A DNA stretch of 64,000 bases, taken from assembly GCA_963778555.1 (NCBI GenBank), contig CAVZUR010000003.1:21067-85066 (forward strand), written 5' to 3'. The notes under the pieces were generated by a model that did no database searches, had not been told where the DNA came from, and worked only from the letters and a program-made list of their open reading frames with translations. This DNA is from Candidatus Moraniibacteriota bacterium. Its GTDB lineage: Bacteria; Patescibacteriota; Minisyncoccia; Moranbacterales; UBA1568. How positions within the stretch are numbered: the first letter of the stretch is position 1; each line of letters begins with the position of its first letter. Made by a program: the position numbers and the translations under genes. This document shows, one piece after another, positions 1 through 64,000 of this stretch.

Positions 1-508
1 GTTCCATCACCTCCACCTCAGTATCATGAATCGGCCGGGTTTCATCTTTCATCGCCCCTCGCCGCAGCGTCCCGTGGCCCACCAGCGTCGCGAAATTCAC
101 CGCCGGTCGGCGTTTTTCCACCGCGGAAAGAAATTCCGCCATGGTCAGCCAGTTAAAATTGATTTTACTCACATCGGTCCACTTCTGGATGGAACGAATG
201 ATATCCGGCCGGGCCAGCGGGGCCAGCGACGAGCCAGAATTTCCGCCGACGATCGTCGTCACACCCTGATAAAGAAGGCTCTCGAGTTCCGGGTGACCGA
301 GCAGTTCCCAATACGTATCGGAGTGGTTGTTGACATCAATGAAACCAGGCGCAACATAGTGACCCGTCGCGTCGATGACACGTTCCGCAGCGCCGCTAAC
401 GGTACCGAGCGCGACGATACAATCCTCTTGGATCGCTACGTCGCCCCGAAACATCGGCTCGCCCGAACCGTCAATCAAAGTCCCATTCTTGATGAGGACA
501 TCATACAT
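1..508 (-). CDS. Amidohydrolase-family protein (N-acyl-D-amino-acid deacylase-like), partial: runs off the window start. N-terminus MYDVLIKNGTLIDGSGEPMFRGDVAIQEDCIVALG...HYVAPGFIDVNNHSD
   Basis: Manual translation of the minus strand. The ORF runs off the window edge, which is probably why it is absent from the supplied ORF track. The PGFIDVxxH metal-binding signature of amidohydrolases sits near the N-terminus. The ATG is 13 nt downstream of the gap stop. Confidence 0.5.
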   Translation of the reverse strand, partial: MYDVLIKNGTLIDGSGEPMFRGDVAIQEDCIVALGTVSGAAERVIDATGHYVAPGFIDVNNHSDTYWELLGHPELESLLYQGVTTIVGGNSGSSLAPLARPDIIRSIQKWTDVSKINFNWLTMAEFLSAVEKRRPAVNFATLVGHGTLRRGAMKDETRPIHDTEVEVME

Positions 509-514
509 ATCGTC

Positions 515-1526
<1,012 letters not shown>

Positions 1527-1542
1527 ATGTGAAGTGTGTTTA

Positions 1543-2403
1543 TTAGGCTTTCCCCGTCGATCCGAACAGATCCATCTTCGCTTTTACCGCCGAACAGAAA
1601 CTTTCCCTCGCCGGCATGAGGATCTTGCGGATGTCAATCGCTTCATTGGTCGGAAGCGTTTCGCGGAGCGTATTGATAAACGCCGTCTTGGTCGCGGTCT
1701 CGACATTGAAACAGGCGACGCCAAGACTGATGGCGTTCAGCACCTGTTGCCCCTCCCAATCCGAAGCGCCATGGAGAACAATCGGAATCTTGATGCGTTC
1801 CCGGATCGCAGCCAGCCGAGCGAAATCCGGCTCCGGGCGCTCAGGAAACGATCCATGTGCATTGCCGATGCCGACCGCCAACGTATCAATACCTGTGGTC
1901 CGGACATAGGCGTCGGCCTGGGCCGGGTTCGTCATGAATTTGTCCCAATCGATATGCTCCATATCGGATACTTCGCCCTTGTACGGCACATTGCCAAGTT
2001 CGCCCTGGACGGTCGCGCCCTTGGTATGCGCCTCGCGGACGATGGCCGCAGTGGTCGCTTGGTTCTCTTCATAGGGCAAGGTCGAAGCGTCCATCATGAC
2101 GGACTTGAAGCCGATGGCCAGTGCCTCGCGGACTACCGCTGCGTTCCGGCCATGGTCGAGATGGATGGCAAGCGGAATATCGGGGAAATAGAAATCGGCG
2201 ATATTCTTCACCAGTTGATACATGGCATGCCCTCCGCCGTATTGAAACGTTTTTTCCGTCATCTGAACGATAACGGGCGAGTGCTTTTCTGCGGCTGCTT
2301 CCATGATCGCCCACGTTGTCTCGAGATTGACCGTGTTGAACGCGCCCACGGCATAGCCATTCTCTTGCGCTTCAGTCAGGATTTTCTTGGCGGAGATAAG
2401 CAT
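1543..2403 (-). CDS. fba: Class II fructose-bisphosphate aldolase
   Basis: 286-aa ORF with conserved class II FBA motifs (HLDHG, GELG, LHGASD). Confidence 0.9.
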   Translation of the reverse strand: MLISAKKILTEAQENGYAVGAFNTVNLETTWAIMEAAAEKHSPVIVQMTEKTFQYGGGHAMYQLVKNIADFYFPDIPLAIHLDHGRNAAVVREALAIGFKSVMMDASTLPYEENQATTAAIVREAHTKGATVQGELGNVPYKGEVSDMEHIDWDKFMTNPAQADAYVRTTGIDTLAVGIGNAHGSFPERPEPDFARLAAIRERIKIPIVLHGASDWEGQQVLNAISLGVACFNVETATKTAFINTLRETLPTNEAIDIRKILMPARESFCSAVKAKMDLFGSTGKA

Positions 2404-2413
2404 CGCAATATGT

Positions 2414-3190
2414 TTAAGAGTGAGAGAAATGTACTTCCGCTTCGAGCATCATCTTCACGAGTTCGCGCGGGTACAGACTTTCTCCGCCGACCAGGACACC
2501 AGACATCTCTGCTTCCCAGGAAACCGCTGCGAGGTAAGCCGCCTTCACGGACCCGCCATAAATGACCGCGATACGTTCCGCCAACGCCTTGTCATACAAC
2601 TCAGCGAGAAGTTTGCGGAGATAGACTTTAATCTGGAGAATCTCTCCGGTCGTCGGCAACACGCCGCTCCCGATCGCCCAACGCGGTTCATACGCGATGA
2701 TAACGCGCTCGGCGAGTAACGGAGAAAGGTCAGCAAAGACGATCCTGACCGTTCGCTCGATGACGGACATCGTTTCATCATGCTTCCGTTCTTCTGCAGT
2801 CTCGCCCAAGCAAACGATCGGTACGATTCCTTCCTTTAGCGCAAGCTTCGCCTTTTGTGCCACGCTCTCGTCGGTCTCACCCGCGTATGCGCGACGCTCG
2901 CTGTGGCCGAGGATGACATGACTCGCACCGGCATCGCGAAGCATCAGGGGTGAAATTTCCCCGGTAAAAGCACCCTTCGTCTCGCTAGCCATCGTTTGTG
3001 CTGCCAAAGTGAAACCGGCCGGCAGATGGCTGAAGGAATAAAGATAGATAGATGGCGGCGCAATAATACCCCGGGTATGCAGGAATGACTTACCGGTCGA
3101 TTCGCGACGCAGCTGTGATAAATACTCATTCACCTCCTCGCGCGAAAGAAGGTTCATCTTCAGGTTGCCGATAATCGAGAACGGCGGCAT
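2414..3190 (-). CDS. tpiA: Triosephosphate isomerase
   Basis: 258-aa ORF with GNLKMN, ILGHSERR and IAYEPRWAIGSG motifs. Confidence 0.9.
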   Translation of the reverse strand: MPPFSIIGNLKMNLLSREEVNEYLSQLRRESTGKSFLHTRGIIAPPSIYLYSFSHLPAGFTLAAQTMASETKGAFTGEISPLMLRDAGASHVILGHSERRAYAGETDESVAQKAKLALKEGIVPIVCLGETAEERKHDETMSVIERTVRIVFADLSPLLAERVIIAYEPRWAIGSGVLPTTGEILQIKVYLRKLLAELYDKALAERIAVIYGGSVKAAYLAAVSWEAEMSGVLVGGESLYPRELVKMMLEAEVHFSHS

Positions 3191-3193
3191 AGA

Positions 3194-4216
3194 TCAGACG
3201 TTCTCCAATTGCTCCCGCAGGAACGCGGCTGCTTTTTCCGGCTCGATGGACGAAATCTCGATACCGGTCGAGAGTTCGAAACCTGCCCAAGTACCGGTAT
3301 GCGGCGCAATCTCGATATGCCACTGGAAACGTGGGTAATCCTTGCCATCGCACGGCGCGGTGTAGAGGTAGAAATTGTACGCCGGATCGTCCAATCCGCG
3401 ATGGAGAGACTGGAGTGCTTTTTGGAGCGCATCACCAGCAGCAAACTTCTCCTCGTCCGTGATGCGCTCGAAATAAGGATTGGCTCGCTTGCCGACGACC
3501 CAGAGCTCGAATGCTACGCGTGATGCGTACGGCGCGAACACGACGAAATCATCGTTCTCATAAACGAGACGCTTCTTCTTTTCGCGCTCATAGTCAACCA
3601 TCACGCTGTAGACGCGCTGCCGATGGCTCTTGTAGAAACGCTCTGCTCCGGAAAGGATGGATTCGACATACGGCGCGACCACCGGAATCGCCATGAGCTG
3701 AGAATGCGGGTGCGGCACAGACGCGCCGGCTTCCTTGCCGTGATTATGGAAAATCTGGATATAGCTCACGCTCGCTTTATTCATGAGCGCGAGATAACGA
3801 TCCTGATACGCGTCAAGAATCTCAGCAACTTGCCAGGTTTCCATCACTGCGATGGACCGGTTTGCGTCGCGCGTCACGATAACTTCATGGTATCCAACGC
3901 CGGCCATGCCGAAATACGGGCCGTCACTTTGCGATTTGGCACGCCCGGCGCGCGAAACCGCAGGATACTTATTTGGGAAGACGCGTAAGCTCCAATCGCC
4001 ATCCGGACGCAGATACACGAGCACGTCATCCTCTTGACCACTCTCTTTTGGATCTTCGAAGATATCCGGGCCGGCCTTCCCCTCCAGCCGCGGTTGGCCC
4101 GCGAATTCATCCGGCCGCTTGCCTCGAGCCGTAGCAACAATAACCCAATCCCCGGTCACGAGATCCTGCCGGAGTTCCGAGGTGGATTGCTGCTTACTGG
4201 TTTGCTCCTCAGCCAT
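3194..4216 (-). CDS. galT: Galactose-1-phosphate uridylyltransferase (HIT superfamily)
   Basis: 340-aa ORF with the HPHSQ histidine-triad-like active site and two-domain GalT length. Confidence 0.8.
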   Translation of the reverse strand: MAEEQTSKQQSTSELRQDLVTGDWVIVATARGKRPDEFAGQPRLEGKAGPDIFEDPKESGQEDDVLVYLRPDGDWSLRVFPNKYPAVSRAGRAKSQSDGPYFGMAGVGYHEVIVTRDANRSIAVMETWQVAEILDAYQDRYLALMNKASVSYIQIFHNHGKEAGASVPHPHSQLMAIPVVAPYVESILSGAERFYKSHRQRVYSVMVDYEREKKKRLVYENDDFVVFAPYASRVAFELWVVGKRANPYFERITDEEKFAAGDALQKALQSLHRGLDDPAYNFYLYTAPCDGKDYPRFQWHIEIAPHTGTWAGFELSTGIEISSIEPEKAAAFLREQLENV

Positions 4217-4246
4217 GAGTGTGTGTTTGTTTCGAGCGTGACTAGC

Positions 4247-5008
4247 CTATACTTCCCGGCGATACTCAGCAATCTTGTACTGGCCTGTCATGAGGCGCCA
4301 TTTCGTCTTGAAGAGATCGATTAGCACCTGGATAAAGCCGTTCGGTCCGGTCAGGCTCACCGTTGATCCCTCCTCATTCATCCAACGCACTGGAATCTGC
4401 TTCACCTTGAAGCCCAGTGCCTCAGCGAGGATGATCAATTCAAAATCGAAGCCGAAACGGTCCACGACCATGCGGCTCGCAATCGCATCCGCCGCTTTGC
4501 CGGAGAGTGCCTTGAAACCACACTGCGTATCCGGATAGCTCCAGAGTCCAAGCACGATGCGGATGAGCCAATTGCCGCCCTCGCCCATGATTTCGCGGCG
4601 CCGAGGCTGGTGGACCTGGATGAACGCGCCGTCGATCTTACGAGAACCGATGACAACATCATATCCTTCTTTAAAATGCGGAAGGCAGGCATCGAGATGC
4701 GTAATCGATGTCGAACCGTCGGCATCGAGGAAGGCGCGGTACTCGCCTTTGCCTTCGAGAAGGGCCTGACGAACGACAGCGCCCTTGCCGTGATTTTCAG
4801 CATTGTTGATAACGCGGAGATGCGGAATCGTGAGTGCGTAATTGCCGGCAATCTCGGCCGTATTATCCGGTGATCCGTCGACCAAGACGATGATCTCGTA
4901 AGTGAACGATTTGCTCTTCAGATAACGGTCAATCTCGAGCAGGTTGTGCCCAATCCGCTCCCCTTCTTTATATGCAGGAATCAAGACCGACAGATACGGG
5001 GTCTCCAT
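4247..5008 (-). CDS. Family 2 glycosyltransferase (dolichyl-phosphate mannose synthase-like)
   Basis: 253-aa ORF; LSVLIPAYKE start, DGSxD and DADG motifs typical of GT2. Confidence 0.8.
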   Translation of the reverse strand: METPYLSVLIPAYKEGERIGHNLLEIDRYLKSKSFTYEIIVLVDGSPDNTAEIAGNYALTIPHLRVINNAENHGKGAVVRQALLEGKGEYRAFLDADGSTSITHLDACLPHFKEGYDVVIGSRKIDGAFIQVHQPRRREIMGEGGNWLIRIVLGLWSYPDTQCGFKALSGKAADAIASRMVVDRFGFDFELIILAEALGFKVKQIPVRWMNEEGSTVSLTGPNGFIQVLIDLFKTKWRLMTGQYKIAEYRREV

Positions 5009-5396
5009 AAAGCAACACTAAAGCTTACTGTTCCATTGTAACATATGAGCGTGCTATTCGAAGTGAGCTTTTTTGGTCGGGGCGCCGGGAATCCCCGCCT
5101 GCCGGACGGGCAGAGAACCCGGCCTACTCCGTGGTTTTCTCTCCCGAAAAACAGAGACGTTATTCGGGAAAACCCGTAAAAAGTGAAGCGGTTCACTTTT
5201 TACCCCCATGCATTTGTTTCTTTGTCGGAGCGCCGAGAATCGGTCACGCGTATATTTTCTGACGAAAATATCGCTCGACCCCGGCTCGGTATGTTCGCCT
5301 TTCACCGAAACGGCTCAAACTCACATAGACCTCCGCCTTTCGATTCCGGACGAAAGCCAAACTCTTGGCTTTCTCACCATCTTTCACTTCGCTCAG

Positions 5397-5468
5397 TCGG
5401 GCTGCCGGGAATCGAACCCGGCCTACGTGCACCCCATGCACGCGTACTGCCGATATACTACAGCCCGA
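5397..5468 (-). tRNA. tRNA-Pro (anticodon GGG)
   Basis: Reverse complement folds as a 72-nt cloverleaf: acceptor TCGGGCT/AGCCCGA, anticodon stem CGTGC/GCACG with loop ATGGGGT, T-arm GGGTTCGATTCCC. No encoded CCA. Confidence 0.8.
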
Positions 5469-5575
5469 ATATGTTCGCCTGAAACAGACCTGAAGCAGAG
5501 TGAGGATATCAAAATGCGGACAAAATGAAAAGGCGCGTCCTTGTGGGAAGCGCCTTCACTGGTGCCGCATTGCGG

Positions 5576-5779
5576 CTAGTTTGGCTTGGCCTGATCGGCC
5601 GGACTCTTACGCGGCCATTGTGCCGACGGGCGAGTCAGTAGATTGACATTGGTCACGGCCAGATCATCGAGGCCGATGCGTTCATTCACAAGCCGCAAAT
5701 TGGCGGCGAGTGTTTCTTGCGTGAGACACTGTGGCGATAGGCCGCCAAGCTCACCTCCTTCATTGGTCGTCGTCATAAC
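5576..5779 (-). CDS. Small hypothetical protein (~67 aa, MTTTNEGGELGGLSPQC...)
   Basis: Internal ATG of ORF 5576..5926 preceded by a strong RBS (AAGGAGAAGTGTT ATG). No recognisable domain. Confidence 0.3.
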   Translation of the reverse strand, partial: VMTTTNEGGELGGLSPQCLTQETLAANLRLVNERIGLDDLAVTNVNLLTRPSAQWPRKSPADQAKPN

Positions 5780-5829
5780 ACTTCTCCTTGAGTCAATGGG
5801 AGCAGGCCAGTTGGCCGGAAGGAACACAA

Positions 5830-6174
5830 CTAGAGATGGGAACCGTTGGCAATCCGGATTTGAGCAGGCGAAATGGGTCCGCCGGCTCGGGTGAAAGTTT
5901 CCCGGATATCCTTGGGAGGATGGCACTCATGGAGTGTCTCCACCGCCTTGCAACAAGCCTCGCCGCGAAATGACAGCTTACAGCCGGCCCTGTACCCCGG
6001 CTTCTGGGTATGTGGGCAAATCGTCGCCACGCGCTGCGAGCTTGTGGCTCGCGCCTGGCGCTTGGTTTGGCCAGTTGGCACTGTCACTTCGACTGCCGGA
6101 GCAGACTGAGTGGCAAGACCGCGGTCACTGCCAAGCACCTGGCCGGCGCCATAAAGCGAAAGCATATCTTTCAT
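5830..6174 (-). CDS. Hypothetical Cys/His-rich small protein (114 aa)
   Basis: ORF with RBS AAGAGGAG 7 nt upstream of ATG. C-x(10)-C...CC...HECH cluster suggests metal binding. No family recognised. Confidence 0.35.
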   Translation of the reverse strand: MKDMLSLYGAGQVLGSDRGLATQSAPAVEVTVPTGQTKRQARATSSQRVATICPHTQKPGYRAGCKLSFRGEACCKAVETLHECHPPKDIRETFTRAGGPISPAQIRIANGSHL

Positions 6175-6443
6175 CTTTCAAACTCCTCTTTTCAATTGTT
6201 AACGGACGGGGGAAAAACGATTAGGCCGGGCAGCGCTGAAAAAAACGAAGCCCGAACACGGCCGGGTTGGTGTTTTTGAATTGTTTTTTTGTTTTTACAA
6301 ACCGAGCCCGGCCGAAGTGTTTGAGTACCCGATTCCATACCTCCTCCACTTTGGACGACTCCTGTTCGTTTCCAGTATGATACAACACTTGACACATAAT
6401 GTCAAGTGTTGTTTAGTAGAGGCTATTTTGAGCCAAAAATGGC

Positions 6444-7049
6444 TTACTCGAGGATACCGTCGAGATTCACATCGTAGAGGATCTGCTCCTGCACGAGACG
6501 GTATTTCAGGATGTCCGACTCCTGGAACCAGATCGGGATTTCACGTGCCGCTTCCTCAGGACTGTCCGAGCAGTGTACCAGGTTCCGGACCGCGCGATTG
6601 TCGATGGACGACAGCGCGTATGAGTCCACGGTTAGATCGCCGCGGATGGTACCGACATCGGACGTCGTCGGTTCGGTTCCACCGACGAGTTTCTTGACGA
6701 TCGCGACCGACTGATTGCCCTCGACGATGAAGGCGAGCACGGGACCGGAGGTGAAGAAATCGACGTTCGCTTGGATGATGTCCTTGCCGTATTCCAGCGC
6801 TTCTTTCTCGATCGGGAGATTCTGCGCTTGGCGATCATCAACGACGCGAGCCCCTTTCTTGAGAAACCAGGCCTCGTCCTTGTTATAGTGCTTCCAGCAC
6901 TGCTCCGCCTTTGGGACGATGAGTCGCATCGCCACGAACTTGAGGCCGGTACTCTCGATGCGACTGATGATGGTCCCCATGAGGGAGCGCTGGATGGCGT
7001 CCGGTTTCAGGATAACGAGCGAAAGCTCTTTCTTGGGATGCGCGGCCAT
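6444..7049 (-). CDS. ndk: Nucleoside diphosphate kinase
   Basis: ERSLVILKPD-like start and NxxHGSD-type core (NLVHCSDS). Start chosen at MAAHPKK inside the longer ORF. Confidence 0.9.
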   Translation of the reverse strand: MAAHPKKELSLVILKPDAIQRSLMGTIISRIESTGLKFVAMRLIVPKAEQCWKHYNKDEAWFLKKGARVVDDRQAQNLPIEKEALEYGKDIIQANVDFFTSGPVLAFIVEGNQSVAIVKKLVGGTEPTTSDVGTIRGDLTVDSYALSSIDNRAVRNLVHCSDSPEEAAREIPIWFQESDILKYRLVQEQILYDVNLDGILE

Positions 7050-7122
7050 AAACACGTCGATTAGGAAAAACAATTACGCTGGGACTGTAACACAAAACCG
7101 GTCTGACTGCAAGAGGAAAGGA

Positions 7123-9442
7123 TTATGTTTCCCGTTGGCAGAAGTTTTCCCGACAATGATAGACAATGTCGCCATCCGTATCCGTCCGAAAGACGGCCGC
7201 TCCATGTGCCCGGAGACGCTCCAGGACCGCCGGATGCGGGTGGCCATAGCGATTCTCACCGACTGAGATAATCGCCTCTTTCGGTTGGATCAAATCAAGC
7301 AGCGCACTGCTGGTAGAATACTGCGAGCCGTGATGAGCCGCTTTCAGGACATCAATCGGCTCCAAATCCGGGATAAAGCGTTCCTCATCCGGCAAGTCCC
7401 CGGTCAGGAGGAAACTCATCTCGCCGAAATCGAAACGACTCACGACGCTCCCCTCATTCGTCTCAGGGACATCGGGCGGAAGTGGCGCATGCGGGTAGAG
7501 GACCGATAGTTTCCCTCCGCGCGGCAGCATGATCGTCGTACCGCGCAAGGCCGGGACGGTCCGCGCACCCTCGCGTTCCAGATCACGGTAAAAGAGAAAC
7601 GCCGACTTTGTATCCGTCCGTGCTCCAGTGTCGAGCACAGTCTTCACTCGATAGCGTTCCAAGAGAGCCGAAAGTCCGCCGATATGGTCGGCGTCAGGAT
7701 GCGTTGGGATGAGAGTCTCGATGGTCCGATCATAAAACGGAATATAGTGTCCGAGCCGCGAGAGGAGCAATCGTCCGTCCCGGCCGCCATCGATCACAAT
7801 CTGATTCATCCCCTGACTGATGAGGATGGCATCGCCTTGGCCCACCGAGAGAAAGACCACGCGCGTCTCGCTGGCGCTCTGCCGGATGCCGTACAGCCAC
7901 AGGCCGAAAACGAGCGCGAGCACCGCCATGAGACTCGTCACGACTGTTTTAGTGATCCATCCCCAGTACATAGCGTTTCCGTCGTCGTTCAAGCTGAGAG
8001 ACAGCCAGCCCCAAACCGACATACCAGAGTACGGCAAACAAGGGTTCGCTGTCGAGTCCGGACACGCTCGCCCACGGGAGCCGTGCTGCGCTCTCGGTCA
8101 GCCGGATGATGACGGCCAGCGGCAGCCAGAGGAACGGCAAGACGAGAAAGCCGAGGCCGGGAACGGCCAGCGTAACGAGGATAGCCGCGATACCGATGAA
8201 CATCGCCACCGGAACGAGCGGCAGCACGATGACGTTCGCGACTGGTGCCACGAGCGACAGTGTGCCAAAGGCTGAGACGATGACGGGCAGTGTAAAGAGT
8301 TCGATGATCACGGTCGTGAGAAAGAGGGCCGCGATTTTCCCGTACCACGGTCGGAAAATACCGAATGTCTCGAATGAACGCGCGAAGATGAGTAAGGCCA
8401 AAGTCGCCAGAAAGGACAGTTGGAACCCGACATCAAAGCGGATGAGGAGCGGATTGAAGGCAAGCATGATGGCAGCGGCGATGAGAAGCCCGTTCCAGGA
8501 CGCTGCCGGTCGGCCGACAAAGTACGCGCCAAAAGCCAGCCAGGCCATGAGGGCGGCGCGCAAAGACGCTGCCGAACCGTCGATAACGAGGAGGAACCCC
8601 GCCAGGCCGATGACAGCCAGTCCCACGGCCCATTTCCGCCACAGTCCCAGGATGAGCGAAAGGATGACCAGCCCTTCGGCGACGACGCTCATGTTGTACC
8701 CCGACACTGCGACGATATGCGACAGCCCGGCCCGGGCAAACGCCGCTTTCGTCTCCGGCGCCAGCGTATCGCTTCCGCCGATGAGCAGTCCCGTGAGGAG
8801 TCCCGACTCCGGTTCGGGCAACAGTGCATTCACTCGGTCCCGGAATCCGGATTGGATCCCAAAAAGTGTTTTTCTCAGACTGAAGCCATTGTCCGGCAAG
8901 CTTTCAATCCGACCTCCCCGGTCGCACGCGTAGCCCGTACCACGGCTCGCGAGGAGCATGCGGTAATCGAAGCCGGGCTCGAAGTTCTTTGGCCTCGATA
9001 GCTGGCAGGTAAAATCGAGCCACTCACCCGGCGTGCCGAGAAAATCAATCGGCGCACGATACAGAATATCCCCGCCCGGCCAGTCCGTATCAATCGGTCG
9101 CAGCGTCACCGGCCGATAGAAGACCTTTACCGCGCCACGTTCGATAACCTCAACTGGACCGGCGAATTCGACGGTCTCGGGCAGTGTCTGCCAGTGCTCG
9201 TCTGCCTGCACATACAAAAGCAGCCCGCCCCACAAAGCGAGAAGACTGACGGATCCCAATAGAATGTTCTGACGATCCGGAAAGAGACTGAAACCGATGA
9301 GCGCGGCCACCATGAGCAAGAGTCCGGCTACCACCGCCTCCGCCCCAAGCCAGGCCGACAGCGCCATGCCGCCCATCATTCCCAGCGCTATCCCACTCAC
9401 CCATCGCGACATATCCCGTCCGCGTCCCCTCCGTCCGCTCAC
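7123..9442 (-). CDS. comEC: DNA internalization competence protein ComEC/Rec2. Two parts (N-terminal DUF4131 plus competence TM domain, 497 aa; C-terminal metallo-beta-lactamase domain, 304 aa) overlap by 89 nt: an apparent frameshift near 7950-8037.
   Basis: N-terminal part has multiple TM helices and an OB-fold region. C-terminal part has the HxHxDH motif (THPDADHIGG) of MBL-fold ComEC. Confidence 0.8.
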
Positions 9443-9456
9443 TACGAATCAAAATA

Positions 9457-9909
9457 TCACTGATCGAATTTCTCCAGAGCACGGCGGAAGCCACGCGCGC
9501 TGCCGAAGGACTGGTACACGCTCGCGAAGCGGATATACGCCACTTCGTCTACGTCCTTCAGTTTATCGAGAACAATCGTTCCGATATCGCGGCTCGCGAT
9601 CTGATTCTTCTTCGCCCGCTCGGCGATAGTGTACTCGATGGCGCCGAGGAGCTTTTCCAATCGGTCTTCGGGCATCGGCCGCTTCTCGAATGCCTTGCGC
9701 AACCCCACCTCGATCTTCTTGCGCTCATAGGGCTGATGCTGGCCGTCTTTCTTGATGACGGACACACGAAAGAGCTCAGCCTGCTCATAGGTCGAAAACC
9801 GCGCCTGACACGACAGACACTCGCGCCTCCGGCGGATGACCCGGCCTTCGAGCGTTTCTCGCGAGTCGGTCACTTTCGATTCGGGATGATTGCAGAATGG
9901 ACAGCGCAT
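9457..9909 (-). CDS. nrdR: Transcriptional repressor NrdR
   Basis: MRCPFCNH...C..C zinc ribbon plus ATP-cone. Start placed at MRCPFC inside the longer ORF. Confidence 0.9.
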   Translation of the reverse strand: MRCPFCNHPESKVTDSRETLEGRVIRRRRECLSCQARFSTYEQAELFRVSVIKKDGQHQPYERKKIEVGLRKAFEKRPMPEDRLEKLLGAIEYTIAERAKKNQIASRDIGTIVLDKLKDVDEVAYIRFASVYQSFGSARGFRRALEKFDQ

Positions 9910-10008
9910 AGGCCAGAAAAATAGCTTGTCCCTCACTCTAGCAAATTGGCCACAAAAGAAAAGGCCACCCTGACATTGCAAGGCGGCACTGGAAAACAGG
10001 CGGGGGGG

Positions 10009-10407
10009 TCAACCGGTGGGACGAGGCGGGTCAACAAACGCTTGCCGAATCACCTCTGGGAGCAGCTCCGCAATGGACGACTTCAGGAAACAGGCCGTAG
10101 CGCCGCGCTGCATGACCGCCGCGACGGCACCCTCATTGAGGTCGGTGCTCATGAGAACGACCGGCAAGTGGCGAAGTGTTGGATCAGCCTTGATGGCTTT
10201 CAGCAATTCGAAGCCATTCAATCTCGGCATGTGGATATCGGAAATGACGAAGTCATACGGCGCGGCCCGGAGCATCTCGAGCGCAGCGAGACCGTCCACA
10301 GCGGTCGCGACCTGGAGAGAGCCGATTTCTACCAGATAGTTTCGGACTGCGTCACGGACCGCTGGGTGGTCATCGACGAGGAGGAATCTCAATTCGGCTG
10401 GATTCAC
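10009..10407 (-). CDS. Single-domain response regulator (CheY-like receiver)
   Basis: LLVDDHP...D...K receiver motifs; 132 aa. Confidence 0.8.
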   Translation of the reverse strand: MNPAELRFLLVDDHPAVRDAVRNYLVEIGSLQVATAVDGLAALEMLRAAPYDFVISDIHMPRLNGFELLKAIKADPTLRHLPVVLMSTDLNEGAVAAVMQRGATACFLKSSIAELLPEVIRQAFVDPPRPTG

Positions 10408-10434
10408 ACGGTTCTCCTTGAAATGGTTGGCGCG

Positions 10435-10863
10435 TCAGCCAGGTTGCTGGATGGCATCGATCTCGTAGACGGTGCAGCCGCCTTCGTCCAGTGCGACACA
10501 GTTCGCTTTCTGGGGTGGCAACTCCCGCGAGAGAGTCTTGAGAGCCGGTATGACCTCGGGACACTCTTCTGCGATGAGGGCGCAGACTTCCACTGTGACC
10601 GCACCTTGGGCGACAGGCTCCTGTCCCGCGTCCCGGTACGGCTGCCAATTGGCATTCGGCATGAGCTTATCGACGAGTCCGCGCCAACGGCTATCGACCT
10701 CGATGCAGACGATGACGAACTCGTCGTTCATCTGACCGCGGATGTGCAAGGAGCGGTACGCCAGATGCTGCAGCCGATCCATGCTCTGCGACACCATTTC
10801 ATGGCGCCGCGCCGCCGCCGGTGACAAATCCATGCCAATCGGTGTTGTTTGAGCACTCATGTT
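10435..10863 (-). CDS. Hypothetical protein (~142 aa), immediately upstream of the response regulator
   Basis: Start MSAQTT preceded by RBS AAAGGAGAGAG. No recognisable domain. Confidence 0.4.
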   Translation of the reverse strand, partial: NMSAQTTPIGMDLSPAAARRHEMVSQSMDRLQHLAYRSLHIRGQMNDEFVIVCIEVDSRWRGLVDKLMPNANWQPYRDAGQEPVAQGAVTVEVCALIAEECPEVIPALKTLSRELPPQKANCVALDEGGCTVYEIDAIQQPG

Positions 10864-11055
10864 GCTCTCTCCTTTGTTAAGGTAAGGTCCGGAATCGGAC
10901 AAGAAAAAATACCATGTTTCCCCCACTTTGTCTACCCACCCAAACAAAAACCCGAGGAGCTGCTCCTCGGGTCAATCAATCAGCGAAAAGAATTTTCTTT
11001 TGTTTTTGTTCGGTTTCCATAGTTACTCAGACTCTAGCAGGAAATAATGAAATAG

Positions 11056-11673
11056 TTACTTTTTCTCATTAATTTTAACCTCCATCTCTTGCTGACCATT
11101 CCAAGAAACAGATAGCTTTTTATCAAAACTACCTCCATTTTCAAGATAGAAAGTCAATGTTAATTCCGTTTCTCCTGTTTCTAGAGAATCAAATTTTCGG
11201 TTGCCACCACTATGAAGCGTCGATATCCTGACATTCGTGCCCCCATTAGCAACATCATGTGTGAGCACATCAAGATACGCAATTTGATCATGAACTATAT
11301 TTCTAGCCACTTCATTCACATGCGTCCAATTTAATGGAACAGAGAGGTATGGCGTCCTTTTATTCCCGCTCTCAATTATGCTTGTAACATCCACTTGTAC
11401 AAATCTTGCTGTCTCCTTTCCAGCATTTTTTATAGCAAGACGCCAATATTCATTTTCCTTCTGTACAAATTTTTCAATGTCATCAACAATAACCAGTCGA
11501 GGTTTAATTCCTATAAGAGGCTTTAGATATCGTCCGATTCCACTGGCAATAAGTAGCGCAACAAGTGAACTCCAAAATATCTCATTACCCAGAATTTCGA
11601 CTAAACTATCTATCGATTTAGTAATAATTTGACAGATTTCATCTGACATACAAGTGTGTTTAATCAGTATCAA
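11056..11673 (-). CDS. Hypothetical membrane-anchored protein encoded in an AT-rich islet (~37% GC vs ~60% flanks)
   Basis: 205-aa ORF with one N-terminal TM helix. Own rho-independent terminator at 10965-11000. Sharp compositional shift. Confidence 0.5.
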
Positions 11674-11700
11674 AAACGCCCCGGGTGGGGCGCTGGCACT

Positions 11701-12973
11701 TTATTTCTTCATCTTGCGGCGGATGAAGGCCGGAATCTCCAGGTCTTCCTCCTCGACGATGTCCTTCGACTCCTGCCGCAGGCCGAAACTCTTGGGCTGA
11801 ATCTTTTCTTCGATAATGAGCGGGGTTGGCTCGATCTGGCGCGAGGTGAAGGTCGTCGGCTCGCCCAGCGTATCCGCGACTTCGTCCTCGGGTTCCTCGC
11901 GGCGATAATTGGATGTCATCTGGCCGATAGTCGGGCTCTTGGCGCGCTGGACCAGGCCGATCGGCATTTCCTTCACCTTGCCGGAATCGAAACCGGTCGC
12001 CACGACGGTAATCTGAATGTCGCCCTTCCGGATCTGTTCGTCCACCACCGCGCCAAAGATGACTTTCGCGTTGGGGTCGATGTTCTCGGTGATGACATTG
12101 GCGGCCTCGTTGATTTCGAGCATGCCGACATCGGTCGAGCCAGAGATATTGAAGAGGACGCCTTTCGCCCCGTCGATAGAAATCTCGAGCAAGCGGGGAA
12201 TTGATGGCGGCGCGGGCGGCCTCGACGGCGCGGTTTTCGCCAGAGGCGATGCCGATACCCATGAGGGCGGAGCCGGAATCCTGCATGATGGCGCGGACAT
12301 CAGCGAAGTCGACGTTCACGATACCCGGCCGGGTGATGAGGTCGGAAATCCCCTGCACGCCCTGTCGCAGGACATCGTCGACGATGCGAAAGGCGGAGAT
12401 GAGCGTCGTCTTCCGGTCGATGATAGAGAGAAGCTTGTCGTTCGGGATGGTGATGAGCGTATCGACGCGGTCCTTCAGATTATTCAACGCTTCATCGGCG
12501 ATGGCACGGCGTTGGGAGCCTTCGAAGGCGAACGGTCGCGTGACGACACCGACGGTGAGGGCGCCGAGCTCTTTGGCGGTCTCCGCGACGATGGGGGCCG
12601 CGCCGGAACCGGTCCCGCCGCCGAGGCCACAGGTGACGAACACCATGTCGGCGCCTTTCAAGACTTCTTGGATCTCATCGCGGTTCTCTTCCGCGGCTTG
12701 ACGGCCGATCTCGGGATTCATCCCGGCGCCGAGTCCCTTGGTCAGATTCTTGCCGATGTGAATTTTCTCCTGAGCGCGCGAGTGATGCAGCGCCTGCGCA
12801 TCGGTGTTGATAGCGACGAATTCGACACCCTTGATCTTGGCATCGATCATCCGCGAAATCGCATTGCCACCAGAACCGCCGACGCCGACGACTTTGATTT
12901 TGGCGAACGTTTCGATGTCGGGTTTGATCTCGGCCATACGGGCTACTGTGTCATCAATCGTTAAATGAGTCAT
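11701..12973 (-). CDS. ftsZ: Cell division protein FtsZ, interrupted by a single-nucleotide indel in a C-run near 12190
   Basis: GGGTGSG tubulin signature in the 437-aa ORF. The C-terminal domain and conserved C-terminal peptide ([14 protein letters not shown]) are in overlapping ORF 11701..12300. The junction reads AINSPL|[10 protein letters not shown] with one extra base. Confidence 0.9.
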
Positions 12974-13024
12974 CCAGCAGACACCTGAGCCTGAGACAAC
13001 ACAACCTCGGGCGGTTTCGCTTGA

Positions 13025-13075
13025 TGAACCACTCTATCACGCACAAAGTCGGGGTGTCAACCCCGTTAGAAACGC
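13025..13075 (-). promoter_or_regulatory. Putative ftsZ promoter: GTTTCTAACGGGG-TTGACA-18nt-TAGAGT, with the -35 embedded in a GGGG..CCCC hairpin
   Basis: Read on the minus strand ~55 nt upstream of the ftsZ ATG. The same upstream element recurs at 23520-23573 with TTGACC-17nt-TAGACT. Confidence 0.4.
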
Positions 13076-13172
13076 GGTTTTCCCCTGAAAGTGAAGCTCT
13101 TTCCAGGTACTTCATCATCCTCTCAAAAGAACGGGTTGCGTTCGTACATTTCTAACGGGGCAAGAAATCCCC

Positions 13173-14441
13173 TCAGGGCAGAAAGCGCCGGAACAGGCCC
13201 TTGGCCTGACCAGCCAAGCCACCCCAATCACCCGGAATGCGGCCGAGAAATTTCGAGGCGCGGCCGAAGGTGAAGCCCTCACCCGTATCGCCGTCAGCCT
13301 GCGACAACAGCAACAGTCCCACCACCGTCGCCGACGCGGGGCTGTCGACCTGATCGAGAATGCCGCCGAGCGGTTTCGGATAGCCAATCTGCGCCGGCAG
13401 TCGCAATTTTCTTTTGGCGAGATCGACCGAACCAGGCACGAGAATGCCGCCGCCGGTCAAGATCACGCCCGCCGGCAGGAGCGCTTCGCGATTGATAGAT
13501 TTGAGTTCGAGATTGACGTAATGGAAAATTTCTTCGAGCCGCGCTTCGATAATCTCGGCGACATGATGGCGCGAGATCTCATCGTTCTCCTGCGAATCGA
13601 ATTGGGAAAGATCGATCGCTTCTTTCTTACCGATCTCGCTCGGAATCGCGTGGCCATACTGGACCTTCACCGCTTCGGCGACATCGATCGATGTCCGGAG
13701 GCCGATGGCGATGTCATTGGTCACGTGGCTGCCGCCGACGGGCAAGACCGCCAGGTGGAGGAGATCGCCGTCTTCGAAAACGGCCAGGGATGTGGTGTTG
13801 GCGCCGATATTGACGAGTACGACACCAAGCTCTTTCTGCTTGGGACTGAGAATGGCTTCGGCCGAGGCGAGCGGTTCGGCGATGAAATGATGGGCGGTGA
13901 TACCGGCGAGCTCCAGACTCCGGACGAGATTCTTCAGATGATTGCTCCCCGTCCCGACCACGAGCGAAGAGAGTTCAAGCCGGACGCCCCGGAGACCGAT
14001 AGGGTCTTTGATATTCGCTTGATCGTCGAGCCGGTAGTGCTGCGGGACGACATGGAGGATCTCTTTGTTGGCACCGAGGATGGTCCGCGCCTGTGTTTCC
14101 TCGACGATGCGGGCGAGATCGTCCTCGGTGACCTCGCCGTCCGCCTTGCCGACGGCAATCACGCCGATCGCAGACTGGGCGAACAGATCCGATCCCGAAA
14201 CGGAACAGGCGACCGAATTGGTCGCGACGCCCGCCATGCCTTCCGCCGCCTCGAGGGCGGCATTGATGGATTTGGCGACCTCTTCCGGCTGGACGACGAT
14301 GCCGCGCCGGATGCCGACTGAAGGAACAGCGCCGACGCCGATGACCTTCAGCGGTCCATCGTCATGCGGCAAGAGAGCGATGACCGCCCGAACGGTCGCC
14401 GAGCCGATATCGAGGCCGACAATGTGCTGTGATTTCGCCAT
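13173..14441 (-). CDS. ftsA: Cell division protein FtsA
   Basis: 422-aa actin-fold protein (DIGS start, SHSP70-like motifs); located upstream of ftsZ as usual. Confidence 0.9.
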   Translation of the reverse strand: MAKSQHIVGLDIGSATVRAVIALLPHDDGPLKVIGVGAVPSVGIRRGIVVQPEEVAKSINAALEAAEGMAGVATNSVACSVSGSDLFAQSAIGVIAVGKADGEVTEDDLARIVEETQARTILGANKEILHVVPQHYRLDDQANIKDPIGLRGVRLELSSLVVGTGSNHLKNLVRSLELAGITAHHFIAEPLASAEAILSPKQKELGVVLVNIGANTTSLAVFEDGDLLHLAVLPVGGSHVTNDIAIGLRTSIDVAEAVKVQYGHAIPSEIGKKEAIDLSQFDSQENDEISRHHVAEIIEARLEEIFHYVNLELKSINREALLPAGVILTGGGILVPGSVDLAKRKLRLPAQIGYPKPLGGILDQVDSPASATVVGLLLLSQADGDTGEGFTFGRASKFLGRIPGDWGGLAGQAKGLFRRFLP

Positions 14442-14532
14442 AGAGAGAGGAGCAAGAAAAGAAAGACGAGAGATTCCCGCTCATGCGCCTCATTATACCC
14501 CAAGAGAAACATGCCTGCCACCGACTGCGCGG

Positions 14533-14907
14533 CTACCAGACGTACGGGAGAAAAATGACAGCGCCCGCGATGGCGGCGCCGACGGAGGCGATGAGCACTG
14601 ACCCGGCCACGAGATCCTTGATCACTCTCACATAGGGATGGATCCGGGGCTTCATCATATCGAGCATGCGCTCGAACGAAGTATTCACCAGCTCGAGCGA
14701 GAGGACGAGGACGGTGACAATTGCCAGGGTTGCTCGCTCATTGCCAGACAACGGATAATGCCAGGCTAAAAAAGCGACCACCAGCGCGACAGCCAGTTCG
14801 ATATGGAAATTGCGCTCTTCCCGGACCGCGTAGGCGATACCGGCAAAGGCATGTCGGAAACTCCGGAAAAACTTATGCATGCGATTTGGTTTTCTTCTTT
14901 CCCACAT
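14533..14907 (-). CDS. dgkA: Diacylglycerol kinase / undecaprenol kinase family
   Basis: 124-aa three-TM protein with the DgkA signature region (ERNFHIEL...ELVNTSFE). Confidence 0.8.
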   Translation of the reverse strand: MWERRKPNRMHKFFRSFRHAFAGIAYAVREERNFHIELAVALVVAFLAWHYPLSGNERATLAIVTVLVLSLELVNTSFERMLDMMKPRIHPYVRVIKDLVAGSVLIASVGAAIAGAVIFLPYVW

Positions 14908-15370
14908 GTGCGGCTGGAGCCAGCCGATCAGTCACGGCATCTTGGATCTGAAACATCCGTTCCTCATGGTCGAAGCCGGCCAAATGGAGGACGCCATGCG
15001 CGAACACGTAGGTGAACTCACGCCTCCATGATACACCATCCTCGGCCGCCGAACGAGCGATGAAATCGGGCGAAAGCACAATCTGACCGAGTTCGATCGG
15101 TCCGGTCAGCGGCGCAGTGGCCAGTGCTTCCACGCTCTCGAAAGAGCCGAAGGAGAGGATATCGGTCGGTTTCTCGGTACGACGATATTCGCTGTTGAGC
15201 GCGGCGATCTCGGCGTCGGACACGCAGGCGACATCGAGACTCACCGTCTGTGCTGACCCGAAACGCCGCGGAAATGCCCGCGTGAGGCTCTCGCGGATGA
15301 TCCGACGGAGAAAAAAAAGCGAAAGCCCGTTCAGGGCTTCCTCTCCGCTTACGGTCAGTCGGATCCGCAT
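14873..15370 (-). CDS. ybeY: Endoribonuclease YbeY (rRNA maturation factor)
   Basis: HGVLHLAGFDHE zinc-binding motif. Confidence 0.85.
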   Translation of the reverse strand: MRIRLTVSGEEALNGLSLFFLRRIIRESLTRAFPRRFGSAQTVSLDVACVSDAEIAALNSEYRRTEKPTDILSFGSFESVEALATAPLTGPIELGQIVLSPDFIARSAAEDGVSWRREFTYVFAHGVLHLAGFDHEERMFQIQDAVTDRLAPAAHVGKKKTKSHA

Positions 15371-15372
15371 AG

Positions 15373-15828
15373 CTAGGTCAGTTTCGCCATGACGAGCTCT
15401 CGGACAACAGCGCCATCTGCCTGTCCGGCCGTCTCCTTCATGACCGCTCCCATAACGCGACCCATGTCTTTCGCCGTCGCGTCCGGTAGACCAGCGAGGA
15501 CACGTGCGACGATAGCCTCCACGGCGTCGCGCGAGAGCTGCGCCGGGAGATAGCCTTCGATCAAAGCGAGCTCGGCCGCTTCCTTTTCGACAAGGTCTTC
15601 ACGCTTTGCCGCACGATACTGTTCGATTGAGTCTTTGCGCTGCTTCACGAGCCGCTTTACCACGTCCTGCACCTCGCCGTCGGTAAATTCCGCGACCGGT
15701 TTGCGCTTCTCGATGGCAGCATTCTTGACGGCGCTCTGAAGGAAGCGCAACGTGTCGCGCTTCACCGTTTCACCCGCCTTCATGGCGGTTTTCAGTTCAT
15801 CGCTGATCTCTGTAATGAGAGACATAGT
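15373..15828 (-). CDS. GatB/YqeY domain-containing protein
   Basis: ~150 aa with the LKTAMKAGE...LRFLQSA pattern of the YqeY family. Start taken at MSLITE. Confidence 0.75.
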   Translation of the reverse strand, partial: TMSLITEISDELKTAMKAGETVKRDTLRFLQSAVKNAAIEKRKPVAEFTDGEVQDVVKRLVKQRKDSIEQYRAAKREDLVEKEAAELALIEGYLPAQLSRDAVEAIVARVLAGLPDATAKDMGRVMGAVMKETAGQADGAVVRELVMAKLT

Positions 15829-15961
15829 GCAGTTTTCACAAGTCTTTGAAGATTCGGTGAGCCGCGCGAAGCTTTTGAGCAGTGAGCGAGACGTATCAGG
15901 GGCATACGTTCGAGCGAAAGGCGCAGAAAGCGACAAAGCGGATCGCCGAATCTAAAAGACG

Positions 15962-16213
15962 TTAGCGGATTTTTTTCTTGATGTCGCGGAGCGCTTCATC
16001 ATCGAACTTGCCGAGCTTCTTCAAGCGGCCGATTTCCTTCCGAATTTTCACTTTATAGAGAGCTTCGTCCCGTCGCTTGGGACGACTTTGTTCTTCCTGT
16101 CGGAAGCGGAGCTTGCGGACGCGCTTCAAGACGCCGGACTGCTGGACGCGACGTGAAAAACGCCGGATGAGGCTTTCCGCGGTTTCCTTCTCTTTTCGTT
16201 CTATGTAAATCAT
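15962..16213 (-). CDS. rpsU: 30S ribosomal protein S21
   Basis: 83-aa highly basic protein MIYIERKEKETAESLIRRFSRRV... Confidence 0.9.
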   Translation of the reverse strand: MIYIERKEKETAESLIRRFSRRVQQSGVLKRVRKLRFRQEEQSRPKRRDEALYKVKIRKEIGRLKKLGKFDDEALRDIKKKIR

Positions 16214-16322
16214 AGCGACCTCCTTTCTTCGTTACGCGTGTACCCTTCAAGAGAGCTCGCGTGCTCGTGGACACTGGATTCCTGGAGGGAACCGCACCGT
16301 ACCGAGCACACTCGTCCTCTCA

Positions 16323-16676
16323 CTACTCGCCGGATGGATGGATGTTTTCCGAGAGCCTCGCTCCACCGAGGAGATGGAGGTGGAGATGCGGCACTTCCTG
16401 ACCACCGTCGCGACCGACCCGGAACAAGAGTTTATACCCTTTTTCTGAAATGTTCAAGTCCCGAGCGAGATCGCGCGCGATGCGGAACATCCGACCCACG
16501 ACCGGCACGTCCTCATCCCCCATCTCGGCGATGCTCACGATGAGCTTCTTGGGAACAATGAGGACGTGCACCGGCGCAATGGGATGAAGGTCATGGAACG
16601 CCATGATTTCGTCATCCTCATACAGGAAGTCTTTTGGGATCTCTCGGTCGCGAATTTTTTCAAAGACGGTTTTCAT
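16323..16676 (-). CDS. HIT-family nucleotide-binding protein (Hint-like)
   Basis: HLHLHLLGG histidine triad. Confidence 0.85.
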   Translation of the reverse strand: MKTVFEKIRDREIPKDFLYEDDEIMAFHDLHPIAPVHVLIVPKKLIVSIAEMGDEDVPVVGRMFRIARDLARDLNISEKGYKLLFRVGRDGGQEVPHLHLHLLGGARLSENIHPSGE

Positions 16677-16679
16677 ATC

Positions 16680-17024
16680 TCACTTTTCCTGTTCACGGAG
16701 CTTCCTCATTTTCGCTTCGGCAACCGAAATCCGGAGATCCCACTTGTTTATGCCTTTCGGGGTGATGCTGTCTCGATACGATTCAATAGTATCCTGCTCG
16801 TTCGCCGGAAGCCTTGTATTCGCTTCAGCGAGCTGTGCTGCCTGCTCTTCTGTTGAAAGCGAGTCGAACACCTCAAGCGCATTCGGCTTTCCCTTTTCAG
16901 CCTTGAAACGGATCACTTCTTCTTCAAGGGCACGGAGCTGTTGCTCAACCGAAAGCTCTGGCGATTTCTTGGCTTCAGCCTGGGAGTTTGCCTTAAGCGC
17001 ATTCAGATCAAATTGTTCGCTCAT
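16680..17024 (-). CDS. Hypothetical protein (114 aa, charged/coiled-coil-like)
   Basis: ORF only; no recognisable domain. Confidence 0.4.
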   Translation of the reverse strand: MSEQFDLNALKANSQAEAKKSPELSVEQQLRALEEEVIRFKAEKGKPNALEVFDSLSTEEQAAQLAEANTRLPANEQDTIESYRDSITPKGINKWDLRISVAEAKMRKLREQEK

Positions 17025-17042
17025 AGCCCTCGTGCCAAAAAT

Positions 17043-18560
17043 TTACTCCTTATGCTTAGCATGATCACGCTTCTCCTTTTCGAGCCGCTCTTTCTCCTCC
17101 TCTTCTTCATCGTCTTCATCGGGCTTCGGCAGCGGAATGCCGTTCGGTCCCATCAGCGCGAGATTCGATTTGAGAATCTTCTTGGCGGCATCGACGAGTT
17201 TTGCCTGGATGACAGTCTCCTGCGTGCCCGAGACCATATCCTTCACGATCGCGGTGCCGTCGAGCGCTTCCTTCTGGCCAATGATAATGGTCACTTCGAC
17301 CCCGAGACGATTCGCGACACGGAGCTGGCTCTTGAGCGTCCCGCGACCGAACGATTCTGCGATGAGAATACCATTTTTCTCCAGATCAGCGAAGAGGCGA
17401 AGCGACTTCTTTTTCGCCATATCGCCGAGCTGGGCGAGGAAGACGCGGGGTTTCGGCTCGATATAGGGCTTCACCTGCGTGCGCTTCATCTCGAGGATGA
17501 TACGGTCGAGACCGAGACCGAAACCGATGGCCGGAGTCGCTTCGCCGCCGAGCGCCTGGATGAGGCGGTCATACCGCCCGCCGCCGCCAAGGGAGTAGGT
17601 GCGGCCCTCTTTATCACTCGAACGGATCTCGAAGACAGTCCGCGTATAGTAGTCCAGGCCGCGCACCAGGCGTGTATTGATGACATACGGGAGTTCGAGC
17701 TCATCGAGATATTCGAGGAGGCGCTTGAAGTGATCGCGAGAAGCCTGGTCGAGATAATCGAGCGACTGCGGTGCGTGCGTTGTGATCTGGATGCACTTCT
17801 CTTCTTTGCAATCGAGAATGCGCATCGGATTCGTGGTCAGGCGCTCTTTGCAGTTCTGGCAGAGACGATGCTTCTGTGATTCCAGGTACCGGACGAGCAC
17901 CTTCTCGTAGTCGCGACGCGATTCCGGCGTGCCGATGGAGTTCACCTGGAACTCGATATTCTTCAGCCCCAGGTCGCGGACAACACGGAAGGCAAGCTGG
18001 ATCACCTGAGCGTCGAGAATCGGATCCTCTTCACCGAAAACGTCGAAGTTCGCCTGGGTATGCTCGCGGTAACGGCCTTCCTGCGGCCGATCGTAACGGA
18101 AAAGCGATCCCATGGAAAACAACTTAATCGGCTTCGGAAGCACGTTCATTCCATGTTCAATAAAGGCCCGGCAGAGGCCTGCGGTCATCTCGGGACGAAG
18201 CGCCACACGGTCGCCGCCACGTGTATTGAACACATACATCTCCTTGTCGATGATATCAGTCCCTGCACCGAGCGTCCGCAGATAGAGGTGAGCGAATTCT
18301 GCCATTGGCAGATCGATACGGCGATAGCCATACTCGAGCTGCGCGTGGGAAAGGATGCGGCGGACTCGCTCCCAATAAGGCTGTTCATCCGGCAGAATGT
18401 CTCGCATTCCGCGAAGCGCCTGCAGCAGAATCTCTTCCTGCACCTGGACGGGCGCCGTCGGCGCGAGTTTCTTTTCCTTTTCGATCTTCCTCACCGGTGC
18501 CTTGGTCTTTCTTGAGGCAGGCATCCGCTGGGTTCCTTTTTTCTTCGTGGTCTTGGCCAT
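17043..18560 (-). CDS. hisS: Histidine--tRNA ligase with a Lys-rich N-terminal and Asp/Glu/Lys-rich C-terminal extension
   Basis: Class II aaRS motifs and the HisRS core (LRGMRD, anticodon-binding domain). The low-complexity tails are unusual. Confidence 0.9.
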   Translation of the reverse strand: MAKTTKKKGTQRMPASRKTKAPVRKIEKEKKLAPTAPVQVQEEILLQALRGMRDILPDEQPYWERVRRILSHAQLEYGYRRIDLPMAEFAHLYLRTLGAGTDIIDKEMYVFNTRGGDRVALRPEMTAGLCRAFIEHGMNVLPKPIKLFSMGSLFRYDRPQEGRYREHTQANFDVFGEEDPILDAQVIQLAFRVVRDLGLKNIEFQVNSIGTPESRRDYEKVLVRYLESQKHRLCQNCKERLTTNPMRILDCKEEKCIQITTHAPQSLDYLDQASRDHFKRLLEYLDELELPYVINTRLVRGLDYYTRTVFEIRSSDKEGRTYSLGGGGRYDRLIQALGGEATPAIGFGLGLDRIILEMKRTQVKPYIEPKPRVFLAQLGDMAKKKSLRLFADLEKNGILIAESFGRGTLKSQLRVANRLGVEVTIIIGQKEALDGTAIVKDMVSGTQETVIQAKLVDAAKKILKSNLALMGPNGIPLPKPDEDDEEEEEKERLEKEKRDHAKHKE

Positions 18561-18597
18561 AGACGTGGCATTAATAAAAAAACGGGAATGAATAGAA

Positions 18598-19275
18598 TCA
18601 GTAAAGCGCTATCTCGTCGAGCGGCCAGGCTCGGAGAAGCACCCGGCCAATGACGGCAGTCCGATCGATCGGACCGAATGCTCGTGAATCATAACTGAAA
18701 CTGCGATTATCACCGAGGACGAAGTATTGGGATTCGGCAACAGCAGTTTTCTTCATGTCCGAGGTTTTGACTGCTGGATCGAGATAGGCTGATTCATCGA
18801 GCGCGTATCCGTCCGGATGGACCGCATTATAGATGTAGACCCGTCCACCTCGGATCTCGACGGCCTCGCCCGGGAGTCCGATCACCCGTTTGATGAAGTA
18901 TTGGCTCGGGTCTTTCGGAAAGCGGAACACGATCGGCTGTTGCCGGCCGAGCTCACGGAACGGCGTTGTCTTAATATCCGCCACCGGAATCGTGGTCTGC
19001 TTATAGCCGAACTCGCTGATCACGAGGTATTCCCCATCGTCAAAATTCGGCTCCATGGAGGAACCTTGGACAAAGAACGGTTGGAATAAAAAGGCTCGAA
19101 TCGGTATAATGACGACCGCAGCCAACACGAGAATTTTCACCATTTCTAGCAAGAGTTCTGTCGTGGTGAGGTACTCTTCCTCCGGTTCAACGGGGGCTGA
19201 GACGCGCGGTGCCGATAGATTTTCTGTCATAGTGACTGATTCTTGGGAATCAAAGATGACGTGAGAGTAGGTCAT
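18598..19275 (-). CDS. lepB: Signal peptidase I (S26 family)
   Basis: SSMEP catalytic Ser box, GDNR motif, N-terminal TM. Confidence 0.85.
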   Translation of the reverse strand: MTYSHVIFDSQESVTMTENLSAPRVSAPVEPEEEYLTTTELLLEMVKILVLAAVVIIPIRAFLFQPFFVQGSSMEPNFDDGEYLVISEFGYKQTTIPVADIKTTPFRELGRQQPIVFRFPKDPSQYFIKRVIGLPGEAVEIRGGRVYIYNAVHPDGYALDESAYLDPAVKTSDMKKTAVAESQYFVLGDNRSFSYDSRAFGPIDRTAVIGRVLLRAWPLDEIALY

Positions 19276-19400
19276 GGGAGACCAGGCATCACTCGCTCGA
19301 AATAAACAGCTTCATCAGAGAGAGAACGACAGTAAAACAACCCGATTGTACCACCATTTGAGCCCGATATCAAGGGGGAAGGATGGCTTAGCTAAAGGCA

Positions 19401-20942
19401 ATGAATCGAAACCATCCTGAAATCGCCAGTCCACCTGCTCGACCGAAAGGTTTCTCCCTCGGTCACGCGGCACTCGAGTCCGCTCCAGTGGTGAAACCTT
19501 CGTCCCGGCGAATTTTTCTGCCGCTTACAAGCGTCGTCCTCACGCTCATGCTCCTTCTCGCGGCTGCATCCTTGTTCGTTGGCGCGCGCTTCACTCGATC
19601 TTTCCATTTCGAAAACCGCGAGCTCTCTTTCTTCCAGGGCATCCGCATTGTCGGCGACTCGCTGCTCGGCACCGGGCGCGCGCTCACGGGTGAAACTGAG
19701 GGCCGTGTGAATATCCTCCTCCTCGGCCGAGCGGGCGAAAAATATCCGGGTCGCAACCTGACCGACACCGTCATGCTGCTTTCGCTCGACCTGAAAAAGA
19801 AGCGGGTCGGCCTCCTTTCGCTCCCCCGCGACCTTTTTGCGCCGATTCCGGGCACTGGACTCTCCACCAAGCTCAATGCGCTCTACCAAATCGGACTGAA
19901 TGACGACCGAGGCACCAAACTGCTCCGTGACAGCGTCGCTGAGATTACCGGGTTGCCCATCCATTACTCGGTCATGATTGATTTCGACGGTTTTGAACGG
20001 ATGATCGATGCGCTCGGCGGCATCTCGATTGAAGTTGAGCGTGATATCTACGACGCGCGATATCCCGGAAAGAATTACAGCTATGAAATCTTCGCGCTCA
20101 AAAAGGGCTGGCAGCGACTCGATGGGCCAACCGCGCTGAAGTACGCACGGGAGCGCCACGATGATCCCGAGGGAGATTTCGGCCGTACCAAGCGACAGCA
20201 AGGTATCATGCAGGCCGTACGCGACAAAGTATGGTCCGTCCCGACCTTCCTCAACCCATTCGCGCTCGCCGGTTTTCTGGAAAGCCTCGGCCAGAGCATC
20301 ACCACTGACATCCCGCCGGAAGAAATCGGACGCTTCATCGAGCTCGCCCGCTCCTTCGATACGAAGAATATCTCCACCGTCGTGGTGGACGCCTGGAAAA
20401 AAGAAAGTCTCTTACGTGTCAGCCATATAGAGGCGGACGGCATCCGAGCCTTTATCCTCGTCCCGCGAAGCGGCACTTGGGATGAAATCCGTGCCGTCGC
20501 TCAGAATCTCTTTGAGGAACGTGGGCGCGAACAGCGCCAAGAAGCCGTGCGACGAGAGTCAGCCAAGATACTCATTCTCACCACGCCACGCTATCGGGCC
20601 GGGGCGGAAGCACTCGCCGCCGATATCCGTGACACGTTTTCCGTCGCGTCAGTGAAAGTCCAGACCAGCAGCATTTTGGACAACGGAAGTGAAACCGCTA
20701 TGATACAGGATGCGAGCGCACTGCGCGTCCCATACACGCTCGATACGCTCGTTGCCCGCTATGCATTGATTGTCGGTGAAGCTCCTTCTAGTCTGCCCGT
20801 CAGCGGCGACGCCGATCTCATTATCCGTTATCTCAAAGTTATTTCACTCGACCTCCCGACACTCGACCGTCCCGAGGCCGAACCGAACGATCAGGATTTC
20901 CAAGTTCCGCTCGCCCCGCAGAAAAATCCCTTCATCCACTGA
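19401..20942 (+). CDS. LytR-CpsA-Psr (LCP) family cell-envelope transferase with a long C-terminal extension
   Basis: N-terminal TM, then NILLLGRAG...DTVMLLSLD...LSLPRDL LCP core. Confidence 0.85.
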   Translation: MNRNHPEIASPPARPKGFSLGHAALESAPVVKPSSRRIFLPLTSVVLTLMLLLAAASLFVGARFTRSFHFENRELSFFQGIRIVGDSLLGTGRALTGETEGRVNILLLGRAGEKYPGRNLTDTVMLLSLDLKKKRVGLLSLPRDLFAPIPGTGLSTKLNALYQIGLNDDRGTKLLRDSVAEITGLPIHYSVMIDFDGFERMIDALGGISIEVERDIYDARYPGKNYSYEIFALKKGWQRLDGPTALKYARERHDDPEGDFGRTKRQQGIMQAVRDKVWSVPTFLNPFALAGFLESLGQSITTDIPPEEIGRFIELARSFDTKNISTVVVDAWKKESLLRVSHIEADGIRAFILVPRSGTWDEIRAVAQNLFEERGREQRQEAVRRESAKILILTTPRYRAGAEALAADIRDTFSVASVKVQTSSILDNGSETAMIQDASALRVPYTLDTLVARYALIVGEAPSSLPVSGDADLIIRYLKVISLDLPTLDRPEAEPNDQDFQVPLAPQKNPFIH

Positions 20943-20951
20943 CCTCGGCCT

Positions 20952-21497
20952 ATGACAACCCTCATCGTCGGTCTCGGCAATCCCGGACCAGAATACGAAC
21001 GCACCAGGCACAATGCCGGTTTTCTCGCGCTCGACTGGCTGCGCGATCAGTGGTCAGCGCCAGAATTTCACCCGGATTCAAAATTCTCAGCCGAGACTTC
21101 GTCACTGTTCATTGGTGGAGACAAAGTCATGCTCGTGAAGCCGCTCACCCATATGAATGAGTCGGGACGTTCCGTTCGGGCGCTCCTCGACTACTATCAG
21201 CTTCCATCCACTGCACTGATCGTCATCCATGATGATCTCGATCTCGCCTCGGGGACGCTCAGAACGACTGATTCCTCGCGTTCCGCCGGACACAATGGCG
21301 TGCAAAGTATCATCGATGCCATCGGGACACAGGATTTCCGTCGTATCCGCCTCGGCATCGGCCGACCGACAGAGACTGAAGGTGTTTGCATGCCCTCGCA
21401 TGACTACGTGCTCGGCCGTTTTTCGACGGAAGAGCGGGCGCGCCTCACAGACCTCTTCGAAGCAACCGGAAAGTCAATTCGAGAGTACCTCGGCTAA
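20952..21497 (+). CDS. pth: Peptidyl-tRNA hydrolase
   Basis: LIVGLGNPG...RHNAGF motif. Confidence 0.9.
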   Translation: MTTLIVGLGNPGPEYERTRHNAGFLALDWLRDQWSAPEFHPDSKFSAETSSLFIGGDKVMLVKPLTHMNESGRSVRALLDYYQLPSTALIVIHDDLDLASGTLRTTDSSRSAGHNGVQSIIDAIGTQDFRRIRLGIGRPTETEGVCMPSHDYVLGRFSTEERARLTDLFEATGKSIREYLG

Positions 21498-21804
21498 CCA
21501 AAGGTTGAAGGGAGCAAACGAAACCCCATGACCAGACGCCACAGGGTTTTTGAAAGGCATTGAAGACCGGGATTCCGCCGACAGCCGAAAAGACTTCGCA
21601 TGGGGCTCGCGATAGGAGGGTATCGCTCACCCACTCTCGGCGGAATTCTGGCCTCCTCACTTTCGGAAACTCTGAAATTTTTGTTGTCCCCTACCCTAGC
21701 GCCAAAGCCCCGAACTGTCAACCAGCGCCCAAGAAAAAACCGAGTGACAAGCCACCCGGTACAATACACCCTCCTTCGATCGGTTTGGAAGTTTCCAATT
21801 GCCT

Positions 21805-22164
21805 TCACCCGGCTACCTCGCATAACATCTGATACGCAGCGATAGCCGCAATGAACGCCAGCGTGATCATCACCGCCGAGAGACTCCAGGCCGCATGGAA
21901 GACCATCACCGTCAGCGGTAGAAGGATGAAAAAGATGACGCTCGGCATCAGTCCAATACGCTCCCGGAATGGTTCTTGCACCACCCACACTGCGACCAGA
22001 TAGATGATGAATCCCGTCGAAACGGCATGAGAAAAACTATTGGGCGTGGCCTCGCCTCGCGGCACTGCCAAAACGAAGAACGACAGGCCAACGCACATCG
22101 AGAGCACGACCATGAGACAGCCAATGACGAGCGCCGCCAAGAGATAAAGAACGGTCTTTCCCAT
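21805..22164 (-). CDS. Hypothetical small membrane protein (~119 aa, 4 TM)
   Basis: Start MGKTV with RBS AAAGGAGAAC. Hydrophobic throughout. Confidence 0.45.
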   Translation of the reverse strand: MGKTVLYLLAALVIGCLMVVLSMCVGLSFFVLAVPRGEATPNSFSHAVSTGFIIYLVAVWVVQEPFRERIGLMPSVIFFILLPLTVMVFHAAWSLSAVMITLAFIAAIAAYQMLCEVAG

Positions 22165-22275
22165 ACTGTTCTCCTTTCGTGAAAGTCGGGAATGCCTGAT
22201 ACTCGCATCCTCGATTGAAAATGTCAAAGGGACCGGCTCTTCCGGTCCCTTTCTACTGCTCCTTGATGGAGAGAA

Positions 22276-23007
22276 TTATTTCTTCTCCTCTTTTTTGGCC
22301 GCAGGCGCTTTCTTGATGTCCTTCTTCACGCCTTGCTTGTCGTCGCCTTCAGTCGCTGGTGCCGCACCTTCTGGCGATTCTTTCACGACGCCTTCAACTT
22401 TCGTCACATCCATTTCGACTTTCTCTTCGAGCGATGACATCTCGGCATCGGTGCGCGGCCGCATGACAGTAGCGACAATCGCTTCGAGCGTATCGAGCAT
22501 CACGACGCCAGTCGGGAGCGCGATATCAGACACCTTTACTTGGCTATCAAAATCAACAAGCTGCGCGAGGTCGATGACGAATGAGTGCGGCAAGTCCTTC
22601 GGGAGGCATTTCACTTTCACTTCATCGAGATTACGGATGAGCACGCCACCCAAGGCCTTCACCGCCGGCGCCTCACCGACAAATTCAAGCGCGACATCCG
22701 TCTCGATCTCTTCATCCATATTCACTTGGTAAAAATCGATATGCGTGAAGCGGCCCGACAAGGGATCCACCTGCACGTCATGGATGAGCGTATTGGCGCC
22801 CCGCTTCCCGTCGACGGAAAGCTCGACGAGCGTACTTTCGCCCGCCGCCTTGTAGAGCTTTATGAAATCGATCGAACGGACCGAGAGATTCATCGGGGTT
22901 GTGCCATGACCATACTGCACTGCTGGAATCAGACCGTCAGAGCGGAGCTTGGCGAGCGCTTTTCCTGATTCTTTTCGCTCAAGCACATTCAGCTTCAAGA
23001 TATCCAT
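22276..23007 (-). CDS. rplY: 50S ribosomal protein L25 / general stress protein Ctc with Lys/Glu-rich C-terminal tail
   Basis: L25/Ctc N-terminal beta-barrel (LKLNVLERKESGKALAKLRSDGLIPAVQYG). Confidence 0.85.
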   Translation of the reverse strand: MDILKLNVLERKESGKALAKLRSDGLIPAVQYGHGTTPMNLSVRSIDFIKLYKAAGESTLVELSVDGKRGANTLIHDVQVDPLSGRFTHIDFYQVNMDEEIETDVALEFVGEAPAVKALGGVLIRNLDEVKVKCLPKDLPHSFVIDLAQLVDFDSQVKVSDIALPTGVVMLDTLEAIVATVMRPRTDAEMSSLEEKVEMDVTKVEGVVKESPEGAAPATEGDDKQGVKKDIKKAPAAKKEEKK

Positions 23008-23048
23008 AACGCGTATCAATCAGTTTAAAAAATGTCTTTCCTGCCCGG

Positions 23049-23372
23049 CTAGCGGATCAGATCGTCGACGCCACCGTGATGCTCTTTCAGGAACTGGTGG
23101 ACCGTGAGCACTTCATCACTCGAAATCGCCTCGCCCTTGAACAATCGGTTAGCCTCACCTTGTTCGAGATCCGTCAGCACTCCCATAGAAACCACACCGA
23201 CCGGTGACATCGAAACGTAGACTAAGGTCGACGCACCGCAAGCATCGCAGGTGAGATGCAGAGTCGAACGCTTGTCTTCCTGGTCAAGCAAGAGCATCTT
23301 GGCGGGTCGATACTCTTTGCTGCAGACCGGGCAATGGACCAGCGCCTTCAAATTTTCGAGGTTTGGTTTCAC
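23049..23372 (-). CDS. Hypothetical zinc-ribbon protein (CxxC...CxxC)
   Basis: 107 aa with CPVC and CDAC pairs. Confidence 0.45.
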   Translation of the reverse strand: MKPNLENLKALVHCPVCSKEYRPAKMLLLDQEDKRSTLHLTCDACGASTLVYVSMSPVGVVSMGVLTDLEQGEANRLFKGEAISSDEVLTVHQFLKEHHGGVDDLIR

Positions 23373-23519
23373 GTTTGCAGTTTACCCCGTTAGGCAACTT
23401 TGAACAATCGATAGATGGAGACAGAATTACTCCTATAACCAGGTACCTGTGGGGGGCTCAAGGCTTTCAAGGCTGTCTAACGGGGTGAATCAAAAAATGC
23501 TCAGGAGCAGCAATTTTCG

Positions 23520-23573
23520 AGCAAAAATAGTCTACCAGAAGGAAGGGGTCGGGTCAACCCCGTTAGAAACACC
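23520..23573 (-). promoter_or_regulatory. Putative promoter: GTTTCTAACGGGG-TTGACC-17nt-TAGACT
   Basis: Second copy of the hairpin/GTTAGAAAC element in a -35/-10 context, minus strand, upstream of the Zn-ribbon/rplY genes. Confidence 0.35.
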
Positions 23574-23674
23574 CTTCCTTATGAGAGCTACCCTCCATCG
23601 CCGTTTCGCCTATTGGTAACTAAGGCTTTTCCCTAAGAACCTTTCTAAACGGGGTCAACCCCGGACTGGAGTGG

Positions 23675-23935
23675 TTATGGCGCCAAGACGAAACGGGTCA
23701 CGGTTTTTCCCTCCCACTCGACGATTTCGGTCCACTCACGCAAGGGCCGGGTGAAGAACGGCGCATCCGGATGCTCGTACAACGGCTCATACACCACCAT
23801 CCACTCCTGGTCATTGGAATGCAGCGCCAGGCACTGAACGCGATAACTGTCACCCTTGTAGTGACGATATGTCTCGCCATCTTTCGGCGCATCGGCTGGC
23901 AATGGCACGATATGACCTTTCATAAAAGTAAACAA
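23675..23935 (-). CDS. DUF1653-like small protein
   Basis: ~80 aa with the YRHYKG...Y...ALHSxxxE...VVY pattern that I recognise as DUF1653. Not verified by search. Confidence 0.45.
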   Translation of the reverse strand: MFTFMKGHIVPLPADAPKDGETYRHYKGDSYRVQCLALHSNDQEWMVVYEPLYEHPDAPFFTRPLREWTEIVEWEGKTVTRFVLAP

Positions 23936-23943
23936 TGGATAGA

Positions 23944-25110
23944 TTATTCCCGCCCCTTGATAACCGGAAACTCGATGCCAACCGTTTCATTATTTATGCC
24001 CATCATCGGCTTGTCAGTAGCGAGATCAAACCTTCCATCACCATTATCTTCATACATGATCGCAAAAAGAGTTTCGCCTTTTACGTTTCGAGAAAGCGGA
24101 ATATCGAAATAGTCTTTCTGCCTCTGCTGGTCCTTAAAGGTTTCCGCAAGCTCTGGGGTGTAAGTACCATTTTTCTTGGCCGATGCGATCATAAAAGGTT
24201 CTTCGAGGAGCGAATACGTCCCTAAAACTTTGCCGACACAGCCATCATTAGATTCGTGGATTGCCACCCACGCTGGCACATACGATCGGGCTACATATAC
24301 ATTCACGAGGTTGCCTGGAACCTGGTCGAAAAGCCCCAGGCCTTCCCATTTCGTTTTACCACTAAGATAAACAGATTGGTACTGATTGGCACTTACATCA
24401 GATTTGAAGCGCACCTTGATGAGGGCGGGGTCGGCAAAAGAGTAGCTATCGGTTCTACTTTTTCGCCTATAGGTTCTCACCTTGTCCTTAGAGCGGTCAA
24501 ACAGTCCATCCCCATCATCTTCATACAAGCTCGCATACACTTCGAATCTATCCATGTATCGACTCAAAGGGATGGCGAAGTCATCGTGAGTGCCTGCTGA
24601 CAAGGGATAAACCGCACTATCTTTTTTATCATCTACAGAACCAATGAGCGGGGGTCCGACCGTGACAAATCCGGCTTTCTGTAACTCCACATGCTTTACC
24701 CGTAAATTTCTTCCTGGCTCCTGTTCCGTAGAAATCTGGAAAAAGGCTGACTGATCCTCATCTATTTTCTGAAGTGATTGCTGCACCGCCATGGTAGAAG
24801 CAATTTCCCCGAAAAGGCCGCTTTTAGATTTAGTAATCTCTTCCTCCGACGCTCCCTCTTTTTTTGCTTGTTGGAATGCAGCCTCAAGTTCCTTCTGATA
24901 CTCCTCCATCATCTTCGCCGGTGTCATTACAAATGTTTTTGGCTTGAAACACTCTGACGAAGCCAATGGCTCGATTGGATTGGAAGTTTGAGAGACAACA
25001 CTCTGTTCCTGAGCGGATTTTGAAGGTTGTTTTAAAATATAAAAAGCAGCAACTCCCGTGAATAGAAGGCTTGCCGCTCCAACGACAACGATTGTTTTTA
25101 CCCAGGACAC
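23944..25110 (-). CDS. Secreted/membrane-anchored hypothetical protein with two repeats carrying Ca-binding-like DGDGxFD motifs. Lower-GC (~45%) islet.
   Basis: N-terminal signal anchor. Internal repeats IPLSRY...YEDDGDGLFDRSKDK and IPLSRN...YEDNGDGRFDLATDK. GC clearly below the flanks. Confidence 0.55.
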   Translation of the reverse strand: MSWVKTIVVVGAASLLFTGVAAFYILKQPSKSAQEQSVVSQTSNPIEPLASSECFKPKTFVMTPAKMMEEYQKELEAAFQQAKKEGASEEEITKSKSGLFGEIASTMAVQQSLQKIDEDQSAFFQISTEQEPGRNLRVKHVELQKAGFVTVGPPLIGSVDDKKDSAVYPLSAGTHDDFAIPLSRYMDRFEVYASLYEDDGDGLFDRSKDKVRTYRRKSRTDSYSFADPALIKVRFKSDVSANQYQSVYLSGKTKWEGLGLFDQVPGNLVNVYVARSYVPAWVAIHESNDGCVGKVLGTYSLLEEPFMIASAKKNGTYTPELAETFKDQQRQKDYFDIPLSRNVKGETLFAIMYEDNGDGRFDLATDKPMMGINNETVGIEFPVIKGRE

Positions 25111-25146
25111 ATTTTTATTTTCTCTACTCTAACACGCCGCGCTCGG

Positions 25147-27232
<2,086 letters not shown>

Positions 27233-27247
27233 AGGGAGATGAATTGA

Positions 27248-27652
27248 CTAGGAAGGACTCATTCGTCGGAACGTGAATTCCACTAGGAGCGCGAGAGCGA
27301 GTGCGAGGAGGGGCAGCCACCAGGTGAGGTAGCCCAGGAATTGAGCGAGAGCGACACCGGTGAGGAAGAGTCCGATGAGCGTGCCTTGTCGGAGCGCGCC
27401 CAGCTGGTACGCCTGTGCCATCTCGGTGTTCAGAAACTTTTCCGCCAGCGCGAGGAGGATGAGGACCACTAGCGCGAAGATGAGAAAAAACAGCGACGAG
27501 AAAAAGAGCGTTTGGCCCCAGACTGTCAGTGTGCTTGGATCCACCCCAAAAATGAAAACGCCGAGGACCCCGAGGGCCGCGAGCGCAGTGAGGCGGAGGA
27601 TGATGACCGAGGTATGGAGACGCATGAGAAAGGTACAGATAATCGCATTCAC
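27248..27652 (-). CDS. Hypothetical membrane protein (134 aa, 4 TM)
   Basis: ORF only; hydrophobic profile. Confidence 0.45.
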   Translation of the reverse strand: MNAIICTFLMRLHTSVIILRLTALAALGVLGVFIFGVDPSTLTVWGQTLFFSSLFFLIFALVVLILLALAEKFLNTEMAQAYQLGALRQGTLIGLFLTGVALAQFLGYLTWWLPLLALALALLVEFTFRRMSPS

Positions 27653-27760
27653 GCTACCCCCAGTATAGGACTTTTCGAACAGCTTGGCAAGACTCTTTAT
27701 CGCTTATCTAAAGGAAAATCTACCATCACAGCCACGAACGATGGCTGCTTTTAAAGGCGA

Positions 27761-28330
27761 CTATTTCTCATCGTTAGCACGTGCGACATATGACCCTTTT
27801 TCGGTGTTTACGATGACCCGATCGCCGGTCTTGATGAAGAGCGGTGTCGTCAGCGCCATGCCCGTCTCGAGCGTCACAACTTTGTCTCCGCCTGATGCTG
27901 TATCGCCCTTGATACCCGGGGGCGCATCTGCCACAGCAAACGTCATCTTGATCGGAAGTTCGATATTGAGCGGCTGGCCATTCCAATTGAGCATCGTCAC
28001 CTCGGTCCCATCGATGAGATAATCCGCGAGCGGCCCGAGGGTGTCCTTGTCCAGCGTGAACTGATCATAATCCTCCAGGTTCATAAAGAAATACTCCCGT
28101 CCTTCATGATAGAGGTACTGCGCTTTCGATTTGGCCACCTCCGCCTCATCCACCTTGTCTTTGTCCTGGAACGTATAATCGATAATCGCGCCTGACAGGA
28201 GATTCTTCAGTTTGGTCCGCATAACCGCCCCGCCGCGGCCGAGAAAGCTGTGCTGATACTCGACAACGACATACGGCTCCTCGTTCCAGAGGATGCGCTT
28301 GCCGGTCTTGATGTCTGTCAGATTGAGCAT
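27761..28330 (-). CDS. efp: Elongation factor P
   Basis: 189 aa, three-domain EF-P with the conserved KPGKG-equivalent loop region. Confidence 0.9.
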   Translation of the reverse strand: MLNLTDIKTGKRILWNEEPYVVVEYQHSFLGRGGAVMRTKLKNLLSGAIIDYTFQDKDKVDEAEVAKSKAQYLYHEGREYFFMNLEDYDQFTLDKDTLGPLADYLIDGTEVTMLNWNGQPLNIELPIKMTFAVADAPPGIKGDTASGGDKVVTLETGMALTTPLFIKTGDRVIVNTEKGSYVARANDEK

Positions 28331-28366
28331 GATGGTCCCTGGGCGTTCGGTTCCAAACCGATCCGT

Positions 28367-28567
28367 TTACTTCACGACGTACGGGATGAGCGCCATAAAG
28401 CGGGCGCGTTTGATCGCCAACGAGAGGTTGCGCTGCTCCGTCGAAGTGAGTCCGAAACGCTTTGGTGGATAGATCTTCCCCTGAGAGTTAAGGAAACGGC
28501 GCAGAAAGTACGCGTCCTTGTAATCGAGGCGGCCGAGTTTCTTTCGAGAGTCTTGGTCGAGTGTCAT
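28367..28567 (-). CDS. rpsR: 30S ribosomal protein S18
   Basis: 66 aa, YKDAYFLRRFLNSQGKI... Confidence 0.9.
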   Translation of the reverse strand: MTLDQDSRKKLGRLDYKDAYFLRRFLNSQGKIYPPKRFGLTSTEQRNLSLAIKRARFMALIPYVVK

Positions 28568-28602
28568 AGAATGTCTACTGTTGAATGGATTGGTGCTCCG
28601 AG

Positions 28603-29076
28603 TTAGAACGGTACGTCTTCGATCTTGATCTCCTTTTCATCATCGAGATTGATGGTCGGAATCTCTTCGTCACGCGGCGGCTCGGTATTCTTGGTGGCTG
28701 CCGGAGTGCTCGATTGAGGCCGCGAAGTATTGCCACCAGAACTCCCAGAAGCCCGCGAACCGAGCTGCATGTTTTCACCTACGACTTCCGTCACGCGACG
28801 CTGACCACCATCCTTTGCTGTGTATTCGCGTGTCTGGAGTCGACCCTCCACGAAAAGCTCTTGGCCCTTTGTGAGGTATTGGCCAGCCACTTCAGCCTGC
28901 CGGCCCCACAGAATAACGGTATGAAATTCCGTCTTCTCCTGCTTCTGGCCGGCCTTGTCGGTCCAGAAATTATTGGTCGCCATGCCGATGGTCGCGACGC
29001 TCTGGCCAGTCGGTGTCGTGCGGATTTCGGGATCACGCGTCAGTCGGCCGACGAGGATGACCTTGTTCACGTTCAT
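28603..29076 (-). CDS. ssb: Single-stranded DNA-binding protein
   Basis: OB-fold N-terminus (VILVGRLTRDPEIR), Gly/Ser-rich linker, acidic C-terminal tip (IEDVPF). Confidence 0.9.
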   Translation of the reverse strand: MNVNKVILVGRLTRDPEIRTTPTGQSVATIGMATNNFWTDKAGQKQEKTEFHTVILWGRQAEVAGQYLTKGQELFVEGRLQTREYTAKDGGQRRVTEVVGENMQLGSRASGSSGGNTSRPQSSTPAATKNTEPPRDEEIPTINLDDEKEIKIEDVPF

Positions 29077-29130
29077 ACGCTTTGCTGTCTTACGAATTAC
29101 ATCTCGCGAAAGCGAGCGCTAACACACGTA

Positions 29131-29676
29131 TTAGATGTCGAGCTTCTCCTTCAGCTTCAGGTCGATTTCTTCCTGACTCACTTCTTTGGTTGGTTCAGCA
29201 GCTGGGGTAGCTGACGATGGAACAGCCCTGGGTTCACTCATGGAGCTGCTCACGGCCGGCCGTTCGCGGCGGAAGCCTCCTCCTCCGCGTGCGCGCGGAT
29301 CTTTCTTCGTGTATTCGGTTCGCTCGATCGGCTTCAGCTCTGGCAGATCATCGGCTCGGAGAATGATCACTCGAAGGACGGTTTTCGACAGCGAAAATTT
29401 CCGGCTGATCCGATTGATGGTATCGCCTTTGGCCATTTCAACTTCGAATTCGGCGCTCGACAATTCGCTCTTGTCAGGAAGCGTGAATCGGCGCGCGATA
29501 TAGATGCCCCGCGTCTCCCCCTCAACTTCATAGGCCAGCTTACGCTTGTCCTGGGTCTCAGGTGCGAGGAATTCCGCACCCTCCCCGCGGCAGAGGCTTT
29601 CGACTTCGGTCCGGATTGCGTCGAGCTCAGGCTCTTTGCTTTCGCCGACCAGATAGAACAGTTCGTACTCACGCAT
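29131..29676 (-). CDS. rpsF: 30S ribosomal protein S6 with ~80-aa C-terminal extension
   Basis: S6 core MREYELFYLV...; classic rpsF-ssb-rpsR gene order. Confidence 0.85.
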   Translation of the reverse strand: MREYELFYLVGESKEPELDAIRTEVESLCRGEGAEFLAPETQDKRKLAYEVEGETRGIYIARRFTLPDKSELSSAEFEVEMAKGDTINRISRKFSLSKTVLRVIILRADDLPELKPIERTEYTKKDPRARGGGGFRRERPAVSSSMSEPRAVPSSATPAAEPTKEVSQEEIDLKLKEKLDI

Positions 29677-29948
29677 ACAGCGATTGGTGGTTAGACGGTT
29701 AGCGGTAAAATAAATCCACGAACAGCAAGAGAGTCCGTGGGAACAGGCGGCTCCTATCTCTGCTTCGGCATATTCAGAGCGGGAAACCTATGGACTTTCT
29801 TCAGTTGTGTAGAGAGCGTAGCAGGAATCCCGACCGCTGGCAAGAGCGACCCTGCGAGAGGCCTCGAATGAAAAGGGGCCTCACGGAGATGATATGGCAT
29901 CACTTCCCCTGACGATGCCTCGCTCCATCCGGAAGCTCAATCATGATT

Positions 29949-31216
29949 TCAGCAGACCGGGGCGATAGGACAGTTCGCAGCATCTAGGATGCAGGAGAAT
30001 GTTCCGCCGAGTGGATCGCGCGTGAATACCCCTGTACAGGCACCCACCGACCACGAGCCGCCATTTGTTAGTGTTTTTGTTCCGGCCGGACAAGCGAAGG
30101 TGCTCACTGGAGATGAGGCGTTCAATCGGTACTGGATCGACCCCGCACAGCCCAAGTCGCACGGTCCAGCTGGTGCCAGAGGCGGGCAGACTGGCGGTGC
30201 TATATTGTTCGCTGGTGGTGTTATTGGGGTCGCGATACCTGATGTTCCACTGTAGGGGTTACCCGGGACCGTCGAGGTTGAGGTGAGGAAATAGTTATGC
30301 AGCGATCCGGCCGCAAGACCGGTGTGTGAGAATGCCGACGAAGTGCCGGTATAAATCACTGTCGCTCCGTCTCTCAAAGTATAAGTCTGACTAGCGATAC
30401 CGTCCCAATAGACAGCGATCGTACCAGTCCCGCAGGCTCCGGGGATAGCATTCAGATTTGCTGGAATCGGCGGAGGAGGAACAAAACAGGCAGCCGGGGC
30501 AAGAGTGACCAACGGTGCGGTCGCAACCGTCGGCGAGTCACCAGCATACGGAGGTCCAGTAGCAGTTGAGTACAGAGTGTAGTTATGAGTCGATCCTGTG
30601 AGAAGGCCCGTGTGTGTATACGATATCCCAGGACCAACCTGGTTGATGATATTACTAATGCCATTTACAGTATCTATCAGGGTGTAGTTTTGGCTAGGCG
30701 GCACCAGGCCATTCCAAGAGATAGAAATCTCGCCAGTCCCGCAGGTAGATGGCGTCGCGGTCAAACCCGTCGGAGCCGGTGGATTAGCCACTCCCGAGAC
30801 GGAGAGCGATAGCGACCGTGCTGAGGGTCCGCGATAATCACGAATCGGAGGAGTCGGAAGACCGTCAGTACTGCCAAGAGTCGATGTAATTATAAGCGTA
30901 AACGGCTGTCCGGGCGTATTCGGAGCCAACAGAGTCGGGTCGGAGAGAGTGAGGCGGAAGCCCACCATGGACAGAGCTGGCTCGGATAACTATCCGAAAC
31001 CAAGTCGCCGGTCAAGGGACTGTTTACCCCGAGATAATTCCTGGTCTGCATCCGTACATCAGGAGCCAACGGTTCATCTTGGGGATTCGTACTTGAGAGT
31101 TTGAGATCCACCGTAATCGGTGCGTTAGGTGCAAAAACAGTATTAGGAATGGAATAGAAAAAATTGATATTCGAATTCAGGACTGTCTGCGACTCCCGTG
31201 CAGATGGCGCCATCAC
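29949..31216 (-). CDS. Large secreted Thr/Pro-rich protein with fibronectin-III-like repeats, split over three frames (apparent frameshifts near 30965 and 31200-31290)
   Basis: Repeats ACGTGEISISWNGL...YTL and ACGTGTIAVYWDG...YTL. Upstream ORFs in other frames continue the same secreted low-complexity protein. The 5' boundary is uncertain. Confidence 0.45.
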
Positions 31217-32570
31217 AATAGAGAACAAAATCAATCGAATCAACCACACCTGCCGCCCGAGCAGCCTCACTCCCGCTGCCGAACAAAGTCGCTGCGACCA
31301 AAAGAAAGAGTATGGGGAAGAAGTGTGTCCGGCGGGAACGCCAGAAGAAATACCCCGCGATGGAAAGGCCAAGGAACATCGTGAGTACGAGTCCAATAAC
31401 TTTTCCTGTAGAGAACATGCTCCGGGCGATGACTTCCGGCTTCGGAGTGTGCGATTCCAGGACCCGCGTAGCGCGGTCGAGTTCCACCCCCTCAGCTGAG
31501 AGTGTGGCCGTGATGAGCGGCTGCGAGCAATCACTTGTTTGGATGAATTCACCAGTGAACTGACGAGCGGATGCGCTCACGGGCAAGGTCAACGCTGTCG
31601 CACAAGCCCGGCCTTCGGAAGTGAGCGTGAGGGAGAGAGAATAATTTCCCGCAGCATAGGTATCCACGAGAGCCGAGACGGGAACAATAGTCTTACCTCC
31701 CCTGATCTCTGGCTTGGTTTCGGCAATACCCGAAATCTGTCCGCCCCGGCCCTGGACCGTGACGAGCGTCGTCGCTGGCAAGCCAAGCGGGGAACCGCGT
31801 TCATCCACCGCCGTGACAGTGAGACGGTATAGCCCTGTCGGTAACGCCTCAGTGAGAAGGAGATTCACTTCCTTCCCGGTAGAATTCAGGGTGATTTCTG
31901 TTGTTGCTATCTCTTTGGCTATCCCGTATTGGGAGGGTATAAGCGCAGCACGGAGAGTAGCTGATTGCGTGCCTTGGCCGCTCCAACTCCCCTGGCAGAC
32001 GATATTCGCTTCCGCCGTGGCAGCTTGCTCGATGTCAATCGTTTGATCGAAGGGCCGATCCGCAAGGGTGCACCGTTCCAGCATCGCTCGCTCCTTGGCC
32101 GTCAGAGTCATCTCCGCTACTGATTGCATCCCAGCCAGCTTCCCCTTCATAGTATTGGCACCCATGCGCACGGAGTAGGTCCCGGACAAGAAACTCGGAA
32201 TCGGAACGCTGAATTGCACCGGCCGCGCTTCATCGCCGGCAAGCGTGTACGCTGCTGAAAGATGAGCCGTATACAAACGGTCTTTGGCCAGACTCTTTTG
32301 ATCAATGAAGTCGACGCCGAGAGAGAATGTTTCTTCGACAGGGGAAGTATTTTTGAGCGTGACAGCGACAAACAAATCCTTGCCGTCGGGCTGGAACGTC
32401 GTTAGTCCCGAAAATTCAAGTGCTGCGGCTGGAGCATAATTCGGAATCGCCGGCGGCGAATCGCCTGCCGCCTGAACAGACGAAGACAATGCAACCAAAA
32501 CGCCGGTGATGAGAGCGAGGAATGCGCCGATAGGTAGGAAGAACCGGGGCATAGATGAGAGTCGAAGCAA
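31143..32570 (-). CDS. Surface protein: signal peptide, ~400-aa extracellular domain, then hydrophobic TM followed by RSRR
   Basis: 475-aa ORF. N-terminal MLRLSSMPRFFLPIGAFLALITGVLVA signal. TM at VIGLVLTMFLGLSIAGYFFW followed by RSRR. The true 3' end may lie earlier than the ORF stop. Confidence 0.5.
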   Translation of the reverse strand: MLRLSSMPRFFLPIGAFLALITGVLVALSSSVQAAGDSPPAIPNYAPAAALEFSGLTTFQPDGKDLFVAVTLKNTSPVEETFSLGVDFIDQKSLAKDRLYTAHLSAAYTLAGDEARPVQFSVPIPSFLSGTYSVRMGANTMKGKLAGMQSVAEMTLTAKERAMLERCTLADRPFDQTIDIEQAATAEANIVCQGSWSGQGTQSATLRAALIPSQYGIAKEIATTEITLNSTGKEVNLLLTEALPTGLYRLTVTAVDERGSPLGLPATTLVTVQGRGGQISGIAETKPEIRGGKTIVPVSALVDTYAAGNYSLSLTLTSEGRACATALTLPVSASARQFTGEFIQTSDCSQPLITATLSAEGVELDRATRVLESHTPKPEVIARSMFSTGKVIGLVLTMFLGLSIAGYFFWRSRRTHFFPILFLLVAATLFGSGSEAARAAGVVDSIDFVLYCDGAICTGVADSPEFEYQFFLFHS

Positions 32571-32686
32571 AGCGGTTTATTTTTATCGCAACGAGAGGAG
32601 AAACGATATCGCTACGCCTCCTTTTTTCATATTGTACACTGGAAACCAAAAAAATAGTAGCTGGGCTTCTCTCGGTCCGCTCAATG

Positions 32687-34027
32687 TTAGAACAGTTTTT
32701 TGTAATTGTCCGCCCAATAGAGGACCCCATTGATGTACGGGGCATAGCTCGTACCGAGATAGGAAGCCGCAGCTTTTTTCCACGCACTTCTATTCCCGCT
32801 CGTCACGCCCGGCGTCTTCGAAAGCTTGATGGCCATCGCCATGACGCCATCCGTCAGATTCCACGGATCGGGCGGACTATGCCCAGTCTTAGCCGCCACC
32901 TGCGACTTATAGCCCATCCAGGTATCAGGCATGAACTGGGCCACCCCCATTGCTCCGCCCGTTCCGGTATAACCGCTCGGGTTGCAGGAGACCTTCTTCT
33001 TCTTATAATCATAGCCGAGCTCCTTCGTGATGGATTTAAAGATTTCGCGGCGACGCTGAAAGGTCGCCCAGGAAGTTTTCGAGAGCTTGCCGGATTTATA
33101 GCGCGACTCGGCTCCCTTCTCGACTTCCGCATACGTGCAGCCACCGACATTCTTGCCAAGATTCGTCTCCATCTTCAGCATCCCCATGAGAAAACCTTTC
33201 GGCACACCTGATTTACTACTCGCGAAATTGACCGCCTCTTTGATATCGCCCGCATCATACGATCCACCGATCAGGGCATTCAAGTCGCTCTGCAATTCGT
33301 TCAACTCTTTACTGAGGCGACTAACCGTCTTAGCGACATCCTCAACATCTTCGATCGTCTCTTGCTGGTCGGAGATAAGCGCGCTCTTTTCGATTGCTTT
33401 CTTCTGAAGCAGGGTCTCGTGATCCTCTTTTGCGTCCTCGAGGGACAGTCGCTCCGACTCCGTGTCTGCTCGGGTGAGCGCCAATGACTCAAGGATGGAG
33501 GCTATTTTTTCTTCTACCGTGAGGAGCTTATCAGGATTATTCACGACTTCAGTGAAACGCTCCTCAGCGACGAGAATGCGCGGCAGCGGCCACTCGCCCT
33601 GGTAATACAGTTCGCGCATGAGTCCGGCGATAAACTCTTTTTTCTCCCTGATCTGTTCTTCGAGCAGCGCGATTTCCGCCTCCTTGCGTTCAATCGTATT
33701 CTCAGCCTGCTTAATCTTGATCTGTGTTTCGGCGATAGCGCGCTGTGTCGAAGACAGTGAAGCATTGATGCCGGCTAATTCCGATTCCAATGCCTTTTTC
33801 TTCGCTTCAGCCTGCTTCAACTTTTTTTCAATATCTGAAATATCGTCCTTGATTGCGTCCGGGTCGTCCGCCGCAACAACCGGCGCAACGACACCCGTGA
33901 CGCCTGCTAGCACGCAGAACGAAAAAGCACAGAATACGGAATGGAGACGTTTTATTTTTATGCCCATAAAGCTTATTATACCGCATATGAAAAAAGGCTC
34001 GTCTGAGCCTTTTTTCGATGAAGTCAC
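32687..34027 (-). CDS. Coiled-coil lytic transglycosylase (SLT-domain peptidoglycan hydrolase)
   Basis: N-terminal signal, long coiled coil, C-terminal SLT domain with AMGVAQFMPDTW. The actual start is probably the internal MGIKIKRL. Confidence 0.7.
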   Translation of the reverse strand: MTSSKKGSDEPFFICGIISFMGIKIKRLHSVFCAFSFCVLAGVTGVVAPVVAADDPDAIKDDISDIEKKLKQAEAKKKALESELAGINASLSSTQRAIAETQIKIKQAENTIERKEAEIALLEEQIREKKEFIAGLMRELYYQGEWPLPRILVAEERFTEVVNNPDKLLTVEEKIASILESLALTRADTESERLSLEDAKEDHETLLQKKAIEKSALISDQQETIEDVEDVAKTVSRLSKELNELQSDLNALIGGSYDAGDIKEAVNFASSKSGVPKGFLMGMLKMETNLGKNVGGCTYAEVEKGAESRYKSGKLSKTSWATFQRRREIFKSITKELGYDYKKKKVSCNPSGYTGTGGAMGVAQFMPDTWMGYKSQVAAKTGHSPPDPWNLTDGVMAMAIKLSKTPGVTSGNRSAWKKAAASYLGTSYAPYINGVLYWADNYKKLF

Positions 34028-34032
34028 TGCAG

Positions 34033-35052
34033 CTATTGTGCCGCTTCCACTTCTCTAACTTTCTTCCACACCGCTTTTTCGATTTCTTGGCCTACCTTCG
34101 GGTTCGCCTTGATGAACGCCCGCGCTTGCTCACGGCCGACGCCGATCTTCACTTCTCCGAAACTGTGAGTGTTCCCCTGTTTCTTGATAATTTCGTATTT
34201 CACGCCCGTATCCAGCACATCATCGCTCCACGATATGCCTTCGTTATACATGATGAAAAATGACGTCGTGCGGAAAGGCGGCGCGACCTTGTTCTTCACG
34301 ACCTTCACGTTCACCTGATTGCCGACCACTTCTTCACCCTTCTTCACCTGCGCGCTCCGACGCACTTCGACTCGGACCGAGGAATAGAATTTCAGCGCAT
34401 TGCCGCCCGTCGTCGTCTCGGGATTACCGAACATGACGCCGATCTTCATACGCAGCTGATTGATGAAGATTACAGTGACGTTGGAACGAGAGATGATAGC
34501 GGTCAGCTTGCGGAGCGCCTGACTCATCAGCCGGGCCTGGCGGCCGACATGCTGATCACCCATCTCGCCCTCGATTTCCGCCCGTGGAACGAGTGCTGCG
34601 ACCGAATCGATGACGATGACATCTACGGCATTGGAACGAACGAGTGTTTCAACGATATCCAGCGCCTGCTCGCCAGAATCCGGCTGCGAGATGAGAAGTT
34701 CGTTCACGTTCACACCGATGCGTTTCGCATATTCCGGGTCGAGCGCATGTTCCGCATCGATGAAAGCTGCGACACCGCCCGCTTTCTGGGCGTTGGCGAT
34801 TGTATGCAATGTCAACGTCGTCTTGCCGGATGATTCCGGACCATAGACCTCAACGATACGGCCACGCGGCATCCCTCCGATACCCAGCGCGATATCGAGC
34901 GAGAGCGATCCGGTCGGTATAGCCTCAATGTCAACCTTGCGAACATCGCCCAGCTTCATGATCATGCCCTCGCCGAATTTCCCCTTGATCTCATCGACAA
35001 CGGCGTCGACGCTCTTCCGCACACTCTTCTCCGCTGTTTTTTCCTTGGCCAT
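34033..35052 (-). CDS. recA: Recombinase RecA
   Basis: Walker [11 protein letters not shown]1/L2 loops; 339 aa. Confidence 0.95.
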
Positions 35053-35063
35053 ACGGCGTATGA

Positions 35064-36062
35064 TTATGGATTATTGCTTCTCTGGGATGGTTTATTTTCA
35101 GCCGAATAAATTTTTCCACTGACAGCTGCTTCTTCGTTGCCGACGAGTTCCGCTGGGCCACCATCGATGCTGACCGACGTGTGTAGCGCATCGCTGGTGG
35201 AAAGACGGACAGTGTCGGTGAGGCCAGAAAACTTTTCCTCTTTCCCCGACAAGAGCGTCCCGCTATAGAGCACTGTCTCGCCGCTCACGACCGTGATATC
35301 CACTGTACGTCCGGCCGCGCTGATCAGAACCGCGAATCCACCGGGGGATGGTATGCCTCCCGGCCGCTCCGGCACAACTCCAGAAATTGATCGGCTTTCG
35401 ATCGCGACCGTTTCTTCCTTCGTCTTGTCGAACCGATTAGTCGCTCTGACGGTGATGCGATTCAGTCCCGGCTGAAGCACGAGCTGCTCCTCGAAACTGC
35501 CATCGCTGCTGATAAACACTGGATCGCCGTTCAGGGTGACACTCGCACCAGGATCCGTCTTGCCGCGAAGAAGCGTCTCGGCCCCGTCTATTGTAGCACC
35601 CGCGGGCGGGTCGAGAATGGCAAGCCGTGGTTCTGCTACGAAGCTCCGGAATTCGGAGAAGAGATAGAGAAACGTCCCGCCCAGAATGAACGCCAGAAGC
35701 ACAATAATCGCAGTCCGCGGAGTAACAATCCAGGTATTCAGGACCGGATACCGGATTCGCTCCGGCACAGCCTGTTCTCGGCCGAGATTCTCTCGGATAT
35801 TCCGTTCCTTATCGTAAAGCTTGAGGAACGCATCATCATCCAGTCCTAAATGTCGCGCGTAACTCTTGAGAAACCCTCGGACGTAGACTTCTGCCGGAAG
35901 TTTTCCATACTCGCCATTCTCAAGATACTCTAGATATTTCGCCTGAATCCGAGTCGCCTTGGCAATCTCAGCATAGCTCATGCGGTATTGCTGCCGGAGC
36001 TTTTTCAATTTTTCACCCAGAGTGAGCGATTCGACCTTCTTTCTGACAAATCCATCGGGCAT
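35064..36062 (-). CDS. rodZ: RodZ-like cytoskeleton protein (XRE HTH + TM + C-terminal DUF4115-like domain)
   Basis: N-terminal HTH ([25 protein letters not shown]), single TM, periplasmic C-domain. Confidence 0.65.
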
Positions 36063-36171
36063 AGGTATGAGAGAAGCACAAATAGAGGGCCAGGATACGA
36101 TACCGGTGGCAAAAGGTCAAACAGGAGCGCGATCGGCTGGATCGGCGCCACTCCCGATTATCTGATCCGCA

Positions 36172-38539
36172 CTACATCTGCCACTTGTCGCGAGCTGATT
36201 GATCCGCGAGCGGATCATCACCGTACTGCTTCCCTTCTTCAAGGGTCTTTTGGAGAACCTCGCGTTTTTTGTTCACCTCGGGTCCGACCACACCGCGCTG
36301 CTCCAAGGTCTGCATCACGCGCGCCGCTTTGGGATAGCCTATTTTGAGAAATGTCTGGAGGTATGTCGTCGATGCCCGCTGCGTTTCCACAACAAGCTTC
36401 TTGGCCGCTTCATAAATCGGATCATGCTCGTCCTCGTCGGAGCTGACACCGTCCAGATCAATCACATTCTCTTCGCCGCCGAAATCATCGCCAATCTCGT
36501 CCATCCCCTTCTCGATTTTCTGTCGCTCAAGGAAACGGACGACCTTGCCGACCTCATCTTCGGAAACGAACACCCCCTGGATGCGCTGAAGATTCGATGT
36601 TTCCGCCGAAGAATACAGCATATCGCCATTCCCCAAGAGCTTCTCCGCGCCACCGGTATCGAGAATGGTCCGTGAATCAACGTTGGACTTCAGCTTGAAA
36701 GAAATGCGTGCCGGCATGTTCGCTTTGATGAGACCCGTGACGACATTTACCTCGGGACGTTGGGTTGCGAGTACGAGATGAATACCAGCTGCACGACCCT
36801 TCTGAGCCAGCAGGATAATCTTGGCCTCTACTTCCTTGCCATGCGCCACCATGAGATCGGCCATCTCATCGATAACGATGACGACCTGGGGCATCGGAAG
36901 CAGCTCTTCCTCGCGGACTTCGCTCGTTTCAGCATCAACAACGCGTTTCTTCTCGCCCCTCGCGAGCTTTTCCCGATATGAAGTAATATCGCGCGACCCG
37001 ATCGCTTCAAGCGACTTGTACCGCCGCTCCATTTCTCCGACCGCCCATTTCAAAGCATTCACCGACTTTGTGATTATCGACGATAACATCCGTCTTCAGG
37101 TGCGGAATCCCTTTATAGAGCGAGAGTTCGACGCGCTTCGGGTCGACAAAGATGAACTTGAGATCCTCGGGAGAATTCTGATACAGGAGAGAGAGGATGA
37201 GCGTGTTGATGCACACGCTCTTGCCCGACCGAGTCGTCCCCGCAATCAGAAGATGCGGCATCCGACCGAGGTCGGCGTAGATCGGACGGCCAGACACATC
37301 TTGGCCAAGAACGATCGTCAGATCGGATTGCCGCTCGCGAAATTCCTTTGATTGGAGGAATTCTCGGAGCCGAACATTCACTTTCGCTTTGTTCGGCACT
37401 TCGATACCGATGAGCGACTTGCCGGGAATCGGTGCTTCAATCCGGATATGCTGCGCGGCGAGGGCGAGGGCAAGATCATTGTAGAGCGGTGTGATGCTCG
37501 AAATCTTCACACCAACCGCCGGTCGGAATGTATACTGCGTCACGGTCGGACCGACTTGGACTTCGCCCGGCTCAACGTCGATATGAAAATGCTTCAGGGT
37601 ACGGATAATGATATCTTTGTTCTGCTCGATATCGCCACCCCCACCTTTCGCATCGGAGGCTGCCAAGAGTTCTAGCGGCGGGAGTTCCCACTGCACGCGC
37701 CGCCGTCGCGGTCGGATGAAAGCGGGAACGAGTACGGTTTCATCGTCGCTTCCTTCGGCGACTGGCGCGGTCTCGATCTTCGTTTCCTCAGCACCGGCAA
37801 AGCGGATATTCTGGATATTTTCTTCATGTGGCACCGGCTCCGCGGCGGGAGTCTTCCCATCCGACGGCGTGACTGATTCCACCAGCGGAACCGCCTCGAG
37901 TGCGGTTGAAAGCGAAAGTGCCGGATCAGATACAAGCGGCGCAGCGCCCTCCGCGACGGCATCCGTCGACCCGATTGATTCTTCAGGTCGGAAACGGACA
38001 ATGAGCGCTTCGAACCAGTGGAGCAGCGAGACATTGAAAGCCGCGATGACGCCCGAAACGAACAGCGTGAAGAGCACCACGAAGGCTGCAATCTTTCCCA
38101 TCACTCCATCGAGCAGACTGGAGAGAAGATAGCCGATGAACCCACCGCCCTCTCCGGCTTGTGCCACCGAGCGCAGCGCTTTGGCCGAATCCCCGAGAAA
38201 GAGATGTGACAGTCCCAGGAAAGAAAAGAAAGCGAACCCGAGCCCGGCATACTTGATCGTATCCGCAAGTGTTGTTTCATGGCGCCGGATGATGGTATAG
38301 CCGATGAGCGGGAGGAGCGGGAGAAGCAGCCACTTGCTCCAGCCGACAGAAAGCCCGACCGCCCGGTCCACCCAGCGGCCGAAAGATCCTGCTTGGTCGA
38401 TGAACGAAAGAAAGAAAAGAACAGCCAGCGCAAAGAGAAAAAGAGCCGCGATACCACGTTTGGCGTCGCTCCCGAGGGCTTTTTTCTTCTCTTTCTCGAG
38501 CGCCGCTTCGGCCGCTTCGATTTTCTTTTTCCGTCCCAT
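36172..38539 (-). CDS. ftsK: DNA translocase FtsK/SpoIIIE, split by a frameshift near 37007-37089
   Basis: N-terminal 4-TM region. Motor domain Walker A GTTRSGKS in ORF 37007..38539. Walker B/gamma domain (VVIVIDEMADLM...winged helix) in ORF 36172..37089. The two ORFs overlap by 83 nt. Confidence 0.85.
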
Positions 38540-38631
38540 ATGGGCTTCAGTATAGCAAATTTAAATTTCCCCCACCAAAACAAGGATGAACCTCAGTTAA
38601 GGGACATTCGATGAAAATCCAAAAAATTCGG

Positions 38632-39021
38632 CTACAGCGTGAACTCCCCCTGCCCACTCTCTTTGAGCCGCACGTTCTCAAGTTCTTTGAATCTTTGGGA
38701 AAAGGCCGTGCCCTTCAGGGCGAGATAGACTTGATACGCCTCATGAATGCCATTGAGTTGGGCCGTCGTACTGGAGAAAAAATCCTCAGCCAGTTTCCCT
38801 TGGTCAACTTTTGGCAATAGCGCGTGCAATTCATTGATGCCTATTTCCGCCTGGGCAGATACTTTCCCCGCGCCCATATCGATCACTCCCCAGGGAGAAT
38901 TCGCATCGGCATGTAAGGCCCGGAGCACCGTCGCGGCCCGATCAAAATTCTCATTCGGCATAGCTCCTAACGAAAACGGATTACCACGTTGATTGTATAC
39001 CAGAAGACGTTTTCTATACAA
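38632..39021 (-). CDS. Hypothetical protein (129 aa)
   Basis: ORF only. Confidence 0.4.
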   Translation of the reverse strand: MYRKRLLVYNQRGNPFSLGAMPNENFDRAATVLRALHADANSPWGVIDMGAGKVSAQAEIGINELHALLPKVDQGKLAEDFFSSTTAQLNGIHEAYQVYLALKGTAFSQRFKELENVRLKESGQGEFTL

Positions 39022-39074
39022 AACACCCCGCGAATACGGGGCATCTTGCAGCCGGCTTTGAAGCGACCTAGAAC

Positions 39075-46138
<7,064 letters not shown>

Positions 46139-46409
46139 AGAAAAACACTCACGCCGCTCCGTCTTGTCCCTGGGAAGACAAGCCGGAAGTAGTGAGGATT
46201 ATGTTATTTACTTGTCCCGCCGGTCGAAAAATCGACTGTATGCATCACCCGAACTTTAAGCTAGTGAGGCCTATCGAAAAACCACTTTCTCCTTGAAAAA
46301 CAGTTTTTCGACAGACCTGTTGCTAGAAATCGAAAACTTTCTCTCGAGTACTGATGAGTCTAGCAAGGCCCGTATTTCCTGTCAAATAGCGAATAAAAAC
46401 CCCGGGGCT

Positions 46410-46745
46410 CTATCTGAGTCTTGGGTCACTTTTTGATTCCTTTTTGTCTGTTTTTGCTTCACTCAACCTTGTGACGAGCTTCCTCACCGCCCAAGTATAT
46501 ACTTTCGCTACCGTTTCGGCAATTTTGACTGAAGTGAAGTTGTCCGAGACCTCAGTTTGGAGCTGGAAATCACCGATATCCCCAGGTTTCAAGCCATTTT
46601 CTGAGAGCAAGGCGTCAATCCCCTCAAAAAGTTGCCGCCCCATATCCCGGCTCTCCGCCCAGCTTTTTTCTGCCACTACTTTCCCGCCCAGTAGGAGAGC
46701 TAGCCGCGAGTCAGTTTTGGTGAGGGTAAGAAAAAACGAATGCAT
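46410..46745 (-). CDS. Short TsaB/YeaZ-like protein (N-terminal domain only, degenerate)
   Basis: 111 aa. Pattern L.L.T.......ALL..GKVVAE......R.....L...ID.LL.E.GL...DI..F.....VS.NFTSVKI matches the TsaB N-terminal ASKHA half, but the GPGSFTG motif is degenerate. Weak call. Confidence 0.35.
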   Translation of the reverse strand: MHSFFLTLTKTDSRLALLLGGKVVAEKSWAESRDMGRQLFEGIDALLSENGLKPGDIGDFQLQTEVSDNFTSVKIAETVAKVYTWAVRKLVTRLSEAKTDKKESKSDPRLR

Positions 46746-46811
46746 ATCGGTTACAATTTCACTATTTATGCCATCAGCATGTGATGCTCTAGATCAATAA
46801 CATTTTGAAAA

Positions 46812-47552
46812 TTACTTGAGCCTTTTCCAGTCGAATTTCCAGGGGTCGGATTTGCGGCCTGGGGCGATGTCGGCATGACCGACGACGGACTTAATCTGGT
46901 AACGACCTTTTATATCGGCGATGAGCGCATTCACTGCGGCATACTGTTGGTCCGTGAAGCCGCTTTCAAGTGTCGCGATGATTTCGATGCCGATGGAGAA
47001 ATCATTCACGTTTTTCCGGCCGTCGGGCATCTTGCTCGTCCCGGCATGATAGGCAATGTTCTGTTCCTCAACCAAGCGCATGATATTCCCGTTTCTATCG
47101 ATGAGATAGTGTGCCCCCACACCATACTGCTCGTACTCGCCAATCGTCTTGTCTACAGAGTATCGGTCGCCCTCACCGGCATTGTAGGAAGAATGCAAAA
47201 CGATCGTGTCGATGGTCCTCGGATTGATCGACGGCCGGAAACCGAAGCGAAGGATTCGCGACTGGATGGAAAGTCTACCTGTCGCACTCGGTTCCGGCGC
47301 CAGGGACACGCTCGGCGGAACGGGGACCGATTCTGCTGGTTGCGCTGCCGGTTCCGGCGCCAGAGTGACCGGAGTGTCCTGTGTGACGACTTCATTTTTT
47401 GTTTCCTGGTCTTTCGGAGTCGTAGCCTCGAACGGAAGCGCCGCATTTTCAAATGTGGTTTCATCCAGTGGGATATCCGACGTCATGCTATACCACAAGC
47501 CAGAGGCCGACACGGCGAGAAAGGAAACTAGGGCGATAAAAAGTCGAGCCAT
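46812..47552 (-). CDS. N-acetylmuramoyl-L-alanine amidase (Amidase_2/PGRP domain) with N-terminal anchor and Pro-rich linker
   Basis: C-terminal IVLHSS...AHYLIDRNGNI...AYHAG...GIEII...GHADIAPGRKSDP amidase_2 motifs. Confidence 0.8.
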   Translation of the reverse strand: MARLFIALVSFLAVSASGLWYSMTSDIPLDETTFENAALPFEATTPKDQETKNEVVTQDTPVTLAPEPAAQPAESVPVPPSVSLAPEPSATGRLSIQSRILRFGFRPSINPRTIDTIVLHSSYNAGEGDRYSVDKTIGEYEQYGVGAHYLIDRNGNIMRLVEEQNIAYHAGTSKMPDGRKNVNDFSIGIEIIATLESGFTDQQYAAVNALIADIKGRYQIKSVVGHADIAPGRKSDPWKFDWKRLK

Positions 47553-47598
47553 ACGTTTGTCTCGATTATACTCCTAAAGAATCGACCTGAATCGTGGC

Positions 47599-47626
47599 AG
47601 AAAAAACGGGGCTGCTGCCCCGTTAA
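47599..47626 (-). terminator. Rho-independent terminator (GGGGCAGCAGCCCCGTTTTTTCT on the minus strand) downstream of the DUF883 gene
   Basis: GC hairpin followed by a T-run when read on the minus strand. Confidence 0.5.
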
Positions 47627-47632
47627 TCCATG

Positions 47633-47869
47633 TCATTTTCCCGATTTTCTCCTGAAGATGAGCGCTCCCGCAGCCCCCAGTGCGGCACCGAGCGAAAGAG
47701 TGATGGCCGCGGCCTGGCGCGGATGCTTCCGCAGATAGCGTTCGACGGCGCCGAGCGTATCAGCTAATCGGTCTTCAACTGCGGTAATTTCGCGGAGCGC
47801 GGAGCGCTTGGCGCGGTCCAGTTCCGTGTCTATCTGCGCTCCCCCGGACTGCCGCTTCACGTCAAACAT
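47633..47869 (-). CDS. DUF883/ElaB-like C-terminally anchored protein
   Basis: 78 aa, coiled N-part and C-terminal TM (AAAITLSLGAALGAAGALIF). Confidence 0.55.
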   Translation of the reverse strand: MFDVKRQSGGAQIDTELDRAKRSALREITAVEDRLADTLGAVERYLRKHPRQAAAITLSLGAALGAAGALIFRRKSGK

Positions 47870-47878
47870 ACTTATCGT

Positions 47879-48271
47879 TCAATCAACTCGGCGCGAGAGA
47901 AGCAGCGCAAAGCCGGTCACGAGGAGAATCAAGAGACCCACGACGAGTTGTCCGACGCCAGGAATTCCCGCAATCTGAGTGATAACCTCGGCGGCGCCGG
48001 AAAAAAGGAACACGATACCGACACCCAGGAGGAGGAGCCCGAACAGACGCTGCACCGCCCGATTGATAACCGATTGGGCCCGGTCTTCAGCAATACTCGA
48101 GATTCGGTCGATGAAGCTTTCGACTGTGCCGAACATACGCTCGACGAAATACGGGATGAAGCTCCAGCGCTCGGGGCCACTCTCTTCTTTACTGATTTTT
48201 TTTGCGTTCTCGGTCATACAATTAGCGACGATTAATCTGCTTGTATCGGTTATCGAGCACTGAGATAGCAT
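47879..48271 (-). CDS. Holin-X-like (holin superfamily III) two-TM membrane protein
   Basis: ~120 aa, two TM helices. Adjacent to a DUF883 gene, as is typical for this family. From memory, unverified. Confidence 0.4.
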   Translation of the reverse strand: MLSQCSITDTSRLIVANCMTENAKKISKEESGPERWSFIPYFVERMFGTVESFIDRISSIAEDRAQSVINRAVQRLFGLLLLGVGIVFLFSGAAEVITQIAGIPGVGQLVVGLLILLVTGFALLLSRRVD

Positions 48272-49605
48272 CGTTCACCGTCCGTTCACCGCGCACCACC
48301 ACATTGATGGCATCGACCAAAAGACTCTCCACTTGCTCCGTATTGCCCGGTTTCCAACTCTTGGCGATGAGATTGCCCGACGCGAAAGATCCAAGCACAA
48401 CATCGCCCTTCTGCGCCTCGATGAGGTCACGCCGTGCCGCCGGCTTCTTCGTCATTTCCAGGTACTTCTTGGCTGGATCGAAGGGAATCGTGGCCTCCAT
48501 CATCTGTCCCGAAAGCGCGTTCGCCAGACTGATCGTCTTACTCGGATGAGGGAGGGTCAGATAGGAGAAAAGCTGCCATGCCTCGTGGACACGAACCTTC
48601 TGATACGTTTCGGCCGAGAGGACCAGTTCCGGCTTAGTTGAATTGGCCACTACCTGCGTCTTGTTCTTGGTCACGGCGTAGCCCCAGTAATTGGCAAAAT
48701 TAACCGGGGGCTGGTCTTTGAACTGCGGGATAGGCGCGACGGCGAAATTCAGTTTGGCATTCTTCTGCTTGATCGTCGGGTAATGGTAGGAATAGTTGAT
48801 CATCATGCCGAGCGTCCCCTCATAGAAGGCGTCGATGGAGATAATGCTGGCGCTGATTCCAGGTATAGAGCGGGAGACCGAGGCGAGAGAAACTTGTGTA
48901 GAACTCGAGTGCCCGATGGTCCGACTGATCATTGAAATTGGCATCAGTAATCGTCCCACCGTACTGCATGATGAGGTTGAGGAGAATATCTGAAGAGCGG
49001 TTCACGTTATCTCCCGCGCCAAGTGCGACGGCCGCCTGATTGATATTGCCAAATTCATCGATCCGTTTGAGGAGTGGCACCATGGCGACAAGCTCCTCCC
49101 ACGTCTTGGGCGGAGCGGCAATGCCGGCCGCATTGAAGATATCGCGGTTGTAATACAGAGCGAGCGAATCCACTGAAAGCGGCACTGCCATGACCCGCTT
49201 GTCTTTATCGACAAAATCATCCGCAACGACATCGACGAACACATCCCGAATGGTCTTTTCGGTCATGATTTCTGGCGGCGCAGCGACGGCCTTGTCAGCA
49301 AAACTGGTGAGCCAGGTATTCTGCATCATGAAGATATCTGGGCCATTGCCCGCAGCCATGGCATTCAGTAGGTCCTCTTTATACGTTTCGGGCGTGACCT
49401 TCCGATACTTGATGTCTTTGACGTGGGAATTCATTTTCTTGTAGTCATTGACGGACTGGTTGAAGGCGTCCGAATCATCAAAAGTACCCCAAACTTCGAG
49501 GGTGAGCTCATAAGGTGTGACGGCCGCCTCGCCGCAGCCCGAAAGCATCAGCAGCGTGGCACTGAGGAGACCGATCGAAAGCAAATGTGAGCGACGTCGA
49601 GGCAT
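48222..49605 (-). CDS. ABC transporter extracellular solute-binding lipoprotein (family 1, sugar-type), split by a frameshift near 48820-48960
   Basis: Lipobox LSGC near the N-terminus. Two overlapping ORFs (261 + 245 aa) together make a ~450-aa SBP. Confidence 0.7.
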
Positions 49606-49607
49606 AG

Positions 49608-50159
49608 TTATTTTTTCTTTTCAACAAGAAACGCGTAGTGGAAGCCGCCGACCGATGGCTCTTCGACGATTGCCAGCCCGGCCGCATCAATGAGCACTTT
49701 CATTTCCTTCGGCTTGATCCGAAGTTCGCGCTCCGGTCCAACAATCGCTTCGCTCGGATCCCACTCTACGATGAGCGCTCGGCCCGCCGGTTTCAAGATC
49801 CGCACCACTTCGCGCAAAATGACGGCCTTGTCCTTATTCTGCATGAGCACGTCCTTGACCACGACCCAGTCAACCGACTCGGCGCCCAAGCCCGATCCAT
49901 TTGCCCGTTCCAGATTGCAGCGCTGCGCGACGATATTGGTCAGGCCCATGACTTTCGCGCGGCCCGTAATCGCCTCAAGCGCTGATGGCAGAACATCAAG
50001 CGCATAGACGGTCCCTTCAGGTCCCACGGCCTGGGCAAATTCGAAGGAAAAATAGCCGGAACCGGCGCCGAAGTCCGCGACCGTATCACCAGTGCCGACC
50101 GAGAGCATGCGGATGACGGTCCGTGGTTCGACGAATGTCAGTCCTTTGGGTGCATCCAT
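49608..50159 (-). CDS. Class I SAM-dependent methyltransferase
   Basis: Motif I VADFGAGSGYF, motif post-I, ~185 aa from MDAPKG. Confidence 0.75.
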   Translation of the reverse strand: MDAPKGLTFVEPRTVIRMLSVGTGDTVADFGAGSGYFSFEFAQAVGPEGTVYALDVLPSALEAITGRAKVMGLTNIVAQRCNLERANGSGLGAESVDWVVVKDVLMQNKDKAVILREVVRILKPAGRALIVEWDPSEAIVGPERELRIKPKEMKVLIDAAGLAIVEEPSVGGFHYAFLVEKKK

Positions 50160-50270
50160 GGAGTTTTGTTTACTGTTTAATTGTACAATGAAGCAGGCGA
50201 GTCTCCAACGGGGAGCAGGTAGAACCAGTTGCCCCAAGCGCATTCTTTCGCTACACTGTGCTCGTCACAA

Positions 50271-50345
50271 AGGAAAGGTGGCTGAGTGGGCACCCTGCGA
50301 GGGAGCGAGCATGGAGTGGGTTTCGATGGAAACCCCGAAAGCACA
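50271..50345 (+). other. tRNA-Ser-like degenerate fragment (5' half GGAAAGGTGGCTGAGTGG matches the downstream tRNA-Ser; cannot form an acceptor stem)
   Basis: Sequence similarity to the first ~18 nt of tRNA-Ser at 50385. Non-canonical T-arm-like hairpin GGGTTTCGATGGAAACCC. Confidence 0.3.
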
Positions 50346-50384
50346 AGGATAACAGTTTTTGAGACAGTCTAATCTGACAAACAC

Positions 50385-50471
50385 GGAAAGGTGGCCGAGT
50401 GGTTTAAGGTACTTGCTTGGAAAGCAAGCGTACGAGCAATCGTACCGGGGGTTCGAATCCCCCCCTTTCCG
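50385..50471 (+). tRNA. tRNA-Ser (anticodon GGA)
   Basis: Acceptor GGAAAGG/CCTTTCC, anticodon stem CTTGC/GCAAG with loop TTGGAAA, long variable arm, T-arm GGGGGTTCGAATCCCCC. Confidence 0.85.
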
Positions 50472-50800
50472 CCCTAACAAATTTTCGGGCCTATCGGCTC
50501 GGGAATTTTTTTTGAGGGATGAAAGGAAGGAAGCCAACCGCTTGGCTTCCGTGGGGGTTCGAAAGGCGGAGCGTTGCCGAATGAACACATGAGGCCGCGA
50601 GCCAGGGTCGGGGAAATTGGTGAGCGACGGCGAGCCCATTATCCCTGACCGAATCACCCCTCACTTGTATTTTTTTGGCTGAGGGGTAAGGGTGGGGATG
50701 AGAAAGCCGGACCGACCCGTCAGTAGACGGCGAGGGAGGTAGGGTCGCGACCCCGGGCGAGGGTTTTGACCTGAACGACCATGGGTTGTGACTGATCTTT

Positions 50801-50824
50801 TTTCTCCACTAACAAAAACCCCGC
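50801..50824 (-). terminator. Rho-independent terminator for the 50855..51517 gene (CCCCGCGTAGGCGGGG + TTTTTGTT on the minus strand)
   Basis: GC-rich hairpin plus U-tract immediately 3' of the gene. Confidence 0.5.
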
Positions 50825-50854
50825 CTACGCGGGGCTTTATCGATGTAATCCTGC

Positions 50855-51517
50855 TTACTGCTGCCCTGGCAGCCCTGGAATGGTCACTCCGGCGGGCAAC
50901 TTATCCTTGATTCCCTCCATCATCTTCGCTGATTGCTCTATCAAAGCGCACTGATCAGTAAAGGTGATATCCTTCGGCACCGTGAAGTCCGCGCCAGTGG
51001 CGGGCTGACACTTCACGTTCTTGGCCGCATCGAAGGCCTTCTCCATATCTTGCGGCTCAGTCGAGGCGGGGGTACCAGCCGGCGATGTCTTGTCCTGTAC
51101 GCTCTGCTGCAGCTTGTCGAGGCAAGTCTTGGTGAGCTTCATACCCGTCTTCGATGCGCTCGTCCATGAATACTGATTCTCGCCATCTGAAAGCGCATAC
51201 ACGGTCATGTCACCCACATTCGTCGTCGATTTGAACTTGTCACCATCAACGAACACGGTCGACTCGACAGTCGATCCCCCTTCGCTCATCGCATAGGTAC
51301 ACTGCATTTTCTGCCCCAATCCCATTGCGTCCTTGATCGAAGCGACCATTCCCTTTTCTTCTCCGCTTGCCCCCTTCAATTCATTTACTTCTGTCTTCAA
51401 CCGCTCTGTCGACGTCCCAGTTTCCGCTTGTTCTCCCTCGCTGCCTCTTTTCGTCCAAAAAAACAACCCGACAATAATGACGAGTACCAGCACCACGACA
51501 CCGATGATCTTTCCCAT
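50855..51517 (-). CDS. Hypothetical N-terminally anchored exported protein (220 aa)
   Basis: N-terminal TM MGKIIGVVVLVLVIIVGLFFW; Ser/Thr/Gly-rich. Confidence 0.45.
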   Translation of the reverse strand: MGKIIGVVVLVLVIIVGLFFWTKRGSEGEQAETGTSTERLKTEVNELKGASGEEKGMVASIKDAMGLGQKMQCTYAMSEGGSTVESTVFVDGDKFKSTTNVGDMTVYALSDGENQYSWTSASKTGMKLTKTCLDKLQQSVQDKTSPAGTPASTEPQDMEKAFDAAKNVKCQPATGADFTVPKDITFTDQCALIEQSAKMMEGIKDKLPAGVTIPGLPGQQ

Positions 51518-51540
51518 ACATGTACGTTAATTGCCTCCAG

Positions 51541-51576
51541 TATACCACCCCACCAATGTATTGGTGGGGTGGTATA
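51541..51576. promoter_or_regulatory. 36-bp near-perfect palindrome TATACCACCCCACCAAT-gt-ATTGGTGGGGTGGTATA in a divergent intergenic region
   Basis: 17-bp perfectly complementary arms. Sits between the divergently oriented genes 50855..51517(-) and 51662..52234(+). Confidence 0.4.
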
Positions 51577-51661
51577 GCACCAGACTTCGATCCCGTTCTG
51601 CGGACGTCCGCCAGCTGCCCCCGGGACTGTCACCAAAACTAGGCTTGTTTCGGCGACAAGG

Positions 51662-52234
51662 GTGCAGTCGTTCGGTTTACAGTCGTTGGGTTTCCTGCTA
51701 GGCTCTCTCTACAGGCCTATGCTCGCGCGACTTCTCGAACCGACCGTTCTTCTCGCCTGTCTAGGCGTTTTTTTCCTTTTACTGAGCGTTCTTTTCATCC
51801 TGACCGCCATTTTGTACCGGAAGCTCCGGCACCAAGAGGCCAAGCTCGCCGTGTTCTTCTCAGGGAAAGAGGCGAAAGACCTCGAAACACTCCTGGTGGA
51901 AGAGAAGGAGCTCATCGCTTCTGTCGACAGCGATGTCCAAGAGCTCTTCGAAATTTCCAACGAGATCCACCAGCTCGGAAACAGAAGCCTGCACAAGTGT
52001 TCTGTCATGCGCTTCAATCCTTTCAAGGAAACCGGCGGGAACCAGAGTTTTGCGGTCGCGCTCCTTGATGGAAAGGACAACGGCATCGTCCTTTCCTCGC
52101 TCCACACGCGCGAAGGCACTCGGGTCTTCGCCAAACCGGTGAAGCGCGGCGATTCCGACGGCTACCCGTTCACGGAAGAAGAGAAGGCTGTCATCCGCGA
52201 AGCCGCGCAGAGTGCGCAGGAAAAGAAAGTCTGA
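51662..52234 (+). CDS. DUF4446-like membrane protein
   Basis: N-terminal TM then conserved RFNPF...GGNQSFAVALLD region. Family recalled from memory, unverified. Confidence 0.4.
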   Translation: MQSFGLQSLGFLLGSLYRPMLARLLEPTVLLACLGVFFLLLSVLFILTAILYRKLRHQEAKLAVFFSGKEAKDLETLLVEEKELIASVDSDVQELFEISNEIHQLGNRSLHKCSVMRFNPFKETGGNQSFAVALLDGKDNGIVLSSLHTREGTRVFAKPVKRGDSDGYPFTEEEKAVIREAAQSAQEKKV

Positions 52235-52286
52235 TCACTCACCCCGCTTTTCATCATCACGTAAACCGCTTCCTCTCCAATCAACC

Positions 52287-54050
52287 ATGGATACTCCCGA
52301 ACCCGTAAAATCCGTTGCGCTGCCGGAAACCATGACGGTCAAGAAATTGGCTGAGCTTTTGCATGTACCGGTATCAAACGTCATCATGGAGCTCATGAAG
52401 AACAAGATCATCGCGACGATCAATGAAGAGATCGACTTCGATACGGCTTCAATCATCGCGAATGACCTCGGTTTCCAGACAACCGCCGATACGACAGAAA
52501 AAGCCGGTTCGCTCACGCTCATCGATCTCGCGAATATCGTCGCCCACGAAAAAACCGAAGCGGATCGCCGGCTCGTATCGCGCCCGCCGATCGTCACCAT
52601 CCTCGGTCATGTCGACCACGGCAAGACGACCCTGCTCGACACGATCCGCAAGACGAATGTCGCCGCAGGTGAAGCTGGCGGCATCACCCAGAAGATCAGC
52701 GCGTACCAGGTGAAGAAGCACGGGGAGCTCATCACCTTCATCGATACGCCCGGCCATGAGGCATTCTCCGGCATGCGCGAGCGCGGCGTGTCCATCGCCG
52801 ATATCGCCATCCTCGTCGTCGCAGCTGATGACGGGGTGCGCCCGCAGACCAAAGAAGTCATCCAATTCATCAAGGAAAAGAAGCTGCCGGTCATCGTCGC
52901 GATCAACAAGATCGACAAGCCGGACGCCAAGGCCGATCGCGTCAAGCAGGAACTCGCCGAGAACGGCATCCTCTTCGAAGGTTGGGGCGGTGACGTCATG
53001 TGCGTCGAAGTGAGCGCCAAGAGCAATATCAATATCGACAAGCTCCTCGACGCGATTCTCCTCGTTGCAGAAGTCGAAGAATTCGCGGCTGATGAAAAGC
53101 GCGATGGTCTCGCCGTTATTCTCGAATCCCACCTCGATCCGCAGAAGGGCCCCGTAGCGACTGTTCTCGTAAAAACCGGGACGCTCAAAATCGGCCAGGA
53201 TATCATCGCGGGGTCTGCGTTCGGCCGGGTCCGTCGGCTGGAAGACTTCACCGGCAAGAACCGCGAATCCGCCGGTCCATCCGTCCCCGCCATCCTCTAC
53301 GGTTTCAGCGATGTCCCGCAAGTAAATGATGTAATCCAGGTCGTCTCCGGAAAGTCCCTCGCGCGGATGAAGTCGCAGGAGGCCCTCCTCAAAGAAGGCG
53401 AGGTGAAGAAAGTGATCCGCAAAGAGGACGAGAATGTGAAGCGTTTCCCTATCCTTCTCAAGGCCGATGTCCAGGGATCGCTCGAGGCACTCCAGCAAAT
53501 CCTTGGCGCTATCGTCCATCCTGAAGTTGCGCTTGACGAGATTGCCGCCGGAGTCGGCAGCATCACGGAATCGGATGTGCGTTTGGCGGCTTCGAGCCAT
53601 GCCAAGATTTTCGGTTTCAATGTCGAGCCAACATCGGTCGCCAAACGGATCGCGGAGACGGCAGGTGTGAGTATCCAAAGTTTCAATATCATCTATAAGC
53701 TCGTTGAAACTGCCAAGGCCGATCTCGCCGCGCTCCTCCCGCCAGAAATCATCCGAACCGACTTCGGACAATTGTCCATTCTTGCGATTTTCAAGAGCGG
53801 CAAGCGCGATATGATCATCGGCGGCCGCGTTTCAGAGGGTAAAATCGTCCGTGGTTCGCTCTTGGAAGTGAAGCGCGACGGCGAAGTCATCGGCTCTGGA
53901 AAAATGGGCAATCTCCAGCGGAACAAAGAAAATGCTGATGAAGTCGGCCAGGGCAATGAATGCGGCCTCGTCTTCGATGGAGCCGTGAAACTCCAGGTTG
54001 GCGACACGCTCCTCGCCTACCAAGTTGAAGAGAAACGACGGACGCTCTAG
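52287..54050 (+). CDS. infB: Translation initiation factor IF-2 (short form, G domain onward)
   Basis: GHVDHGKTTLLD G1 motif, DTPGHEAF G3, NKIDK G4. Start chosen at MDTPEP to avoid overlapping the upstream gene. Confidence 0.9.
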   Translation: MDTPEPVKSVALPETMTVKKLAELLHVPVSNVIMELMKNKIIATINEEIDFDTASIIANDLGFQTTADTTEKAGSLTLIDLANIVAHEKTEADRRLVSRPPIVTILGHVDHGKTTLLDTIRKTNVAAGEAGGITQKISAYQVKKHGELITFIDTPGHEAFSGMRERGVSIADIAILVVAADDGVRPQTKEVIQFIKEKKLPVIVAINKIDKPDAKADRVKQELAENGILFEGWGGDVMCVEVSAKSNINIDKLLDAILLVAEVEEFAADEKRDGLAVILESHLDPQKGPVATVLVKTGTLKIGQDIIAGSAFGRVRRLEDFTGKNRESAGPSVPAILYGFSDVPQVNDVIQVVSGKSLARMKSQEALLKEGEVKKVIRKEDENVKRFPILLKADVQGSLEALQQILGAIVHPEVALDEIAAGVGSITESDVRLAASSHAKIFGFNVEPTSVAKRIAETAGVSIQSFNIIYKLVETAKADLAALLPPEIIRTDFGQLSILAIFKSGKRDMIIGGRVSEGKIVRGSLLEVKRDGEVIGSGKMGNLQRNKENADEVGQGNECGLVFDGAVKLQVGDTLLAYQVEEKRRTL

Positions 54051-54144
54051 CACAGAGAGTTACCGGAAACCATCGGCCGCGCAGGCCGATTTTGTTTTTC
54101 CCGCGGGCGATTATTGACGGCTGCGACGCGCCCACTTATACTCA

Positions 54145-55682
54145 GTGGTTGACCAAAGCCGCGTGTTAGACTGGAAATATATGCATACGACGCTTCCGGA
54201 GCCTATCTTTGAAACGCTCACCGCCTTGGAGCAGGCCGGTTTCAAAGCATACATCGTGGGCGGATCGCTCCGCGACCTCCTTCTCGGACGGCCACCCAAA
54301 GACTGGGACCTCACGACTGACGCGCAGCCTGGAGCGGTCCAAAAGCTCTTTCCCGATTCGGTATACGAAAATACCTTTGGCACGGTCGGCGTGAAAGTCG
54401 CCCGTTTTCTCCCTTCGACTCCAGACACACATGAGCACGACATTATCGAAGTGACGACCTTTCGGACTGAGCGTACGTATAGCGATGGACGGCATCCCGA
54501 TACCGTCGCATTCGTCACCACCGTCGAAGCAGACCTCGCGCGACGTGACTTCACTGTGAATGCGATGGCGGGGCAAGTCACTGGAACGGCTGGCTCAGTC
54601 AATATTGAAATTATCGATCCTTTTGGAGGTCAGAGCGATATTCAGAAAAAACGCTCCGCGCCGTCGGTAAACCCGAGGAACGCTTCACAGAAGATGGACT
54701 GCGTCTCATGCGCGCACTTCGACTGGTCGTGGAACTGAGCACGGCCGAAAAGGAGCGGCCGGACTGGTCCATCGAAGCGGAGACGGCGGCGGCGCTTCAA
54801 GCGTGCTCGAACCGGCTGCAGTCAGTCGCTTTCGAACGGATTCGGGATGAATTTTCACGTATCATTCTTTCACCGTATCCGAGCCAAGGTGTAACGCTTC
54901 TCTTGGAAACTGGACTCCTCCAATACATCATTCCTGAGCTCGTCGAGGGCGTCGGCGTCACACAGAACCTCCACCATATCTATACCGTCTGGGAGCACAA
55001 TCTTCGCGCGCTCGCGACATGTCCGTCTCAGAAGCTATCCGTCCGTTTGGCGACGCTCCTCCATGACGTCGGCAAACCGAGGACGAAGCGTGGCGAAGGC
55101 CATAACTCGACGTTCTATAATCACGACCATGTCGGTGCACGCATGACGAAGAAGATCCTCGAGCGCCTACGCTACCCGAAAAAAATCGTTGACCATGCTG
55201 CCATGCTCGTCGATAACCACCTCTTCTACTACAATGTCGGCGAAGTGACAGAAGCCTCGGTCCGGCGACTCATCAAACGCGTGGGTTTGGAAAATATGGA
55301 TGATCTCATGGCTGTGAGAATCGGCGATCGCCTCGGTTCCGGTGTTCCGAAAGCGAAACCCTATAAGCTCCGGCATCTCGAATACATGGTCGACAAAGTC
55401 TCACAGGATCCAACCTCCGTAAAAATGCTCAAGATTAACGGGTCCCAACTCATGGAAAAACTCGGTATCGTGCCCGGACCGAAGATCGGCGCGTTGCTCG
55501 ACTGCCTCCTCGCAGAAGTGATCGATAATCCGACCTTGAATACCGAATCGACACTTCTTGACCGGGCCCGACAACTCATGGATAATGACCTCGATGCGCT
55601 CCGCAGTTTGGCTCAGGAGCGCATCAATACGGAGCGTTCTGCTCTCGATACAGCCATACGCGGCCGGCATCACGTCACCTGA
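54145..55682 (+). CDS. cca: CCA-adding tRNA nucleotidyltransferase with HD domain, interrupted by a frameshift in an A6 run near 54650
   Basis: Pol-beta NTase head (GGSLRDLLLGRPPKDWDLTTD) in ORF 54145..54738. Continuation ...TLRAVGKPEERFTEDGLRLMRALRL and HD domain (LHDVGK) in ORF 54708..55682. Confidence 0.8.
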
Positions 55683-55845
55683 CGATTGAATTTCACCCGC
55701 TTTCAGAGGGTATAGAGGGTACCGGTCCGCTGACTGACAGCGTTTCTCTCTGTCACATTTCCGGGGCATAACCCCGTGAGAAACTGACTCCGTGAGAAAA
55801 TTATCAGAGGATTAACAGCGCGAGAATTGTGAGATTTTTTCTAAC

Positions 55846-55915
55846 GGGGCATAGTATAGTGGTAGTACATGCGCTTCGGGTGCGTAAGGTCTGGGTTCGA
55901 TTCCCGGTGCCCCGA
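55846..55915 (+). tRNA. tRNA-Pro (anticodon CGG)
   Basis: Acceptor GGGGCAT/GTGCCCC, anticodon stem TGCGC/GCGTA with loop TTCGGGT, T-arm CTGGGTTCGATTCCCGG. Parallels the tRNA-Pro(GGG) at 5397. Confidence 0.75.
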
Positions 55916-55983
55916 CTACCAATCATGTGATGGGGGAAGAATCTGCTGATCATCGCAAAAACCAGCGCTGCTAATTTGAAAGT

Positions 55984-56307
55984 TTGTTTTTTGTCATGCG
56001 ACTCCTCATTAGAAATCCCGCTGATAATCCGGTCACCCTCTTTCGGCGGGCGGGTTACGGCTTCCAACGAGAGGATGGGAAGGAGATGAGCTTCGTTCGT
56101 CCCTTGGCTCGAGCCGGCTACCCGCGCTTCCACTGTTACACGCAGTCTCATCCTGAGGGCATCGAATGCAATCTCCATCTCGATCAGAAACGGGAGACCT
56201 ATGGACGTGTCACGCGCCATCATGGCGAGTACACTGAAGAGGGGGCACTGGCTGCGGAAATTGAGCGCATCGAATCCCTCATCGGAACGCTGACACGTAT
56301 TGCTTGA
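55984..56307 (+). CDS. Hypothetical small protein (107 aa) embedded in the tRNA cluster
   Basis: ORF between tRNA-Pro and tRNA-Leu. His/Cys-containing; no recognisable family. Confidence 0.3.
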   Translation: MFFVMRLLIRNPADNPVTLFRRAGYGFQREDGKEMSFVRPLARAGYPRFHCYTQSHPEGIECNLHLDQKRETYGRVTRHHGEYTEEGALAAEIERIESLIGTLTRIA

Positions 56308-56462
56308 ATCCCCCAAGAAGCATCTCCTGGGGATGAGGAATGCGGCCCATCTGGAAATGCCGAAGCGACAGAATGGTCGTGTTGCCCCATTACTCATTTA
56401 CAAAAAGATACTGTAGCCCTGCTGTGGTGGTGGAATGGTAGACCTGCCCGCAGTGCCAGATG

Positions 56463-56547
56463 CCGAAGTGGTGGAATGGTAGACACACCAGCCTTAGGAG
56501 CTGGGGCCCGCAAGGGCGTGAGAGTTCGAATCTCTCCTTCGGCACCA
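56463..56547 (+). tRNA. tRNA-Leu (anticodon TAG), CCA encoded
   Basis: Acceptor GCCGAAG/CTTCGGC, anticodon stem CCAGC/GCTGG with loop CTTAGGA, long variable arm GGCCCGCAAGGGCGT, T-arm GAGAGTTCGAATCTCTC, 3' ACCA. Confidence 0.85.
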
Positions 56548-56621
56548 TACAATGGCAGGCGGGCACGCCTAAGCCTTAGGAGCTAGTGCTCATACGAGCA
56601 TGAGAGTTCGAATCTCTCCCA
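56548..56621 (+). other. tRNA-Leu-like 3' segment (CTTAGGA loop, variable arm, T-arm, CCACAGC-A-CCA). Its matching 5' acceptor half GCTGTGG lies at 56421-56427, upstream of the complete tRNA-Leu.
   Basis: Perfect 7-bp complementarity between 56421-56427 and 56612-56618. No local 5' acceptor strand. Confidence 0.35.
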
Positions 56622-56766
56622 CAGCACCAGAAAGGTAAGTGATACAGCAAGCCAACCTGAGAAGCAGGGACCAGCAAGGACCGTAAGGGTTCGGATGCCT
56701 CCTTTGACGTCAAAAAGAAGAGAACTTCCATTTTTTTGGGAAGCTCTCTATCTTTGGAAAGAGGTC

Positions 56767-59583
56767 TTATTCGGATGCACGCCGACTCCTGACGACAGCT
56801 CCTTCCGGTGTATTGGGAATGACCGCAAACACGACGCCCGACGCAAAGAGGATGAGGAAGACCGAGAAGAGCACTTTCAGCGAGAAGAGTACTGATGCCG
56901 GGAGATAGCTTGCCACGAGAGCATAGTATTTCTTCATGCCTGACTGCGCGACCGCGGCGCCATCTGGCTGTTCCACCTGCGTATTGGAACTGAAATACTT
57001 CTCCGTCATATCCAGCGCAGAAAGCCCCCAGATATCCTCCATGGCTTGTCGCATCACCGGGCTGGGCCGATACACGGACGAGAGCGAGACATTGTAGACC
57101 GACTTTCCAATCTTGTTGGCCGGAAAGGTAACCGCATTTGCCGTTCCGAGGACCACTCCATCCACACTCCAGGAATTTTCCAGCTGGGGCGGGGTCCGAG
57201 CACCGAGAAAATCAGGCGTGAACTGAGCCGTGAGTGCGACGACATTGCCCGCGGCGGTCTCGAGAGTATCTTTGCTCAATTCCGGATATACCTGTCCATC
57301 CGTATCAACATATTGTCCAAGAGCTTTCTGCCAGACGCTCCCGACTCCAGCGTTGGGAATAATCGCGACCTCCGGTTCGACGATCTTGAAGGCTCTCGAA
57401 ATCGTGATGACTTGTTCCTGGGATACGGCACTGTTGTACGCGCCTGTGACCTGATTCGCCGTGACCGTTATCGTGAACACGTCGCCCACGCTCCCGATGA
57501 TCGGAAAGAAGTTCATGCGCACCGGGGAAGTGTCATTGCAGCCGGCCGAGACCTTGGAATTACAAACGAGCGGCTGGCCATTAATCGTCCAGTTGAAATT
57601 CGTGAGCTGCTGGTTCGGCACGCTCACCCCGATGATCTCGTTCTTGATAACACGGCATAGCTTGGTTTCGAGACGAGCCACGGATTGGGCCTCCGGTCTC
57701 GGATCCGTCGAGGTGCCAGTGCAAATCTGTCCTCCCTGATCAAGTGAAACGCGCGCTGGATCGCCGGCGACCGTCACCCGGTGAGCCAGCATGCGGTCCT
57801 GGCTCGCGTTGAATTTAACCACCACACTGCTCCGTCCGCGACGACTGGCTCCCGACGAAAAATTCTCAGCGGCATCCACCCGGAAACGGAGGTAGCCGGT
57901 ATTATTCGGGAGCGCGCCGGGCGGTATGACACCATCCGTATTGCGGATATTCAGGTTGAGCTCGACTTTGTTCACGCCATTCCCGCGCACTTGGGACAGA
58001 AGCTTCCGGCCATTCGAAAGGTTGTTGAGTTGATTCGTGATATTCACCCAGGGATTGTTGGCCGGGGGATTCGAGGTTCCGTCCGGAGAAATCTCCACAC
58101 GCCAATCAAAATACACATCCTGCATGCCCTGCGCGCCATTATCAATCGAGGCTACCGCTTCCAAAACATCACCATCACCCTGCTCGCTCGTATCATTGAC
58201 GGGATCGTCTGGCGAAGCTGAGACGGAAAGTTCCAGATTCGTCGCCTGCCCACCTTCGGTCGGATCGACGAGATTCTCGATCAGACAGTCGTTCAAATCG
58301 ATCTCGATCGTCGGTATCACGATGGAATAGCCTTCAATGATTTTCGTGTAGGAACCGGTATCATTTGGGCGGCGGCAGCCGGATGTCTTATTCTTGGAAA
58401 AAGCCCACATAATCATATTCGATGAGTCCTTATGCTTTGTCGGAACCATCGACGTCCCTTCTACGACAACGCCAACCTTGTCACCCTTGATATAGTTCCA
58501 GGTAAACGTCTCACGGCCAAGCCCGATGACATTGGCTTCGTCTTTATTGCCATTGTCCGAAGTATCCGCATCATTCGGATTCGTCTGCCAGAAGCGTTCC
58601 TCCCCGGCACCAAAAACACCATCCCCCGAGGTAACCCCGGGTGCTACCGGAAACAGGTGTCGGCAGATGGGATTCGGCGGGGTACCGGAACTCGTGCAGG
58701 CAGTGATTGGCGTCTCACAGGTGGTCGCCCGGGCCGCATTCGCAACGCAACAGGGCGTGCCCGTGGTACATCCCACGACTCCCGCATCACCGCCTGCTGG
58801 ATCAGGATCGCAATAAGGCGTACCCGAGACATAGAAGGCGCCGCTCCCGACTCCCGTGAAGGGGACGCCGCTTACATTGGGATCAATCACGGTCGGAGTC
58901 ACGTCTTGTCCTTCTTGCATGCACACCGCTACGGATCCACTCGGACAGCCATCAAATGCAATGCTCGATGACCCGATAGCGATCTCATAGTTCTCGCCAT
59001 TCGTATTATCATGAAAAGCGCAATGGTTCGGGACGTTCACTCGATTATCTCCGCCAAACCTTGCCGCGTAACCATCCGCATCCGTATCCGCACCGTAATT
59101 TGCCGTGAGAACATCGAAATCATTGGAGGCCAATATCCGATGGGCGGCGATTTTCCAGTCATTGGGACCAATAAGGCCATTGCCGTCAAGATCGCAATCG
59201 GCTGTCACCGCGCCTGTCGCACAGACGGCTCGCTGCAGATACCAGGTAAAATATAGTTTACTTGTATCTGTTGAAAAATACGTCGGGAAAGAACGTGCCG
59301 TGACCTTTTCACCCTCCTTTGGGTCAGACGGCGAAAAGAAGAGCGATACCTCCGGCGAGACTTTTTTCCCGCCCGCGACATTGAGCGACTCGCCCTGATC
59401 CTGCATCGCGCCCGGATTGATGTGATAACGCTGTTCCATCTCCGCGGCGTTCTGTGAGGCCGAGGGAACACTCGGCGATCCAAAGAGCGCGGCCGCTGGC
59501 AGTGCAGAAGTCAGGAATATCTGCAGACCCAGCACACCACTGGCCAAGCGGAACCACTTTTTATTTTTCATGCGACTCAGCAT
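56767..59583 (-). CDS. Large (938 aa) Cys-rich surface protein with signal peptide and C-terminal TM followed by an RSRR tail
   Basis: N-terminal signal (WFRLASGVLGLQIFLTSALPAAALFG). Gly/Thr/Cys-rich regions. C-terminal TM then RSRRASE. Confidence 0.7.
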   Translation of the reverse strand: MLSRMKNKKWFRLASGVLGLQIFLTSALPAAALFGSPSVPSASQNAAEMEQRYHINPGAMQDQGESLNVAGGKKVSPEVSLFFSPSDPKEGEKVTARSFPTYFSTDTSKLYFTWYLQRAVCATGAVTADCDLDGNGLIGPNDWKIAAHRILASNDFDVLTANYGADTDADGYAARFGGDNRVNVPNHCAFHDNTNGENYEIAIGSSSIAFDGCPSGSVAVCMQEGQDVTPTVIDPNVSGVPFTGVGSGAFYVSGTPYCDPDPAGGDAGVVGCTTGTPCCVANAARATTCETPITACTSSGTPPNPICRHLFPVAPGVTSGDGVFGAGEERFWQTNPNDADTSDNGNKDEANVIGLGRETFTWNYIKGDKVGVVVEGTSMVPTKHKDSSNMIMWAFSKNKTSGCRRPNDTGSYTKIIEGYSIVIPTIEIDLNDCLIENLVDPTEGGQATNLELSVSASPDDPVNDTSEQGDGDVLEAVASIDNGAQGMQDVYFDWRVEISPDGTSNPPANNPWVNITNQLNNLSNGRKLLSQVRGNGVNKVELNLNIRNTDGVIPPGALPNNTGYLRFRVDAAENFSSGASRRGRSSVVVKFNASQDRMLAHRVTVAGDPARVSLDQGGQICTGTSTDPRPEAQSVARLETKLCRVIKNEIIGVSVPNQQLTNFNWTINGQPLVCNSKVSAGCNDTSPVRMNFFPIIGSVGDVFTITVTANQVTGAYNSAVSQEQVITISRAFKIVEPEVAIIPNAGVGSVWQKALGQYVDTDGQVYPELSKDTLETAAGNVVALTAQFTPDFLGARTPPQLENSWSVDGVVLGTANAVTFPANKIGKSVYNVSLSSVYRPSPVMRQAMEDIWGLSALDMTEKYFSSNTQVEQPDGAAVAQSGMKKYYALVASYLPASVLFSLKVLFSVFLILFASGVVFAVIPNTPEGAVVRSRRASE

Positions 59584-59585
59584 AA

Positions 59586-60341
59586 TTAGCGGAGGATGAG
59601 TACGAACGCGTCTGTCAGGAAAAGATAGAACCAGGTCGCCCCGAGACTGTACCAGATCGAGCGGGATTGGTAGGCAATCAGACCGGCGAGAGGAGCAAAA
59701 ATGAGCGCCGGTATTCGCGAGGCATCAATGCTGCCCCCGCCCGAGGCAAGCAGTGCGAACAACACGGCCTGCGCTGCTACCGACCACACTCCCCATTTCC
59801 GAAGCCAGAGCAGCATGATGAAACCGCGGAAAAATACTTCGAACATGAGGACGATGACCCCACTCAGCAGCAGCTCATAGAGCACGAAGAAAAAGAATTT
59901 CTCTTCAACCACGACCGGTAAGCGATAATCGGAGAGGAGCGGGGTGAAATTCCAAAGAACGAAGAGGGCACTGAGCGCCACGACGAGCGCCAGGACGCTG
60001 CCACCGATACCGGCCCAGATGTTCCCTCGCTGGAAACCGAGCGCAGAAAGCGGCCGTCCTAGCATTATTTTACAGTATAGAATCGGAATAACCAAAAAAA
60101 CAGCGATGGCGGCAATGAAGTTCTGCACCATCGGGGGAAAGTCACTGCCCTCCCCGATATATTCCAACAGCAACATCGAAGCGACAATCACGGTCGCCGT
60201 ACCGATAAACTCTTTGTGACGAGCGAGAAACGTAACGCTTCTTTCCAACACAGAGTCGAGAAGTTGCACATGAGACTCGCTTTCGGGAGTTTCCGGGTGC
60301 CGCTTCTGGCGCTCAACAGCCGTCGTTTTCATACCTCTCAT
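59586..60341 (-). CDS. Polytopic membrane protein with a CPBP/Abi-like EVFFRG motif but lacking the catalytic His motifs
   Basis: 251 aa, 6+ TM. EVFFRGF resembles CPBP motif 1, but no FxxxH/HxxxN follows. Confidence 0.4.
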   Translation of the reverse strand: MRGMKTTAVERQKRHPETPESESHVQLLDSVLERSVTFLARHKEFIGTATVIVASMLLLEYIGEGSDFPPMVQNFIAAIAVFLVIPILYCKIMLGRPLSALGFQRGNIWAGIGGSVLALVVALSALFVLWNFTPLLSDYRLPVVVEEKFFFFVLYELLLSGVIVLMFEVFFRGFIMLLWLRKWGVWSVAAQAVLFALLASGGGSIDASRIPALIFAPLAGLIAYQSRSIWYSLGATWFYLFLTDAFVLILR

Positions 60342-60384
60342 TGTAGCGCATTTAGTGCCTGCATTGCCCCGCTAGAAAAATGCA

Positions 60385-60957
60385 TTAGGCCGCCTTCCGA
60401 AACTGATCATCATTCGCCGCCGCTCCGCGCTCTTGATTCGCCTGCTCCTGAGCGGCCTGTTCCGCCTCGGCCGCCGCCTCTTGTTGCATCGCGACTTCCG
60501 CCGAGCGAAGCTGTCCGTTCAACTTCGGGATCGCCTGCTCCAGCTTTTCTGCCTCTCCTTTGGAAGCATCGGCGTCTTTTTTCGCCAGATGATACGCATA
60601 GAGGACGCTCGCCGTGCCGAACGGAATCAAGCTCAGGAACGGGATGAGGTCCAGGAGCGCAATGATGAAGAAAACGAAGCGCAGCCATAACTTCCCCCGA
60701 CCCCACATGAAGATGAAAAGATACACAGTGATCGGAAAACAGAAGAGCAGCCCGACAATAAGCTGCCCGAAGATGGGAATCGCACTGAGCGGATCAAAGA
60801 GGAAGTCCTTGGCCAGCACCAGCGTGAGCGGGATGAGGAAGACGGAGAGATCGCCTTCCCGCACTTTTCTCCGGTGCTCGGCAGCGAGGCTGACCGCTCT
60901 TCTCAGTTGTTCCCACTTGCTCCGATGGAATCTCTCCAGCGCGACGTTTCCAGCCAT
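60385..60957 (-). CDS. Hypothetical membrane protein (3-4 TM) with C-terminal Ala/Glu/Gln-rich coiled coil
   Basis: 190-aa ORF immediately downstream of VirB4. Confidence 0.45.
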   Translation of the reverse strand: MAGNVALERFHRSKWEQLRRAVSLAAEHRRKVREGDLSVFLIPLTLVLAKDFLFDPLSAIPIFGQLIVGLLFCFPITVYLFIFMWGRGKLWLRFVFFIIALLDLIPFLSLIPFGTASVLYAYHLAKKDADASKGEAEKLEQAIPKLNGQLRSAEVAMQQEAAAEAEQAAQEQANQERGAAANDDQFRKAA

Positions 60958-60963
60958 AGGACT

Positions 60964-63261
60964 TTAGGGGTTTTGGGCGTCGAACTCTTTCTTGGCATCC
61001 TCGATTTCGAGCAATTGGCGCGGGTCCGACGTGATGATCTGGTCCTCGCTGTACGACGCGATGACCTTGATCGCTGCATGCTTGGTCCCCGCAAAGAAAA
61101 TGCCTTCGCCGACATTCGATTCGAGCAGCAGGAATTTCTCATGATCGGTGAGATAGAACGTCTCCGTGATGAAATCGATCGAGGCGGGCGACTGACGCAA
61201 GAGGAGCTGCATCGACGAGTTCGTGATAATCGGCTTGCCGTAGCGCGACGACATGAAGTCGCTGATGTCCTGAGTGATGGTCGTGAGCCCGGTGTAGTAC
61301 TTGCGGCAGCGTTTGGCGATACCGAAGAGGAACGAGGCCGCGTCTTCATTCTGCATCATAATCCACGCCTCATCCACGACAATGATACGCTGGCGGAGCT
61401 TCGAACGGATGTCGTTCCAGATGTATTGCAGAATGATGTACATAGCCACCGGCCGCAGCTCCTCCTCAAGATCACGGATATTGAAGACAACGAGCTGATT
61501 GTCAGTATCGATATTCGTCTGCTGATTGAGAAAGCCAGAGAAAATACCTTCCGTGTACCGCTGGAGCCGGGCAGCGATCGAGTCCGCCCCTTCCATATTC
61601 TTCAGCACCGCGTACAAGTCTGACATCGTGGGGAACGATTGGGCCGTCAGGGATTCGAAATTCGAATCCTCATGGATATCGCGGATAGCGTACGCCTCAT
61701 GGATGGCTTGGTCGAGAATCGAGTCCTCCTCGGCTGACAGGGTTCCCAGCATTAGATGCAAGAGTCCGATGAGGTTGGCAATCGTATTGCGGAACACGCC
61801 GTCTCCCTCATCCTCGCCCGCGACTTTCGGCATATCGAACGGATTGAGGTGGACCTCGGAATTCAAGGAGATCTTCAAGAAAGCGCCCCCCACCGTTTCA
61901 CAGAGATGTTTGTACTCATTTTCCGGGTCGATGATGATCACACTCGATTCGAACATGAGCGCCCGCAACACCTCGAGCTTCACGGTATAGCTTTTTCCGG
62001 CGCCGGACTTGGCGAAGACGACCATATTCGCATTCTCCATCTTGAATCGGTCAAAGAGAATGAGGGAATTATTGTGACGGTTAATGCCATACAGGATACC
62101 CTCGTTCGAAGACAGGTCCGAAGACACGAATGGCAGCGTCGTCGAGAGCGGCTCGGTATTGAGATTATTGGCAACGTCAAGCGCGTCGTTGCCCAAAGGC
62201 CGCGTCGATGCGAAGCCGTCGTCCATCCGCAACACGGCTGTTTTGGTATAGACCAGCTGGGCTTCGAGGATCGCTTCTACCGACTGCACTTTCTGACCGA
62301 GATCCTTCTCGTCGACACCATACAGCATCATATAGAGCCCGAAGCGGAAAAACTTCTCCGTCCCCTGCTGAAGACGATCGCGCAGCTCTTCGATATTCTG
62401 GAGGGCCGCCTCGAGCACCGGGTCGCGGATCTTTCCGTCTTCGATTTCGATGTTCAGCTGGGACTGCACCTGGGTGGCGGATTTCCGGAGCTGCTTCAGG
62501 ATCTCGGCGGTTTCAATCGGATGAATGAAGAGCGCTGTGTCCATCGGAAAATCCAAATTGATAATCGGTGAAAACCAGTTAGTGGAAAGGAAGCGTGGGT
62601 AGGCAATCACGAACAAGGTGCGCGCCACGACATCGCCGATCTGTATCGTCGCGGGACTGACTCGAATCGCTGGTGGAGCAATCAAGTCTTTGATCGTCGC
62701 CAAACCTTTCTGATAGAGGGCTTCCGTCTCGGCGCTCTCACTCTTCACTGGCGCCGCTTTTTCCTTGAACATCCCTGAAAAGAGGTTCTTCTTGGCGGGT
62801 GTGGCAGCCCGTTTGTCATCCGCTGCAAACGCCTCGGTGGCAGCCGTCTTGGCCCACCCCATCCGATCATCCGCCGCCGGACGAGCGAGGTCGTCGAGAT
62901 CCGGAACCGCGACCGATTCGCGGGGTGGCCGAGCCGCTGCGGTTCGATACGCGCCCGTGGCTGGCGCGGCCACTTCCTCAATCGGCTCCAGGACTCTCGC
63001 CGCGGCTCTCGGCAGCGGTCGAGCCGAAGCCCTCAGCGGTGCTGGGGGAACGGGGGGCAAACCGGCTACCGGTTCCCAGGAATCCTTGAGCGGCTCGATA
63101 CCTTTCGCGTTAGGCTGCGCCGAAGGCAGCGCTTGAGCAGCACTCGTCGGCCGGCGCGGCGGAACTGATAATTGACCCAGTCCGCCCGCGTTCAACGCTG
63201 ATGCTTCCTCGGAGGAGGCAGACTTTATCGGTCGGTCGAAGATGATGAGTTCGCGTCCCAT
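60964..63261 (-). CDS. virB4: VirB4/TrbE/CagE-family type IV secretion ATPase (Gram-positive-type) with ~190-aa Pro/Ala-rich N-terminal extension
   Basis: Walker A FAKSGAGKS, Walker B IIVVDEAW, conserved IAPP...YPRF N-terminal region. Start placed at MGRELIIF, 4 nt after the upstream gene stop. Confidence 0.85.
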   Translation of the reverse strand: MGRELIIFDRPIKSASSEEASALNAGGLGQLSVPPRRPTSAAQALPSAQPNAKGIEPLKDSWEPVAGLPPVPPAPLRASARPLPRAAARVLEPIEEVAAPATGAYRTAAARPPRESVAVPDLDDLARPAADDRMGWAKTAATEAFAADDKRAATPAKKNLFSGMFKEKAAPVKSESAETEALYQKGLATIKDLIAPPAIRVSPATIQIGDVVARTLFVIAYPRFLSTNWFSPIINLDFPMDTALFIHPIETAEILKQLRKSATQVQSQLNIEIEDGKIRDPVLEAALQNIEELRDRLQQGTEKFFRFGLYMMLYGVDEKDLGQKVQSVEAILEAQLVYTKTAVLRMDDGFASTRPLGNDALDVANNLNTEPLSTTLPFVSSDLSSNEGILYGINRHNNSLILFDRFKMENANMVVFAKSGAGKSYTVKLEVLRALMFESSVIIIDPENEYKHLCETVGGAFLKISLNSEVHLNPFDMPKVAGEDEGDGVFRNTIANLIGLLHLMLGTLSAEEDSILDQAIHEAYAIRDIHEDSNFESLTAQSFPTMSDLYAVLKNMEGADSIAARLQRYTEGIFSGFLNQQTNIDTDNQLVVFNIRDLEEELRPVAMYIILQYIWNDIRSKLRQRIIVVDEAWIMMQNEDAASFLFGIAKRCRKYYTGLTTITQDISDFMSSRYGKPIITNSSMQLLLRQSPASIDFITETFYLTDHEKFLLLESNVGEGIFFAGTKHAAIKVIASYSEDQIITSDPRQLLEIEDAKKEFDAQNP

Positions 63262-63265
63262 GGCG

Positions 63266-63946
63266 TTAAGAGGATTGGAGCTCAATGCCCTCGACGCTCT
63301 TGACCACGGTCGCCGCGAACATCGATGGATTATAACTATTGTACAAAAGTTCAATCAGCTCCTCGGTCTGCAGCGCGGACGCCCGGATACCCATCGGGGA
63401 CAAGCCCGCGACGATATGCTCGACACGCTGGACGAGCTGCGTCCGATAGGTATCGAACAGTTCCGCTTTCAGGCCGGCCGTCTTCTTCTGATTGAAGATA
63501 CCGCCGAGCTTGCCGACTATGCCGCCTTGGGTGTTTTCCGCCGAAGAGAACGGCACGACGACATAGAAATACTTCGACATGATATTCGAGACTTCGGTCA
63601 GATTCTTGATGAAGCTCTGGTATTCCTTCATCTGAAAGCGCAGGAGCTCATTCGGTTGCTGCGTCTCCTTGCCTTTCAAGAGCTCAATGTAGGGACCGAT
63701 GTTGAAGCGGCGGGACTGCACGACGATCTGCACCGGAAAATCGAGCGAATTTAAAAAATTCTGATACTGCGAGATGATAGCATCCTGCTCCTCGCTCGAT
63801 TTCAGATCGAAATTGATTGATGACACCAACAGGACAGCCCGGAGCGCCCCTGTCTTCAAGATGAGCACGCCGTCGCGGATTTCCTCGACATCAACATATC
63901 GCTGCGTGCTCGACCCGCCGGATTTTTTTTTCGAAAGGAGTTCCAT
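63266..63946 (-). CDS. VirB4 N-terminal-domain-like protein (VirB3/4-like), separately encoded
   Basis: 226 aa. DGVLILKTGALRAVLLVSSINFDLKSSEEQDAIISQYQNFLNSLDFPVQIVVQSRR matches the conserved VirB4/TrbE N-terminal segment pattern. No Walker motifs. Confidence 0.45.
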   Translation of the reverse strand: MELLSKKKSGGSSTQRYVDVEEIRDGVLILKTGALRAVLLVSSINFDLKSSEEQDAIISQYQNFLNSLDFPVQIVVQSRRFNIGPYIELLKGKETQQPNELLRFQMKEYQSFIKNLTEVSNIMSKYFYVVVPFSSAENTQGGIVGKLGGIFNQKKTAGLKAELFDTYRTQLVQRVEHIVAGLSPMGIRASALQTEELIELLYNSYNPSMFAATVVKSVEGIELQSS

Positions 63947-63961
63947 ACAGTTGCGGGTCTA

Positions 63962-64000
63962 GCGATTATCCATCAGCTGGGCCAGACGGCGCAGCTCCTC
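63962..64000 (-). CDS. 3' end of a further minus-strand gene (...EELRRLAQLMDNR*), truncated by the window end
   Basis: Open frame to the window edge ending in TAG at ~63962. Confidence 0.3.

Follow-up and report, generated by a model that had tools for sequence, protein, structure and literature searches.

The AT-rich segment downstream of ftsZ in this Moraniibacteriota genome is best explained as the present content of a recombination hot spot directly behind (3′ of) the ftsZ terminator, most likely a stand-alone accessory gene of genetic conflict or defence. We put the probability of this reading at about one half; its component of horizontal transfer into a hot spot is, taken by itself, very probable. 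The window is the whole 64,000-nucleotide stretch that was analysed, and the features on which the argument turns, all on the minus strand, are listed here in the direction of transcription.

11701–12973, minus strand: ftsZ, the upstream core gene, which reads as frameshifted near 12188–12192.
11672–11693, minus strand: rho-independent terminator of ftsZ, with its hairpin at 11693–11677 (GCGCCCCACCCGGGGCG followed by TTTTT).
11039–11671, minus strand: variable cassette, without DNA similarity to the relative L130 in blastn, while the flanks align.
11056–11649, minus strand: islet gene, 197 aa from its ATG, according to the ORF list, public gene calls and family alignment.
11031–11039, minus strand: extended −10-like motif TGCTAGAGT, the downstream border of the cassette.
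10976–11020, minus strand: 14-codon stub (METEQKQKKILFAD and a stop), the 5′ remnant of an N-terminally anchored gene of 269–398 aa.
10949–10973, minus strand: terminator hairpin GACCCGAGGAGC-A-GCTCCTCGGGT from a hairpin scan, with a T-rich tail to ~10939.
10435–10860, minus strand: p141, a lineage-specific gene of 141 aa with no Pfam match and host-like GC.
10009–10407, minus strand: single-domain CheY-like response regulator (Pfam Response_reg, E = 6.7e-23) with host-like GC.
9457–9909, minus strand: nrdR, the downstream core gene, which adjoins ftsZ in most relatives.

The mean GC content of the window is 55.1%, with a standard deviation of 4.2 points between 300-bp windows, and the minimum of the entire 64 kb, down to 36%, falls at 10801–11800. 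In a 200-bp profile, GC declines from 0.56–0.62 to 0.33–0.43 across ~10,900–11,700; by segment, it amounts to 37.5% at 10960–11690, 35.8% at 10975–11675 and 36.7% in the islet ORF, compared to ~58–60% in the flanks. The fall from ~60% to ~37% over ~700 bp described in the original prediction is thus borne out. Furthermore, the GC3 of the islet ORF is 0.27, compared to 0.63 ± 0.08 in the 59 window ORFs with 150 aa or more (z = −4.6; no ORF of the window deviates further), so that windowed GC (36% against 55%) and codon usage both deviate strongly and mark the segment as foreign in composition. The Logan assembly of run ERR11593397, which is separate from the deposited one, contains a contig that is 100% identical over both islet junctions. 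Because of this independent contig and a parallel architecture in L130, an assembly chimera at the islet was ruled out.

The locus was compared with 80 related loci, all from Moraniibacteriota, in 66 of which the ftsZ–nrdR gap was scored. The gap is shorter than 400 bp in 45 of the 66, and the other 21 carry 0.7–4.9 kb of unrelated, co-directional genes between ftsZ and nrdR. AT-rich cargo follows the ftsZ terminator directly in L002, L003, L005, L006 and L136 as well, the cargo of L003 being a HipA-like kinase. The response regulator, slot content too, is missing at this position from most relatives, and p141 is older content of the same variable slot. These comparisons show that the ancestral gene order is ftsA-ftsZ-nrdR-comEC and that the stretch from the ftsZ terminator to the nrdR promoter gathers co-directional foreign genes, most of them AT-rich, in this clade. 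A family hidden Markov model (HMM) run over the loci of the 80 related species found no member at ftsZ–nrdR (0/80). Considering (i) the base composition of the islet, (ii) the absence of its gene from the locus in 80 related species, and (iii) the ancestral adjacency of ftsZ and nrdR, the recent horizontal acquisition proposed at the outset is supported. An exact search with NrdR for further strains returned only contigs that were already known. Of five contigs fetched for their p141 homologues, four (L133–L135, and L136 after a further ~2.4 kb) end just upstream of p141, and the ftsZ junction is therefore missing from them.

The close relative L130 has another allele of this family between flanks that frame it in exactly the same way. 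Its p141, response regulator and NrdR are 98%, 95% and 98% identical to those of the window at the amino acid level, and its flanking DNA is 85–94% identical (blastn). Its slot gene, with a GC content of 43.3% against 58–60% in the L130 flanks, encodes a protein (P0002) that is 42% identical to the islet protein (P0001), and the two genes share no DNA similarity. Alleles this divergent within flanks this similar point to swapping at a hot spot rather than to an old fixed gene, and indicate ORF-sized allelic replacement between ftsZ and nrdR. P0001 and P0002 are marginally nearest to each other (38% identity against 37% to the next member), which fits one ancestral insertion followed by a swap and two independent captures alike.

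The same data bear on the notion that the islet gene is an old resident with merely biased composition, for which low-GC homologues at this locus in all relatives had been named as the telling sign. One such homologue was found, that of L130, but the divergence of the alleles within their flanks speaks against an old gene, as do its absence at the locus in 80/80 species-level relatives, the direct contact of ftsZ and nrdR in 45/66, and the unequal GC of the two alleles (36.7% and 43.3%). Elsewhere, moreover, the family has the GC of its hosts: across 29 family loci, the median difference between gene and flank is −2.7 points and the flanking contigs have a median GC of 37%, whereas the difference is −18.6 points in the window and −15.3 in L130. 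The old-resident explanation is largely refuted and very improbable.

The borders of the cassette are sharp. It consists of the islet ORF with 22 nt upstream and 17 nt downstream, and the islet ATG lies 22 nt beyond the ftsZ terminator. This terminator, the upstream border, is host sequence; its hairpin also follows ftsZ in L003, L004, L005, L006, L012 and L130. The motif at the downstream border, TGCTAGAGT, has two matches in the window against 0.21 expected, the other copy (9935–9943) lying upstream of nrdR, and homologous sequence precedes a full-length slot gene in L136 and nrdR in L004. The 14-codon stub between the islet ORF and the downstream hairpin is the leftover of a deleted host-slot gene, whose full-length counterpart of 269–398 aa is still in the slot of L002, L006 and L136. 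The counterpart in L136 reads MEAEQKQKKILFAGLTILVLAG... across 280 aa, and L006 shares 90% identity with it over the first 41 aa.

The downstream hairpin at 10949–10973 stands directly after ftsZ in L007, L010 and L011 and before p141 in L133 and L136, all of which keep it and lack the islet gene. The original prediction had given the islet gene its own rho-independent terminator; a hairpin with a T-run does exist at 10973–10949, but it belongs to the host slot and not to the cassette. Given the hairpins at 11693–11677 and 10973–10949, the AT-rich segment is bounded exactly by two terminators. An Rfam search over the islet gave no match at gathering score, its only match being NsiR1 on the terminator hairpin with 27.3 bits (cut-off 39). 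As to mobility signatures, the slot (9,457–12,973) contains ftsZ, the 197-aa gene, p141, the response regulator and nrdR and no integrase; the nearest tRNA, at position 5396, gives no tRNA target at the islet; and neither transposon-like direct or inverted repeats beyond chance nor a target-site duplication were found around it.

The islet ORF can be read from an ATG at 11649 (197 aa) or from a TTG at 11673 (205 aa). The 197-aa call is identical in NCBI, ENA and Logan, and we favour the ATG on account of these public gene calls and the family alignment; the 205-aa ORF originally reported does exist on the minus strand, but the shorter length is better supported. The membrane anchor predicted for the N-terminus is found as a hydrophobic helix at residues ~16–39 (best 19-mer Kyte-Doolittle score 1.69), followed by a basic juxtamembrane stretch and a β-sandwich at residues ~50–195. 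AlphaFold run on the single sequence gave an unusable model (pLDDT 36), and an alignment-based AF2 model was used instead, in which the protein forms an Ig-like β-sandwich (pLDDT 93) with a CARDB-like strand motif, RLxIxNxGxxxAxxV. The family motifs WRLxIKNxG, PLNWTH and QIAYLD are all present; conserved positions include Q63, W69, R70, N75, P105, L106, W108, H110, R116, Q122, L126 and D127. In agreement with the original description of a protein with no recognisable domain, a Pfam search found none, the weak match to HYDIN/VesB Ig having E = 0.08.

The label of orphan, in contrast, has to be dropped. A word-index search returned the protein only itself, but an exhaustive HMMER search of 1.8e9 representatives gave 130 matches at E<1e-3, which places it in a family that comprises 130 or more clusters at 50% identity. 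The family is unnamed and unannotated, and its members consist of an N-terminal transmembrane helix and an Ig-like β-sandwich; a 19-mer hydropathy above 1.6, in a single N-terminal helix, is seen in 89% of 98 members. Searches of Pfam, NCBIfam, PHROG, PADLOC and PDB sequences with the protein and 79 members yielded nothing consistent. Domain fusions in longer members were uninformative, the fn3-repeat match of P0015 being spurious. The named members come from Gottesmanbacteria and Pacebacteria only, and each of the 20 clusters that were checked at 90% identity has a single member or hardly more.

The family was also sought in metagenomes with a degenerate DNA pattern, built by hand, for R....N.G...A.{23}PL.WTH. 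The pattern detects the copy of the window and, in metagenomes, 44 true members, and it had no match among the 2.9 million contigs of IMG/VR. As no PHROG matches the family either, these searches give no sign that it is encoded by phages or prophages, as a superinfection-exclusion gene would be.

Across 98 members, lysine and arginine residues number 3.0 on the C-terminal side of the helix and 1.06 on its N-terminal side. By the positive-inside rule, the islet product is therefore predicted to be a single-pass membrane protein with its Ig-like β-sandwich in the cytoplasm (N-out/C-in). Were the sandwich outside instead (N-in/C-out), the gene might encode a cell-surface, adhesion or host-interaction protein under diversifying selection, for example in an episymbiont or as a phage-receptor decoy. 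The Ig-like fold with its CARDB-like motif and weak HYDIN/VesB match would suit such a role, and so would the extreme diversity of the alleles and the other N-terminally anchored proteins of the slot, whose bodies are swapped (those of L006 and L136 are alike in the first 41 aa only). The best structural matches in Foldseek, moreover, are archaellins and archaeal type IV pilins (PDB 9eq7, 5z1l, 8fk7 and 6w8u), which likewise combine an N-terminal helix with an Ig-like β-sandwich. However, the TM-scores are low (0.30–0.48) at an identity of mostly 10–12% (19% for 6w8u), and neither a class III signal or prepilin peptidase motif nor a signal-peptidase motif was found in the family, whose N-termini are variable (0–45 aa) and acidic or neutral. 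No pilus or archaellum genes were noted in family neighbourhoods with listed domains, and assignment to the type IV pilins or archaellins is thus not borne out. The charge bias, which puts the C-terminal domain inside, and the recurrent placement of members in restriction-modification (RM) operons, which would be unexpected for adhesins, also count against a surface protein. Since the fold is a generic Ig-like sandwich, a surface role keeps some probability, but we consider it unlikely.

Expression of the islet gene is only putative, because neither a convincing σ70-like promoter nor a convincing Shine-Dalgarno sequence was found upstream of its ATG, whereas the neighbouring host genes p141 and the response regulator have clear AGGAG-type ribosome sites. 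The gene could accordingly be an unexpressed or decaying passenger, dropped behind the terminator by recent recombination and without function in this host; decay does occur in this slot, as the 14-codon stub and a truncated ParB in L130 illustrate. Against this, its 197 codons are intact at 36% GC, for which the chance of a stop-free frame is ~6e-7 as estimated from base composition, the family HMM matches the protein from end to end (E = 1.3e-53), and every invariant or near-invariant family residue is retained. A functionless passenger is, on balance, quite improbable.

The position of the gene immediately downstream of ftsZ in two genomes raises the question of a division factor, that is, an FtsZ membrane anchor or inhibitor resembling ZipA, EzrA or phage Kil. 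ZipA is a bitopic protein with the N-out/C-in topology that is predicted here. Among the fetched loci, however, adjacency to ftsZ is confined to the window and L130, which share the same hot spot; most relatives divide without the gene; and neither a sequence match nor a fold match to ZipA, EzrA or SepF is among the top 50 PDB matches listed. A ZipA- or EzrA-like role was rejected given that no division genes occur in the family contexts fetched from outside this hot spot, and an FtsZ-related division factor is extremely improbable.

The neighbourhoods of the family point in another direction. RM genes occur at 8 of 29 unique family loci and at 0 of 80 control loci (Fisher p = 1.1e-5), a control that is partly circular in that the queries were taken from family loci and the control loci were centred on a core gene. 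Members lie within or next to type I RM operons in L084, L086, L109 and L137, adjoin type III mod-res genes with an SNF2 helicase and an OLD nuclease in L089 and L095, and adjoin an EcoRI methylase with GmrSD/HNH in L091. Genes for NACHT, Mrr, serine recombinases, TraG and XRE HTH proteins are also found near members. At about two thirds of the family loci, the neighbours are housekeeping genes (such as RelA/SpoT, TopA and tRNA synthetases) or uninformative. Neighbours on both sides fall into many unrelated clusters with no conserved partner gene, such as a two-gene abortive-infection (Abi) or toxin-antitoxin system would have, and no p141 homologue stands beside other members.

The original prediction ranked genes of this kind among abortive-infection, defence or toxin genes. 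At the level of the family, this is supported indirectly by the association with RM genes; the window copy itself has ftsZ, p141, the response regulator and nrdR as neighbours and no defence genes. PADLOC-DB v2 gave 0 matches to the islet protein at E ≤ 10, so that the proposed comparison with known defence models turned up nothing, and over 79 members it gave scattered single matches only (E ≥ 1e-3). A role as a conflict or defence accessory is nevertheless the likeliest function, given the recurrence of RM and mobile contexts and the extreme diversity in which nearly every allele is seen once. The islet gene is thus a candidate phage-defence gene; a defence function proper, for the gene or the family, is suggested tentatively, through guilt by association.

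Several known systems resemble parts of this picture. Oliveira, Touchon and Rocha reportedly described in 2017 integration hot spots between conserved core genes, an example of the concept of chromosomal hot spots of horizontal gene transfer. The ftsZ–nrdR slot shares with these a foreign, variable cargo that depends on the genome, and no need for an integrase, homologous recombination in the flanks being the presumed route. It differs in that the exchange involves one ORF, with breakpoints no more than ~20 nt from the ORF ends and with a terminator and a promoter-like motif as borders, and in that two genomes have strongly divergent alleles of one family in the slot.

Accessory genes are also carried in RM operons and defence islands, among them Abi genes and, inside type I hsd loci, the anticodon nucleases PrrC and RloC. 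Like these, family members stand in line with hsdM/hsdS/hsdR or mod/res and near OLD, SNF2, GmrSD, Mrr and NACHT genes, and the gene is a small one that occurs singly and varies strongly. The family protein, however, comprises a transmembrane helix and an Ig-like sandwich with no nuclease, ATPase or other enzymatic domain; no PADLOC model covers the family, and the window copy adjoins no RM gene. Finally, superinfection exclusion and the blocking of injection are the work of membrane proteins such as lactococcal Sie2009, T4 Imm and Sp, HK97 gp15 and TP-J34 Ltp. These, too, are small (~200 aa or less), stand-alone and N-terminally anchored by a hydrophobic segment, and would make a plausible first-line barrier alongside RM, but they are encoded by phages or prophages.

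Combining these findings, we propose that homologous recombination between conserved flanking sequences introduced the cassette or exchanged it for another. The donor would have been a low-GC bacterium of the Patescibacteria (CPR), because the family is compositionally at home there. As to the product, we can only guess at a membrane-tethered binding module that might, on the cytoplasmic side of the membrane, sense or block a component of an entering phage, or that might act together with RM enzymes. It is conceivable, though doubtful, that the family represents a new Patescibacteria-centred single-gene determinant against phages or other mobile genetic elements, in which a membrane-tethered cytoplasmic Ig-like module cooperates with type I and III RM or complements it as a first line, and many ancient alleles are swapped ORF for ORF at hot spots, and which may coincide with LdgA or DdgA. 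These two have been described as Patescibacteria-restricted anti-phage genes obtained by functional metagenomic selection (PMC12366544); their likeness to the islet family is a lead only.

Much of bacterial diversity belongs to the CPR, in which few defence systems have so far been recognised and the majority of small membrane proteins lack annotation. Genomic islands have been described in Patescibacteria (PMC12455944). The present locus is a base-pair-resolved case of the uptake or exchange of a single gene in a streamlined CPR genome, which takes place beside an essential gene, framed by a terminator and a promoter-like motif, and without mobile-element machinery. The family is now defined compactly by a length of ~200 aa, a high-confidence model and a diagnostic DNA pattern, and its recurrent embedding in RM operons recommends it as a defence candidate that can be tested cheaply; should a defence role fail, it would still mark fast-turnover membrane proteins in the CPR. 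A minor observation concerns frameshifts, which the assembly shows in ftsZ, rpoB/C and gyrB: ftsZ is intact in the relatives, unlike the frameshifted copy of the window.

The islet gene is compositionally foreign to its surroundings. GC content averages 55.1% in the window (standard deviation 4.2 points in 300-bp windows), and 10801–11800 is the lowest-GC stretch of all 64 kb, with a minimum of 36%. In a 200-bp profile, values fall from 0.56–0.62 to 0.33–0.43 between about 10,900 and 11,700 and rise again within ftsZ; GC is 37.5% over 10960–11690 and 35.8% over 10975–11675, in agreement with the original prediction of a drop from ~60% to ~37% over ~700 bp. Codon usage was also checked: the islet ORF (36.7% GC) has a GC3 of 0.27, whereas 59 ORFs of 150 aa or longer average 0.63 ± 0.08; no other ORF in the window deviates as far (z = −4.6). 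The predicted ORF is present on the minus strand, but its length of 205 aa stems from a mechanical ORF list that begins at TTG 11673, within the T-tract of the ftsZ terminator. Both the public gene calls and the alignment of the family place the start at ATG 11649 (197 aa). The Logan assembly of run ERR11593397, made separately, has the same sequence across 9400–11991, both junctions included, which rules out an assembly chimera as the origin of the islet. Neither a promoter nor a Shine-Dalgarno sequence can be recognised before the islet ATG, whereas AGGAG-type sites precede the genes for the 141-aa protein p141 and the response regulator. An unexpressed passenger, the reading that this absence would suit, is improbable; the ORF is intact, is the same in the Logan contig and aligns end to end to the family HMM.

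A scan of one genome per species with the frame-corrected FtsZ yielded 80 related loci (73–98% identity), nearly all titled Candidatus Moraniibacteriota or Moranbacteria, with the gene order ftsA-ftsZ-nrdR-comEC. None of the 80 carries a homolog of the islet protein or p141 by tblastn, and the family profile HMM found nothing at E ≤ 1 in their six-frame translations. Foreign composition together with this absence upholds the predicted horizontal acquisition; an old resident gene, which would appear as the same low-GC gene at this locus in all relatives, is very improbable. Among the 66 related loci with both ftsZ and nrdR on the fetched stretch, the gap between them is below 400 bp in 45, and in the other 21 it is filled by 0.7–4.9 kb of unrelated genes that all run in the direction of ftsZ. 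The closest relatives, with an FtsZ identity of about 90%, also have an AT-rich gene first after the ftsZ terminator, a different one in each.

Content of the ftsZ-nrdR slot in the closest relatives
L002: 269-aa anchored protein, 39% GC
L003 (6352–7660; FtsZ 91%): HipA-like kinase, 42% GC (Pfam HipA_C, E = 3e-7), and 109-aa ORF, 39% GC
L005: AT-rich sequence up to the end of the contig
L006: two small ORFs, 37% and 35% GC

Foreign genes thus land repeatedly just 3′ of the ftsZ terminator. An FtsZ-related factor, as the position next to ftsZ could suggest, is exceedingly improbable. The kinase and the 109-aa ORF, which share the hot spot in L003, possibly form a toxin-antitoxin pair. Many of the MAG records (L002, L004, L007, L008, L010–L012 and others) are titled 'uncultured Bdellovibrionales bacterium', which looks like an evident mislabel: their FtsZ is 86–92% identical to that of Moraniibacteriota and the ftsA-ftsZ-nrdR-comEC synteny is the same. 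Within the same variable slot, p141 (10435–10860, minus strand; without a Pfam match) and the single-domain response regulator (10009–10407, minus strand) form a lineage-specific module of host-like GC; L133 has p141 without the regulator and L010 a regulator without p141. Upstream of p141, contigs L133, L134 and L135 extend for only 90–330 bp and L136 for about 2.4 kb, which fits variability of this region at the population level.

The cassette (11671–11039, minus strand), which comprises the islet ORF and short margins, has host regulatory sequence at its borders.

Features of the cassette and its borders
11693–11672, minus strand: ftsZ terminator hairpin GCGCCCCACCCGGGGCG with T5, between the ftsZ stop codon (11701–11703) and the islet ORF
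11649–11056, minus strand: islet ORF, 197 aa (P0001)
11020–10976, minus strand: 14-codon stub ORF METEQKQKKILFAD with its stop codon, following the TGCTAGAGT border
10973–10949, minus strand: terminator-like hairpin and T-run from a hairpin scan

The upstream border is the ftsZ terminator, which is kept in L003–L006, L012 and L130. Host-like sequence resumes 17 nt past the islet stop codon, starting with TGCTAGAGT (11039–11031), a 9-mer with two copies in the window against 0.21 expected, the second being upstream of nrdR. The promoter-like TGCTAGAGT(G)AG element of nrdR (9935–9943, minus strand) is duplicated upstream of the stub gene (11031–11039, minus strand), the corresponding stretches being 1170–1230 in L130 and 185–225 in L136; in L130 the element is preceded by a degenerate GACCCGAGG terminator. 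Such repeated terminator-promoter modules may provide the homology by which cassettes are gained and lost. The cassette lacks flanking direct or inverted repeats, and the nearest tRNA is 5.6 kb away. In L136 (227–1069), the sequence homologous to the stub opens the gene of a 280-aa protein with an N-terminal anchor (MEAEQKQKKILFAGLTILVLAG...), of which L002 (6336–7145) carries a full-length homolog, 48% identical; the window and L130 thus retain a mere stub of a gene formerly behind the cargo. The L006 protein (7081–8277) is 90% identical to that of L136 over the first 41 residues only and then diverges completely, a pattern that suggests a conserved membrane anchor with an exchanged body. The hairpin at 10973–10949, originally assigned to the islet gene as its own terminator, belongs instead to the slot, since it directly follows ftsZ in L007, L010 and L011 and stands ahead of p141 in L133 and L136.

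A second allele occupies the slot in L130 (ENA contig ERZ25039524:contig_54749), which, judging from its identity to the window in p141 (98%), the response regulator (95%), NrdR (98%) and the variable FtsZ C-terminus (83%), is a close relative. Its product P0002 (197 aa) is the best homolog of the islet protein. By blastn, window 12097–11672 matches L130 1–429 at 93.7%, the block stopping at the terminator T-tract; window 11038–10947 matches 1219–1308 at 85%, and window 10944–9206 matches 2534–4312 at 91%. No DNA similarity is detectable by blastn between window 11671–11039 and L130 430–1218; the proteins encoded in these segments, P0001 and P0002, are both family members and are 42% identical. 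The P0002 gene has a GC content of 43% against 58–60% in its surroundings, and the two alleles differ in GC. Ordinary in-place divergence was rejected, the 6–15% divergence of the flanks being too little for zero nucleotide similarity. In the closely related L130, a distant allele stands in place of the cassette, itself foreign by composition and absent from related species; this we read from the alignments as a probable ORF-sized allelic replacement, or two independent captures, via recombination in the conserved borders. The two are inseparable because P0001 and P0002 are only marginally mutual nearest relatives (38% in global alignment vs 37% to the next sequence). Uptake and exchange would both have proceeded by homologous recombination in the flanks.

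The islet protein is not the orphan it had been taken for. A word-index search matched only the protein itself; exhaustive phmmer against 1.84 billion representatives returned 130 proteins at E < 1e-3, of which 34 also pass E < 1e-10. The top matches are 43% identical, and most of the proteins measure 185–240 aa. Most members come from metagenome contigs without an organism name, the named ones being only Candidatus Gottesmanbacteria (two) and Candidatus Pacebacteria (one), and clusters at 90% identity are singletons or nearly so in 20 of 20 checked. A degenerate DNA pattern for R....N.G...A.{23}PL.WTH, which covers 62 of 133 members, matched the window once, at the islet copy (0.00 expected), and had no match in 2.9 million IMG/VR viral contigs; all 44 stretches that it found in JGI metagenomes are true members by HMM (E ≤ 7e-28). 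At 29 unique family loci of at least 3 kb, the gene differs in GC from its surroundings by a median of −2.7 points (range −7.1 to +4.6), compared with −18.6 in the window and −15.3 in L130. As flanking contig GC at these loci has a median of 37% (<45% in 24 of 29), the 36.7% of the islet is typical of the usual low-GC surroundings of the family. The donor would have been a low-GC CPR bacterium.

The family is unnamed and absent from domain and defence libraries: Pfam, NCBIfam, PHROGs, PADLOC and PDB sequences gave no consistent match to the islet protein or 79 members, as the original prediction of no recognisable domain had it. Behind a variable N-terminus, the aligned members have one hydrophobic helix, a basic Gly-rich stretch (GGGGRxLKxLxxKPKL) and a domain with the motifs WRLxIxNxGxxxAxxV, NFLPxPLxWTH and RDIxPxQxxYLD. 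R70 and N75 are invariant in the alignment, and Q63, A81, P105, L106, W108, H110, R116, Q122, L126, D127 and G172 are at least 90% conserved. An alignment-based AlphaFold model (pLDDT 93.1, pTM 0.81) has three N-terminal helical segments (residues 2–45) followed by a β-sandwich of about ten strands. The helix is common to the family, with a 19-mer hydropathy above 1.6 in 89% of 98 members, in line with the predicted N-terminal membrane anchor. Because K/R counts in these 98 are 3.0 after the helix vs 1.06 before, the positive-inside rule predicts an N-out/C-in topology with the sandwich in the cytoplasm. Foldseek returned only generic TM helix plus Ig-like relatives, namely archaellins and archaeal pilins (TM-score 0.30–0.48), Kir channels and ApaG-like or fn3-like domains; the lone outstanding match among viral models is an uncharacterised haloarchaeal virus protein (TMq 0.58). 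A surface-exposed variable Ig protein, to which the archaellin and pilin matches could point and with which the predicted cytoplasmic sandwich fits poorly, is unlikely.

Several family members lie among restriction-modification (RM) or mobile-element genes.

Neighbourhoods of family members
L084: NACHT protein upstream; member directly upstream of hsdM-ORF6N-hsdS-DUF3644-DSPc-hsdR
L086: hsdM-member-hsdS-OLD nuclease-hsdR
L109: res-like gene, N6-methylase, small ORF, member, small ORF, hsdS
L089, L099, L126: SNF2 helicase-member-type III mod-res-...-OLD nuclease
L095: mod-res-small ORF-member
L091: EcoRI-type methylase-GmrSD/HNH-member
L137: hsdS-...-hsdR-HARE-HTH-member-DUF2726; Mrr and Y1 transposase nearby
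L138: PLD, HNH, XRE and TraG/VirB4-like genes
L113, L119: XRE HTH gene directly upstream of member
L111: RHS-repeat protein upstream of member

Among 122 neighbours within ±3 genes at 26 unique loci, the commonest Pfam families are ResIII, N6_Mtase, Methylase_S, HsdM_N, Resolvase and HTH_3. As a crude control, tblastn with ten RM or defence proteins found matches at 8 of 29 family loci (273 kb) vs 0 of 80 Moraniibacteriota ftsZ loci (797 kb), with a Fisher p of 1.1e-5 that overstates the association because the queries came from family loci and the controls were centred on core genes. Other family loci have housekeeping surroundings (RelA/SpoT, TopA, PPDK, aminoacyl-tRNA synthetases), and no conserved partner gene was found across the family neighbourhoods. 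At two unrelated loci (L095 1704–2288, L104 2578–3153), the gene just ahead of the member encodes a 191–194-aa protein that has a zinc-ribbon-like CPxC...CxxC motif and matches nothing in Pfam; in L116 and L123 that position is taken by a 165–179-aa protein. Both may be subfamily-specific partners. The NACHT protein of L084 (342–3086; 914 aa), three called genes (about 2.9 kb) upstream of the member and the type I RM operon, has an unusual STAND NTPase architecture, EAD8-NACHT-FGE-sulfatase, in the same island.

Our main reading, held tentatively at a probability of roughly 0.35–0.4, is that the islet protein is defence-related, possibly a membrane protein of the conflict or defence type that acts alone. 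In this model, an Ig-like binding module in the cytoplasm would be held at the inner face of the membrane by the TM helix, and a conserved polar patch (R70, N75, H110, R116, Q122, D127) could recognise either a ligand or a component of an incoming phage or MGE, leading to exclusion at entry or to co-operation with RM enzymes. Any particular step is much less probable than the defence role itself. The original guess of a defence gene gains from the RM and defence genes at family loci, but (i) no known defence model (PADLOC) matches, (ii) the window copy has no defence neighbours and (iii) the lack of a visible promoter or Shine-Dalgarno sequence also counts against it.

Earlier work on Patescibacteria reported HGT, genomic islands and type I RM systems carried on islands (PMC12455944), and the event described here is an ordinary, if unusually tidy, HGT hot spot. 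Given its RM association, the family is a new candidate defence-island accessory gene of a kind already known, not a new kind of system. A functional-selection study described LdgA and DdgA, two defence proteins almost exclusive to Patescibacteria and without recognisable homology (PMC12366544); a possible identity with this family is a lead.

Elsewhere in the window, essential genes carry apparent frameshifts: ftsZ near 12190, rpoB/rpoC at about 40,000–46,200 and gyrB at about 25,280–27,250. The conserved part of ftsZ ends in one frame and continues in another (12185–12195, minus strand) through a single surplus base in the non-homopolymeric CCGCTTGCTCGAG; the gene is intact in relatives. The rpoB/rpoC and gyrB regions (minus strand) are runs of 125–250-aa pieces in alternating frames, with RpoB, for example, reading '...HYGRICP' and then nonsense. 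Frequent assembly indel errors are the likely cause and a degraded genome a less likely one, so that claims about individual ORFs outside the islet should be treated with caution. After the islet, the region of the window lowest in GC (42–43%) is 23944–25110 (minus strand). Its 388-aa product has a hydrophobic anchor at the N-terminus, GC3 is 0.46, and this gene may be another, older acquisition.

Follow-up and report, generated by a model that had tools for sequence, protein, structure and literature searches.

A recurring inverted-repeat motif at the ftsZ and rplY promoters and in a tRNA gene of a Candidatus Moraniibacteriota bacterium is probably the end of a miniature transposon family

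The window analyzed here is a stretch of 64,000 nucleotides of contig CAVZUR010000003.1 from a Candidatus Moraniibacteriota bacterium. A promoter scan placed two sigma-70-like promoters on its minus strand. The ftsZ promoter (13031-13060, 10 of 12 matches) follows the ftsA stop codon (13173-13175) and consists of a -35 box TTGACA (13060-13055), an 18-nt spacer and a TG-extended -10 box TAGAGT (13036-13031). The second promoter (23529-23557), with a -35 box TTGACC, a 17-nt spacer and a -10 box TAGACT, precedes a Zn-ribbon-like gene (23049-23372) and rplY (22276-23019). Both sets of boxes, TTGACA-N18-TAGAGT (13060 to 13031) and TTGACC-N17-TAGACT (23557 to 23529), had been read from the minus strand by the first-pass annotation, with which the scan agreed. 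On the plus strand, ARAGORN and Rfam place a tRNA-Pro(CGG) gene at 55845-55916.

The same annotation had reported a recurring hairpin fused to the motif GTTAGAAAC at these loci. The motif was found where reported and in excess over shuffled sequence: at no more than one mismatch, CCCCGTTAGAAA has 7 matches in the window vs. 0.24 expected, and none of 100 shuffled windows reached 7. A scan for pairs showed the matches to be arranged as four convergent inverted pairs, at 13061-13073 and 13148-13160 (copy 1), 23385-23398 and 23473-23485 (copy 2, degenerate), 23558-23570 and 23642-23654 (copy 3, the right arm with one additional A), and 55772-55784 and 55837-55849 (copy 4). The pairs are the terminal inverted repeats (TIRs), Y-CCCGTTAGAAA ... 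TTTCTAACGGG-R, of four non-coding elements of 78–101 bp, which are flanked by target-site duplications of 3–4 bp. Their layout is 5′-Y-CCCGTTAGAAA-(T)...(A)-TTTCTAACGGG-R-3′ (ends also written YCCCGTTAGAAA). Pairwise blastn-short comparison and repeat finding over the whole window revealed only the ends to be common to the four copies.

Copy 1 (100 bp, 13061-13160) lies between the ftsA stop codon and the ftsZ promoter. Its TIRs are perfect over 12 of 12 nt (CCCCGTTAGAAA at 13061-13072, TTTCTAACGGGG at 13149-13160), and it is bounded by the direct repeat CAA at 13058-13060 and 13161-13163 (TTG on the gene strand). The right-hand duplication copy forms the first three bases of the ftsZ -35 box. 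This duplication is of 3 bp, not 4 bp; as the source assembly contains many frameshifts, such single-base details, including the extra A of copies 3 and 4, are doubtful. Copy 3 (97 bp, 23558-23654) sits at the upstream end of the Zn-ribbon/rplY promoter, with a left TIR CCCCGTTAGAAAC and a right TIR TTTCTAAACGGGG that has the one surplus A. Its 4-bp duplication, TCAA at 23554-23557 and 23655-23658, reads TTGA on the gene strand and falls within the -35 box TTGACC.

All four window copies have empty orthologous sites in related Moranbacteria. At the copy 1 position, loci L001, L002, L003, and L128 carry the ftsA stop, ~10 nt and TTGACA, and the block TTGACA-N18-TGATAGAGTGGT(T/G)CATCAAGCG is kept in L001, L003, L128, and L129. 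The empty sites of copy 3 read GCGGGGTTGACCCGAGC (L001) and ACGGGGTTGACCCCGG (L003); in both relatives the promoter, GGGGTTGACC-N17-TACACT, is followed by a conserved leader (GCTCGAAAATTGCTG ... GCATTTTTTGAT). Because relatives hold exact empty sites with the same promoters, the ftsZ and Zn-ribbon/rplY promoters are ancestral. The element landed on TTGA in the -35 hexamer, which was then rebuilt by the duplication. At both window promoters, replacement by the element is confined to sequence upstream of -35. The proposal that such repeats have seeded promoters finds no support in the window, with -35 and -10 boxes ancestral and the element inserted into a -35 box that was rebuilt by duplication. 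The same ftsZ -35 TTGA was used again in L129, where an independent 102-bp copy with T/A termini and an unalignable interior is flanked by the duplication TTGA; L128 (FtsA 87% identical) has no element at this site.

Copy 2 (101 bp, 23385-23485), old and decayed, lies in the 5′ leader of the Zn-ribbon-like gene. Its TIRs read CCCCGTTAGGCAAC and GCTGTCTAACGGGG, and its flanks, TTTA and TGAA, are each one base away from the TGTA of the empty site, which in L001 is GATACA running directly into CTGCAAACATG. At the same point L003 holds a homologous insert of ~100 bp that is more decayed; copy 2 is shared with the L003 lineage. TIRs and interior have decayed together, as is expected of a selfish insert.

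Copy 4 (78 bp, 55772-55849) is inserted after nucleotide 9 of the tRNA-Pro(CGG) gene. Its left TIR is CCCCGTGAGAAAC (1 mismatch) and its right TIR TTTCTAACGGGG; there is an extra A at the left junction, and the target CATA is non-canonical. Bases 1–5 of the present tRNA are the last five of the element (CGGGG) and bases 6–9 are the duplicated CATA. Comparison with locus L131 located the orphaned original 5′ end of the tRNA (CGGGGCATA, 55762-55770, plus strand) on the far side of the copy. In L131, which shares the upstream GTCACAT with the window, the site is empty and GTCACATGAAAAA continues into CGGGGCATAGTATAGTGG within a near-identical tRNA. The overlap of TTTCTAACGGGG with the start of tRNA-Pro, pointed out in the first-pass annotation, is therefore real and represents copy 4 inserted in the tRNA gene. 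We also considered a tRNA-derived (SINE-like) origin of the element and rejected it, as it has merely 5 nt in common with tRNA-Pro and the L131 tRNA is intact without it.

Representative genomes were scanned with the pattern CCCGTTAGAAA-N50-80-TTTCTAACGGG. At least 120 elements were recovered vs. a chance expectation that we estimate at ~1 (596 Gb × 31 gap lengths / 4^22), with matches in Patescibacteria, Planctomycetota, Deltaproteobacteria, Nitrospirae, Omnitrophota, KSB1, and others; at least six phyla, CPR among them, share these ends. Family members measure 72–102 bp between the conserved cores, a range set by the scan itself, and their end consensus is Y-CCCGTTAGAAA-T. Conservation is limited to ~13 nt per element end, while interiors vary among lineages. 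Among the matches listed, an exact 4-bp direct repeat in a single register was present in 79 of 119 analyzable elements, with duplications of the form TNNA, vs. an inverted 4-bp flank repeat in merely 2/119. The terminal Y and R were complementary in 111/119 of the matches listed. A long open reading frame whose start codon is regenerated by the duplication abuts 45 of the 122 elements among the matches listed. At TTGA-type junctions of other genomes, a -10 box was found at 16–18 nt in 5/8 cases vs. 9% of controls.

One subfamily, ‘delta’, has a length of 93 nt and is represented by 111 analyzable metagenome copies with 109 distinct flanks. An exact 4-bp duplication accompanies 60 of its 72 copies with both ends (allowing up to 2 mismatches in the right end). 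The subfamily inserts beside (A)GTAAA, with a single orientation. There is also a deletion form of 38 bp; everything recovered by a metagenome scan with the 25-nt ‘delta’ end was a 93-nt copy, a 38-nt deletion form or, in a few cases, a larger or nested one. The combination of the same interior with different flanks is thus seen in ‘delta’ and not among the four window copies, whose interiors differ. Insertion of ‘delta’ is more site- and orientation-specific than that of most cut-and-paste MITEs.

We conclude, with a probability of roughly 0.87, that the motif represents the TIRs of miniature inverted-repeat transposable elements (MITEs), a non-coding and non-autonomous family of DNA transposons with four copies in the window. 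A MITE-like repeat with inverted termini had been one of two readings offered by the first-pass annotation. It is borne out by the TIRs, the fixed-register duplications, the empty sites and the dispersal, and the unit lengths of 78–101 bp fit it as well. The element is a further MITE, of a kind already known; Correia elements of Neisseria, RUP of Streptococcus pneumoniae and ERIC are bacterial examples. These are likewise small (~40–150 bp) and non-coding, with TIRs, short duplications and many dispersed copies; they too are present or absent among relatives, lie at promoters and gene starts, and have ends that can pair in read-through RNA. The present family differs from them in that ~13 nt per end are conserved, interiors are unrelated across lineages and the ends recur in at least six phyla. 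Its target is R-TNNA-Y with a 4-bp duplication, whereas Correia elements use TA, and the duplication together with the terminal base regenerates -35 hexamers, start codons and, in one case, a tRNA 5′ end. Copies 1 and 3 combine near-perfect ends with unrelated interiors, which is unusual for MITEs amplified from one deletion derivative.

In the mechanism we propose, a transposase supplied in trans would bind the 13-nt ends and excise or copy the element; the target, of the form R-TNNA-Y, would be opened at TNNA by cuts staggered by 4 nt, the element would be joined to it, and repair would then create the target duplication. GTTGAC (a purine plus the -35 box) and ATGAAY or ATGGAY (a start codon plus the next codon) fit such a target. 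The duplication and the terminal purine of the element jointly rebuild the broken hexamer, start codon or tRNA 5′ end. With their 5′ signals rebuilt, insertions would therefore be tolerated and accumulate at gene 5′ ends.

A MITE could also persist as a mobile regulatory cassette, driving the gene next to it by an outward promoter or by other 5′ signals; this corresponds to the seeded promoters proposed in the first-pass annotation. The 45/122 copies among the matches listed that end exactly at a start codon are in line with this, and at such copies the sigma-70-like promoter score was more often higher toward the gene (28 vs. 8, Wilcoxon p = 0.005). In addition, ‘delta’ always turns the same end downstream, and in the copies read, what lies downstream is often a Shine-Dalgarno site with a start codon. 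On the other hand, both window promoters are older than the element, promoter scores in this AT-rich DNA are modest (mean 8.1 vs. 7.7 of 12), and the promoter bias could reflect mere survival of tolerated insertions. At the far-side duplicated start codon there is no consistent ribosome-binding site, and 27 of 39 such copies meet premature stops in its frame. We therefore regard the cassette as unlikely to explain the family; given the modest promoter signal toward the gene, some family copies may nevertheless make a regulatory contribution. Translational coupling, with the upstream frame open to the TAA or RTGA of the element end, fits 12/39 copies and fails by premature stops in 27/39, so it provides no general rule.

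The transposase and its chemistry are what we infer, because searches of the window, of ~250 loci and of end pairs 130–7000 bp apart revealed no autonomous partner in the form of a transposase gene bounded by the same ends. Where end pairs at these distances had matching duplications, in L116 and L030, the genes between them were ordinary ones. In L011 a secreted protein and no transposase is encoded between two copies, and none was seen at the solitary ends checked or in the metagenome scan with the 25-nt subfamily end. All-against-all clustering of 760 ORFs from carrier loci yielded housekeeping families only, and a phmmer search with the ISEcp1 transposase had no match among these 760 ORFs.

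The failure to find a DDE transposase in the window and in ~250 loci would suit a different chemistry, in which an IS200/IS605-type HUH enzyme (as for PATEs), an IS110-type enzyme or a site-specific recombinase takes the place of a staggered-cut DDE transposase. So would the site- and orientation-specific insertion of ‘delta’ by (A)GTAAA, and the window targets do look like abutted element ends (CGGGG-TNNA-CCCCG). Yet TIRs with fixed-register 4-bp direct duplications (79/119 among the matches listed) are the signature of a staggered cut, and to our knowledge HUH and IS110 elements have no such duplications or terminal inverted repeats. IS200/IS605-derived PATEs are defined by subterminal hairpins without TIRs or duplication, and here both TIRs and duplications are present. 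We consider such a chemistry improbable.

The other reading of the first-pass annotation took the motif for a lineage-specific promoter element, an UP element or activator site just upstream of the -35 boxes of ftsZ and the rplY operon. Two copies indeed read GTTTCTAACGGGG fused to TTGAC(A/C)-N17/18-TAGA(G/C)T upstream of genes. At these two promoters the motif thus has the position of a sigma-70 UP element or activator site, directly upstream of -35, and real -35 boxes are abutted by the element in other genomes as well. Unlike such sites, the motif is mobile: it comes in inverted pairs flanked by target duplications and is absent from the orthologous promoters of relatives. Relatives with 84–87% identical FtsA keep the -35 and -10 boxes and the leader without it. 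It was not found in L001–L004 or in the spacer of L128, although -35, -10, and leader are conserved, and the promoters of L001, L003, and L128 have the same boxes and spacing, which refutes the claim. The motif occurs, moreover, in a 5′ leader, inside a tRNA gene and at start codons, and in unrelated phyla. We give this reading hardly any credence.

The GGGG-loop-CCCC hairpins described by the first-pass annotation exist, not as units of their own but as composites of the terminal CCCC/GGGG of the element and a G/C run in the flank. Such a run adjoins 5 of the 6 well-preserved window ends, vs. P = 0.015 per site in the window. As a family trait, G4/C4 flanks were rejected (1.7% vs. 2.6% in controls), and a family-wide target motif does not account for the excess beside the window copies. 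The hairpin stems are of 4–5 bp and are followed by GTTAGAAA, which does not make an intrinsic terminator, and no terminator-like site was found at 12800-13400. With Rfam 15, tRNAs alone reach gathering scores over the whole window, and the two regions examined gave no match better than E = 5. A structured RNA (a small RNA, attenuator or RNase III site) closed by the stem GUUAGAAA/UUUCUAAC is very improbable: copy 1 does fold with a 16-bp terminal stem (-50 kcal/mol, z = -2.9), which any read-through from ftsA would form in the transcript, but shuffled sequence folds as well as copy 3 (z = -1.6), the unconserved interior permits no covariation, Rfam offers no match, target duplications and empty sites are features of DNA, and the copies sit upstream of the promoters they adjoin.

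Returning to the MITE reading, we compared the family with known insertion sequences. The terminal repeat of piggyBac, CCCTAGAAAGATA, resembles the CCCGTTAGAAAT of the element. TIRs of piggyBac begin with CCC, its 4-bp duplication is TTAA with the variants TAAA and TCAA, and IS1380 is the prokaryotic outgroup of the eukaryotic piggyBac superfamily (PMC10813416). Members of the IS1380 family (ISEcp1, IS1247, IS1678) share with our element ends in 5′-CC, short inverted repeats (~13–20 bp) and duplications of 4–5 bp: IS1678 has the end CCTGAATAATTC... and the 5-bp duplication GATAG, and IS1247 has IR 16/13 and DR 5 (PMC3281130). In the present family, ends of (C/T)CCCG go with a 4-bp TNNA duplication. 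The CCC ends and 4-bp T..A duplication resemble IS1380/piggyBac, which we take as a lead only. The IS1380 family is known to carry along neighboring DNA of differing length, and this could account for the variable interiors. It differs in that there is no end similarity past CC, T/A-type copies beginning with TCCCG. In contrast to piggyBac, the element is prokaryotic, its target is TNNA and not strictly TTAA, and no DDD transposase was found in the searched loci. Membership in IS982 was rejected, as its end consensus AC(N)6T(N)5TT (PMC7335449) does not fit. Full-text searches of the literature gave nothing relevant on these end sequences or on MITEs in CPR.

A wider picture is possible, if doubtful: the elements could be minimal transposons spread across phyla, with piggyBac/IS1380-like ends (CCC..TAGAAA, 4-bp T..A duplication), a target that coincides with the -35 hexamer, the ribosome-binding region or the start codon, and ends built to regenerate these signals. 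They would then act as a mobile 5′ cassette that rewires core genes (ftsZ, ribosomal proteins, tRNAs) even in streamlined CPR, served by a putative transposase common to groundwater and sediment bacteria and possibly carried on phages or plasmids. Should the IS1380/piggyBac link be true, a prokaryotic relative of a transposase much used in genome engineering would have these elements as its minimal substrates.

On the MITE reading itself, the ultra-small and streamlined genomes of CPR bacteria contain mobile DNA whose activity postdates the split of close relatives and whose insertions fall in regions controlling essential genes (ftsZ, the rplY operon, tRNA-Pro). That at least six phyla have these 13-nt ends in common points to one transposase pool or vector among subsurface bacteria, with possible consequences for gene flow between CPR and other bacteria. 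The R-TNNA-Y rule, with rebuilt -35 boxes, start codons and a tRNA 5′ end, offers a natural experiment on insertion tolerance, and the insertions provide a ready marker at strain level. They also set a trap for annotation, in which the motif could otherwise be entered as a promoter element, a small RNA or a terminator. The sequence at 47601-47626, which the first-pass annotation had called an ordinary terminator, is one: on the minus strand a GC hairpin is followed by T6. It is unrelated to the element and is the sole site among those compared to have a T6 tail.

The motif CCCCGTTAGAAA, searched with at most one mismatch, had seven matches in the window where 0.24 were expected; no shuffle out of 100 gave that many. 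All six occurrences of the 8-mer CCCGTTAG lie within four convergent inverted pairs, confirming that the motif recurs as inverted pairs, as had been noticed in the first-pass annotation. The inverted-pair scan placed these copies at 13061-13160 (copy 1, ends perfect, 12/12), 23385-23485 (copy 2, ends degenerate), 23558-23654 (copy 3, right arm with one extra A) and 55772-55849 (copy 4, one mismatch in the ends). The window belongs to a Candidatus Moranbacteria/Moraniibacteriota genome (CPR, Patescibacteria). Around copy 1 the gene order on the minus strand is ybeY, dgk, ftsA, ftsZ; FtsA (13173-14441, minus strand) is 100% identical to P0001, and its next relatives, at 84-88% identity, carry the name Moraniibacteriota. 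Farther on, the same strand carries a DUF1653 gene, a 107-aa Zn-ribbon-like gene and rplY. The promoter scan recovered both sigma70-like -35/-10 pairs annotated earlier, each on the minus strand and with a TG before the -10: TTGACA-N18-TAGAGT for ftsZ (13060 to 13031) and TTGACC-N17-TAGACT for Zn-ribbon/rplY (23557 to 23529). Many essential genes are broken in the window assembly, so single-base details of the copies deserve less trust and may be errors. They are divided among overlapping reading frames: ftsZ (11660-12973) changes frame near 12150-12300, gyrB (25274-27247) lies in at least four pieces, rpoB/rpoC (40948-46192) is fragmented and the gene for the CCA-adding enzyme (cca, 54145-55682) is in two pieces, where relatives have intact genes. 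Indel errors of a long-read assembly are a likelier cause than biology.

The orthologous regions of relatives were fetched by way of their FtsA proteins. In the ftsA-ftsZ spacers of L001/L002 (86%), L003/L004 (84%) and L128 (87%), TTGACA-N18-TGATAGAGTGGT(T/G)CATCAAGCG begins some 10 nt past the ftsA stop codon; promoter and leader match those of the window, and the motif is missing. Upstream of the -35, after the ftsA stop codon, the window has an additional 100-bp block with CCCCGTTAGAAA and TTTCTAACGGGG as its boundaries and a TTG on either side, the right-hand TTG being the first bases of TTGACA. Without an element, the Zn-ribbon/rplY promoter reads GCGGGGTTGACCCGAGC..TACACT in L001 and ACGGGGTTGACCCCGG..TACACT in L003; in the window it reads ..CCGGGGTTGAC/CCCG..97 bp..CGGG/GTTGACCCGAC..TAGACT (slashes mark junctions). 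Copy 3 is an insertion with a TTGA duplication within the -35 hexamer. The Zn-ribbon 5′ leader is unbroken in L001 (GATACA/CTGCAAACATG), where the window carries the 101-bp copy 2, and the L003 leader holds a homologous insert of about 100 bp whose ends and interior are both more decayed (CCTATAGAC ... CAACAGGGTAAA). At the fourth site, L131 (CCA-adding enzyme 82% identical) reads GTCACATGAAAAA/CGGGGCATAGTATAGTGG.. and its tRNA-Pro(CGG) is nearly identical. The window still has the original CGGGGCATA, stranded at 55762-55770 and followed by the 78-bp copy 4, whose last five bases (CGGGG) together with the duplicated CATA form the present 5′ start of the tRNA; the annotated overlap of motif and tRNA start is borne out. 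All four positions are thus empty in relatives, and the promoters of ftsZ and Zn-ribbon/rplY predate the insertions. The proposal of a lineage-specific promoter UP or activator element is refuted by relatives that keep the promoters without the motif. The other proposal, a miniature inverted-repeat transposable element (MITE) that seeded promoters, is supported as to the MITE, given the inverted ends, duplications and empty sites, and not supported as to seeding in the window, where the promoters are older.

A scan of 185,579 representative genomes with the pattern CCCGTTAGAAA-N50-80-TTTCTAACGGG returned at least 120 stretches, with about one expected by chance (our own estimate, for a pattern of 22 fixed bases with 31 possible gap lengths in 596 Gb). 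Since only elements with flawless 11-nt cores set 50-80 nt apart could match, the conservation and size ranges are biased accordingly. Hosts among the matches listed include many Patescibacteria classes, Planctomycetota, Omnitrophota, KSB1, Deltaproteobacteria/Syntrophaceae/Desulfovibrionales, Nitrospirae/Thermodesulfovibrionales and a few bins labelled Gammaproteobacteria; MAG taxonomy can be contaminated. Viral contigs from IMG/VR (L125, L126, L127) hold three copies, two of them on a single 30-kb contig, and are a possible vector between phyla. In the matches listed, conservation covers about 13 nt at each end and complementarity mostly stops one base past the core. Just outside CCCG stands a C or a T, which pairs with the base beyond CGGG in 111 of 119 elements and so is part of the element. 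An adjoining 4-bp direct repeat in fixed register is exact in 79/119 of these matches vs. two inverted; TTTA, TGAA, TAAA, TTCA, TTGA, TGGA and TCCA are the commonest, in the context R-TNNA-Y, and several elements without an exact 4-bp repeat have 3-bp repeats, as in copy 1. Interiors of the matches listed vary by lineage, and their GC follows host-locus GC only moderately (r = 0.43). Within a lineage one interior can recur at many sites: the 93-nt 'delta' subfamily was found at no fewer than 120 metagenome loci; its 111 analysable copies have 109 distinct flanks, and this pattern of the same interior at many different sites is MITE behaviour. Unit lengths and termini agree with MITEs, a comparison that the first-pass annotation had proposed, as do the fixed-length duplications, empty sites and dispersed copies. 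A 38-nt 'delta' form (CCCGTTAGAAATTCCAGCGGGGCATTATTTCTAACGGG) is as common as the 93-nt form and has the same GTAAA flanks (L138, L141, L143 and some 40 further metagenome loci); it appears to have arisen when the sequence between the two CAGCGGGGCATTA repeats of the 93-nt form was deleted. Very short end-to-end forms occur in L058 and L109. In L010, L011 (2167-2258, 4942-5033), L032 and L018 (MAGs DX4.bin27 and WY2.bin9), all copies have identical left and right flanks (..agtcctctgtatgtttac/element/gtttatatgctattacccggtat..); the element thus sits inside a larger repeat, which has itself been multiplied. The interest of the family lies in its breadth, its minimal ends and its targeting of gene 5′ signals.

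One such signal was hit twice. The relative L129 (FtsA 85%) carries at 4407-4508 a 102-bp element at the identical TTGA of the ftsZ -35. Its termini are of the T/A type (TCCCGTTAGAC...AATCTAACGGGA), its TTGA duplication is clean and its interior is unalignable with that of copy 1. L128, empty at this site, has TTGACACCCCG and the leader in common with the window. The ends of both filled alleles are well preserved; neutral DNA at such divergence is already unalignable. As the ends are kept, the interiors do not align and L128 is empty, we read the two copies as independent insertions. The double insertion argues for a real target preference over chance, and between an enzyme preference and selection sparing tolerated sites it favours the former. 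Among the matches listed, 45 of 122 copies terminate exactly at a start codon whose ORF runs to 60 codons or more, the terminal purine being the first base of that start codon, and a second start codon remains on the far side in 39 of these 45. TTGA-type junctions have a -10 at 16-18 nt in 5/8 cases vs. 9% of control RTTGAC sites, and so represent real -35 boxes. 'Delta' flanks are always (A)GTAAAC/.../GTAAAN in a single orientation, often with a Shine-Dalgarno site and start codon downstream of the copies read. The window's promoter context is one instance of this family-wide habit. The target motif fits GTTGAC and ATGAAY, and insertions survive because the duplication and the terminal base rebuild the cut signal. 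In the 45 start-codon copies, promoter-like scores were somewhat higher in the direction of the gene than in the opposite one (28 vs. 8, p = 0.005; means 8.1 and 7.7 of 12), as either a contribution to expression or survivorship could explain. Translation rescue through an open upstream frame ending at the end's TAA or RTGA was rejected as a general rule, with only 12/39 copies fitting.

The GGGG-loop-CCCC units consist of the element's terminal CCCC/GGGG paired with a G or C run of the flank. Relatives show that the palindrome CGGGG-TTGA-CCC(C)G of the Zn-ribbon promoter is ancestral; at the ftsZ promoter the window shares CCCCG after TTGACA with L128 and L129; at tRNA-Pro the hairpin is the acceptor stem. 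G/C runs stand beside 5/6 well-preserved window ends vs. 1.5% per site, but the family as a whole has no such property. The targets at Zn-ribbon, ftsZ and tRNA-Pro all resemble two abutted element ends, which may reflect end-like targeting (n = 3).

Terminal inverted repeats and fixed-length duplications suggest that a transposase supplied in trans makes staggered cuts in the target. Searches of the window, of the carrier loci and of the stretches between widely spaced end pairs gave no transposase. With CC/CCC ends and a 4-bp T..A duplication the elements are reminiscent of IS1380 and of piggyBac, its relatives in eukaryotes, and we take this as a lead only. The piggyBac end CCCTAGAAAGATA resembles the element end CCCGTTAGAAAT; IS1678 has the end CCTGAATAATTC with a 5-bp duplication. 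IS1247 has IR 16/13 and DR 5, and members of the IS1380 family can move neighbouring DNA of variable length (PMC3281130); piggyBac ends begin with CCC and its duplication is TTAA, and IS1380 serves as its outgroup (PMC10813416). The end consensus of IS982 does not fit (PMC7335449). No Rfam family matched, and full-text literature searches for the end sequences returned only primers.

Several further features were observed. Directly downstream of ftsZ, a low-GC island (10850-11750; 36-40% vs. 55-60% around it) holds a 205-aa ORF (11056-11673, minus strand) without a Pfam match. The same slot in relatives contains NrdR (L001), a 160-aa gene of no assigned function (L003), HEPN_AbiV (L128) or unassigned genes (L129), and looks like a variable hot spot, possibly defence-related. 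In L130 (4160-4190 and 4207-4278) the tRNA-Pro(CGG) sequence differs, and a fragment just upstream (GTGGTAGTACATGCGCTTCG) is identical to the window-type tRNA, which suggests that the gene was replaced or disrupted, perhaps when an element integrated. At 56572-56629, 25 nt after tRNA-Leu(TAG), lies a copy of that tRNA's 3′ half (56490-56547) with 81% identity; it ends in CCA, received no ARAGORN call and could be an att-site duplication remnant or a degenerate second tRNA. The arms of a 44-nt inverted repeat (5331-5374 and 50528-50571, 80% complementary), which contains the T-arm-like GGTTCGAAAGGCGGAG, follow just after tRNA-Pro(GGG) and tRNA-Ser(GGA). Finally, a secreted-looking 388-aa protein with a DUF7282 domain (23944-25110) has an internal 55-nt direct repeat (24010-24064 and 24481-24535, 80% identity between the units), pointing to a domain duplication.

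Follow-up and report, generated by a model that had tools for sequence, protein, structure and literature searches.

A tRNA-Leu(TAG) gene in the DNA stretch analysed here, which is 64 kb long, comes from an uncultured member of the Moranbacteria (candidate phyla radiation, CPR), and is referred to as the window, is interrupted by a 121-nt insert that contains a second, complete tRNA-Leu(TAG) gene. The inner gene, designated B, lies at positions 56462-56547 and is nested within the outer gene, designated A, so that the whole locus extends from 56421 to 56629. Gene A is thereby split into a 5′ piece (56421-56442) and a 3′ piece (56564-56629), and its sequence picks up at the exact nucleotide of parting. 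The explanation that we favor, and regard as probable, is that a cassette ended by inverted repeats and carrying a spare tRNA was inserted into the resident gene and has functionally replaced it.

Architecture of the Nested Locus

All parts of the locus read on the forward strand. The 5′ piece of A, GCTGTGG-TG-GTGGAATGGTAGA(C) at 56421-56442/3, comprises the acceptor strand GCTGTGG, U8 and G9, the 5′ strand of the D-stem, and the D-loop as far as GGTAGA. The C at 56443 can be assigned to A or to the insert, which leaves a border ambiguity of one nucleotide. The 3′ piece, (C)ACGCC...GAGAGTTCGAATCTCTC-CCACAGC-A-CCA at 56564/5-56629, begins with CAC of the D-stem 3′ strand and contains a damaged anticodon arm, the variable arm, the T arm, the second acceptor strand CCACAGC, the discriminator A, and CCA. 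A previous reading of the sequence alone had noted a tRNA-Leu-like 5′ fragment on the left, a 3′ portion ending in CCACAGC-A-CCA on the right, and perfect complementarity of the outer acceptor halves; both pieces are present, and their acceptor strands pair at 7/7 positions.

When the joined outer halves are aligned with the intact A genes of eight relatives, the insert falls at 56443-56563 and the 3′ piece starts at 56564. The two pieces rejoin at GGTAGA|CACG, which is the boundary between D-loop and D-stem, and the insertion has neither duplicated a target site nor removed any base of A. The junctions GGTAGA|CCTG... and ...GCGGG|CACG give back the orthologous sequence, and the target-site duplication expected of a MITE is therefore lacking. 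Within the insert, which has no ORF, the order is left repeat arm, 3-nt spacer, gene B, 5-nt spacer, and right repeat arm, and 86 of its 121 nt belong to the tRNA.

Gene B was found by both ARAGORN and Rfam RF00005 and has the features of a canonical bacterial tRNA: a clean cloverleaf in which all stems are paired (ARAGORN), an encoded CCA, and a score of 60.8 bits against a gathering score of 29. The inner tRNA had previously been given as complete at 56463-56547; its completeness holds, and ARAGORN places its start at 56462. B is presumed to be the working, expressed gene. A scan for sigma-70 promoters and terminators over 56250-56800 found none.

The inverted repeat around B is imperfect (CCTGCCCGCAGTGCCA / TGGCAGGCGGG). 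Its left arm (56443-56458, CCTG-CCCGC-AG-TGCCA) pairs with 56553-56565 in the minimum-free-energy fold, and its right arm (56553-56563, TGGCA-G-GCGGG) is defined by the fold and by duplex energy, its pairing being extendable onto the outer-gene bases C56564 and A56565. The CCTG tail belongs to the left arm side only. Pairing involves TGCCCGC/GCGGGCA (56445-56451 with 56559-56565) and TGCCA/TGGCA (56454-58 with 56553-57); the repeat is longer than previously noted. These 12 bp in two blocks constitute terminal inverted repeats such as a MITE- or REPIN-like element has. The duplex energy is −21.0 kcal/mol, which 31 of 5000 composition-matched shuffles equalled or bettered; for the three remaining tRNAs of the window, the flanks yield only −2.4 to −4.9 kcal/mol. 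When 56415-56635 is folded, the minimum-free-energy structure (−89.9 kcal/mol, z = −2.76) is itself nested, with the outer acceptor stem, the repeat stem, the inner cloverleaf, and the outer variable and T arms. At the junction, one continuous helix of 7+5 bp (AG/G internal loop) is predicted to run right up to the exons, and a bulge-helix-bulge motif, the mark of archaeal-type spliced or split tRNAs, was found there neither by inspection nor in the fold.

The Same Site in Related Genomes

The loci of relatives are denoted by L-numbers, and all compared sequences come from metagenome assemblies. The site lies between two synteny anchors outside the element, namely a conserved hypothetical gene of 103 aa on the left (55996-56307, forward strand) and a conserved gene of ~940 aa without a Pfam match on the right (56767-59583, reverse strand). 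The former has 568 homologues, the source names of which are Candidatus Moranbacteria or Moraniibacteriota, and tRNA-Leu(TAG) comes after it in most of 80 species-level loci; orthologues of the latter (932-981 aa) occupy the same place in L003, L005, L012, L013, and L015. The 938-aa and 103-aa proteins of the window had no entry when looked up by exact sequence. An apparent frameshift lies in the cca gene near 54650-54740. Since synteny is kept on both sides and the insert contains no integrase or other ORF, the locus is not part of a larger island.

An uninterrupted A gene is carried by L001, L003, L009, L015, L019, L021, and L025 at the syntenic position, and by L077, which is counted by allele. 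In the paired loci L001/L002, L003/4, L009/10, and L015/16, as in L019, L021, and L025, a single uninterrupted A occupies the site; L001/L002 represents the closest relative, with a neighbor protein 90% identical. The intact A of the relatives corresponds to the two pieces of the window joined together, and the 5′ piece is identical over 22-23 nt in all eight except L025, which differs at one D-loop base. In L005-L008 and L013-L014, the B allele is the sole tRNA-Leu(TAG) at the locus. Because some relatives carry an uninterrupted A at this site and others B, the window shows gene A disrupted by the 121-nt insert. The two alleles share identical stretches of 17-19 nt in the D-arm and the T-arm. 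The roles are reversed in L018, where a third allele with the acceptor GCCATGG is intact and a 3′ relic of type B comes after it; the relic begins at the same CAC, with ...GACGGGGCAGG ahead of it.

This comparison is the strongest evidence for the nested arrangement and bears out, at the DNA level, the proposal of the sequence-only reading that a second tRNA-Leu has its D-loop interrupted by an insert containing a whole tRNA. The relatives have one ordinary tRNA-Leu here, not the two tandem genes that would have betrayed a mis-join in the present assembly, and a mis-join cannot let a gene resume at the exact broken base.

Further copies of the insert flank patterns do not occur within the 64-kb window, the pattern of flank plus B had 0 matches in metagenome and viral collections, and among 185,579 species genomes the outer T-arm plus acceptor had 0 exact matches. 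One match, an unrelated 5′ tRNA-Leu fragment (L017), came from a pattern for a D-arm broken at the same base.

State of the Outer Gene

The joined pieces, 56421-56442 plus 56564-56629, make an 88-nt sequence that ARAGORN calls as tRNA-Leu(TAG), and in this sense the outer halves do fold jointly, with a damaged anticodon stem. The stem contains an A.A mismatch and one G.T pair, and a 3-nt linker replaces the one base at position 26, so that the joined gene lacks the 5-bp anticodon stem and single base 26 of a canonical tRNA. The call is to be read with care, as ARAGORN is too permissive to test splice sites: of 1184 artificial joins, about 600 received a tRNA call of one kind or another. In the uncut sequence, ARAGORN with intron options and lowered thresholds missed the outer gene, apart from a weak call at 56549-56629 at the 80% threshold alone. 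Rfam at E ≤ 10 over 56300-56800 returned the inner tRNA plus noise, with neither the outer gene nor an intron family, and at its gathering thresholds no group I or group II intron was found in the window.

Gene A contains two extra bases in the 5′ strand of the anticodon stem, C at 56568/9 and A at 56571/2, which are found in none of the eight intact orthologues, all of which have the stem CTAGC. Compared with L001, A also differs by a single variable-loop substitution. The same divergence has left tRNA-Pro(CGG) with 0 differences in 72 nt and the neighboring gene 81.7% identical at the DNA level. Gene A therefore looks dead and decaying, since the extra anticodon-stem bases are missing in eight orthologues and the neighboring tRNA-Pro is identical to that of the relative. 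The two bases could also have originated during the insertion event instead of by later decay.

Recurrence and a Probable Family of Hairpin Elements

The same architecture, consisting of an outer 5′ part, a repeat arm, an intact inner tRNA of the same anticodon, a repeat arm, and an outer 3′ part, recurs in other Moranbacteria for tRNA-Leu, tRNA-Pro, and tRNA-Val, including one doubly nested case. Nested tRNA-Pro genes are found in L021 and L094, nested tRNA-Val and tRNA-Pro in L052, tRNA-Leu(CAG) at two levels in L037, and nested tRNA-Leu(TAG) in L069 and L076, always with complementary outer acceptor strands and the same anticodon. The insertion point GGTAKA|CRCG is common to the window, L069, and L076, despite their different resident alleles. 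Once their inserts are taken out, L069 (three inserts), L076 (two inserts), and the tRNA-Val of L052 give a normal tRNA call again. The outer gene of L069 is still perfect after three insertions, which fits recent insertion and fits selection too. For the anticodon-loop cases (L021, L037 twice, tRNA-Pro of L052, and L094), no excision restores a 7-nt loop. Throughout, with L093 as the one exception, each tRNA copy found to bear a hairpin or palindrome contains or adjoins an intact tRNA of the same anticodon; such companions would be predicted for interrupted copies that are dead, but not for copies that undergo splicing.

The family termini can be written as 5′-YCCC(R)GCAC...GTGC(G)GGGR-3′, with a 4-nt tail at one end that reads CAGG, CAAG, or CGAG (CCTG when reversed). 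Related termini (YCCCRGCAC...GTGCGGGR plus CAGG or CAAG) are present in L018, L021, L037, L052, L069, L076, and L094. The left terminus of the present insert resembles the YCCCRGCAC termini of the elements in L018, L021, L037, L069, and L076, and its right arm is comparable to the right ends ...GCGGGG-CAGG in L018, L069, and L076. The window also contains elements of the form CCCCGTTAG...CTAACGGGG+CAAG at 13061-13167 and 23385-23570. Members of the family are found in tRNA gene loops, both loaded with a tRNA gene and empty (20-45 nt), and cause no duplication of the target; empty hairpins with the same termini sit in tRNA loops as inserts 1 and 3 of L069 and insert 1 of L076. Perfect stems of at least 10 bp flank 14 of 145 distinct tRNA contexts, compared with 2 of 725 shuffles, and 12 of these 14 stems start with a CCC-type terminus. 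A 20-nt palindrome, CCTGCCTGCCGGCAGGCAGG, is likewise placed consistently in tRNA loops in independent projects, which speaks against an origin from sequencing adapters; to our knowledge, it matches no known adapter.

On the best reading of these sequences, the cassette is one of a family of small elements with hairpin ends in Moranbacteria. Its mobility is suggested by the family resemblance of termini of 8-12 nt, not by identical copies. The repeat around the neighboring tRNA-Pro is kept across many relatives, and its outer part varies yet stays complementary. Such conservation hints that the stems may be RNA or DNA structures under selection, for example a helix for pre-tRNA processing, rather than transposon ends.

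Alternative Explanations

The latter possibility is central to the strongest rival, a one-off repair, which we regard as unlikely. A double-strand break in A, for instance one made by a GIY-YIG endonuclease targeting tRNA genes, would have been patched by a captured fragment containing B with its native leader-trailer helix; the repeat would then be a pre-tRNA processing stem, the outer gene would still be dead, and B would still be the working copy. The conserved and seemingly covarying repeat of tRNA-Pro behaves as a functional helix would, and the varied breakpoints of the relics (D-loop, anticodon loop, variable arm, and T-loop) look more like imprecise repair. GIY-YIG ORFs are present in relatives (Pfam PF01541, E = 1e-13 to 1e-17): in L038 and L040 they directly separate a broken tRNA-Leu from an intact one, and in L057 one adjoins the locus. 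For L061, tblastn gave a weaker match upstream of tRNA-Leu(TAG). However, tblastn with the L038 and L040 proteins found no such gene in the 64-kb window, which accordingly does not show a homing-endonuclease cassette. Moreover, the insertion is base-precise, its GGTAKA|CRCG point is reused in three genomes with different alleles, and fragment capture leaves the empty hairpins with the same termini in tRNA loops unexplained. It is far less likely still that the outer gene remains functional, either as a tRNA with a large, tRNA-encoding 'intron' or as a tRNA made from two halves, in which case the halves of A might, after release of B, be held by the repeat helix and then ligated or used split. 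The predicted fold does bring the halves together, the insertion points are loops of the folded tRNA, the outer acceptor stems are complementary in every nested case, and the D-loop inserts of L069, L076, and the tRNA-Val of L052 are precisely removable, with a flawless outer gene in L069. The layout is also similar to that of the split tRNA genes of Nanoarchaeum, in which a GC-rich sequence after the 5′ half can pair with the leader of the 3′ half. Nevertheless, a working split or intron-containing outer tRNA, as implied by the sequence-only reading, does not agree with the lineage-specific extra bases that damage its anticodon stem, unlike those of the eight intact orthologues, nor with the absence of a bulge-helix-bulge at the junctions and of a group I or II signal in Rfam. 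The anticodon-loop cases cannot be excised to a normal loop, and we know of no tRNA-splicing endonuclease in bacteria. The inner tRNA has the same anticodon and so makes the outer one redundant, and in relatives an interrupted copy is practically never the sole copy, the broken genes being accompanied by an intact one of the same anticodon (exception L093).

Two further readings have very little probability. One is an integrase-mediated scar of an island, phage, or conjugative element (an att-site remnant) in tRNA-Leu, perhaps tied to the TraG/VirB4-like P-loop protein encoded at 60964-63354, ~4 kb downstream. Genes for tRNA-Leu are classic integration targets, and some relatives (L037) contain stacked 3′ tRNA fragments, but integration of this kind is expected to leave direct repeats of the tRNA 3′ part around the island, whereas here the parts are complementary and none is duplicated. 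Only 121 nt separate the pieces, no integrase or att-site arrangement is present, and relatives without the insert keep the flanking genes left and right, the ~940-aa gene among them, in synteny. The att-site reading is thus largely refuted, and the duplication or integration scar that had been considered earlier survives as an integration scar in spirit, not as an integrase att site. The other reading, to which we would give hardly any credence, is an assembly chimera of two co-occurring strains with alleles A and B. The contig is metagenome-assembled, both alleles circulate in related populations and share the identical D-arm and T-arm stretches mentioned above, and L057 has a suspicious NN-containing duplicate. 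A chimera should nonetheless switch from A to B inside a shared stretch, not through 18 + 17 nt of novel, mutually complementary flank, nor should A then continue from the exact base; independent assemblies from other projects (L021, L037, L052, L069, L076, and L094) moreover share the architecture. We also rejected a group I intron, given the 121-nt length, the position at the D-loop/D-stem border, and the lack of an Rfam intron match, and a tandem duplication followed by two deletions, which needs two independent deletions leaving exactly complementary halves.

Proposed Mechanism

Insertion of a cassette followed by replacement of the resident gene probably proceeded as follows. The ancestral lineage had one A-type tRNA-Leu(TAG) between the 103-aa gene and the ~940-aa gene, and the 121-nt cassette, a complete B-type tRNA-Leu(TAG) in a 12-bp imperfect inverted repeat, then entered A between A21 and C22 at the D-loop/D-stem boundary. 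The insert ruins A yet supplies a tRNA with the same anticodon, so that the insertion would be cheap for the cell. B would presumably be transcribed from whichever promoter served A and be cut from the transcript by RNase P and 3′-end nucleases, its CCA being encoded, while the two pieces of A would become by-products of a gene that now appears to decay. The cassette would move as a unit by means of an enzyme acting in trans; candidates would be a transposase that acts on the hairpins or break repair stimulated by a homing endonuclease. Repeated rounds could produce Russian-doll tRNA genes such as that of L037.

A more general proposal, which we put forward tentatively and place somewhat below an even chance, is that Moranbacteria, and perhaps other candidate phyla radiation bacteria too, harbor undescribed 'self-compensating' mobile elements. 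These would be hairpin-ended mini-cassettes of ~100-160 nt whose sole cargo is a complete tRNA gene and which insert with base precision into loops of resident tRNA genes of the same anticodon, destroying and replacing the resident. The empty hairpins and the 20-nt palindrome would be stripped-down relatives of such cassettes. A bolder reading is that some interrupted tRNAs, namely those with precise D-loop and variable-loop insertions, may mature at the RNA level; RNA splicing of the present outer gene is unlikely.

Comparison with Known Systems

Phages, ICEs, and islands that target tRNA genes resemble the cassette in that they make good the damage to the tRNA, from an attP copy of their own, and leave a displaced piece of the old gene. 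They are kilobases long, encode a tyrosine or serine integrase, supply the 3′ part only, and have a direct repeat at the island ends, whereas the cassette is 121 nt long, has no ORF, brings a whole tRNA gene, ends in inverted repeats, and leaves the old gene in non-overlapping halves. REP/REPIN sequences, MITEs, and Rickettsia palindromic elements are small non-coding hairpin families with conserved termini, presumably moved in trans. REPs have a conserved tetranucleotide adjoining the stem, similar to the CAGG/CAAG tail of the Moranbacteria elements, and the GC-rich PstI palindromes of Neurospora mitochondria flank tRNA genes and are likewise tRNA-associated. MITEs differ in making target duplications. 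We know of no member of these four groups that carries a complete tRNA gene in its loop or specifically targets loops of tRNAs of the same anticodon.

Among interrupted tRNAs, the closest parallels are the archaeal ones, namely the tRNA halves of Nanoarchaeum equitans and the multi-intron tRNAs of Thermoproteales with their apparently mobile mini-introns. They share interruptions in the D-, anticodon-, variable-, or T-loop, GC-rich complementary borders of the halves, and short related inserts at many positions. They yield functional tRNAs by means of a bulge-helix-bulge and a splicing endonuclease, whereas the present locus is bacterial, has no such motif, and combines a damaged outer gene with an intact tRNA of the same anticodon inside. 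Group I introns of bacterial tRNA-Leu, tRNA-fMet, and tRNA-Arg are also mobile DNA that interrupts a tRNA gene without harm to the host, but they are at least 200 nt long, self-splicing, located in the anticodon loop, and matched by Rfam models, and the insert compensates by a spare gene, not by splicing. SegB of phage T4, a free-standing GIY-YIG homing endonuclease in a tRNA gene cluster, drives preferential inheritance of the linked tRNA region. Similar genes separate broken from intact tRNA-Leu genes in L038 and L040 and lie near the locus in L057 and L061, not in the window, and SegB homing leaves no nested genes of the present kind. A literature search for tRNAs that are nested, are interrupted, or contain introns, in CPR and in other bacteria, gave nothing relevant, its one candidate concerning group I introns and MITEs in Thiomargarita.

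Implications for tRNA Gene Evolution

Standard tRNA finders overlook the outer copies and may miscount the tRNA sets of CPR bacteria. The tRNA relics are useful as markers of ancestry and of horizontal exchange between populations, and the hairpins and GIY-YIG nucleases associated with them point toward enzymes that specifically recognize the DNA of tRNA genes. Few known genes are as conserved as those for tRNA, and their change is usually thought to be slow and to proceed via paired compensatory mutations. The locus suggests another route, in which a whole tRNA gene is replaced by a tiny insert with a spare tRNA, and the window captures an intermediate state, with the old gene A still recognizable around the new gene B. 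Self-compensating elements, if they exist, would explain why the acceptor stems of tRNA-Leu(TAG) differ so strongly among closely related genomes. Introns and inteins splice themselves out, and phages that integrate restore no more than the tRNA 3′ end; if the present family is truly mobile, it would represent a new way for selfish DNA to spare its host, via a full replacement gene. The recurrence of the architecture in relatives points to an undescribed mode of tRNA gene replacement.

Structure and setting of the nested tRNA-Leu locus

A single tRNA is called in the region by both ARAGORN and Rfam (RF00005, 60.8 bits), namely the complete inner tRNA-Leu(TAG), B, at 56462-56547; its end is that of the sequence-only reading, and its start in the ARAGORN call lies one base before the 56463 proposed there. 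Directly left of the flank of B, on the + strand, is the 5′ piece of the outer gene A (56421-56442/3; GCTGTGG-TG-GTGGAATGGTAGA(C)), and to the right of B, on the same strand, is its 3′ piece (56564/5-56629; (C)ACGCCTAAGCCTTAGGAGCTAG-TGCTCATACGAGCAT-GAGAGTTCGAATCTCTC-CCACAGC-A-CCA). Combined, the two pieces hold all parts of a second class II tRNA-Leu(TAG), including a well paired variable arm of its own and an encoded CCA; the D-arm and T-arm are identical to those of B, and the anticodon loop CTTAGGA is common to both. The spacers between the pieces of A and B, 19 and 16 nt long, pair with each other (TGCCCGC/GCGGGCA plus TGCCA/TGGCA). The energy of this repeat duplex, -21.0 kcal/mol, is equalled by 31 of 5000 composition-matched shuffles, and the window's three remaining tRNAs have flanks at -2.4 to -4.9 kcal/mol. 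The RNA fold of 56415-56635 (-89.9 kcal/mol, z = -2.76) is nested as well, with an outer acceptor stem, the repeat helix, the inner cloverleaf, and the outer variable and T arms. The nested arrangement read from the sequence alone, with its identical D-arms, its bracketing inverted repeat, and its perfectly complementary outer acceptor halves (GCTGTGG/CCACAGC, 7/7), is borne out by the sequence, the calls of B, and the fold.

The locus is preceded by IF-2, the CCA-adding enzyme, tRNA-Pro(CGG), and a conserved 103-aa hypothetical protein, and is followed on the opposite strand by a 938-aa protein without a Pfam match, a CAAX-type protease, and a VirB4/TraG-like ATPase. Of the 568 homologues of the 103-aa protein, all source-named ones come from Candidatus Moranbacteria / Moraniibacteriota, a part of the candidate phyla radiation (CPR). 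Neither a sigma-70-like promoter nor an intrinsic terminator is detectable in 56250-56800, which carries little weight for a CPR organism. The CCA-adding enzyme gene (54145-55682) consists of two overlapping ORFs (54145-54738 and 54708-55682) with a frameshift near residue 156, and is a single gene of 500-501 aa in relatives; the split could come from an error in sequencing or from programmed frameshifting, or it could mark a pseudogene. An encoded CCA is missing in three of the four intact tRNAs of the window (Pro-CGG, Ser-GGA, and Pro-GGG) and present in both tRNA-Leu copies.

Ancestral state and condition of the outer gene

Syntenic loci, denoted by L numbers, were reached by way of exact homologues to the 103-aa protein and were also drawn from 80 species-level genomes; the comparison covers 64 kb from this genome and 2-15 kb per relative, all from metagenome assemblies. 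The closest relatives, L001 and L002, whose neighbour protein is 90% identical to that of the window, have one uninterrupted tRNA-Leu(TAG), GCTGTGGTGGTGGAATGGTAGACACGCTAGCCTTAGGAGCTAGTGCTCATCCGAGCATGAGAGTTCGAATCTCTCCCACAGCACCA, which equals the outer pieces of the window joined at GGTAGA|CACG. The A allele is also found at the syntenic site in L003/4, L009/10, L015/16, L019, L021, and L025, and likewise in L077, whereas L005-L008 and L013-L014 carry B as a single gene at the same position; the right-hand gene is syntenic too. Because relatives hold either an uninterrupted A or a single B, the window locus, as judged by this alignment of loci, is gene A split by a 121-nt insert (56443-56563) with B inside it, in line with the earlier suggestion of a second tRNA-Leu interrupted by a tRNA-carrying insert. 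At the insert, A has neither missing nor duplicated bases, the only ambiguity being 1 nt, since a C is present at both borders. In L017 (5768-5800), a JGI metagenome contig, a 5′ tRNA-Leu fragment, GCCGAGGTGGTGGAATGGTAGAC, ends at the same D-arm base and is followed by unrelated sequence and an XRE-like regulator region, with a tRNA 3′ fragment just upstream; ARAGORN calls no tRNA in this fragment region.

In an alignment with eight intact A genes, the 5′ anticodon-stem strand of window A is longer by two bases (CACG-C-CTA-A-GCC versus CACGCTAGCC), which occur in 0/8 of the intact genes; all eight share the same stem, and the sole difference there is the base just before the stem in L077. Relative to L001, window A has one substitution, in the variable loop. 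ARAGORN draws the joined A with an A.A mismatch, a G.T pair, and a 3-nt linker, versus five clean pairs and one linker base for an orthologue. Across the same divergence, the nearby tRNA-Pro(CGG) shows 0 differences in 72 nt, and the neighbouring protein gene has 81.7% DNA identity. The damage to A looks like a pattern of relaxed constraint, although the two extra bases could instead have been added during the insertion event.

Recurrence of nested tRNAs and related hairpin elements

The loci of relatives were searched for T-arm and acceptor relics outside called tRNAs with a complementary acceptor strand upstream. A tRNA-Pro lies within a tRNA-Pro in L021, L094, and L052, the last also having a tRNA-Val within a tRNA-Val. 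L037 shows a two-level nest of tRNA-Leu(CAG) (outer GCCGACG, middle GGGGATA, and intact GGGCACG) with its 3′ relics in mirror order, and L069 and L076 carry tRNA-Leu(TAG) within tRNA-Leu(TAG), inserted at GGTATA|CRCG, the position used in the window. In L018 the history is the reverse of the window's, with a B-type 3′ relic, starting at the same CAC, downstream of an intact third allele (acceptor GCCATGG). Inner and outer tRNAs always have the same anticodon, and interrupted copies are practically never the only copy, with one exception, L093. Removal of the inserts restores a normal tRNA call in the D-loop cases (three inserts in L069, two in L076, and the Val case of L052), whereas abnormal loops remain in the anticodon-loop cases (L021, L037, L052 Pro, and L094).

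Every nested case has an inverted repeat around the inner tRNA, and the ends of these repeats are related. Given as junction, left arm, right arm, and tail plus junction, these are GGTAGA / CCTG-CCCGCAGTGCCA ... TGGCAGGCGGG / CACG in the window, GGTATA / TTTA-TCCCGCACCAAAATTTAAG ... CTTAAATTTTTGTTGCGGGA / CACG in L076, GGTATA / TTTA-CCCAGCACCAAATTT ... AAATTTTGGTGCTGGG / CGCG in L069, TTCA / CCCCGCACTAACTTTAAA ... TTTAAAGTTAGTGCTGGGG-CAAG / GGT and TTCA / TCCCAGCACTATCCT ... AGGATAGTGCGGGA-CAAG / GGT in the outer and inner inserts of L037, TTCG / TCCCGTCACATTT ... AAATGTGACGGGA-CGAG / GGT in L021, and, for the right end only, ...GACGGGG-CAGG / CACC in L018. They appear to be related as one family, a kinship judged from motifs of 8-12 nt. 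The D-loop and anticodon loop of the L069/L076 outer genes also hold "empty" hairpins, 35-45 nt long, that share these ends and the tail, such as CCCCGCACTAG...CAGTGCGGGG-CAAG. Perfect leader-trailer stems of at least 10 bp occur in 14 of 145 distinct tRNA contexts versus 2 of 725 shuffles, and 12 of the 14 start with a CCC-type terminus.

The window itself has intergenic elements bounded by inverted repeats at 13061-13167, 23385-23490, and 23477-23570 (CCCCGTTAGAAA...TTTCTAACGGGG, then CAAG or TGAA). Their interiors of 70-83 nt are not tRNAs; their terminus and 4-nt tail match the hairpin family around the nested tRNAs of relatives, as in the tRNA-Pro flanks of L086, CCCCGTTAAAT. A palindrome with perfect 17-bp arms and a 2-nt centre, TATACCACCCCACCAAT-AT-ATTGGTGGGGTGGTATA, lies at 51541-51576. 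In nearly all close relatives, an inverted repeat of 10-18 bp, TCCCGTCACA / TGTGACGGGA, encloses tRNA-Pro(CGG) (window 55845-55941; L001:1313-1417 and equivalents), and the window retains only the right arm of this repeat, ATGTGATGGGGGAAGAA (55925-55941); in L019 and L021 this tRNA is nested in an older tRNA-Pro copy.

A perfect 20-nt palindrome, CCTGCCTGCCGGCAGGCAGG, is present in 8 of 97 loci (Moranbacteria), almost always within the D-loop (AATT|GGTA) or T-loop of a truncated tRNA copy near an intact tRNA of the same anticodon, and its halves resemble the window repeat ends CCTGCC... and ...GGCAGG. It and its close variants lie at L037:981, L038:1860, L039:179/332/1802, L040:750, L044:738/1349, L056:2/974, L074:2024, and L082:1951, and also in L098-L132. 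The exact 20-mer is found in 35 IMG/VR stretches, mostly of 60-68% GC and mostly outside tRNAs; in L122 it forms an extra variable-loop arm of an otherwise complete tRNA-Met, still called by ARAGORN. A third hairpin type of 45 nt, CCCGCCTCG...CGAGGCGGG, is placed after the D-stem GTGG (L093:1880-2050 and L037:925-975). L093 is the sole locus without a findable intact tRNA-Leu(TAG) beside the broken copies, the last of which lacks the 5′ acceptor strand. At L071:1845-2060, the resident tRNA-Leu(TAG) has a 40-nt double-hairpin T-loop insert, TGTCAGGTCATTCGACCTGAC-GCCCGGTCGGATGACCGGGC, and no 3′ end, with an intact tRNA-Leu(TAG) of another allele next to it downstream; this is another mode of the same tRNA turnover.

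Small GIY-YIG nuclease ORFs of 77-80 aa lie between a broken tRNA-Leu copy and the intact tRNA-Leu(TAG) in L038 (1934-2170) and L040 (794-1027), both matching PF01541 (E about 1e-16 to 1e-17). A related ORF (PF01541) lies just after the intact gene in L057 (~1966-2205), and a weaker tblastn match of about 32-33% identity lies upstream of tRNA-Leu(TAG) in L061 (1362-1568). They could be homing endonucleases targeting tRNA genes. A tblastn search found no GIY-YIG gene in the 64-kb window.

Mechanistic interpretation

A is very probably dead and functionally replaced by B, the insertion at the DNA level having killed the resident gene while supplying its substitute. Six observations fit this reading: relatives are intact, the borders are exact, A is damaged, the anticodon-loop cases are non-restorable, the anticodon is always shared, and interrupted copies are practically never sole. 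The shared anticodon is expected, since damage to a different essential tRNA, left uncompensated, would be selected against. The specific reading that we prefer, and to which we give about an even chance, is that the cassette may belong to a family of mobile hairpin elements mobilised in trans, because of the related termini, empty copies, base-precise insertion, and recurrent use of one site across three genomes; its weak side is that neither identical copies nor an enzyme were identified. The same outcome could have arisen, with clearly lower probability, by capture of a tRNA with its native leader-trailer helix at a break, possibly made by a homing endonuclease. The GIY-YIG genes and varied breakpoints speak for such capture, as does the tRNA-Pro(CGG) repeat, which is conserved in many relatives while its outer part varies with complementarity kept (TTCTT/AAGAA in L001/L003 versus TTTAT/ATAAA in L015).

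Maturation of A at the RNA level, as an intron or split tRNA, is improbable: the anticodon stem is damaged, the Rfam group I and group II intron models have no match, and the junctions form, by eye and in the minimum-free-energy fold, a plain helix without a bulge-helix-bulge. Archaeal split and multi-intron tRNAs resemble the locus in layout, but the locus lacks their defining motif and has a damaged outer gene. For the precise D-loop inserts, such maturation is possible. An assembly artefact is highly improbable, as a strain chimera would be expected to switch alleles inside a shared stretch and leaves the novel mutually complementary flanks and the exact-base resumption of A unexplained. 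The earlier alternative of a duplication or integration scar holds insofar as there was an insertion into A; the comparison rules out its other forms. Tandem duplication would require two subsequent deletions leaving exactly complementary halves, and an integrase att scar, to which we assign hardly any probability, would leave a direct repeat of the 3′ segment around the island, unlike the window. Integrating phages and islands also rebuild the tRNA gene they interrupt, but they are large, encode an integrase, and replace the 3′ end only. The cassette is similar in form to REP/REPIN and MITE-like elements and to organellar GC palindromes, which are not known to bear a tRNA gene or to lie nested in a tRNA gene of the same kind. 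A full-text search of an incomplete literature collection gave no account, for CPR bacteria, of tRNA genes that are nested or interrupted by hairpins, a weak sign of novelty.

With A replaced by B, transcription would enter upstream of A, RNase P and 3′-end nucleases would release B with its encoded CCA, and the fragments of A and the repeat arms would be discarded. Most of the 80 species-level loci have one tRNA-Leu(TAG) after the 103-aa gene, with acceptor stems very different among closely related genomes (GCTGTGG, GCCATGG, GCCGAAG, GCCCAGG, GGGCAGG, and others). At least ten variants, all fully compensated, are found at the conserved locus in L018-L097, where the D-arm, anticodon loop, and T-loop are near-constant. 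This diversity is consistent with whole genes having been replaced repeatedly rather than having changed by stepwise compensatory mutation.

Follow-up and report, generated by a model that had tools for sequence, protein, structure and literature searches.

A type IV secretion-like gene cluster with a separately encoded VirB4 N-terminal domain and probable vertical inheritance on the chromosome of Candidatus Moraniibacteriota

Introduction

Chromosomal type IV secretion systems (T4SSs) have already been described in Patescibacteria. By Quinonero-Coronel et al. (2025; PMC12102498), they are reported to be related to the MPF-FATA type, with TrsD as the most frequent partner of VirB4 and with PrgI, VirB6 and VirB1 present, while a relaxase is absent and the coupling protein (T4CP) is usually encoded at a distance; an ancient horizontal origin from conjugative elements of monoderm bacteria has been proposed in the same paper. 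The homologous system of Saccharibacteria, which is without a recognizable coupling protein or relaxase, has been found to be essential for epibiotic growth (Wang et al., 2023; PMC10633639), and the T4SSs of Patescibacteria have also been reviewed (PMC12857230).

In this study, we analysed a 64-kb stretch of Candidatus Moraniibacteriota (CPR/Patescibacteria) DNA, called the window in the following, which bears a run of T4SS genes on its minus strand. A sequence-only reading of this DNA had proposed a Gram-positive-type T4SS-like module next to a tRNA cluster and had left two alternatives, an integrative and conjugative element (ICE) or a non-conjugative apparatus used for cell–cell interaction, with the block being accessory rather than core genome in either case. 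The Gram-positive-type assignment is supported by our analysis. Our analysis indicates, however, that the block is a vertically inherited part of the core chromosome and not a mobile element at a tRNA gene.

Results

All genes named in the sequence-only reading are present in the sequence, with small corrections. Along the minus strand, the 3' end of a PrgI gene is followed by the genes for a TrsD-like protein, VirB4, a 190-aa membrane protein, a CPBP-like protein and a 938-aa protein, after which come tRNA-Leu and tRNA-Pro; the intergenic gaps along the operon are 12, 4, 6, 43 and 2 nt. The rest of the window is made up of housekeeping genes (gapA, fba, ftsA/Z, recA, ftsK, rpoB/C, infB and hisS). 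While rpoB, rpoC, ftsK and cca are frameshifted in the same assembly, the genes of the T4SS block are all intact.

The first gene (63959–64000, minus strand) leaves the window, so that only the 3' end of a PrgI-family (VirB3-like) gene, terminating in EELRRLAQLMDNR and a stop codon, is contained in it. The full 130-aa gene with a PrgI domain (PF12666) is seen on the independent Logan contig L001, which is 5.9 kb long, starts at PrgI and is 100 % identical across the block, and the orthologue in the related locus L003 matches PrgI with E = 2.5e-11.

The second gene (63266–63946, minus strand) encodes a 226-aa TrsD-like protein that corresponds to the N-terminal domain of VirB4 as a gene of its own. 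The protein aligns with the N-terminal parts of the VirB4 profiles NF045975 (positions 97–234, E = 6.5e-10) and NF045971 (positions 4–123) and with the TrsD/TraD profile NF041427 (E = 2e-7, 31 bits, which is below the family cut-off of 200), and these three matches confirm the resemblance to the VirB4/TrbE N-terminal domain that had been claimed for it. In the precomputed Pfam annotation it is assigned to PF26593 (TraC-like); the small protein of this type has 5238 homologues, and among the 120 listed the length is approximately 217–251 aa, which is the size of a stand-alone protein. When an AF2 model of the protein (pLDDT 64.7) was compared with the PDB using Foldseek, the top 12 matches were all to TrwK/VirB4 of R388, although these matches are weak (E = 0.017–0.3). 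The TrsD-like gene is separate in 79 of the 80 fetched loci, which are all those that extend far enough upstream of VirB4, and its distance from the aligned VirB4 core downstream of it is 0 to approximately 900 nt.

The open reading frame of VirB4 (60964–63354, minus strand) encodes 796 aa if read from a TTG codon, in which case it overlaps the upstream gene; the start is likely the ATG at 63261, 4 nt past the upstream stop, which gives a protein of 765 aa. The ATPase core (60964–62736) consists of the remaining part of the N-terminal domain and the P-loop C-terminal domain. It had been read as a Gram-positive-type VirB4 with both Walker motifs, and the profile searches bear this out: with NF045971, the profile of the CD1110 family of VirB4-like conjugal transfer ATPases, the score is 362.3 bits (cut-off 325), and with Pfam P-loop_TraG it is 104 bits (cut-off 25.8), while the TIGR00929 and PF03135 scores of the protein are below the respective cut-offs. 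Walker A (AKSGAGKS) and Walker B (IIVVDE) are both intact in the translation, and the C-terminal domain matches the structure of the Thermoanaerobacter VirB4 domain (4AG5) with E = 1e-51. The NF045971 alignment covers profile positions 172–730 only, and a complete N-terminal domain is therefore absent from the VirB4 polypeptide, with positions 4–123 being found on the 226-aa protein.

The core is preceded by a Pro/Ala-rich, probably disordered N-terminal extension (62737–63261, minus strand). Its length, given as about 190 aa in the earlier reading, is approximately 175 aa when counted from the ATG and approximately 205 aa from the TTG, and Pro, Ala, Ser, Thr and Gly together account for 50 % of the residues. 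Judged by its reading frame, the extension is coding, because this frame is open (no stops, compared to five in each of the other frames) and because the gaps relative to L002 and L003 (21, 6, 3, 6 and 3 nt) are all multiples of three. Both ends of the extension are conserved, with MGRELIIFDRPIK at the beginning and KKxLFxGxFxxK at the end, the middle is hypervariable, and the length across species ranges from 15 to 294 aa.

Two small polytopic membrane proteins, one of them with a degenerate CPBP-like motif, had been noticed downstream of VirB4, and both are confirmed. The first (60385–60957, minus strand) is the 190-aa protein, with three predicted transmembrane (TM) segments and a coiled-coil-like tail. 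It had no match in Pfam, NCBIfam and PDB profile searches; with jackhmmer it defines an unnamed family, a member of which is encoded directly downstream of VirB4 in all 78 loci with sequence at this place, in both clades. In L003 and L009, the membrane domain of this type bears a C-terminal extension of approximately 800–900 aa.

The second (59586–60341, minus strand) is a polytopic protein of 251 aa with degenerate CPBP/Rce1-like features, scoring 25.4 bits against PF02517 (Rce1-like), just over the cut-off of 22.4, and matching NF040590 with E = 4.6e-7. Of the catalytic motifs EExxxR, FxxxH and HxxxN/D, the first Glu and both catalytic His residues are absent in all 54 CPBP-like orthologues, in which conservation is limited to the E and the R in motif 1 (yEvFFRG; xExxxR). 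A role as an active sorting protease was considered and rejected as a firm claim, since the catalytic histidines are missing. As far as can be judged from these motifs, protease activity is doubtful, because neither the His motifs nor the first Glu of EExxxR is present and because the substrate-like tail of the neighbouring protein is without Cys.

This neighbour (56767–59583, minus strand) is a 938-aa protein that appears to be secreted and rich in disulfides, a multidomain surface protein of Ig-like build with a conserved anchor at its C-terminus. A Cys-rich protein with a TM-RSRR anchor had been recognized here, and correctly so, though the gene lies outside the interval that had been assigned to the module. 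It has a signal peptide and 18 Cys residues, 14 of which are invariant among 66 homologues, and its C-terminus carries a conserved KKYxAxxASYxPxSxxFxxK motif, followed by a TM segment and a basic tail (RSRR). The AF2 model (pLDDT 82.6) is beta-rich, and with Foldseek it matches only tandem Ig, macroglobulin, cadherin and adhesin repeats, which are generic matches; no known family was found in Pfam, NCBIfam and PDB profile searches. The protein has 333 homologues, for which the plausible source names are all Moraniibacteriota/Moranbacteria or Minisyncoccota. In L082, the CPBP-like and Big938-like (938-aa type) genes are paired even without an adjacent VirB4, and for this reason it is uncertain whether the two belong to the T4SS machine. 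More tentatively, they may be a two-gene module that is separable from the T4SS, though in synteny with it in this clade, and that has a possible role in surface contact. A hairpin with a 9-nt loop can be read after the 938-aa gene and is at most a putative terminator; it was not flagged in a consensus terminator scan because of the size of this loop.

The tRNA cluster beside the block was correctly recognized as well. It comprises tRNA-Pro(CGG) (55845–55916, plus strand), which is a conserved syntenic neighbour and not an integration junction, and an apparently nested tRNA-Leu (56421–56629, plus strand). In the latter, which also shows the repeats D1 and D3, a tRNA-Leu(UAG) at 56462–56547, called by ARAGORN and Rfam, lies inside a second, interrupted tRNA-Leu(UAG) whose pieces are at 56421–56443 and about 56562–56629. 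In L002, L003 and L036 there is a single tRNA-Leu, to which the outer halves correspond, and the minimum free energy fold of the region is a tRNA within a tRNA. The tRNA-Leu gene thus bears signs of a small insertion event. The nested cassette was not found in exact-pattern scans of metagenome and viral collections.

The window ends inside PrgI, and what lies further upstream is known from relatives. Just past the position of the window end, close relatives (92–95 % VirB4 identity) have genes for a hydrolase of the LysM-CHAP type and for a VirB6-like membrane protein with a signal peptide and at least six TM segments. Among 33 orthologues of the latter there was no match in Pfam, and the NCBIfam matches, while consistently to membrane proteins of conjugation systems, are all weak and below cut-offs (11 to NF046089, best E = 1.3e-8, two to pLS20_p028 and one to TraJ). 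A further upstream protein of 387 aa (p387) belongs to no known family by Pfam, NCBIfam and PDB profile searches. Using the PF18895 pilins of L065 as a jackhmmer seed, pilins were found in 21 loci of a sister clade, where two pilin genes are located directly upstream of PrgI, whereas jackhmmer detected no VirB2-like pilins in the 64-kb window or, up to a distance of 10 kb, in the main-clade loci.

VirB4 relatives are encoded in 251 species genomes, the best 80 of which are 69–95 % identical. The best 80 loci are all from metagenome bins, and the bin names, where plausible, are nearly all Moraniibacteriota/Moranbacteria, Patescibacteria, Minisyncoccota, Paceibacteria or Parcubacteria. Approximately 55 of the best 80 species share the order PcrA, Xer, LysM-CHAP, VirB6-like, p387, PrgI, TrsD-like, VirB4, 190-aa protein, CPBP, Big938, tRNA-Leu, tRNA-Pro, CCA enzyme, IF-2 and DUF4446. 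In the 14 main-clade relatives that were checked, tRNA-Leu is at the same position in all and tRNA-Pro in 13. The identity of the VirB4 core follows that of IF-2 (r = 0.97 in 34 species), with the VirB4 core being the more conserved of the two (means 79 % and 71 %). The GC content is 0.545–0.568 in the block and approximately 0.55 in the window and is flat across the junction. No pair of tRNA 3'-end repeats spans the block in L003, which covers all of it, or in the window; the tRNA-derived repeats that are present, 41–82 nt apart, all fall into a stretch of 210 nt and do not enclose the block. A relaxase or coupling protein, reported earlier to be missing from the window, was indeed not found in the block, the adjoining ORFs, most window ORFs of at least 300 aa or the upstream genes of L003, nor in roughly 9 kb upstream in relatives. 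The sole recombinase, present in relatives, is a XerC/D-like protein (TIGR02225, 250 bits) that is conserved beside PcrA approximately 6 kb upstream of PrgI. The synteny in approximately 55 species, the IF-2-like divergence, the flat GC content and the absence of an att-type repeat, a relaxase and a coupling ATPase all speak against an accessory or mobile block. The proposal of accessory content at a tRNA integration hotspot was thus not borne out, as the block occupies the same place between PcrA/Xer and the CCA-adding enzyme/IF-2 throughout these Moraniibacteriota. The sequence-only reading had named as evidence against itself a conserved core in relatives with no other T4SS parts nearby; the former is what we observed, but other T4SS parts (PrgI/VirB3, VirB6-like and CHAP) do lie nearby, just past the window end, in L001 or in close relatives.

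Discussion

The locus is very probably the downstream two-thirds of a chromosomal T4SS-like cluster that derives from a monoderm (MPF-FATA) conjugation system, was domesticated long ago and is now inherited vertically as core genome. Based on the gene content, PrgI, the TrsD-like protein, a hexameric VirB4, the VirB6-like protein and the 190-aa protein would form an ATP-driven translocon in a single membrane, for which the CHAP hydrolase may open the wall. Such a machine would not conjugate DNA, because neither a relaxase nor a coupling protein is encoded in the cluster or the scanned window ORFs. Its cargo would more probably be macromolecules, either proteins or nucleic acid, that pass through the zone of contact with a host cell, as has been proposed for the Saccharibacteria homologue. 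A function in host-contact translocation appears the more likely one by analogy, given the homology to a system of a different class (Saccharimonadia). Of the two alternatives considered earlier, the evidence thus favours the non-conjugative apparatus for cell–cell interaction and not the ICE.

A different reading, which we regard as rather unlikely, is that of a DNA-uptake machine like the ComB T4SS of Helicobacter or archaeal Ced, which would import host or environmental DNA instead of exporting substrates. Patescibacteria are unable to make nucleotides, and import requires neither a relaxase nor a T4CP. VirB4 also has weak matches to CedB (E = 2e-12) and CedD, but the CedB similarity is that of the shared P-loop domain only and is far below cut-off; the PcrA helicase and Xer recombinase are conserved neighbours, but these are probably housekeeping copies. 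T4SS loci of the class ABY1 co-localize with competence and recombination genes according to PMC12102498, and a preprint (10.64898/2026.06.21.733656) ties parasitism of Patescibacteria to the uptake of host RNA, with possible T4SS pili at the interface. However, the genome has a ComEC channel of its own (window 7123–9442), and it has been argued that the essentiality of the Saccharibacteria T4SS cannot stem from a functional interaction with ComEC (PMC12857230).

Within the preferred reading of a domesticated, host-directed translocon, one could speculate that the main clade swapped its VirB2-like pilins for the anchored Ig-like surface protein as host-contact organ, which would be handled by the degenerate CPBP-like partner via a C-terminal motif not described before (KKYxAxxASYxPxSxxF, TM, basic tail), and that the disordered arm of VirB4 recruits substrate without a coupling protein; we consider this combined proposal improbable as it stands.

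An ICE or ICE remnant at tRNA-Leu/tRNA-Pro, with relaxase, coupling protein and integrase beyond the window end, is very unlikely. VirB4 does belong to a conjugative family (CD1110), two tRNA genes adjoin the block, one of which shows the signs of a small insertion, a tyrosine recombinase is encoded upstream in relatives, and the horizontal origin proposed in PMC12102498 would be in line with a mobile ancestry. The synteny of block, tRNAs and flanks already largely refutes this idea; in addition, VirB4 diverges like IF-2 with no GC shift, the recombinase is XerC/D-like and keeps its place beside PcrA in all relatives, the stretches searched for a relaxase or T4CP yielded neither, and the tRNA-derived repeats are not placed around the block. 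That the locus is what is left of an old conjugation system, in decay and without function, is hardly credible, for although relaxase, T4CP and a recognizable VirB8, and in this clade also pilins, are missing, VirB4 is split and the CPBP-like protein lacks its catalytic histidines, the VirB4 core surpasses IF-2 in conservation with intact Walker motifs, the block has escaped the frameshifts seen elsewhere in the assembly, and the VirB4 split is kept in every fetched locus that reaches upstream of VirB4, with the small protein being widespread and, among the homologues listed, of stand-alone size.

Patescibacteria account for a large share of uncultivated bacterial diversity, and no T4SS before their T4SS-like machine had been reported as one without which its own carrier cannot survive. 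In Moraniibacteriota, this machine shows a degree of conservation like that of a translation factor. Our comparison defines a minimal invariant core, in which VirB4 is accompanied by PrgI, the TrsD-like protein and a new small membrane protein. The extracellular parts are not the same in the sister clades, being either pilins or a large anchored surface protein, and this difference is the expected seat of host specificity. It also follows that, when CPR genomes are scanned, a VirB4 gene that lies beside tRNA genes should not be counted as a mobile element.

With regard to known systems, the CPBP-like protein shares its polytopic fold, and a Pfam score above cut-off, with CPBP/Rce1-type glutamic intramembrane proteases including the myxosortase-like MrtA, and its gene adjoins that of a large secreted protein with a motif–TM–basic tail, as would a sorting enzyme and its substrate. 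In contrast to these proteases, it lacks the two catalytic His motifs as well as the first Glu of EExxxR, and the tail has no Cys. The best-scoring VirB4 family is that of the T4SSs of CTn2/CD1110-type ICEs of Clostridia (NF045971), and the VirB6-like protein of relatives weakly matches the CD3337/EF1877 mobilome membrane protein family. CD1110, however, is a single polypeptide of approximately 750 aa on a mobile element with the VirD4-like CD1115 and a relaxase, whereas here a separate protein accounts for the first approximately 170 profile positions, and the locus is not a mobile element. The arrangement of pGO1, pSK41 and pIP501 (TrsD/TraD with TrsE/TraE) is closer, in that a small VirB4 N-terminus homologue is likewise encoded just upstream of a shortened VirB4, and a VirB3-like protein and a CHAP-type hydrolase are arranged by the same logic; these systems are plasmid-borne with relaxase, coupling protein (TrsK/TraJ) and oriT, none of which is linked to the locus on the core chromosome studied here.

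The T4SSs of Patescibacteria themselves are already known, and the locus adds no new kind of system to them. We found no description of three details, which are the VirB4 extension of variable length, the membrane protein that always follows VirB4 and the lack of pilins near the operon in this clade. Compared to the systems in PMC12102498, the main Moraniibacteriota clade is without VirB2-like pilins near the locus, which are frequent but not universal there, and the locus is situated beside infB and tRNAs and not dnaA; the text of that paper makes no mention of the membrane family following VirB4, of the CPBP-like protein or of the 938-aa protein. The systems of that paper and of Wang et al. 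(2023; PMC10633639) and the present one have in common the chromosomal site, a VirB4 of probable MPF-FATA ancestry with an adjacent TrsD-like protein, a PrgI-type VirB3, possibly a VirB6-like protein, and a cluster without relaxase or coupling protein, and the cell-wall hydrolase linked to virB4, reported for Paceibacteria in PMC12102498, is also found in close relatives within this clade.

Results

The genes at the right end of the window form a tightly packed operon on the minus strand. The gene that leaves the window there ends ...EELRRLAQLMDNR*, with its stop at 63959; as read in L001, an independent Logan contig 100% identical to the window over 5.9 kb, it encodes a PrgI-family VirB3 homologue. 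It is followed, after 12 nt, by a 226-aa ORF (63266-63946) and, after a further 4 nt, by a VirB4-like ORF (60964-63261), for which the ATG at 63261 was taken as the start (765 aa) because the mechanically called 796-aa ORF, which begins at a TTG, overlaps the upstream gene. Next come a 190-aa membrane protein (60385-60957; gap of 6 nt), a CPBP-like membrane protein of 251 aa (59586-60341; gap of 43 nt) and, as the last gene, a 938-aa protein (56767-59583; gap of 2 nt). Beyond it, on the plus strand, lie tRNA-Leu(UAG) (56462-56547) and tRNA-Pro(CGG) (55845-55916), and their 545-nt spacer, which is of similar size in relatives, holds a small plus-strand ORF of ~73 aa with a GGAGG-like ribosome-binding site (56087-56308).

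Elsewhere in the window the genes are housekeeping ones (gapA, fba, comEC, ftsA, ftsZ, hisS, recA, ftsK, rpoB, rpoC and infB), including an FtsK with the housekeeping domain set (4TM, alpha, gamma). ComEC (7123-9442), a frameshift-split competence channel with Competence and Lactamase_B domains, is encoded ~50 kb from the T4SS operon, so that DNA uptake has a separate route in this genome. Also split between overlapping ORFs whose frames differ are rpoC and rpoB (40948-46138), ftsK (36172-38539), cca (54145-55682), an SBP gene (48222-49605) and ftsZ. Since essential genes are broken here and cca, the gene checked for this, is in a single frame in relatives, the breaks suggest indel errors in the assembly, not pseudogenes. 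The T4SS genes, confirmed by the identical L001 sequence, are unbroken.

When one genome per GTDB species was scanned, 251 genomes encoded a relative of the window VirB4, and the best 80 of the 251, which were fetched, were 69-95% identical. Plausible names among these 80 loci are nearly all Candidatus Moraniibacteriota or Moranbacteria, with a few Patescibacteria, Minisyncoccota, Paceibacteria and Parcubacteria; the many bins labelled "uncultured Bdellovibrionales" are evidently mislabelled. About 55 of the 80 loci, the main clade, share a gene order that runs from PcrA, a Xer protein on the opposite strand, a LysM-CHAP hydrolase, a 620-840-aa polytopic membrane protein and a ~390-aa soluble protein, through PrgI, the TrsD-like 226-aa protein, VirB4 and the 190-aa, CPBP-like and 938-aa families, to tRNA-Leu(UAG), tRNA-Pro(CGG), the CCA-adding enzyme, IF-2 and DUF4446. 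In a sister clade (21-25 loci) PrgI, the TrsD-like protein, VirB4 and the 190-aa family are kept, the surroundings are rearranged, and two PF18895 VirB2-like pilin genes lie directly upstream of PrgI. The identity of the VirB4 core to the window correlates, over 34 species, with that of IF-2 (r = 0.97), VirB4 being the more conserved of the two (mean 79% vs 71%).

In close relatives, the LysM-CHAP peptidoglycan hydrolase lies just beyond the position of the window end and is functionally VirB1-like, as in Gram-positive systems. The polytopic membrane protein encoded there has a signal peptide and at least six TM segments. Its 33 orthologues gave no match in Pfam; 11 matched the CD3337/EF1877 mobilome membrane-protein family (best E = 1.3e-8), two pLS20_p028 and one Bacteroides TraJ, all under cut-offs, and with moderate confidence we regard the protein as a VirB6-like candidate. 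For the ~390-aa soluble protein no relatives were detected in Pfam or the PDB.

VirB4 scores 362 bits against NCBIfam NF045971, the CD1110-family VirB4-like conjugal transfer ATPase (cut-off 325 bits; profile positions 172-730 aligned), and reaches 104 bits with Pfam P-loop_TraG. The translation has both Walker motifs intact (A, AKSGAGKS; B, IIVVDE), and the C-terminal domain matches 4AG5, a solved Gram-positive VirB4 domain (E = 1e-51), and TrwK of R388 (E = 3e-9). Between the ATG and the conserved core the protein carries an extension of ~175 aa, 50% of which is Pro/Ala/Ser/Thr/Gly. It has no stop in its frame vs five in each other frame, its gaps relative to the closest relatives, loci L002 and L003 (21, 6, 3, 6 and 3 nt), are all multiples of three, and its ends (MGRELIIFDRPIKK... 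and ...KKxLFxGLFxKK) are kept in the protein sequence, with a fast-diverging middle between them. In nearly all loci the VirB4 ORF is open from a few bases after the upstream stop, and the extension ranges from ~15-20 aa in a sister clade up to 294 aa. Judged by these sequence features the extension is real and coding, and we interpret it as an expandable, intrinsically disordered arm.

The 226-aa protein matches VirB4 profiles in their N-terminal parts (NF045975 positions 97-234, E = 6.5e-10; NF045971 positions 4-123) and, under the cut-off, the TrsD/TraD family (E = 2e-7); precomputed Pfam places PF26593 TraC-like on it. Its family has 5238 detectable members, ~217-251 aa in size among the 120 members listed. 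The AF2 model is of moderate confidence only (pLDDT 64.7), and its best 12 PDB matches in Foldseek are all TrwK/VirB4 chains (E = 0.017-0.3). Jointly, the 226-aa protein and VirB4 tile one canonical VirB4 and so make up a split VirB4 of the TrsD+TrsE type, familiar from pGO1-type plasmids.

A member of the 190-aa family, which has no Pfam or PDB match, directly follows VirB4 in all 78 loci with sequence at that place, in both clades. In L003 (11807-14668) and L009 (~11767-14931), two related loci, this membrane domain is fused to an 800-900-aa C-terminal region, which in L003 has an HG...C motif with a by-eye likeness to clan-CD cysteine peptidases; the C-terminal part of the gene is thus highly variable between species. 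The CPBP-like protein barely clears the Pfam Rce1-like cut-off (25.4 vs 22.4 bits). Across 54 orthologues, what is conserved of the motifs is the Glu and Arg of motif 1 (yEvFFRG) alone; both catalytic His motifs are absent, so that canonical protease activity is doubtful.

The 938-aa protein has a signal peptide, 14 invariant cysteines and a C-terminus in which a conserved KKYxAxxASYxPxSxxFxxK/R is followed by a TM helix and a basic tail. Its AF2 model, of good confidence (pLDDT 82.6), predicts a Cys-rich N-terminal part and then tandem beta-sandwich domains, with Foldseek matches limited to generic Ig, macroglobulin, cadherin and adhesin repeats. Most of the 333 family members detected lack a source name; the named sources are Moraniibacteriota/Moranbacteria and one Minisyncoccota, with one bin labelled Undibacterium as the sole exception. 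In L082, another related locus, a distant CPBP-like gene (34% identity) and, after it as in the window, a 938-aa homologue (1085 aa, 32% identity, same C-terminal anchor) occupy 1402-5305, 3' of dksA-like and lspA genes and with no VirB4 immediately upstream. The pair is thus a separable two-gene module, whose tie to the T4SS is one of conserved synteny, as distinct from proof of function. Near VirB4, this pair is present and pilins are absent in the main clade, whereas the sister clade (L057-L081, e.g. L065 7263-8539) has pilins and no detectable pair; this opposite pattern, judged near VirB4 only, is suggestive of alternative surface organs. The gene content described in the sequence-only reading is borne out throughout: a VirB4 with intact Walker motifs and a Pro/Ala-rich extension, a separate protein resembling the VirB4/TrbE N-terminal domain, two membrane proteins, one with a degenerate CPBP-like motif, an anchored Cys-rich surface protein and a tRNA pair.

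The tRNA region has a peculiarity of its own. At 56421-56629 the intact tRNA-Leu(UAG) is nested within a second, interrupted tRNA-Leu(UAG), the pieces of which (5', 56421-56443; 3', ~56562-56629, with 81% identity to the 3' part of the inner gene) correspond to the one native gene of L002, L003 and the related locus L036, including the acceptor stem GCUGUGG/CCACAGC. Imperfect 13-bp inverted repeats flank the ~120-nt insert, and the MFE fold predicted for the region shows one tRNA enclosed in another (-89.9 kcal/mol, z = -2.8). The insert is absent from seven aligned relatives, and exact-pattern scans of public collections gave no other copy; it could be a small insertion/replacement event or an assembly artefact. 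In L003, a 21-nt stretch from inside tRNA-Pro is repeated exactly at a distance of 63 nt, in the spacer towards tRNA-Leu (18827-18847 and 18890-18910).

Discussion

The sequence-only reading had taken the block for accessory content, possibly an integrative/conjugative element at a tRNA integration hotspot. A mobile island is ruled out by the synteny of ~55 loci, the correlation of VirB4 with IF-2, a GC content that is flat across the block junction and the outcome of an att-type search, in which no repeated tRNA 3' end flanks the block. The sole nearby recombinase, XerC/D-like, keeps its place next to PcrA across relatives. Sequence comparison indicates that the block is lineage-core and vertically inherited, and the tRNA adjacency is ancestral synteny as opposed to an integration junction. 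As had been noted, no relaxase or coupling ATPase is visible: none was found in the block, the adjoining ORFs or most window ORFs of at least 300 aa, nor, in L003, in the six genes lying upstream of the one for the TrsD-like protein. What fits is the other option then offered, in which a T4SS-like apparatus serves cell-cell interaction without conjugating.

By analogy with established T4SS architecture (R388 and Gram-positive systems), a VirB4 hexamer would be held at the membrane by PrgI and the TrsD-like protein, the VirB6-like protein, perhaps with the 190-aa protein, would form the membrane channel, the CHAP hydrolase would open the wall, and ATP hydrolysis by VirB4 would drive assembly or translocation. 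By Tn-seq, a homologous cluster has been found essential for epibiotic growth of Southlakia epibionticum; it too is without a recognisable coupling protein or relaxase (Wang et al. 2023, PMC10633639). In a 2025 review such systems are called the first T4SS to be essential for their own bacterium (PMC12857230). We consider it about an even chance that the present system acts in translocation at the host interface, in export or exchange of macromolecules. A recent preprint describes tubular structures, possibly T4SS pili, at the parasite-host interface and proposes feeding on host RNA (2026, 10.64898/2026.06.21.733656); for the present system, import of nucleic acids seems rather unlikely. Conjugation, or decay of a once conjugative system, deserves very little weight.

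The VirB4 extension and the membrane protein after VirB4 are not mentioned in the text sections of Quinonero-Coronel et al. 2025 (PMC12102498), nor are CPBP/CAAX proteins, tRNAs and integrases in its main text. According to the text of that study, the VirB4 of Patescibacteria form a monophyletic clade related to MPF-FATA, and their commonest partners are TrsD homologues, remotely homologous to the VirB4 N-terminus. The systems described there include PrgI-type VirB3, VirB6 and VirB1 (virB4-linked in Paceibacteria), with VirB2-like pilins in many genomes; they are chromosomal, most are without a relaxase, and their T4CP homologues are as a rule encoded well away from virB4. The present locus belongs to this published kind of Patescibacteria T4SS.
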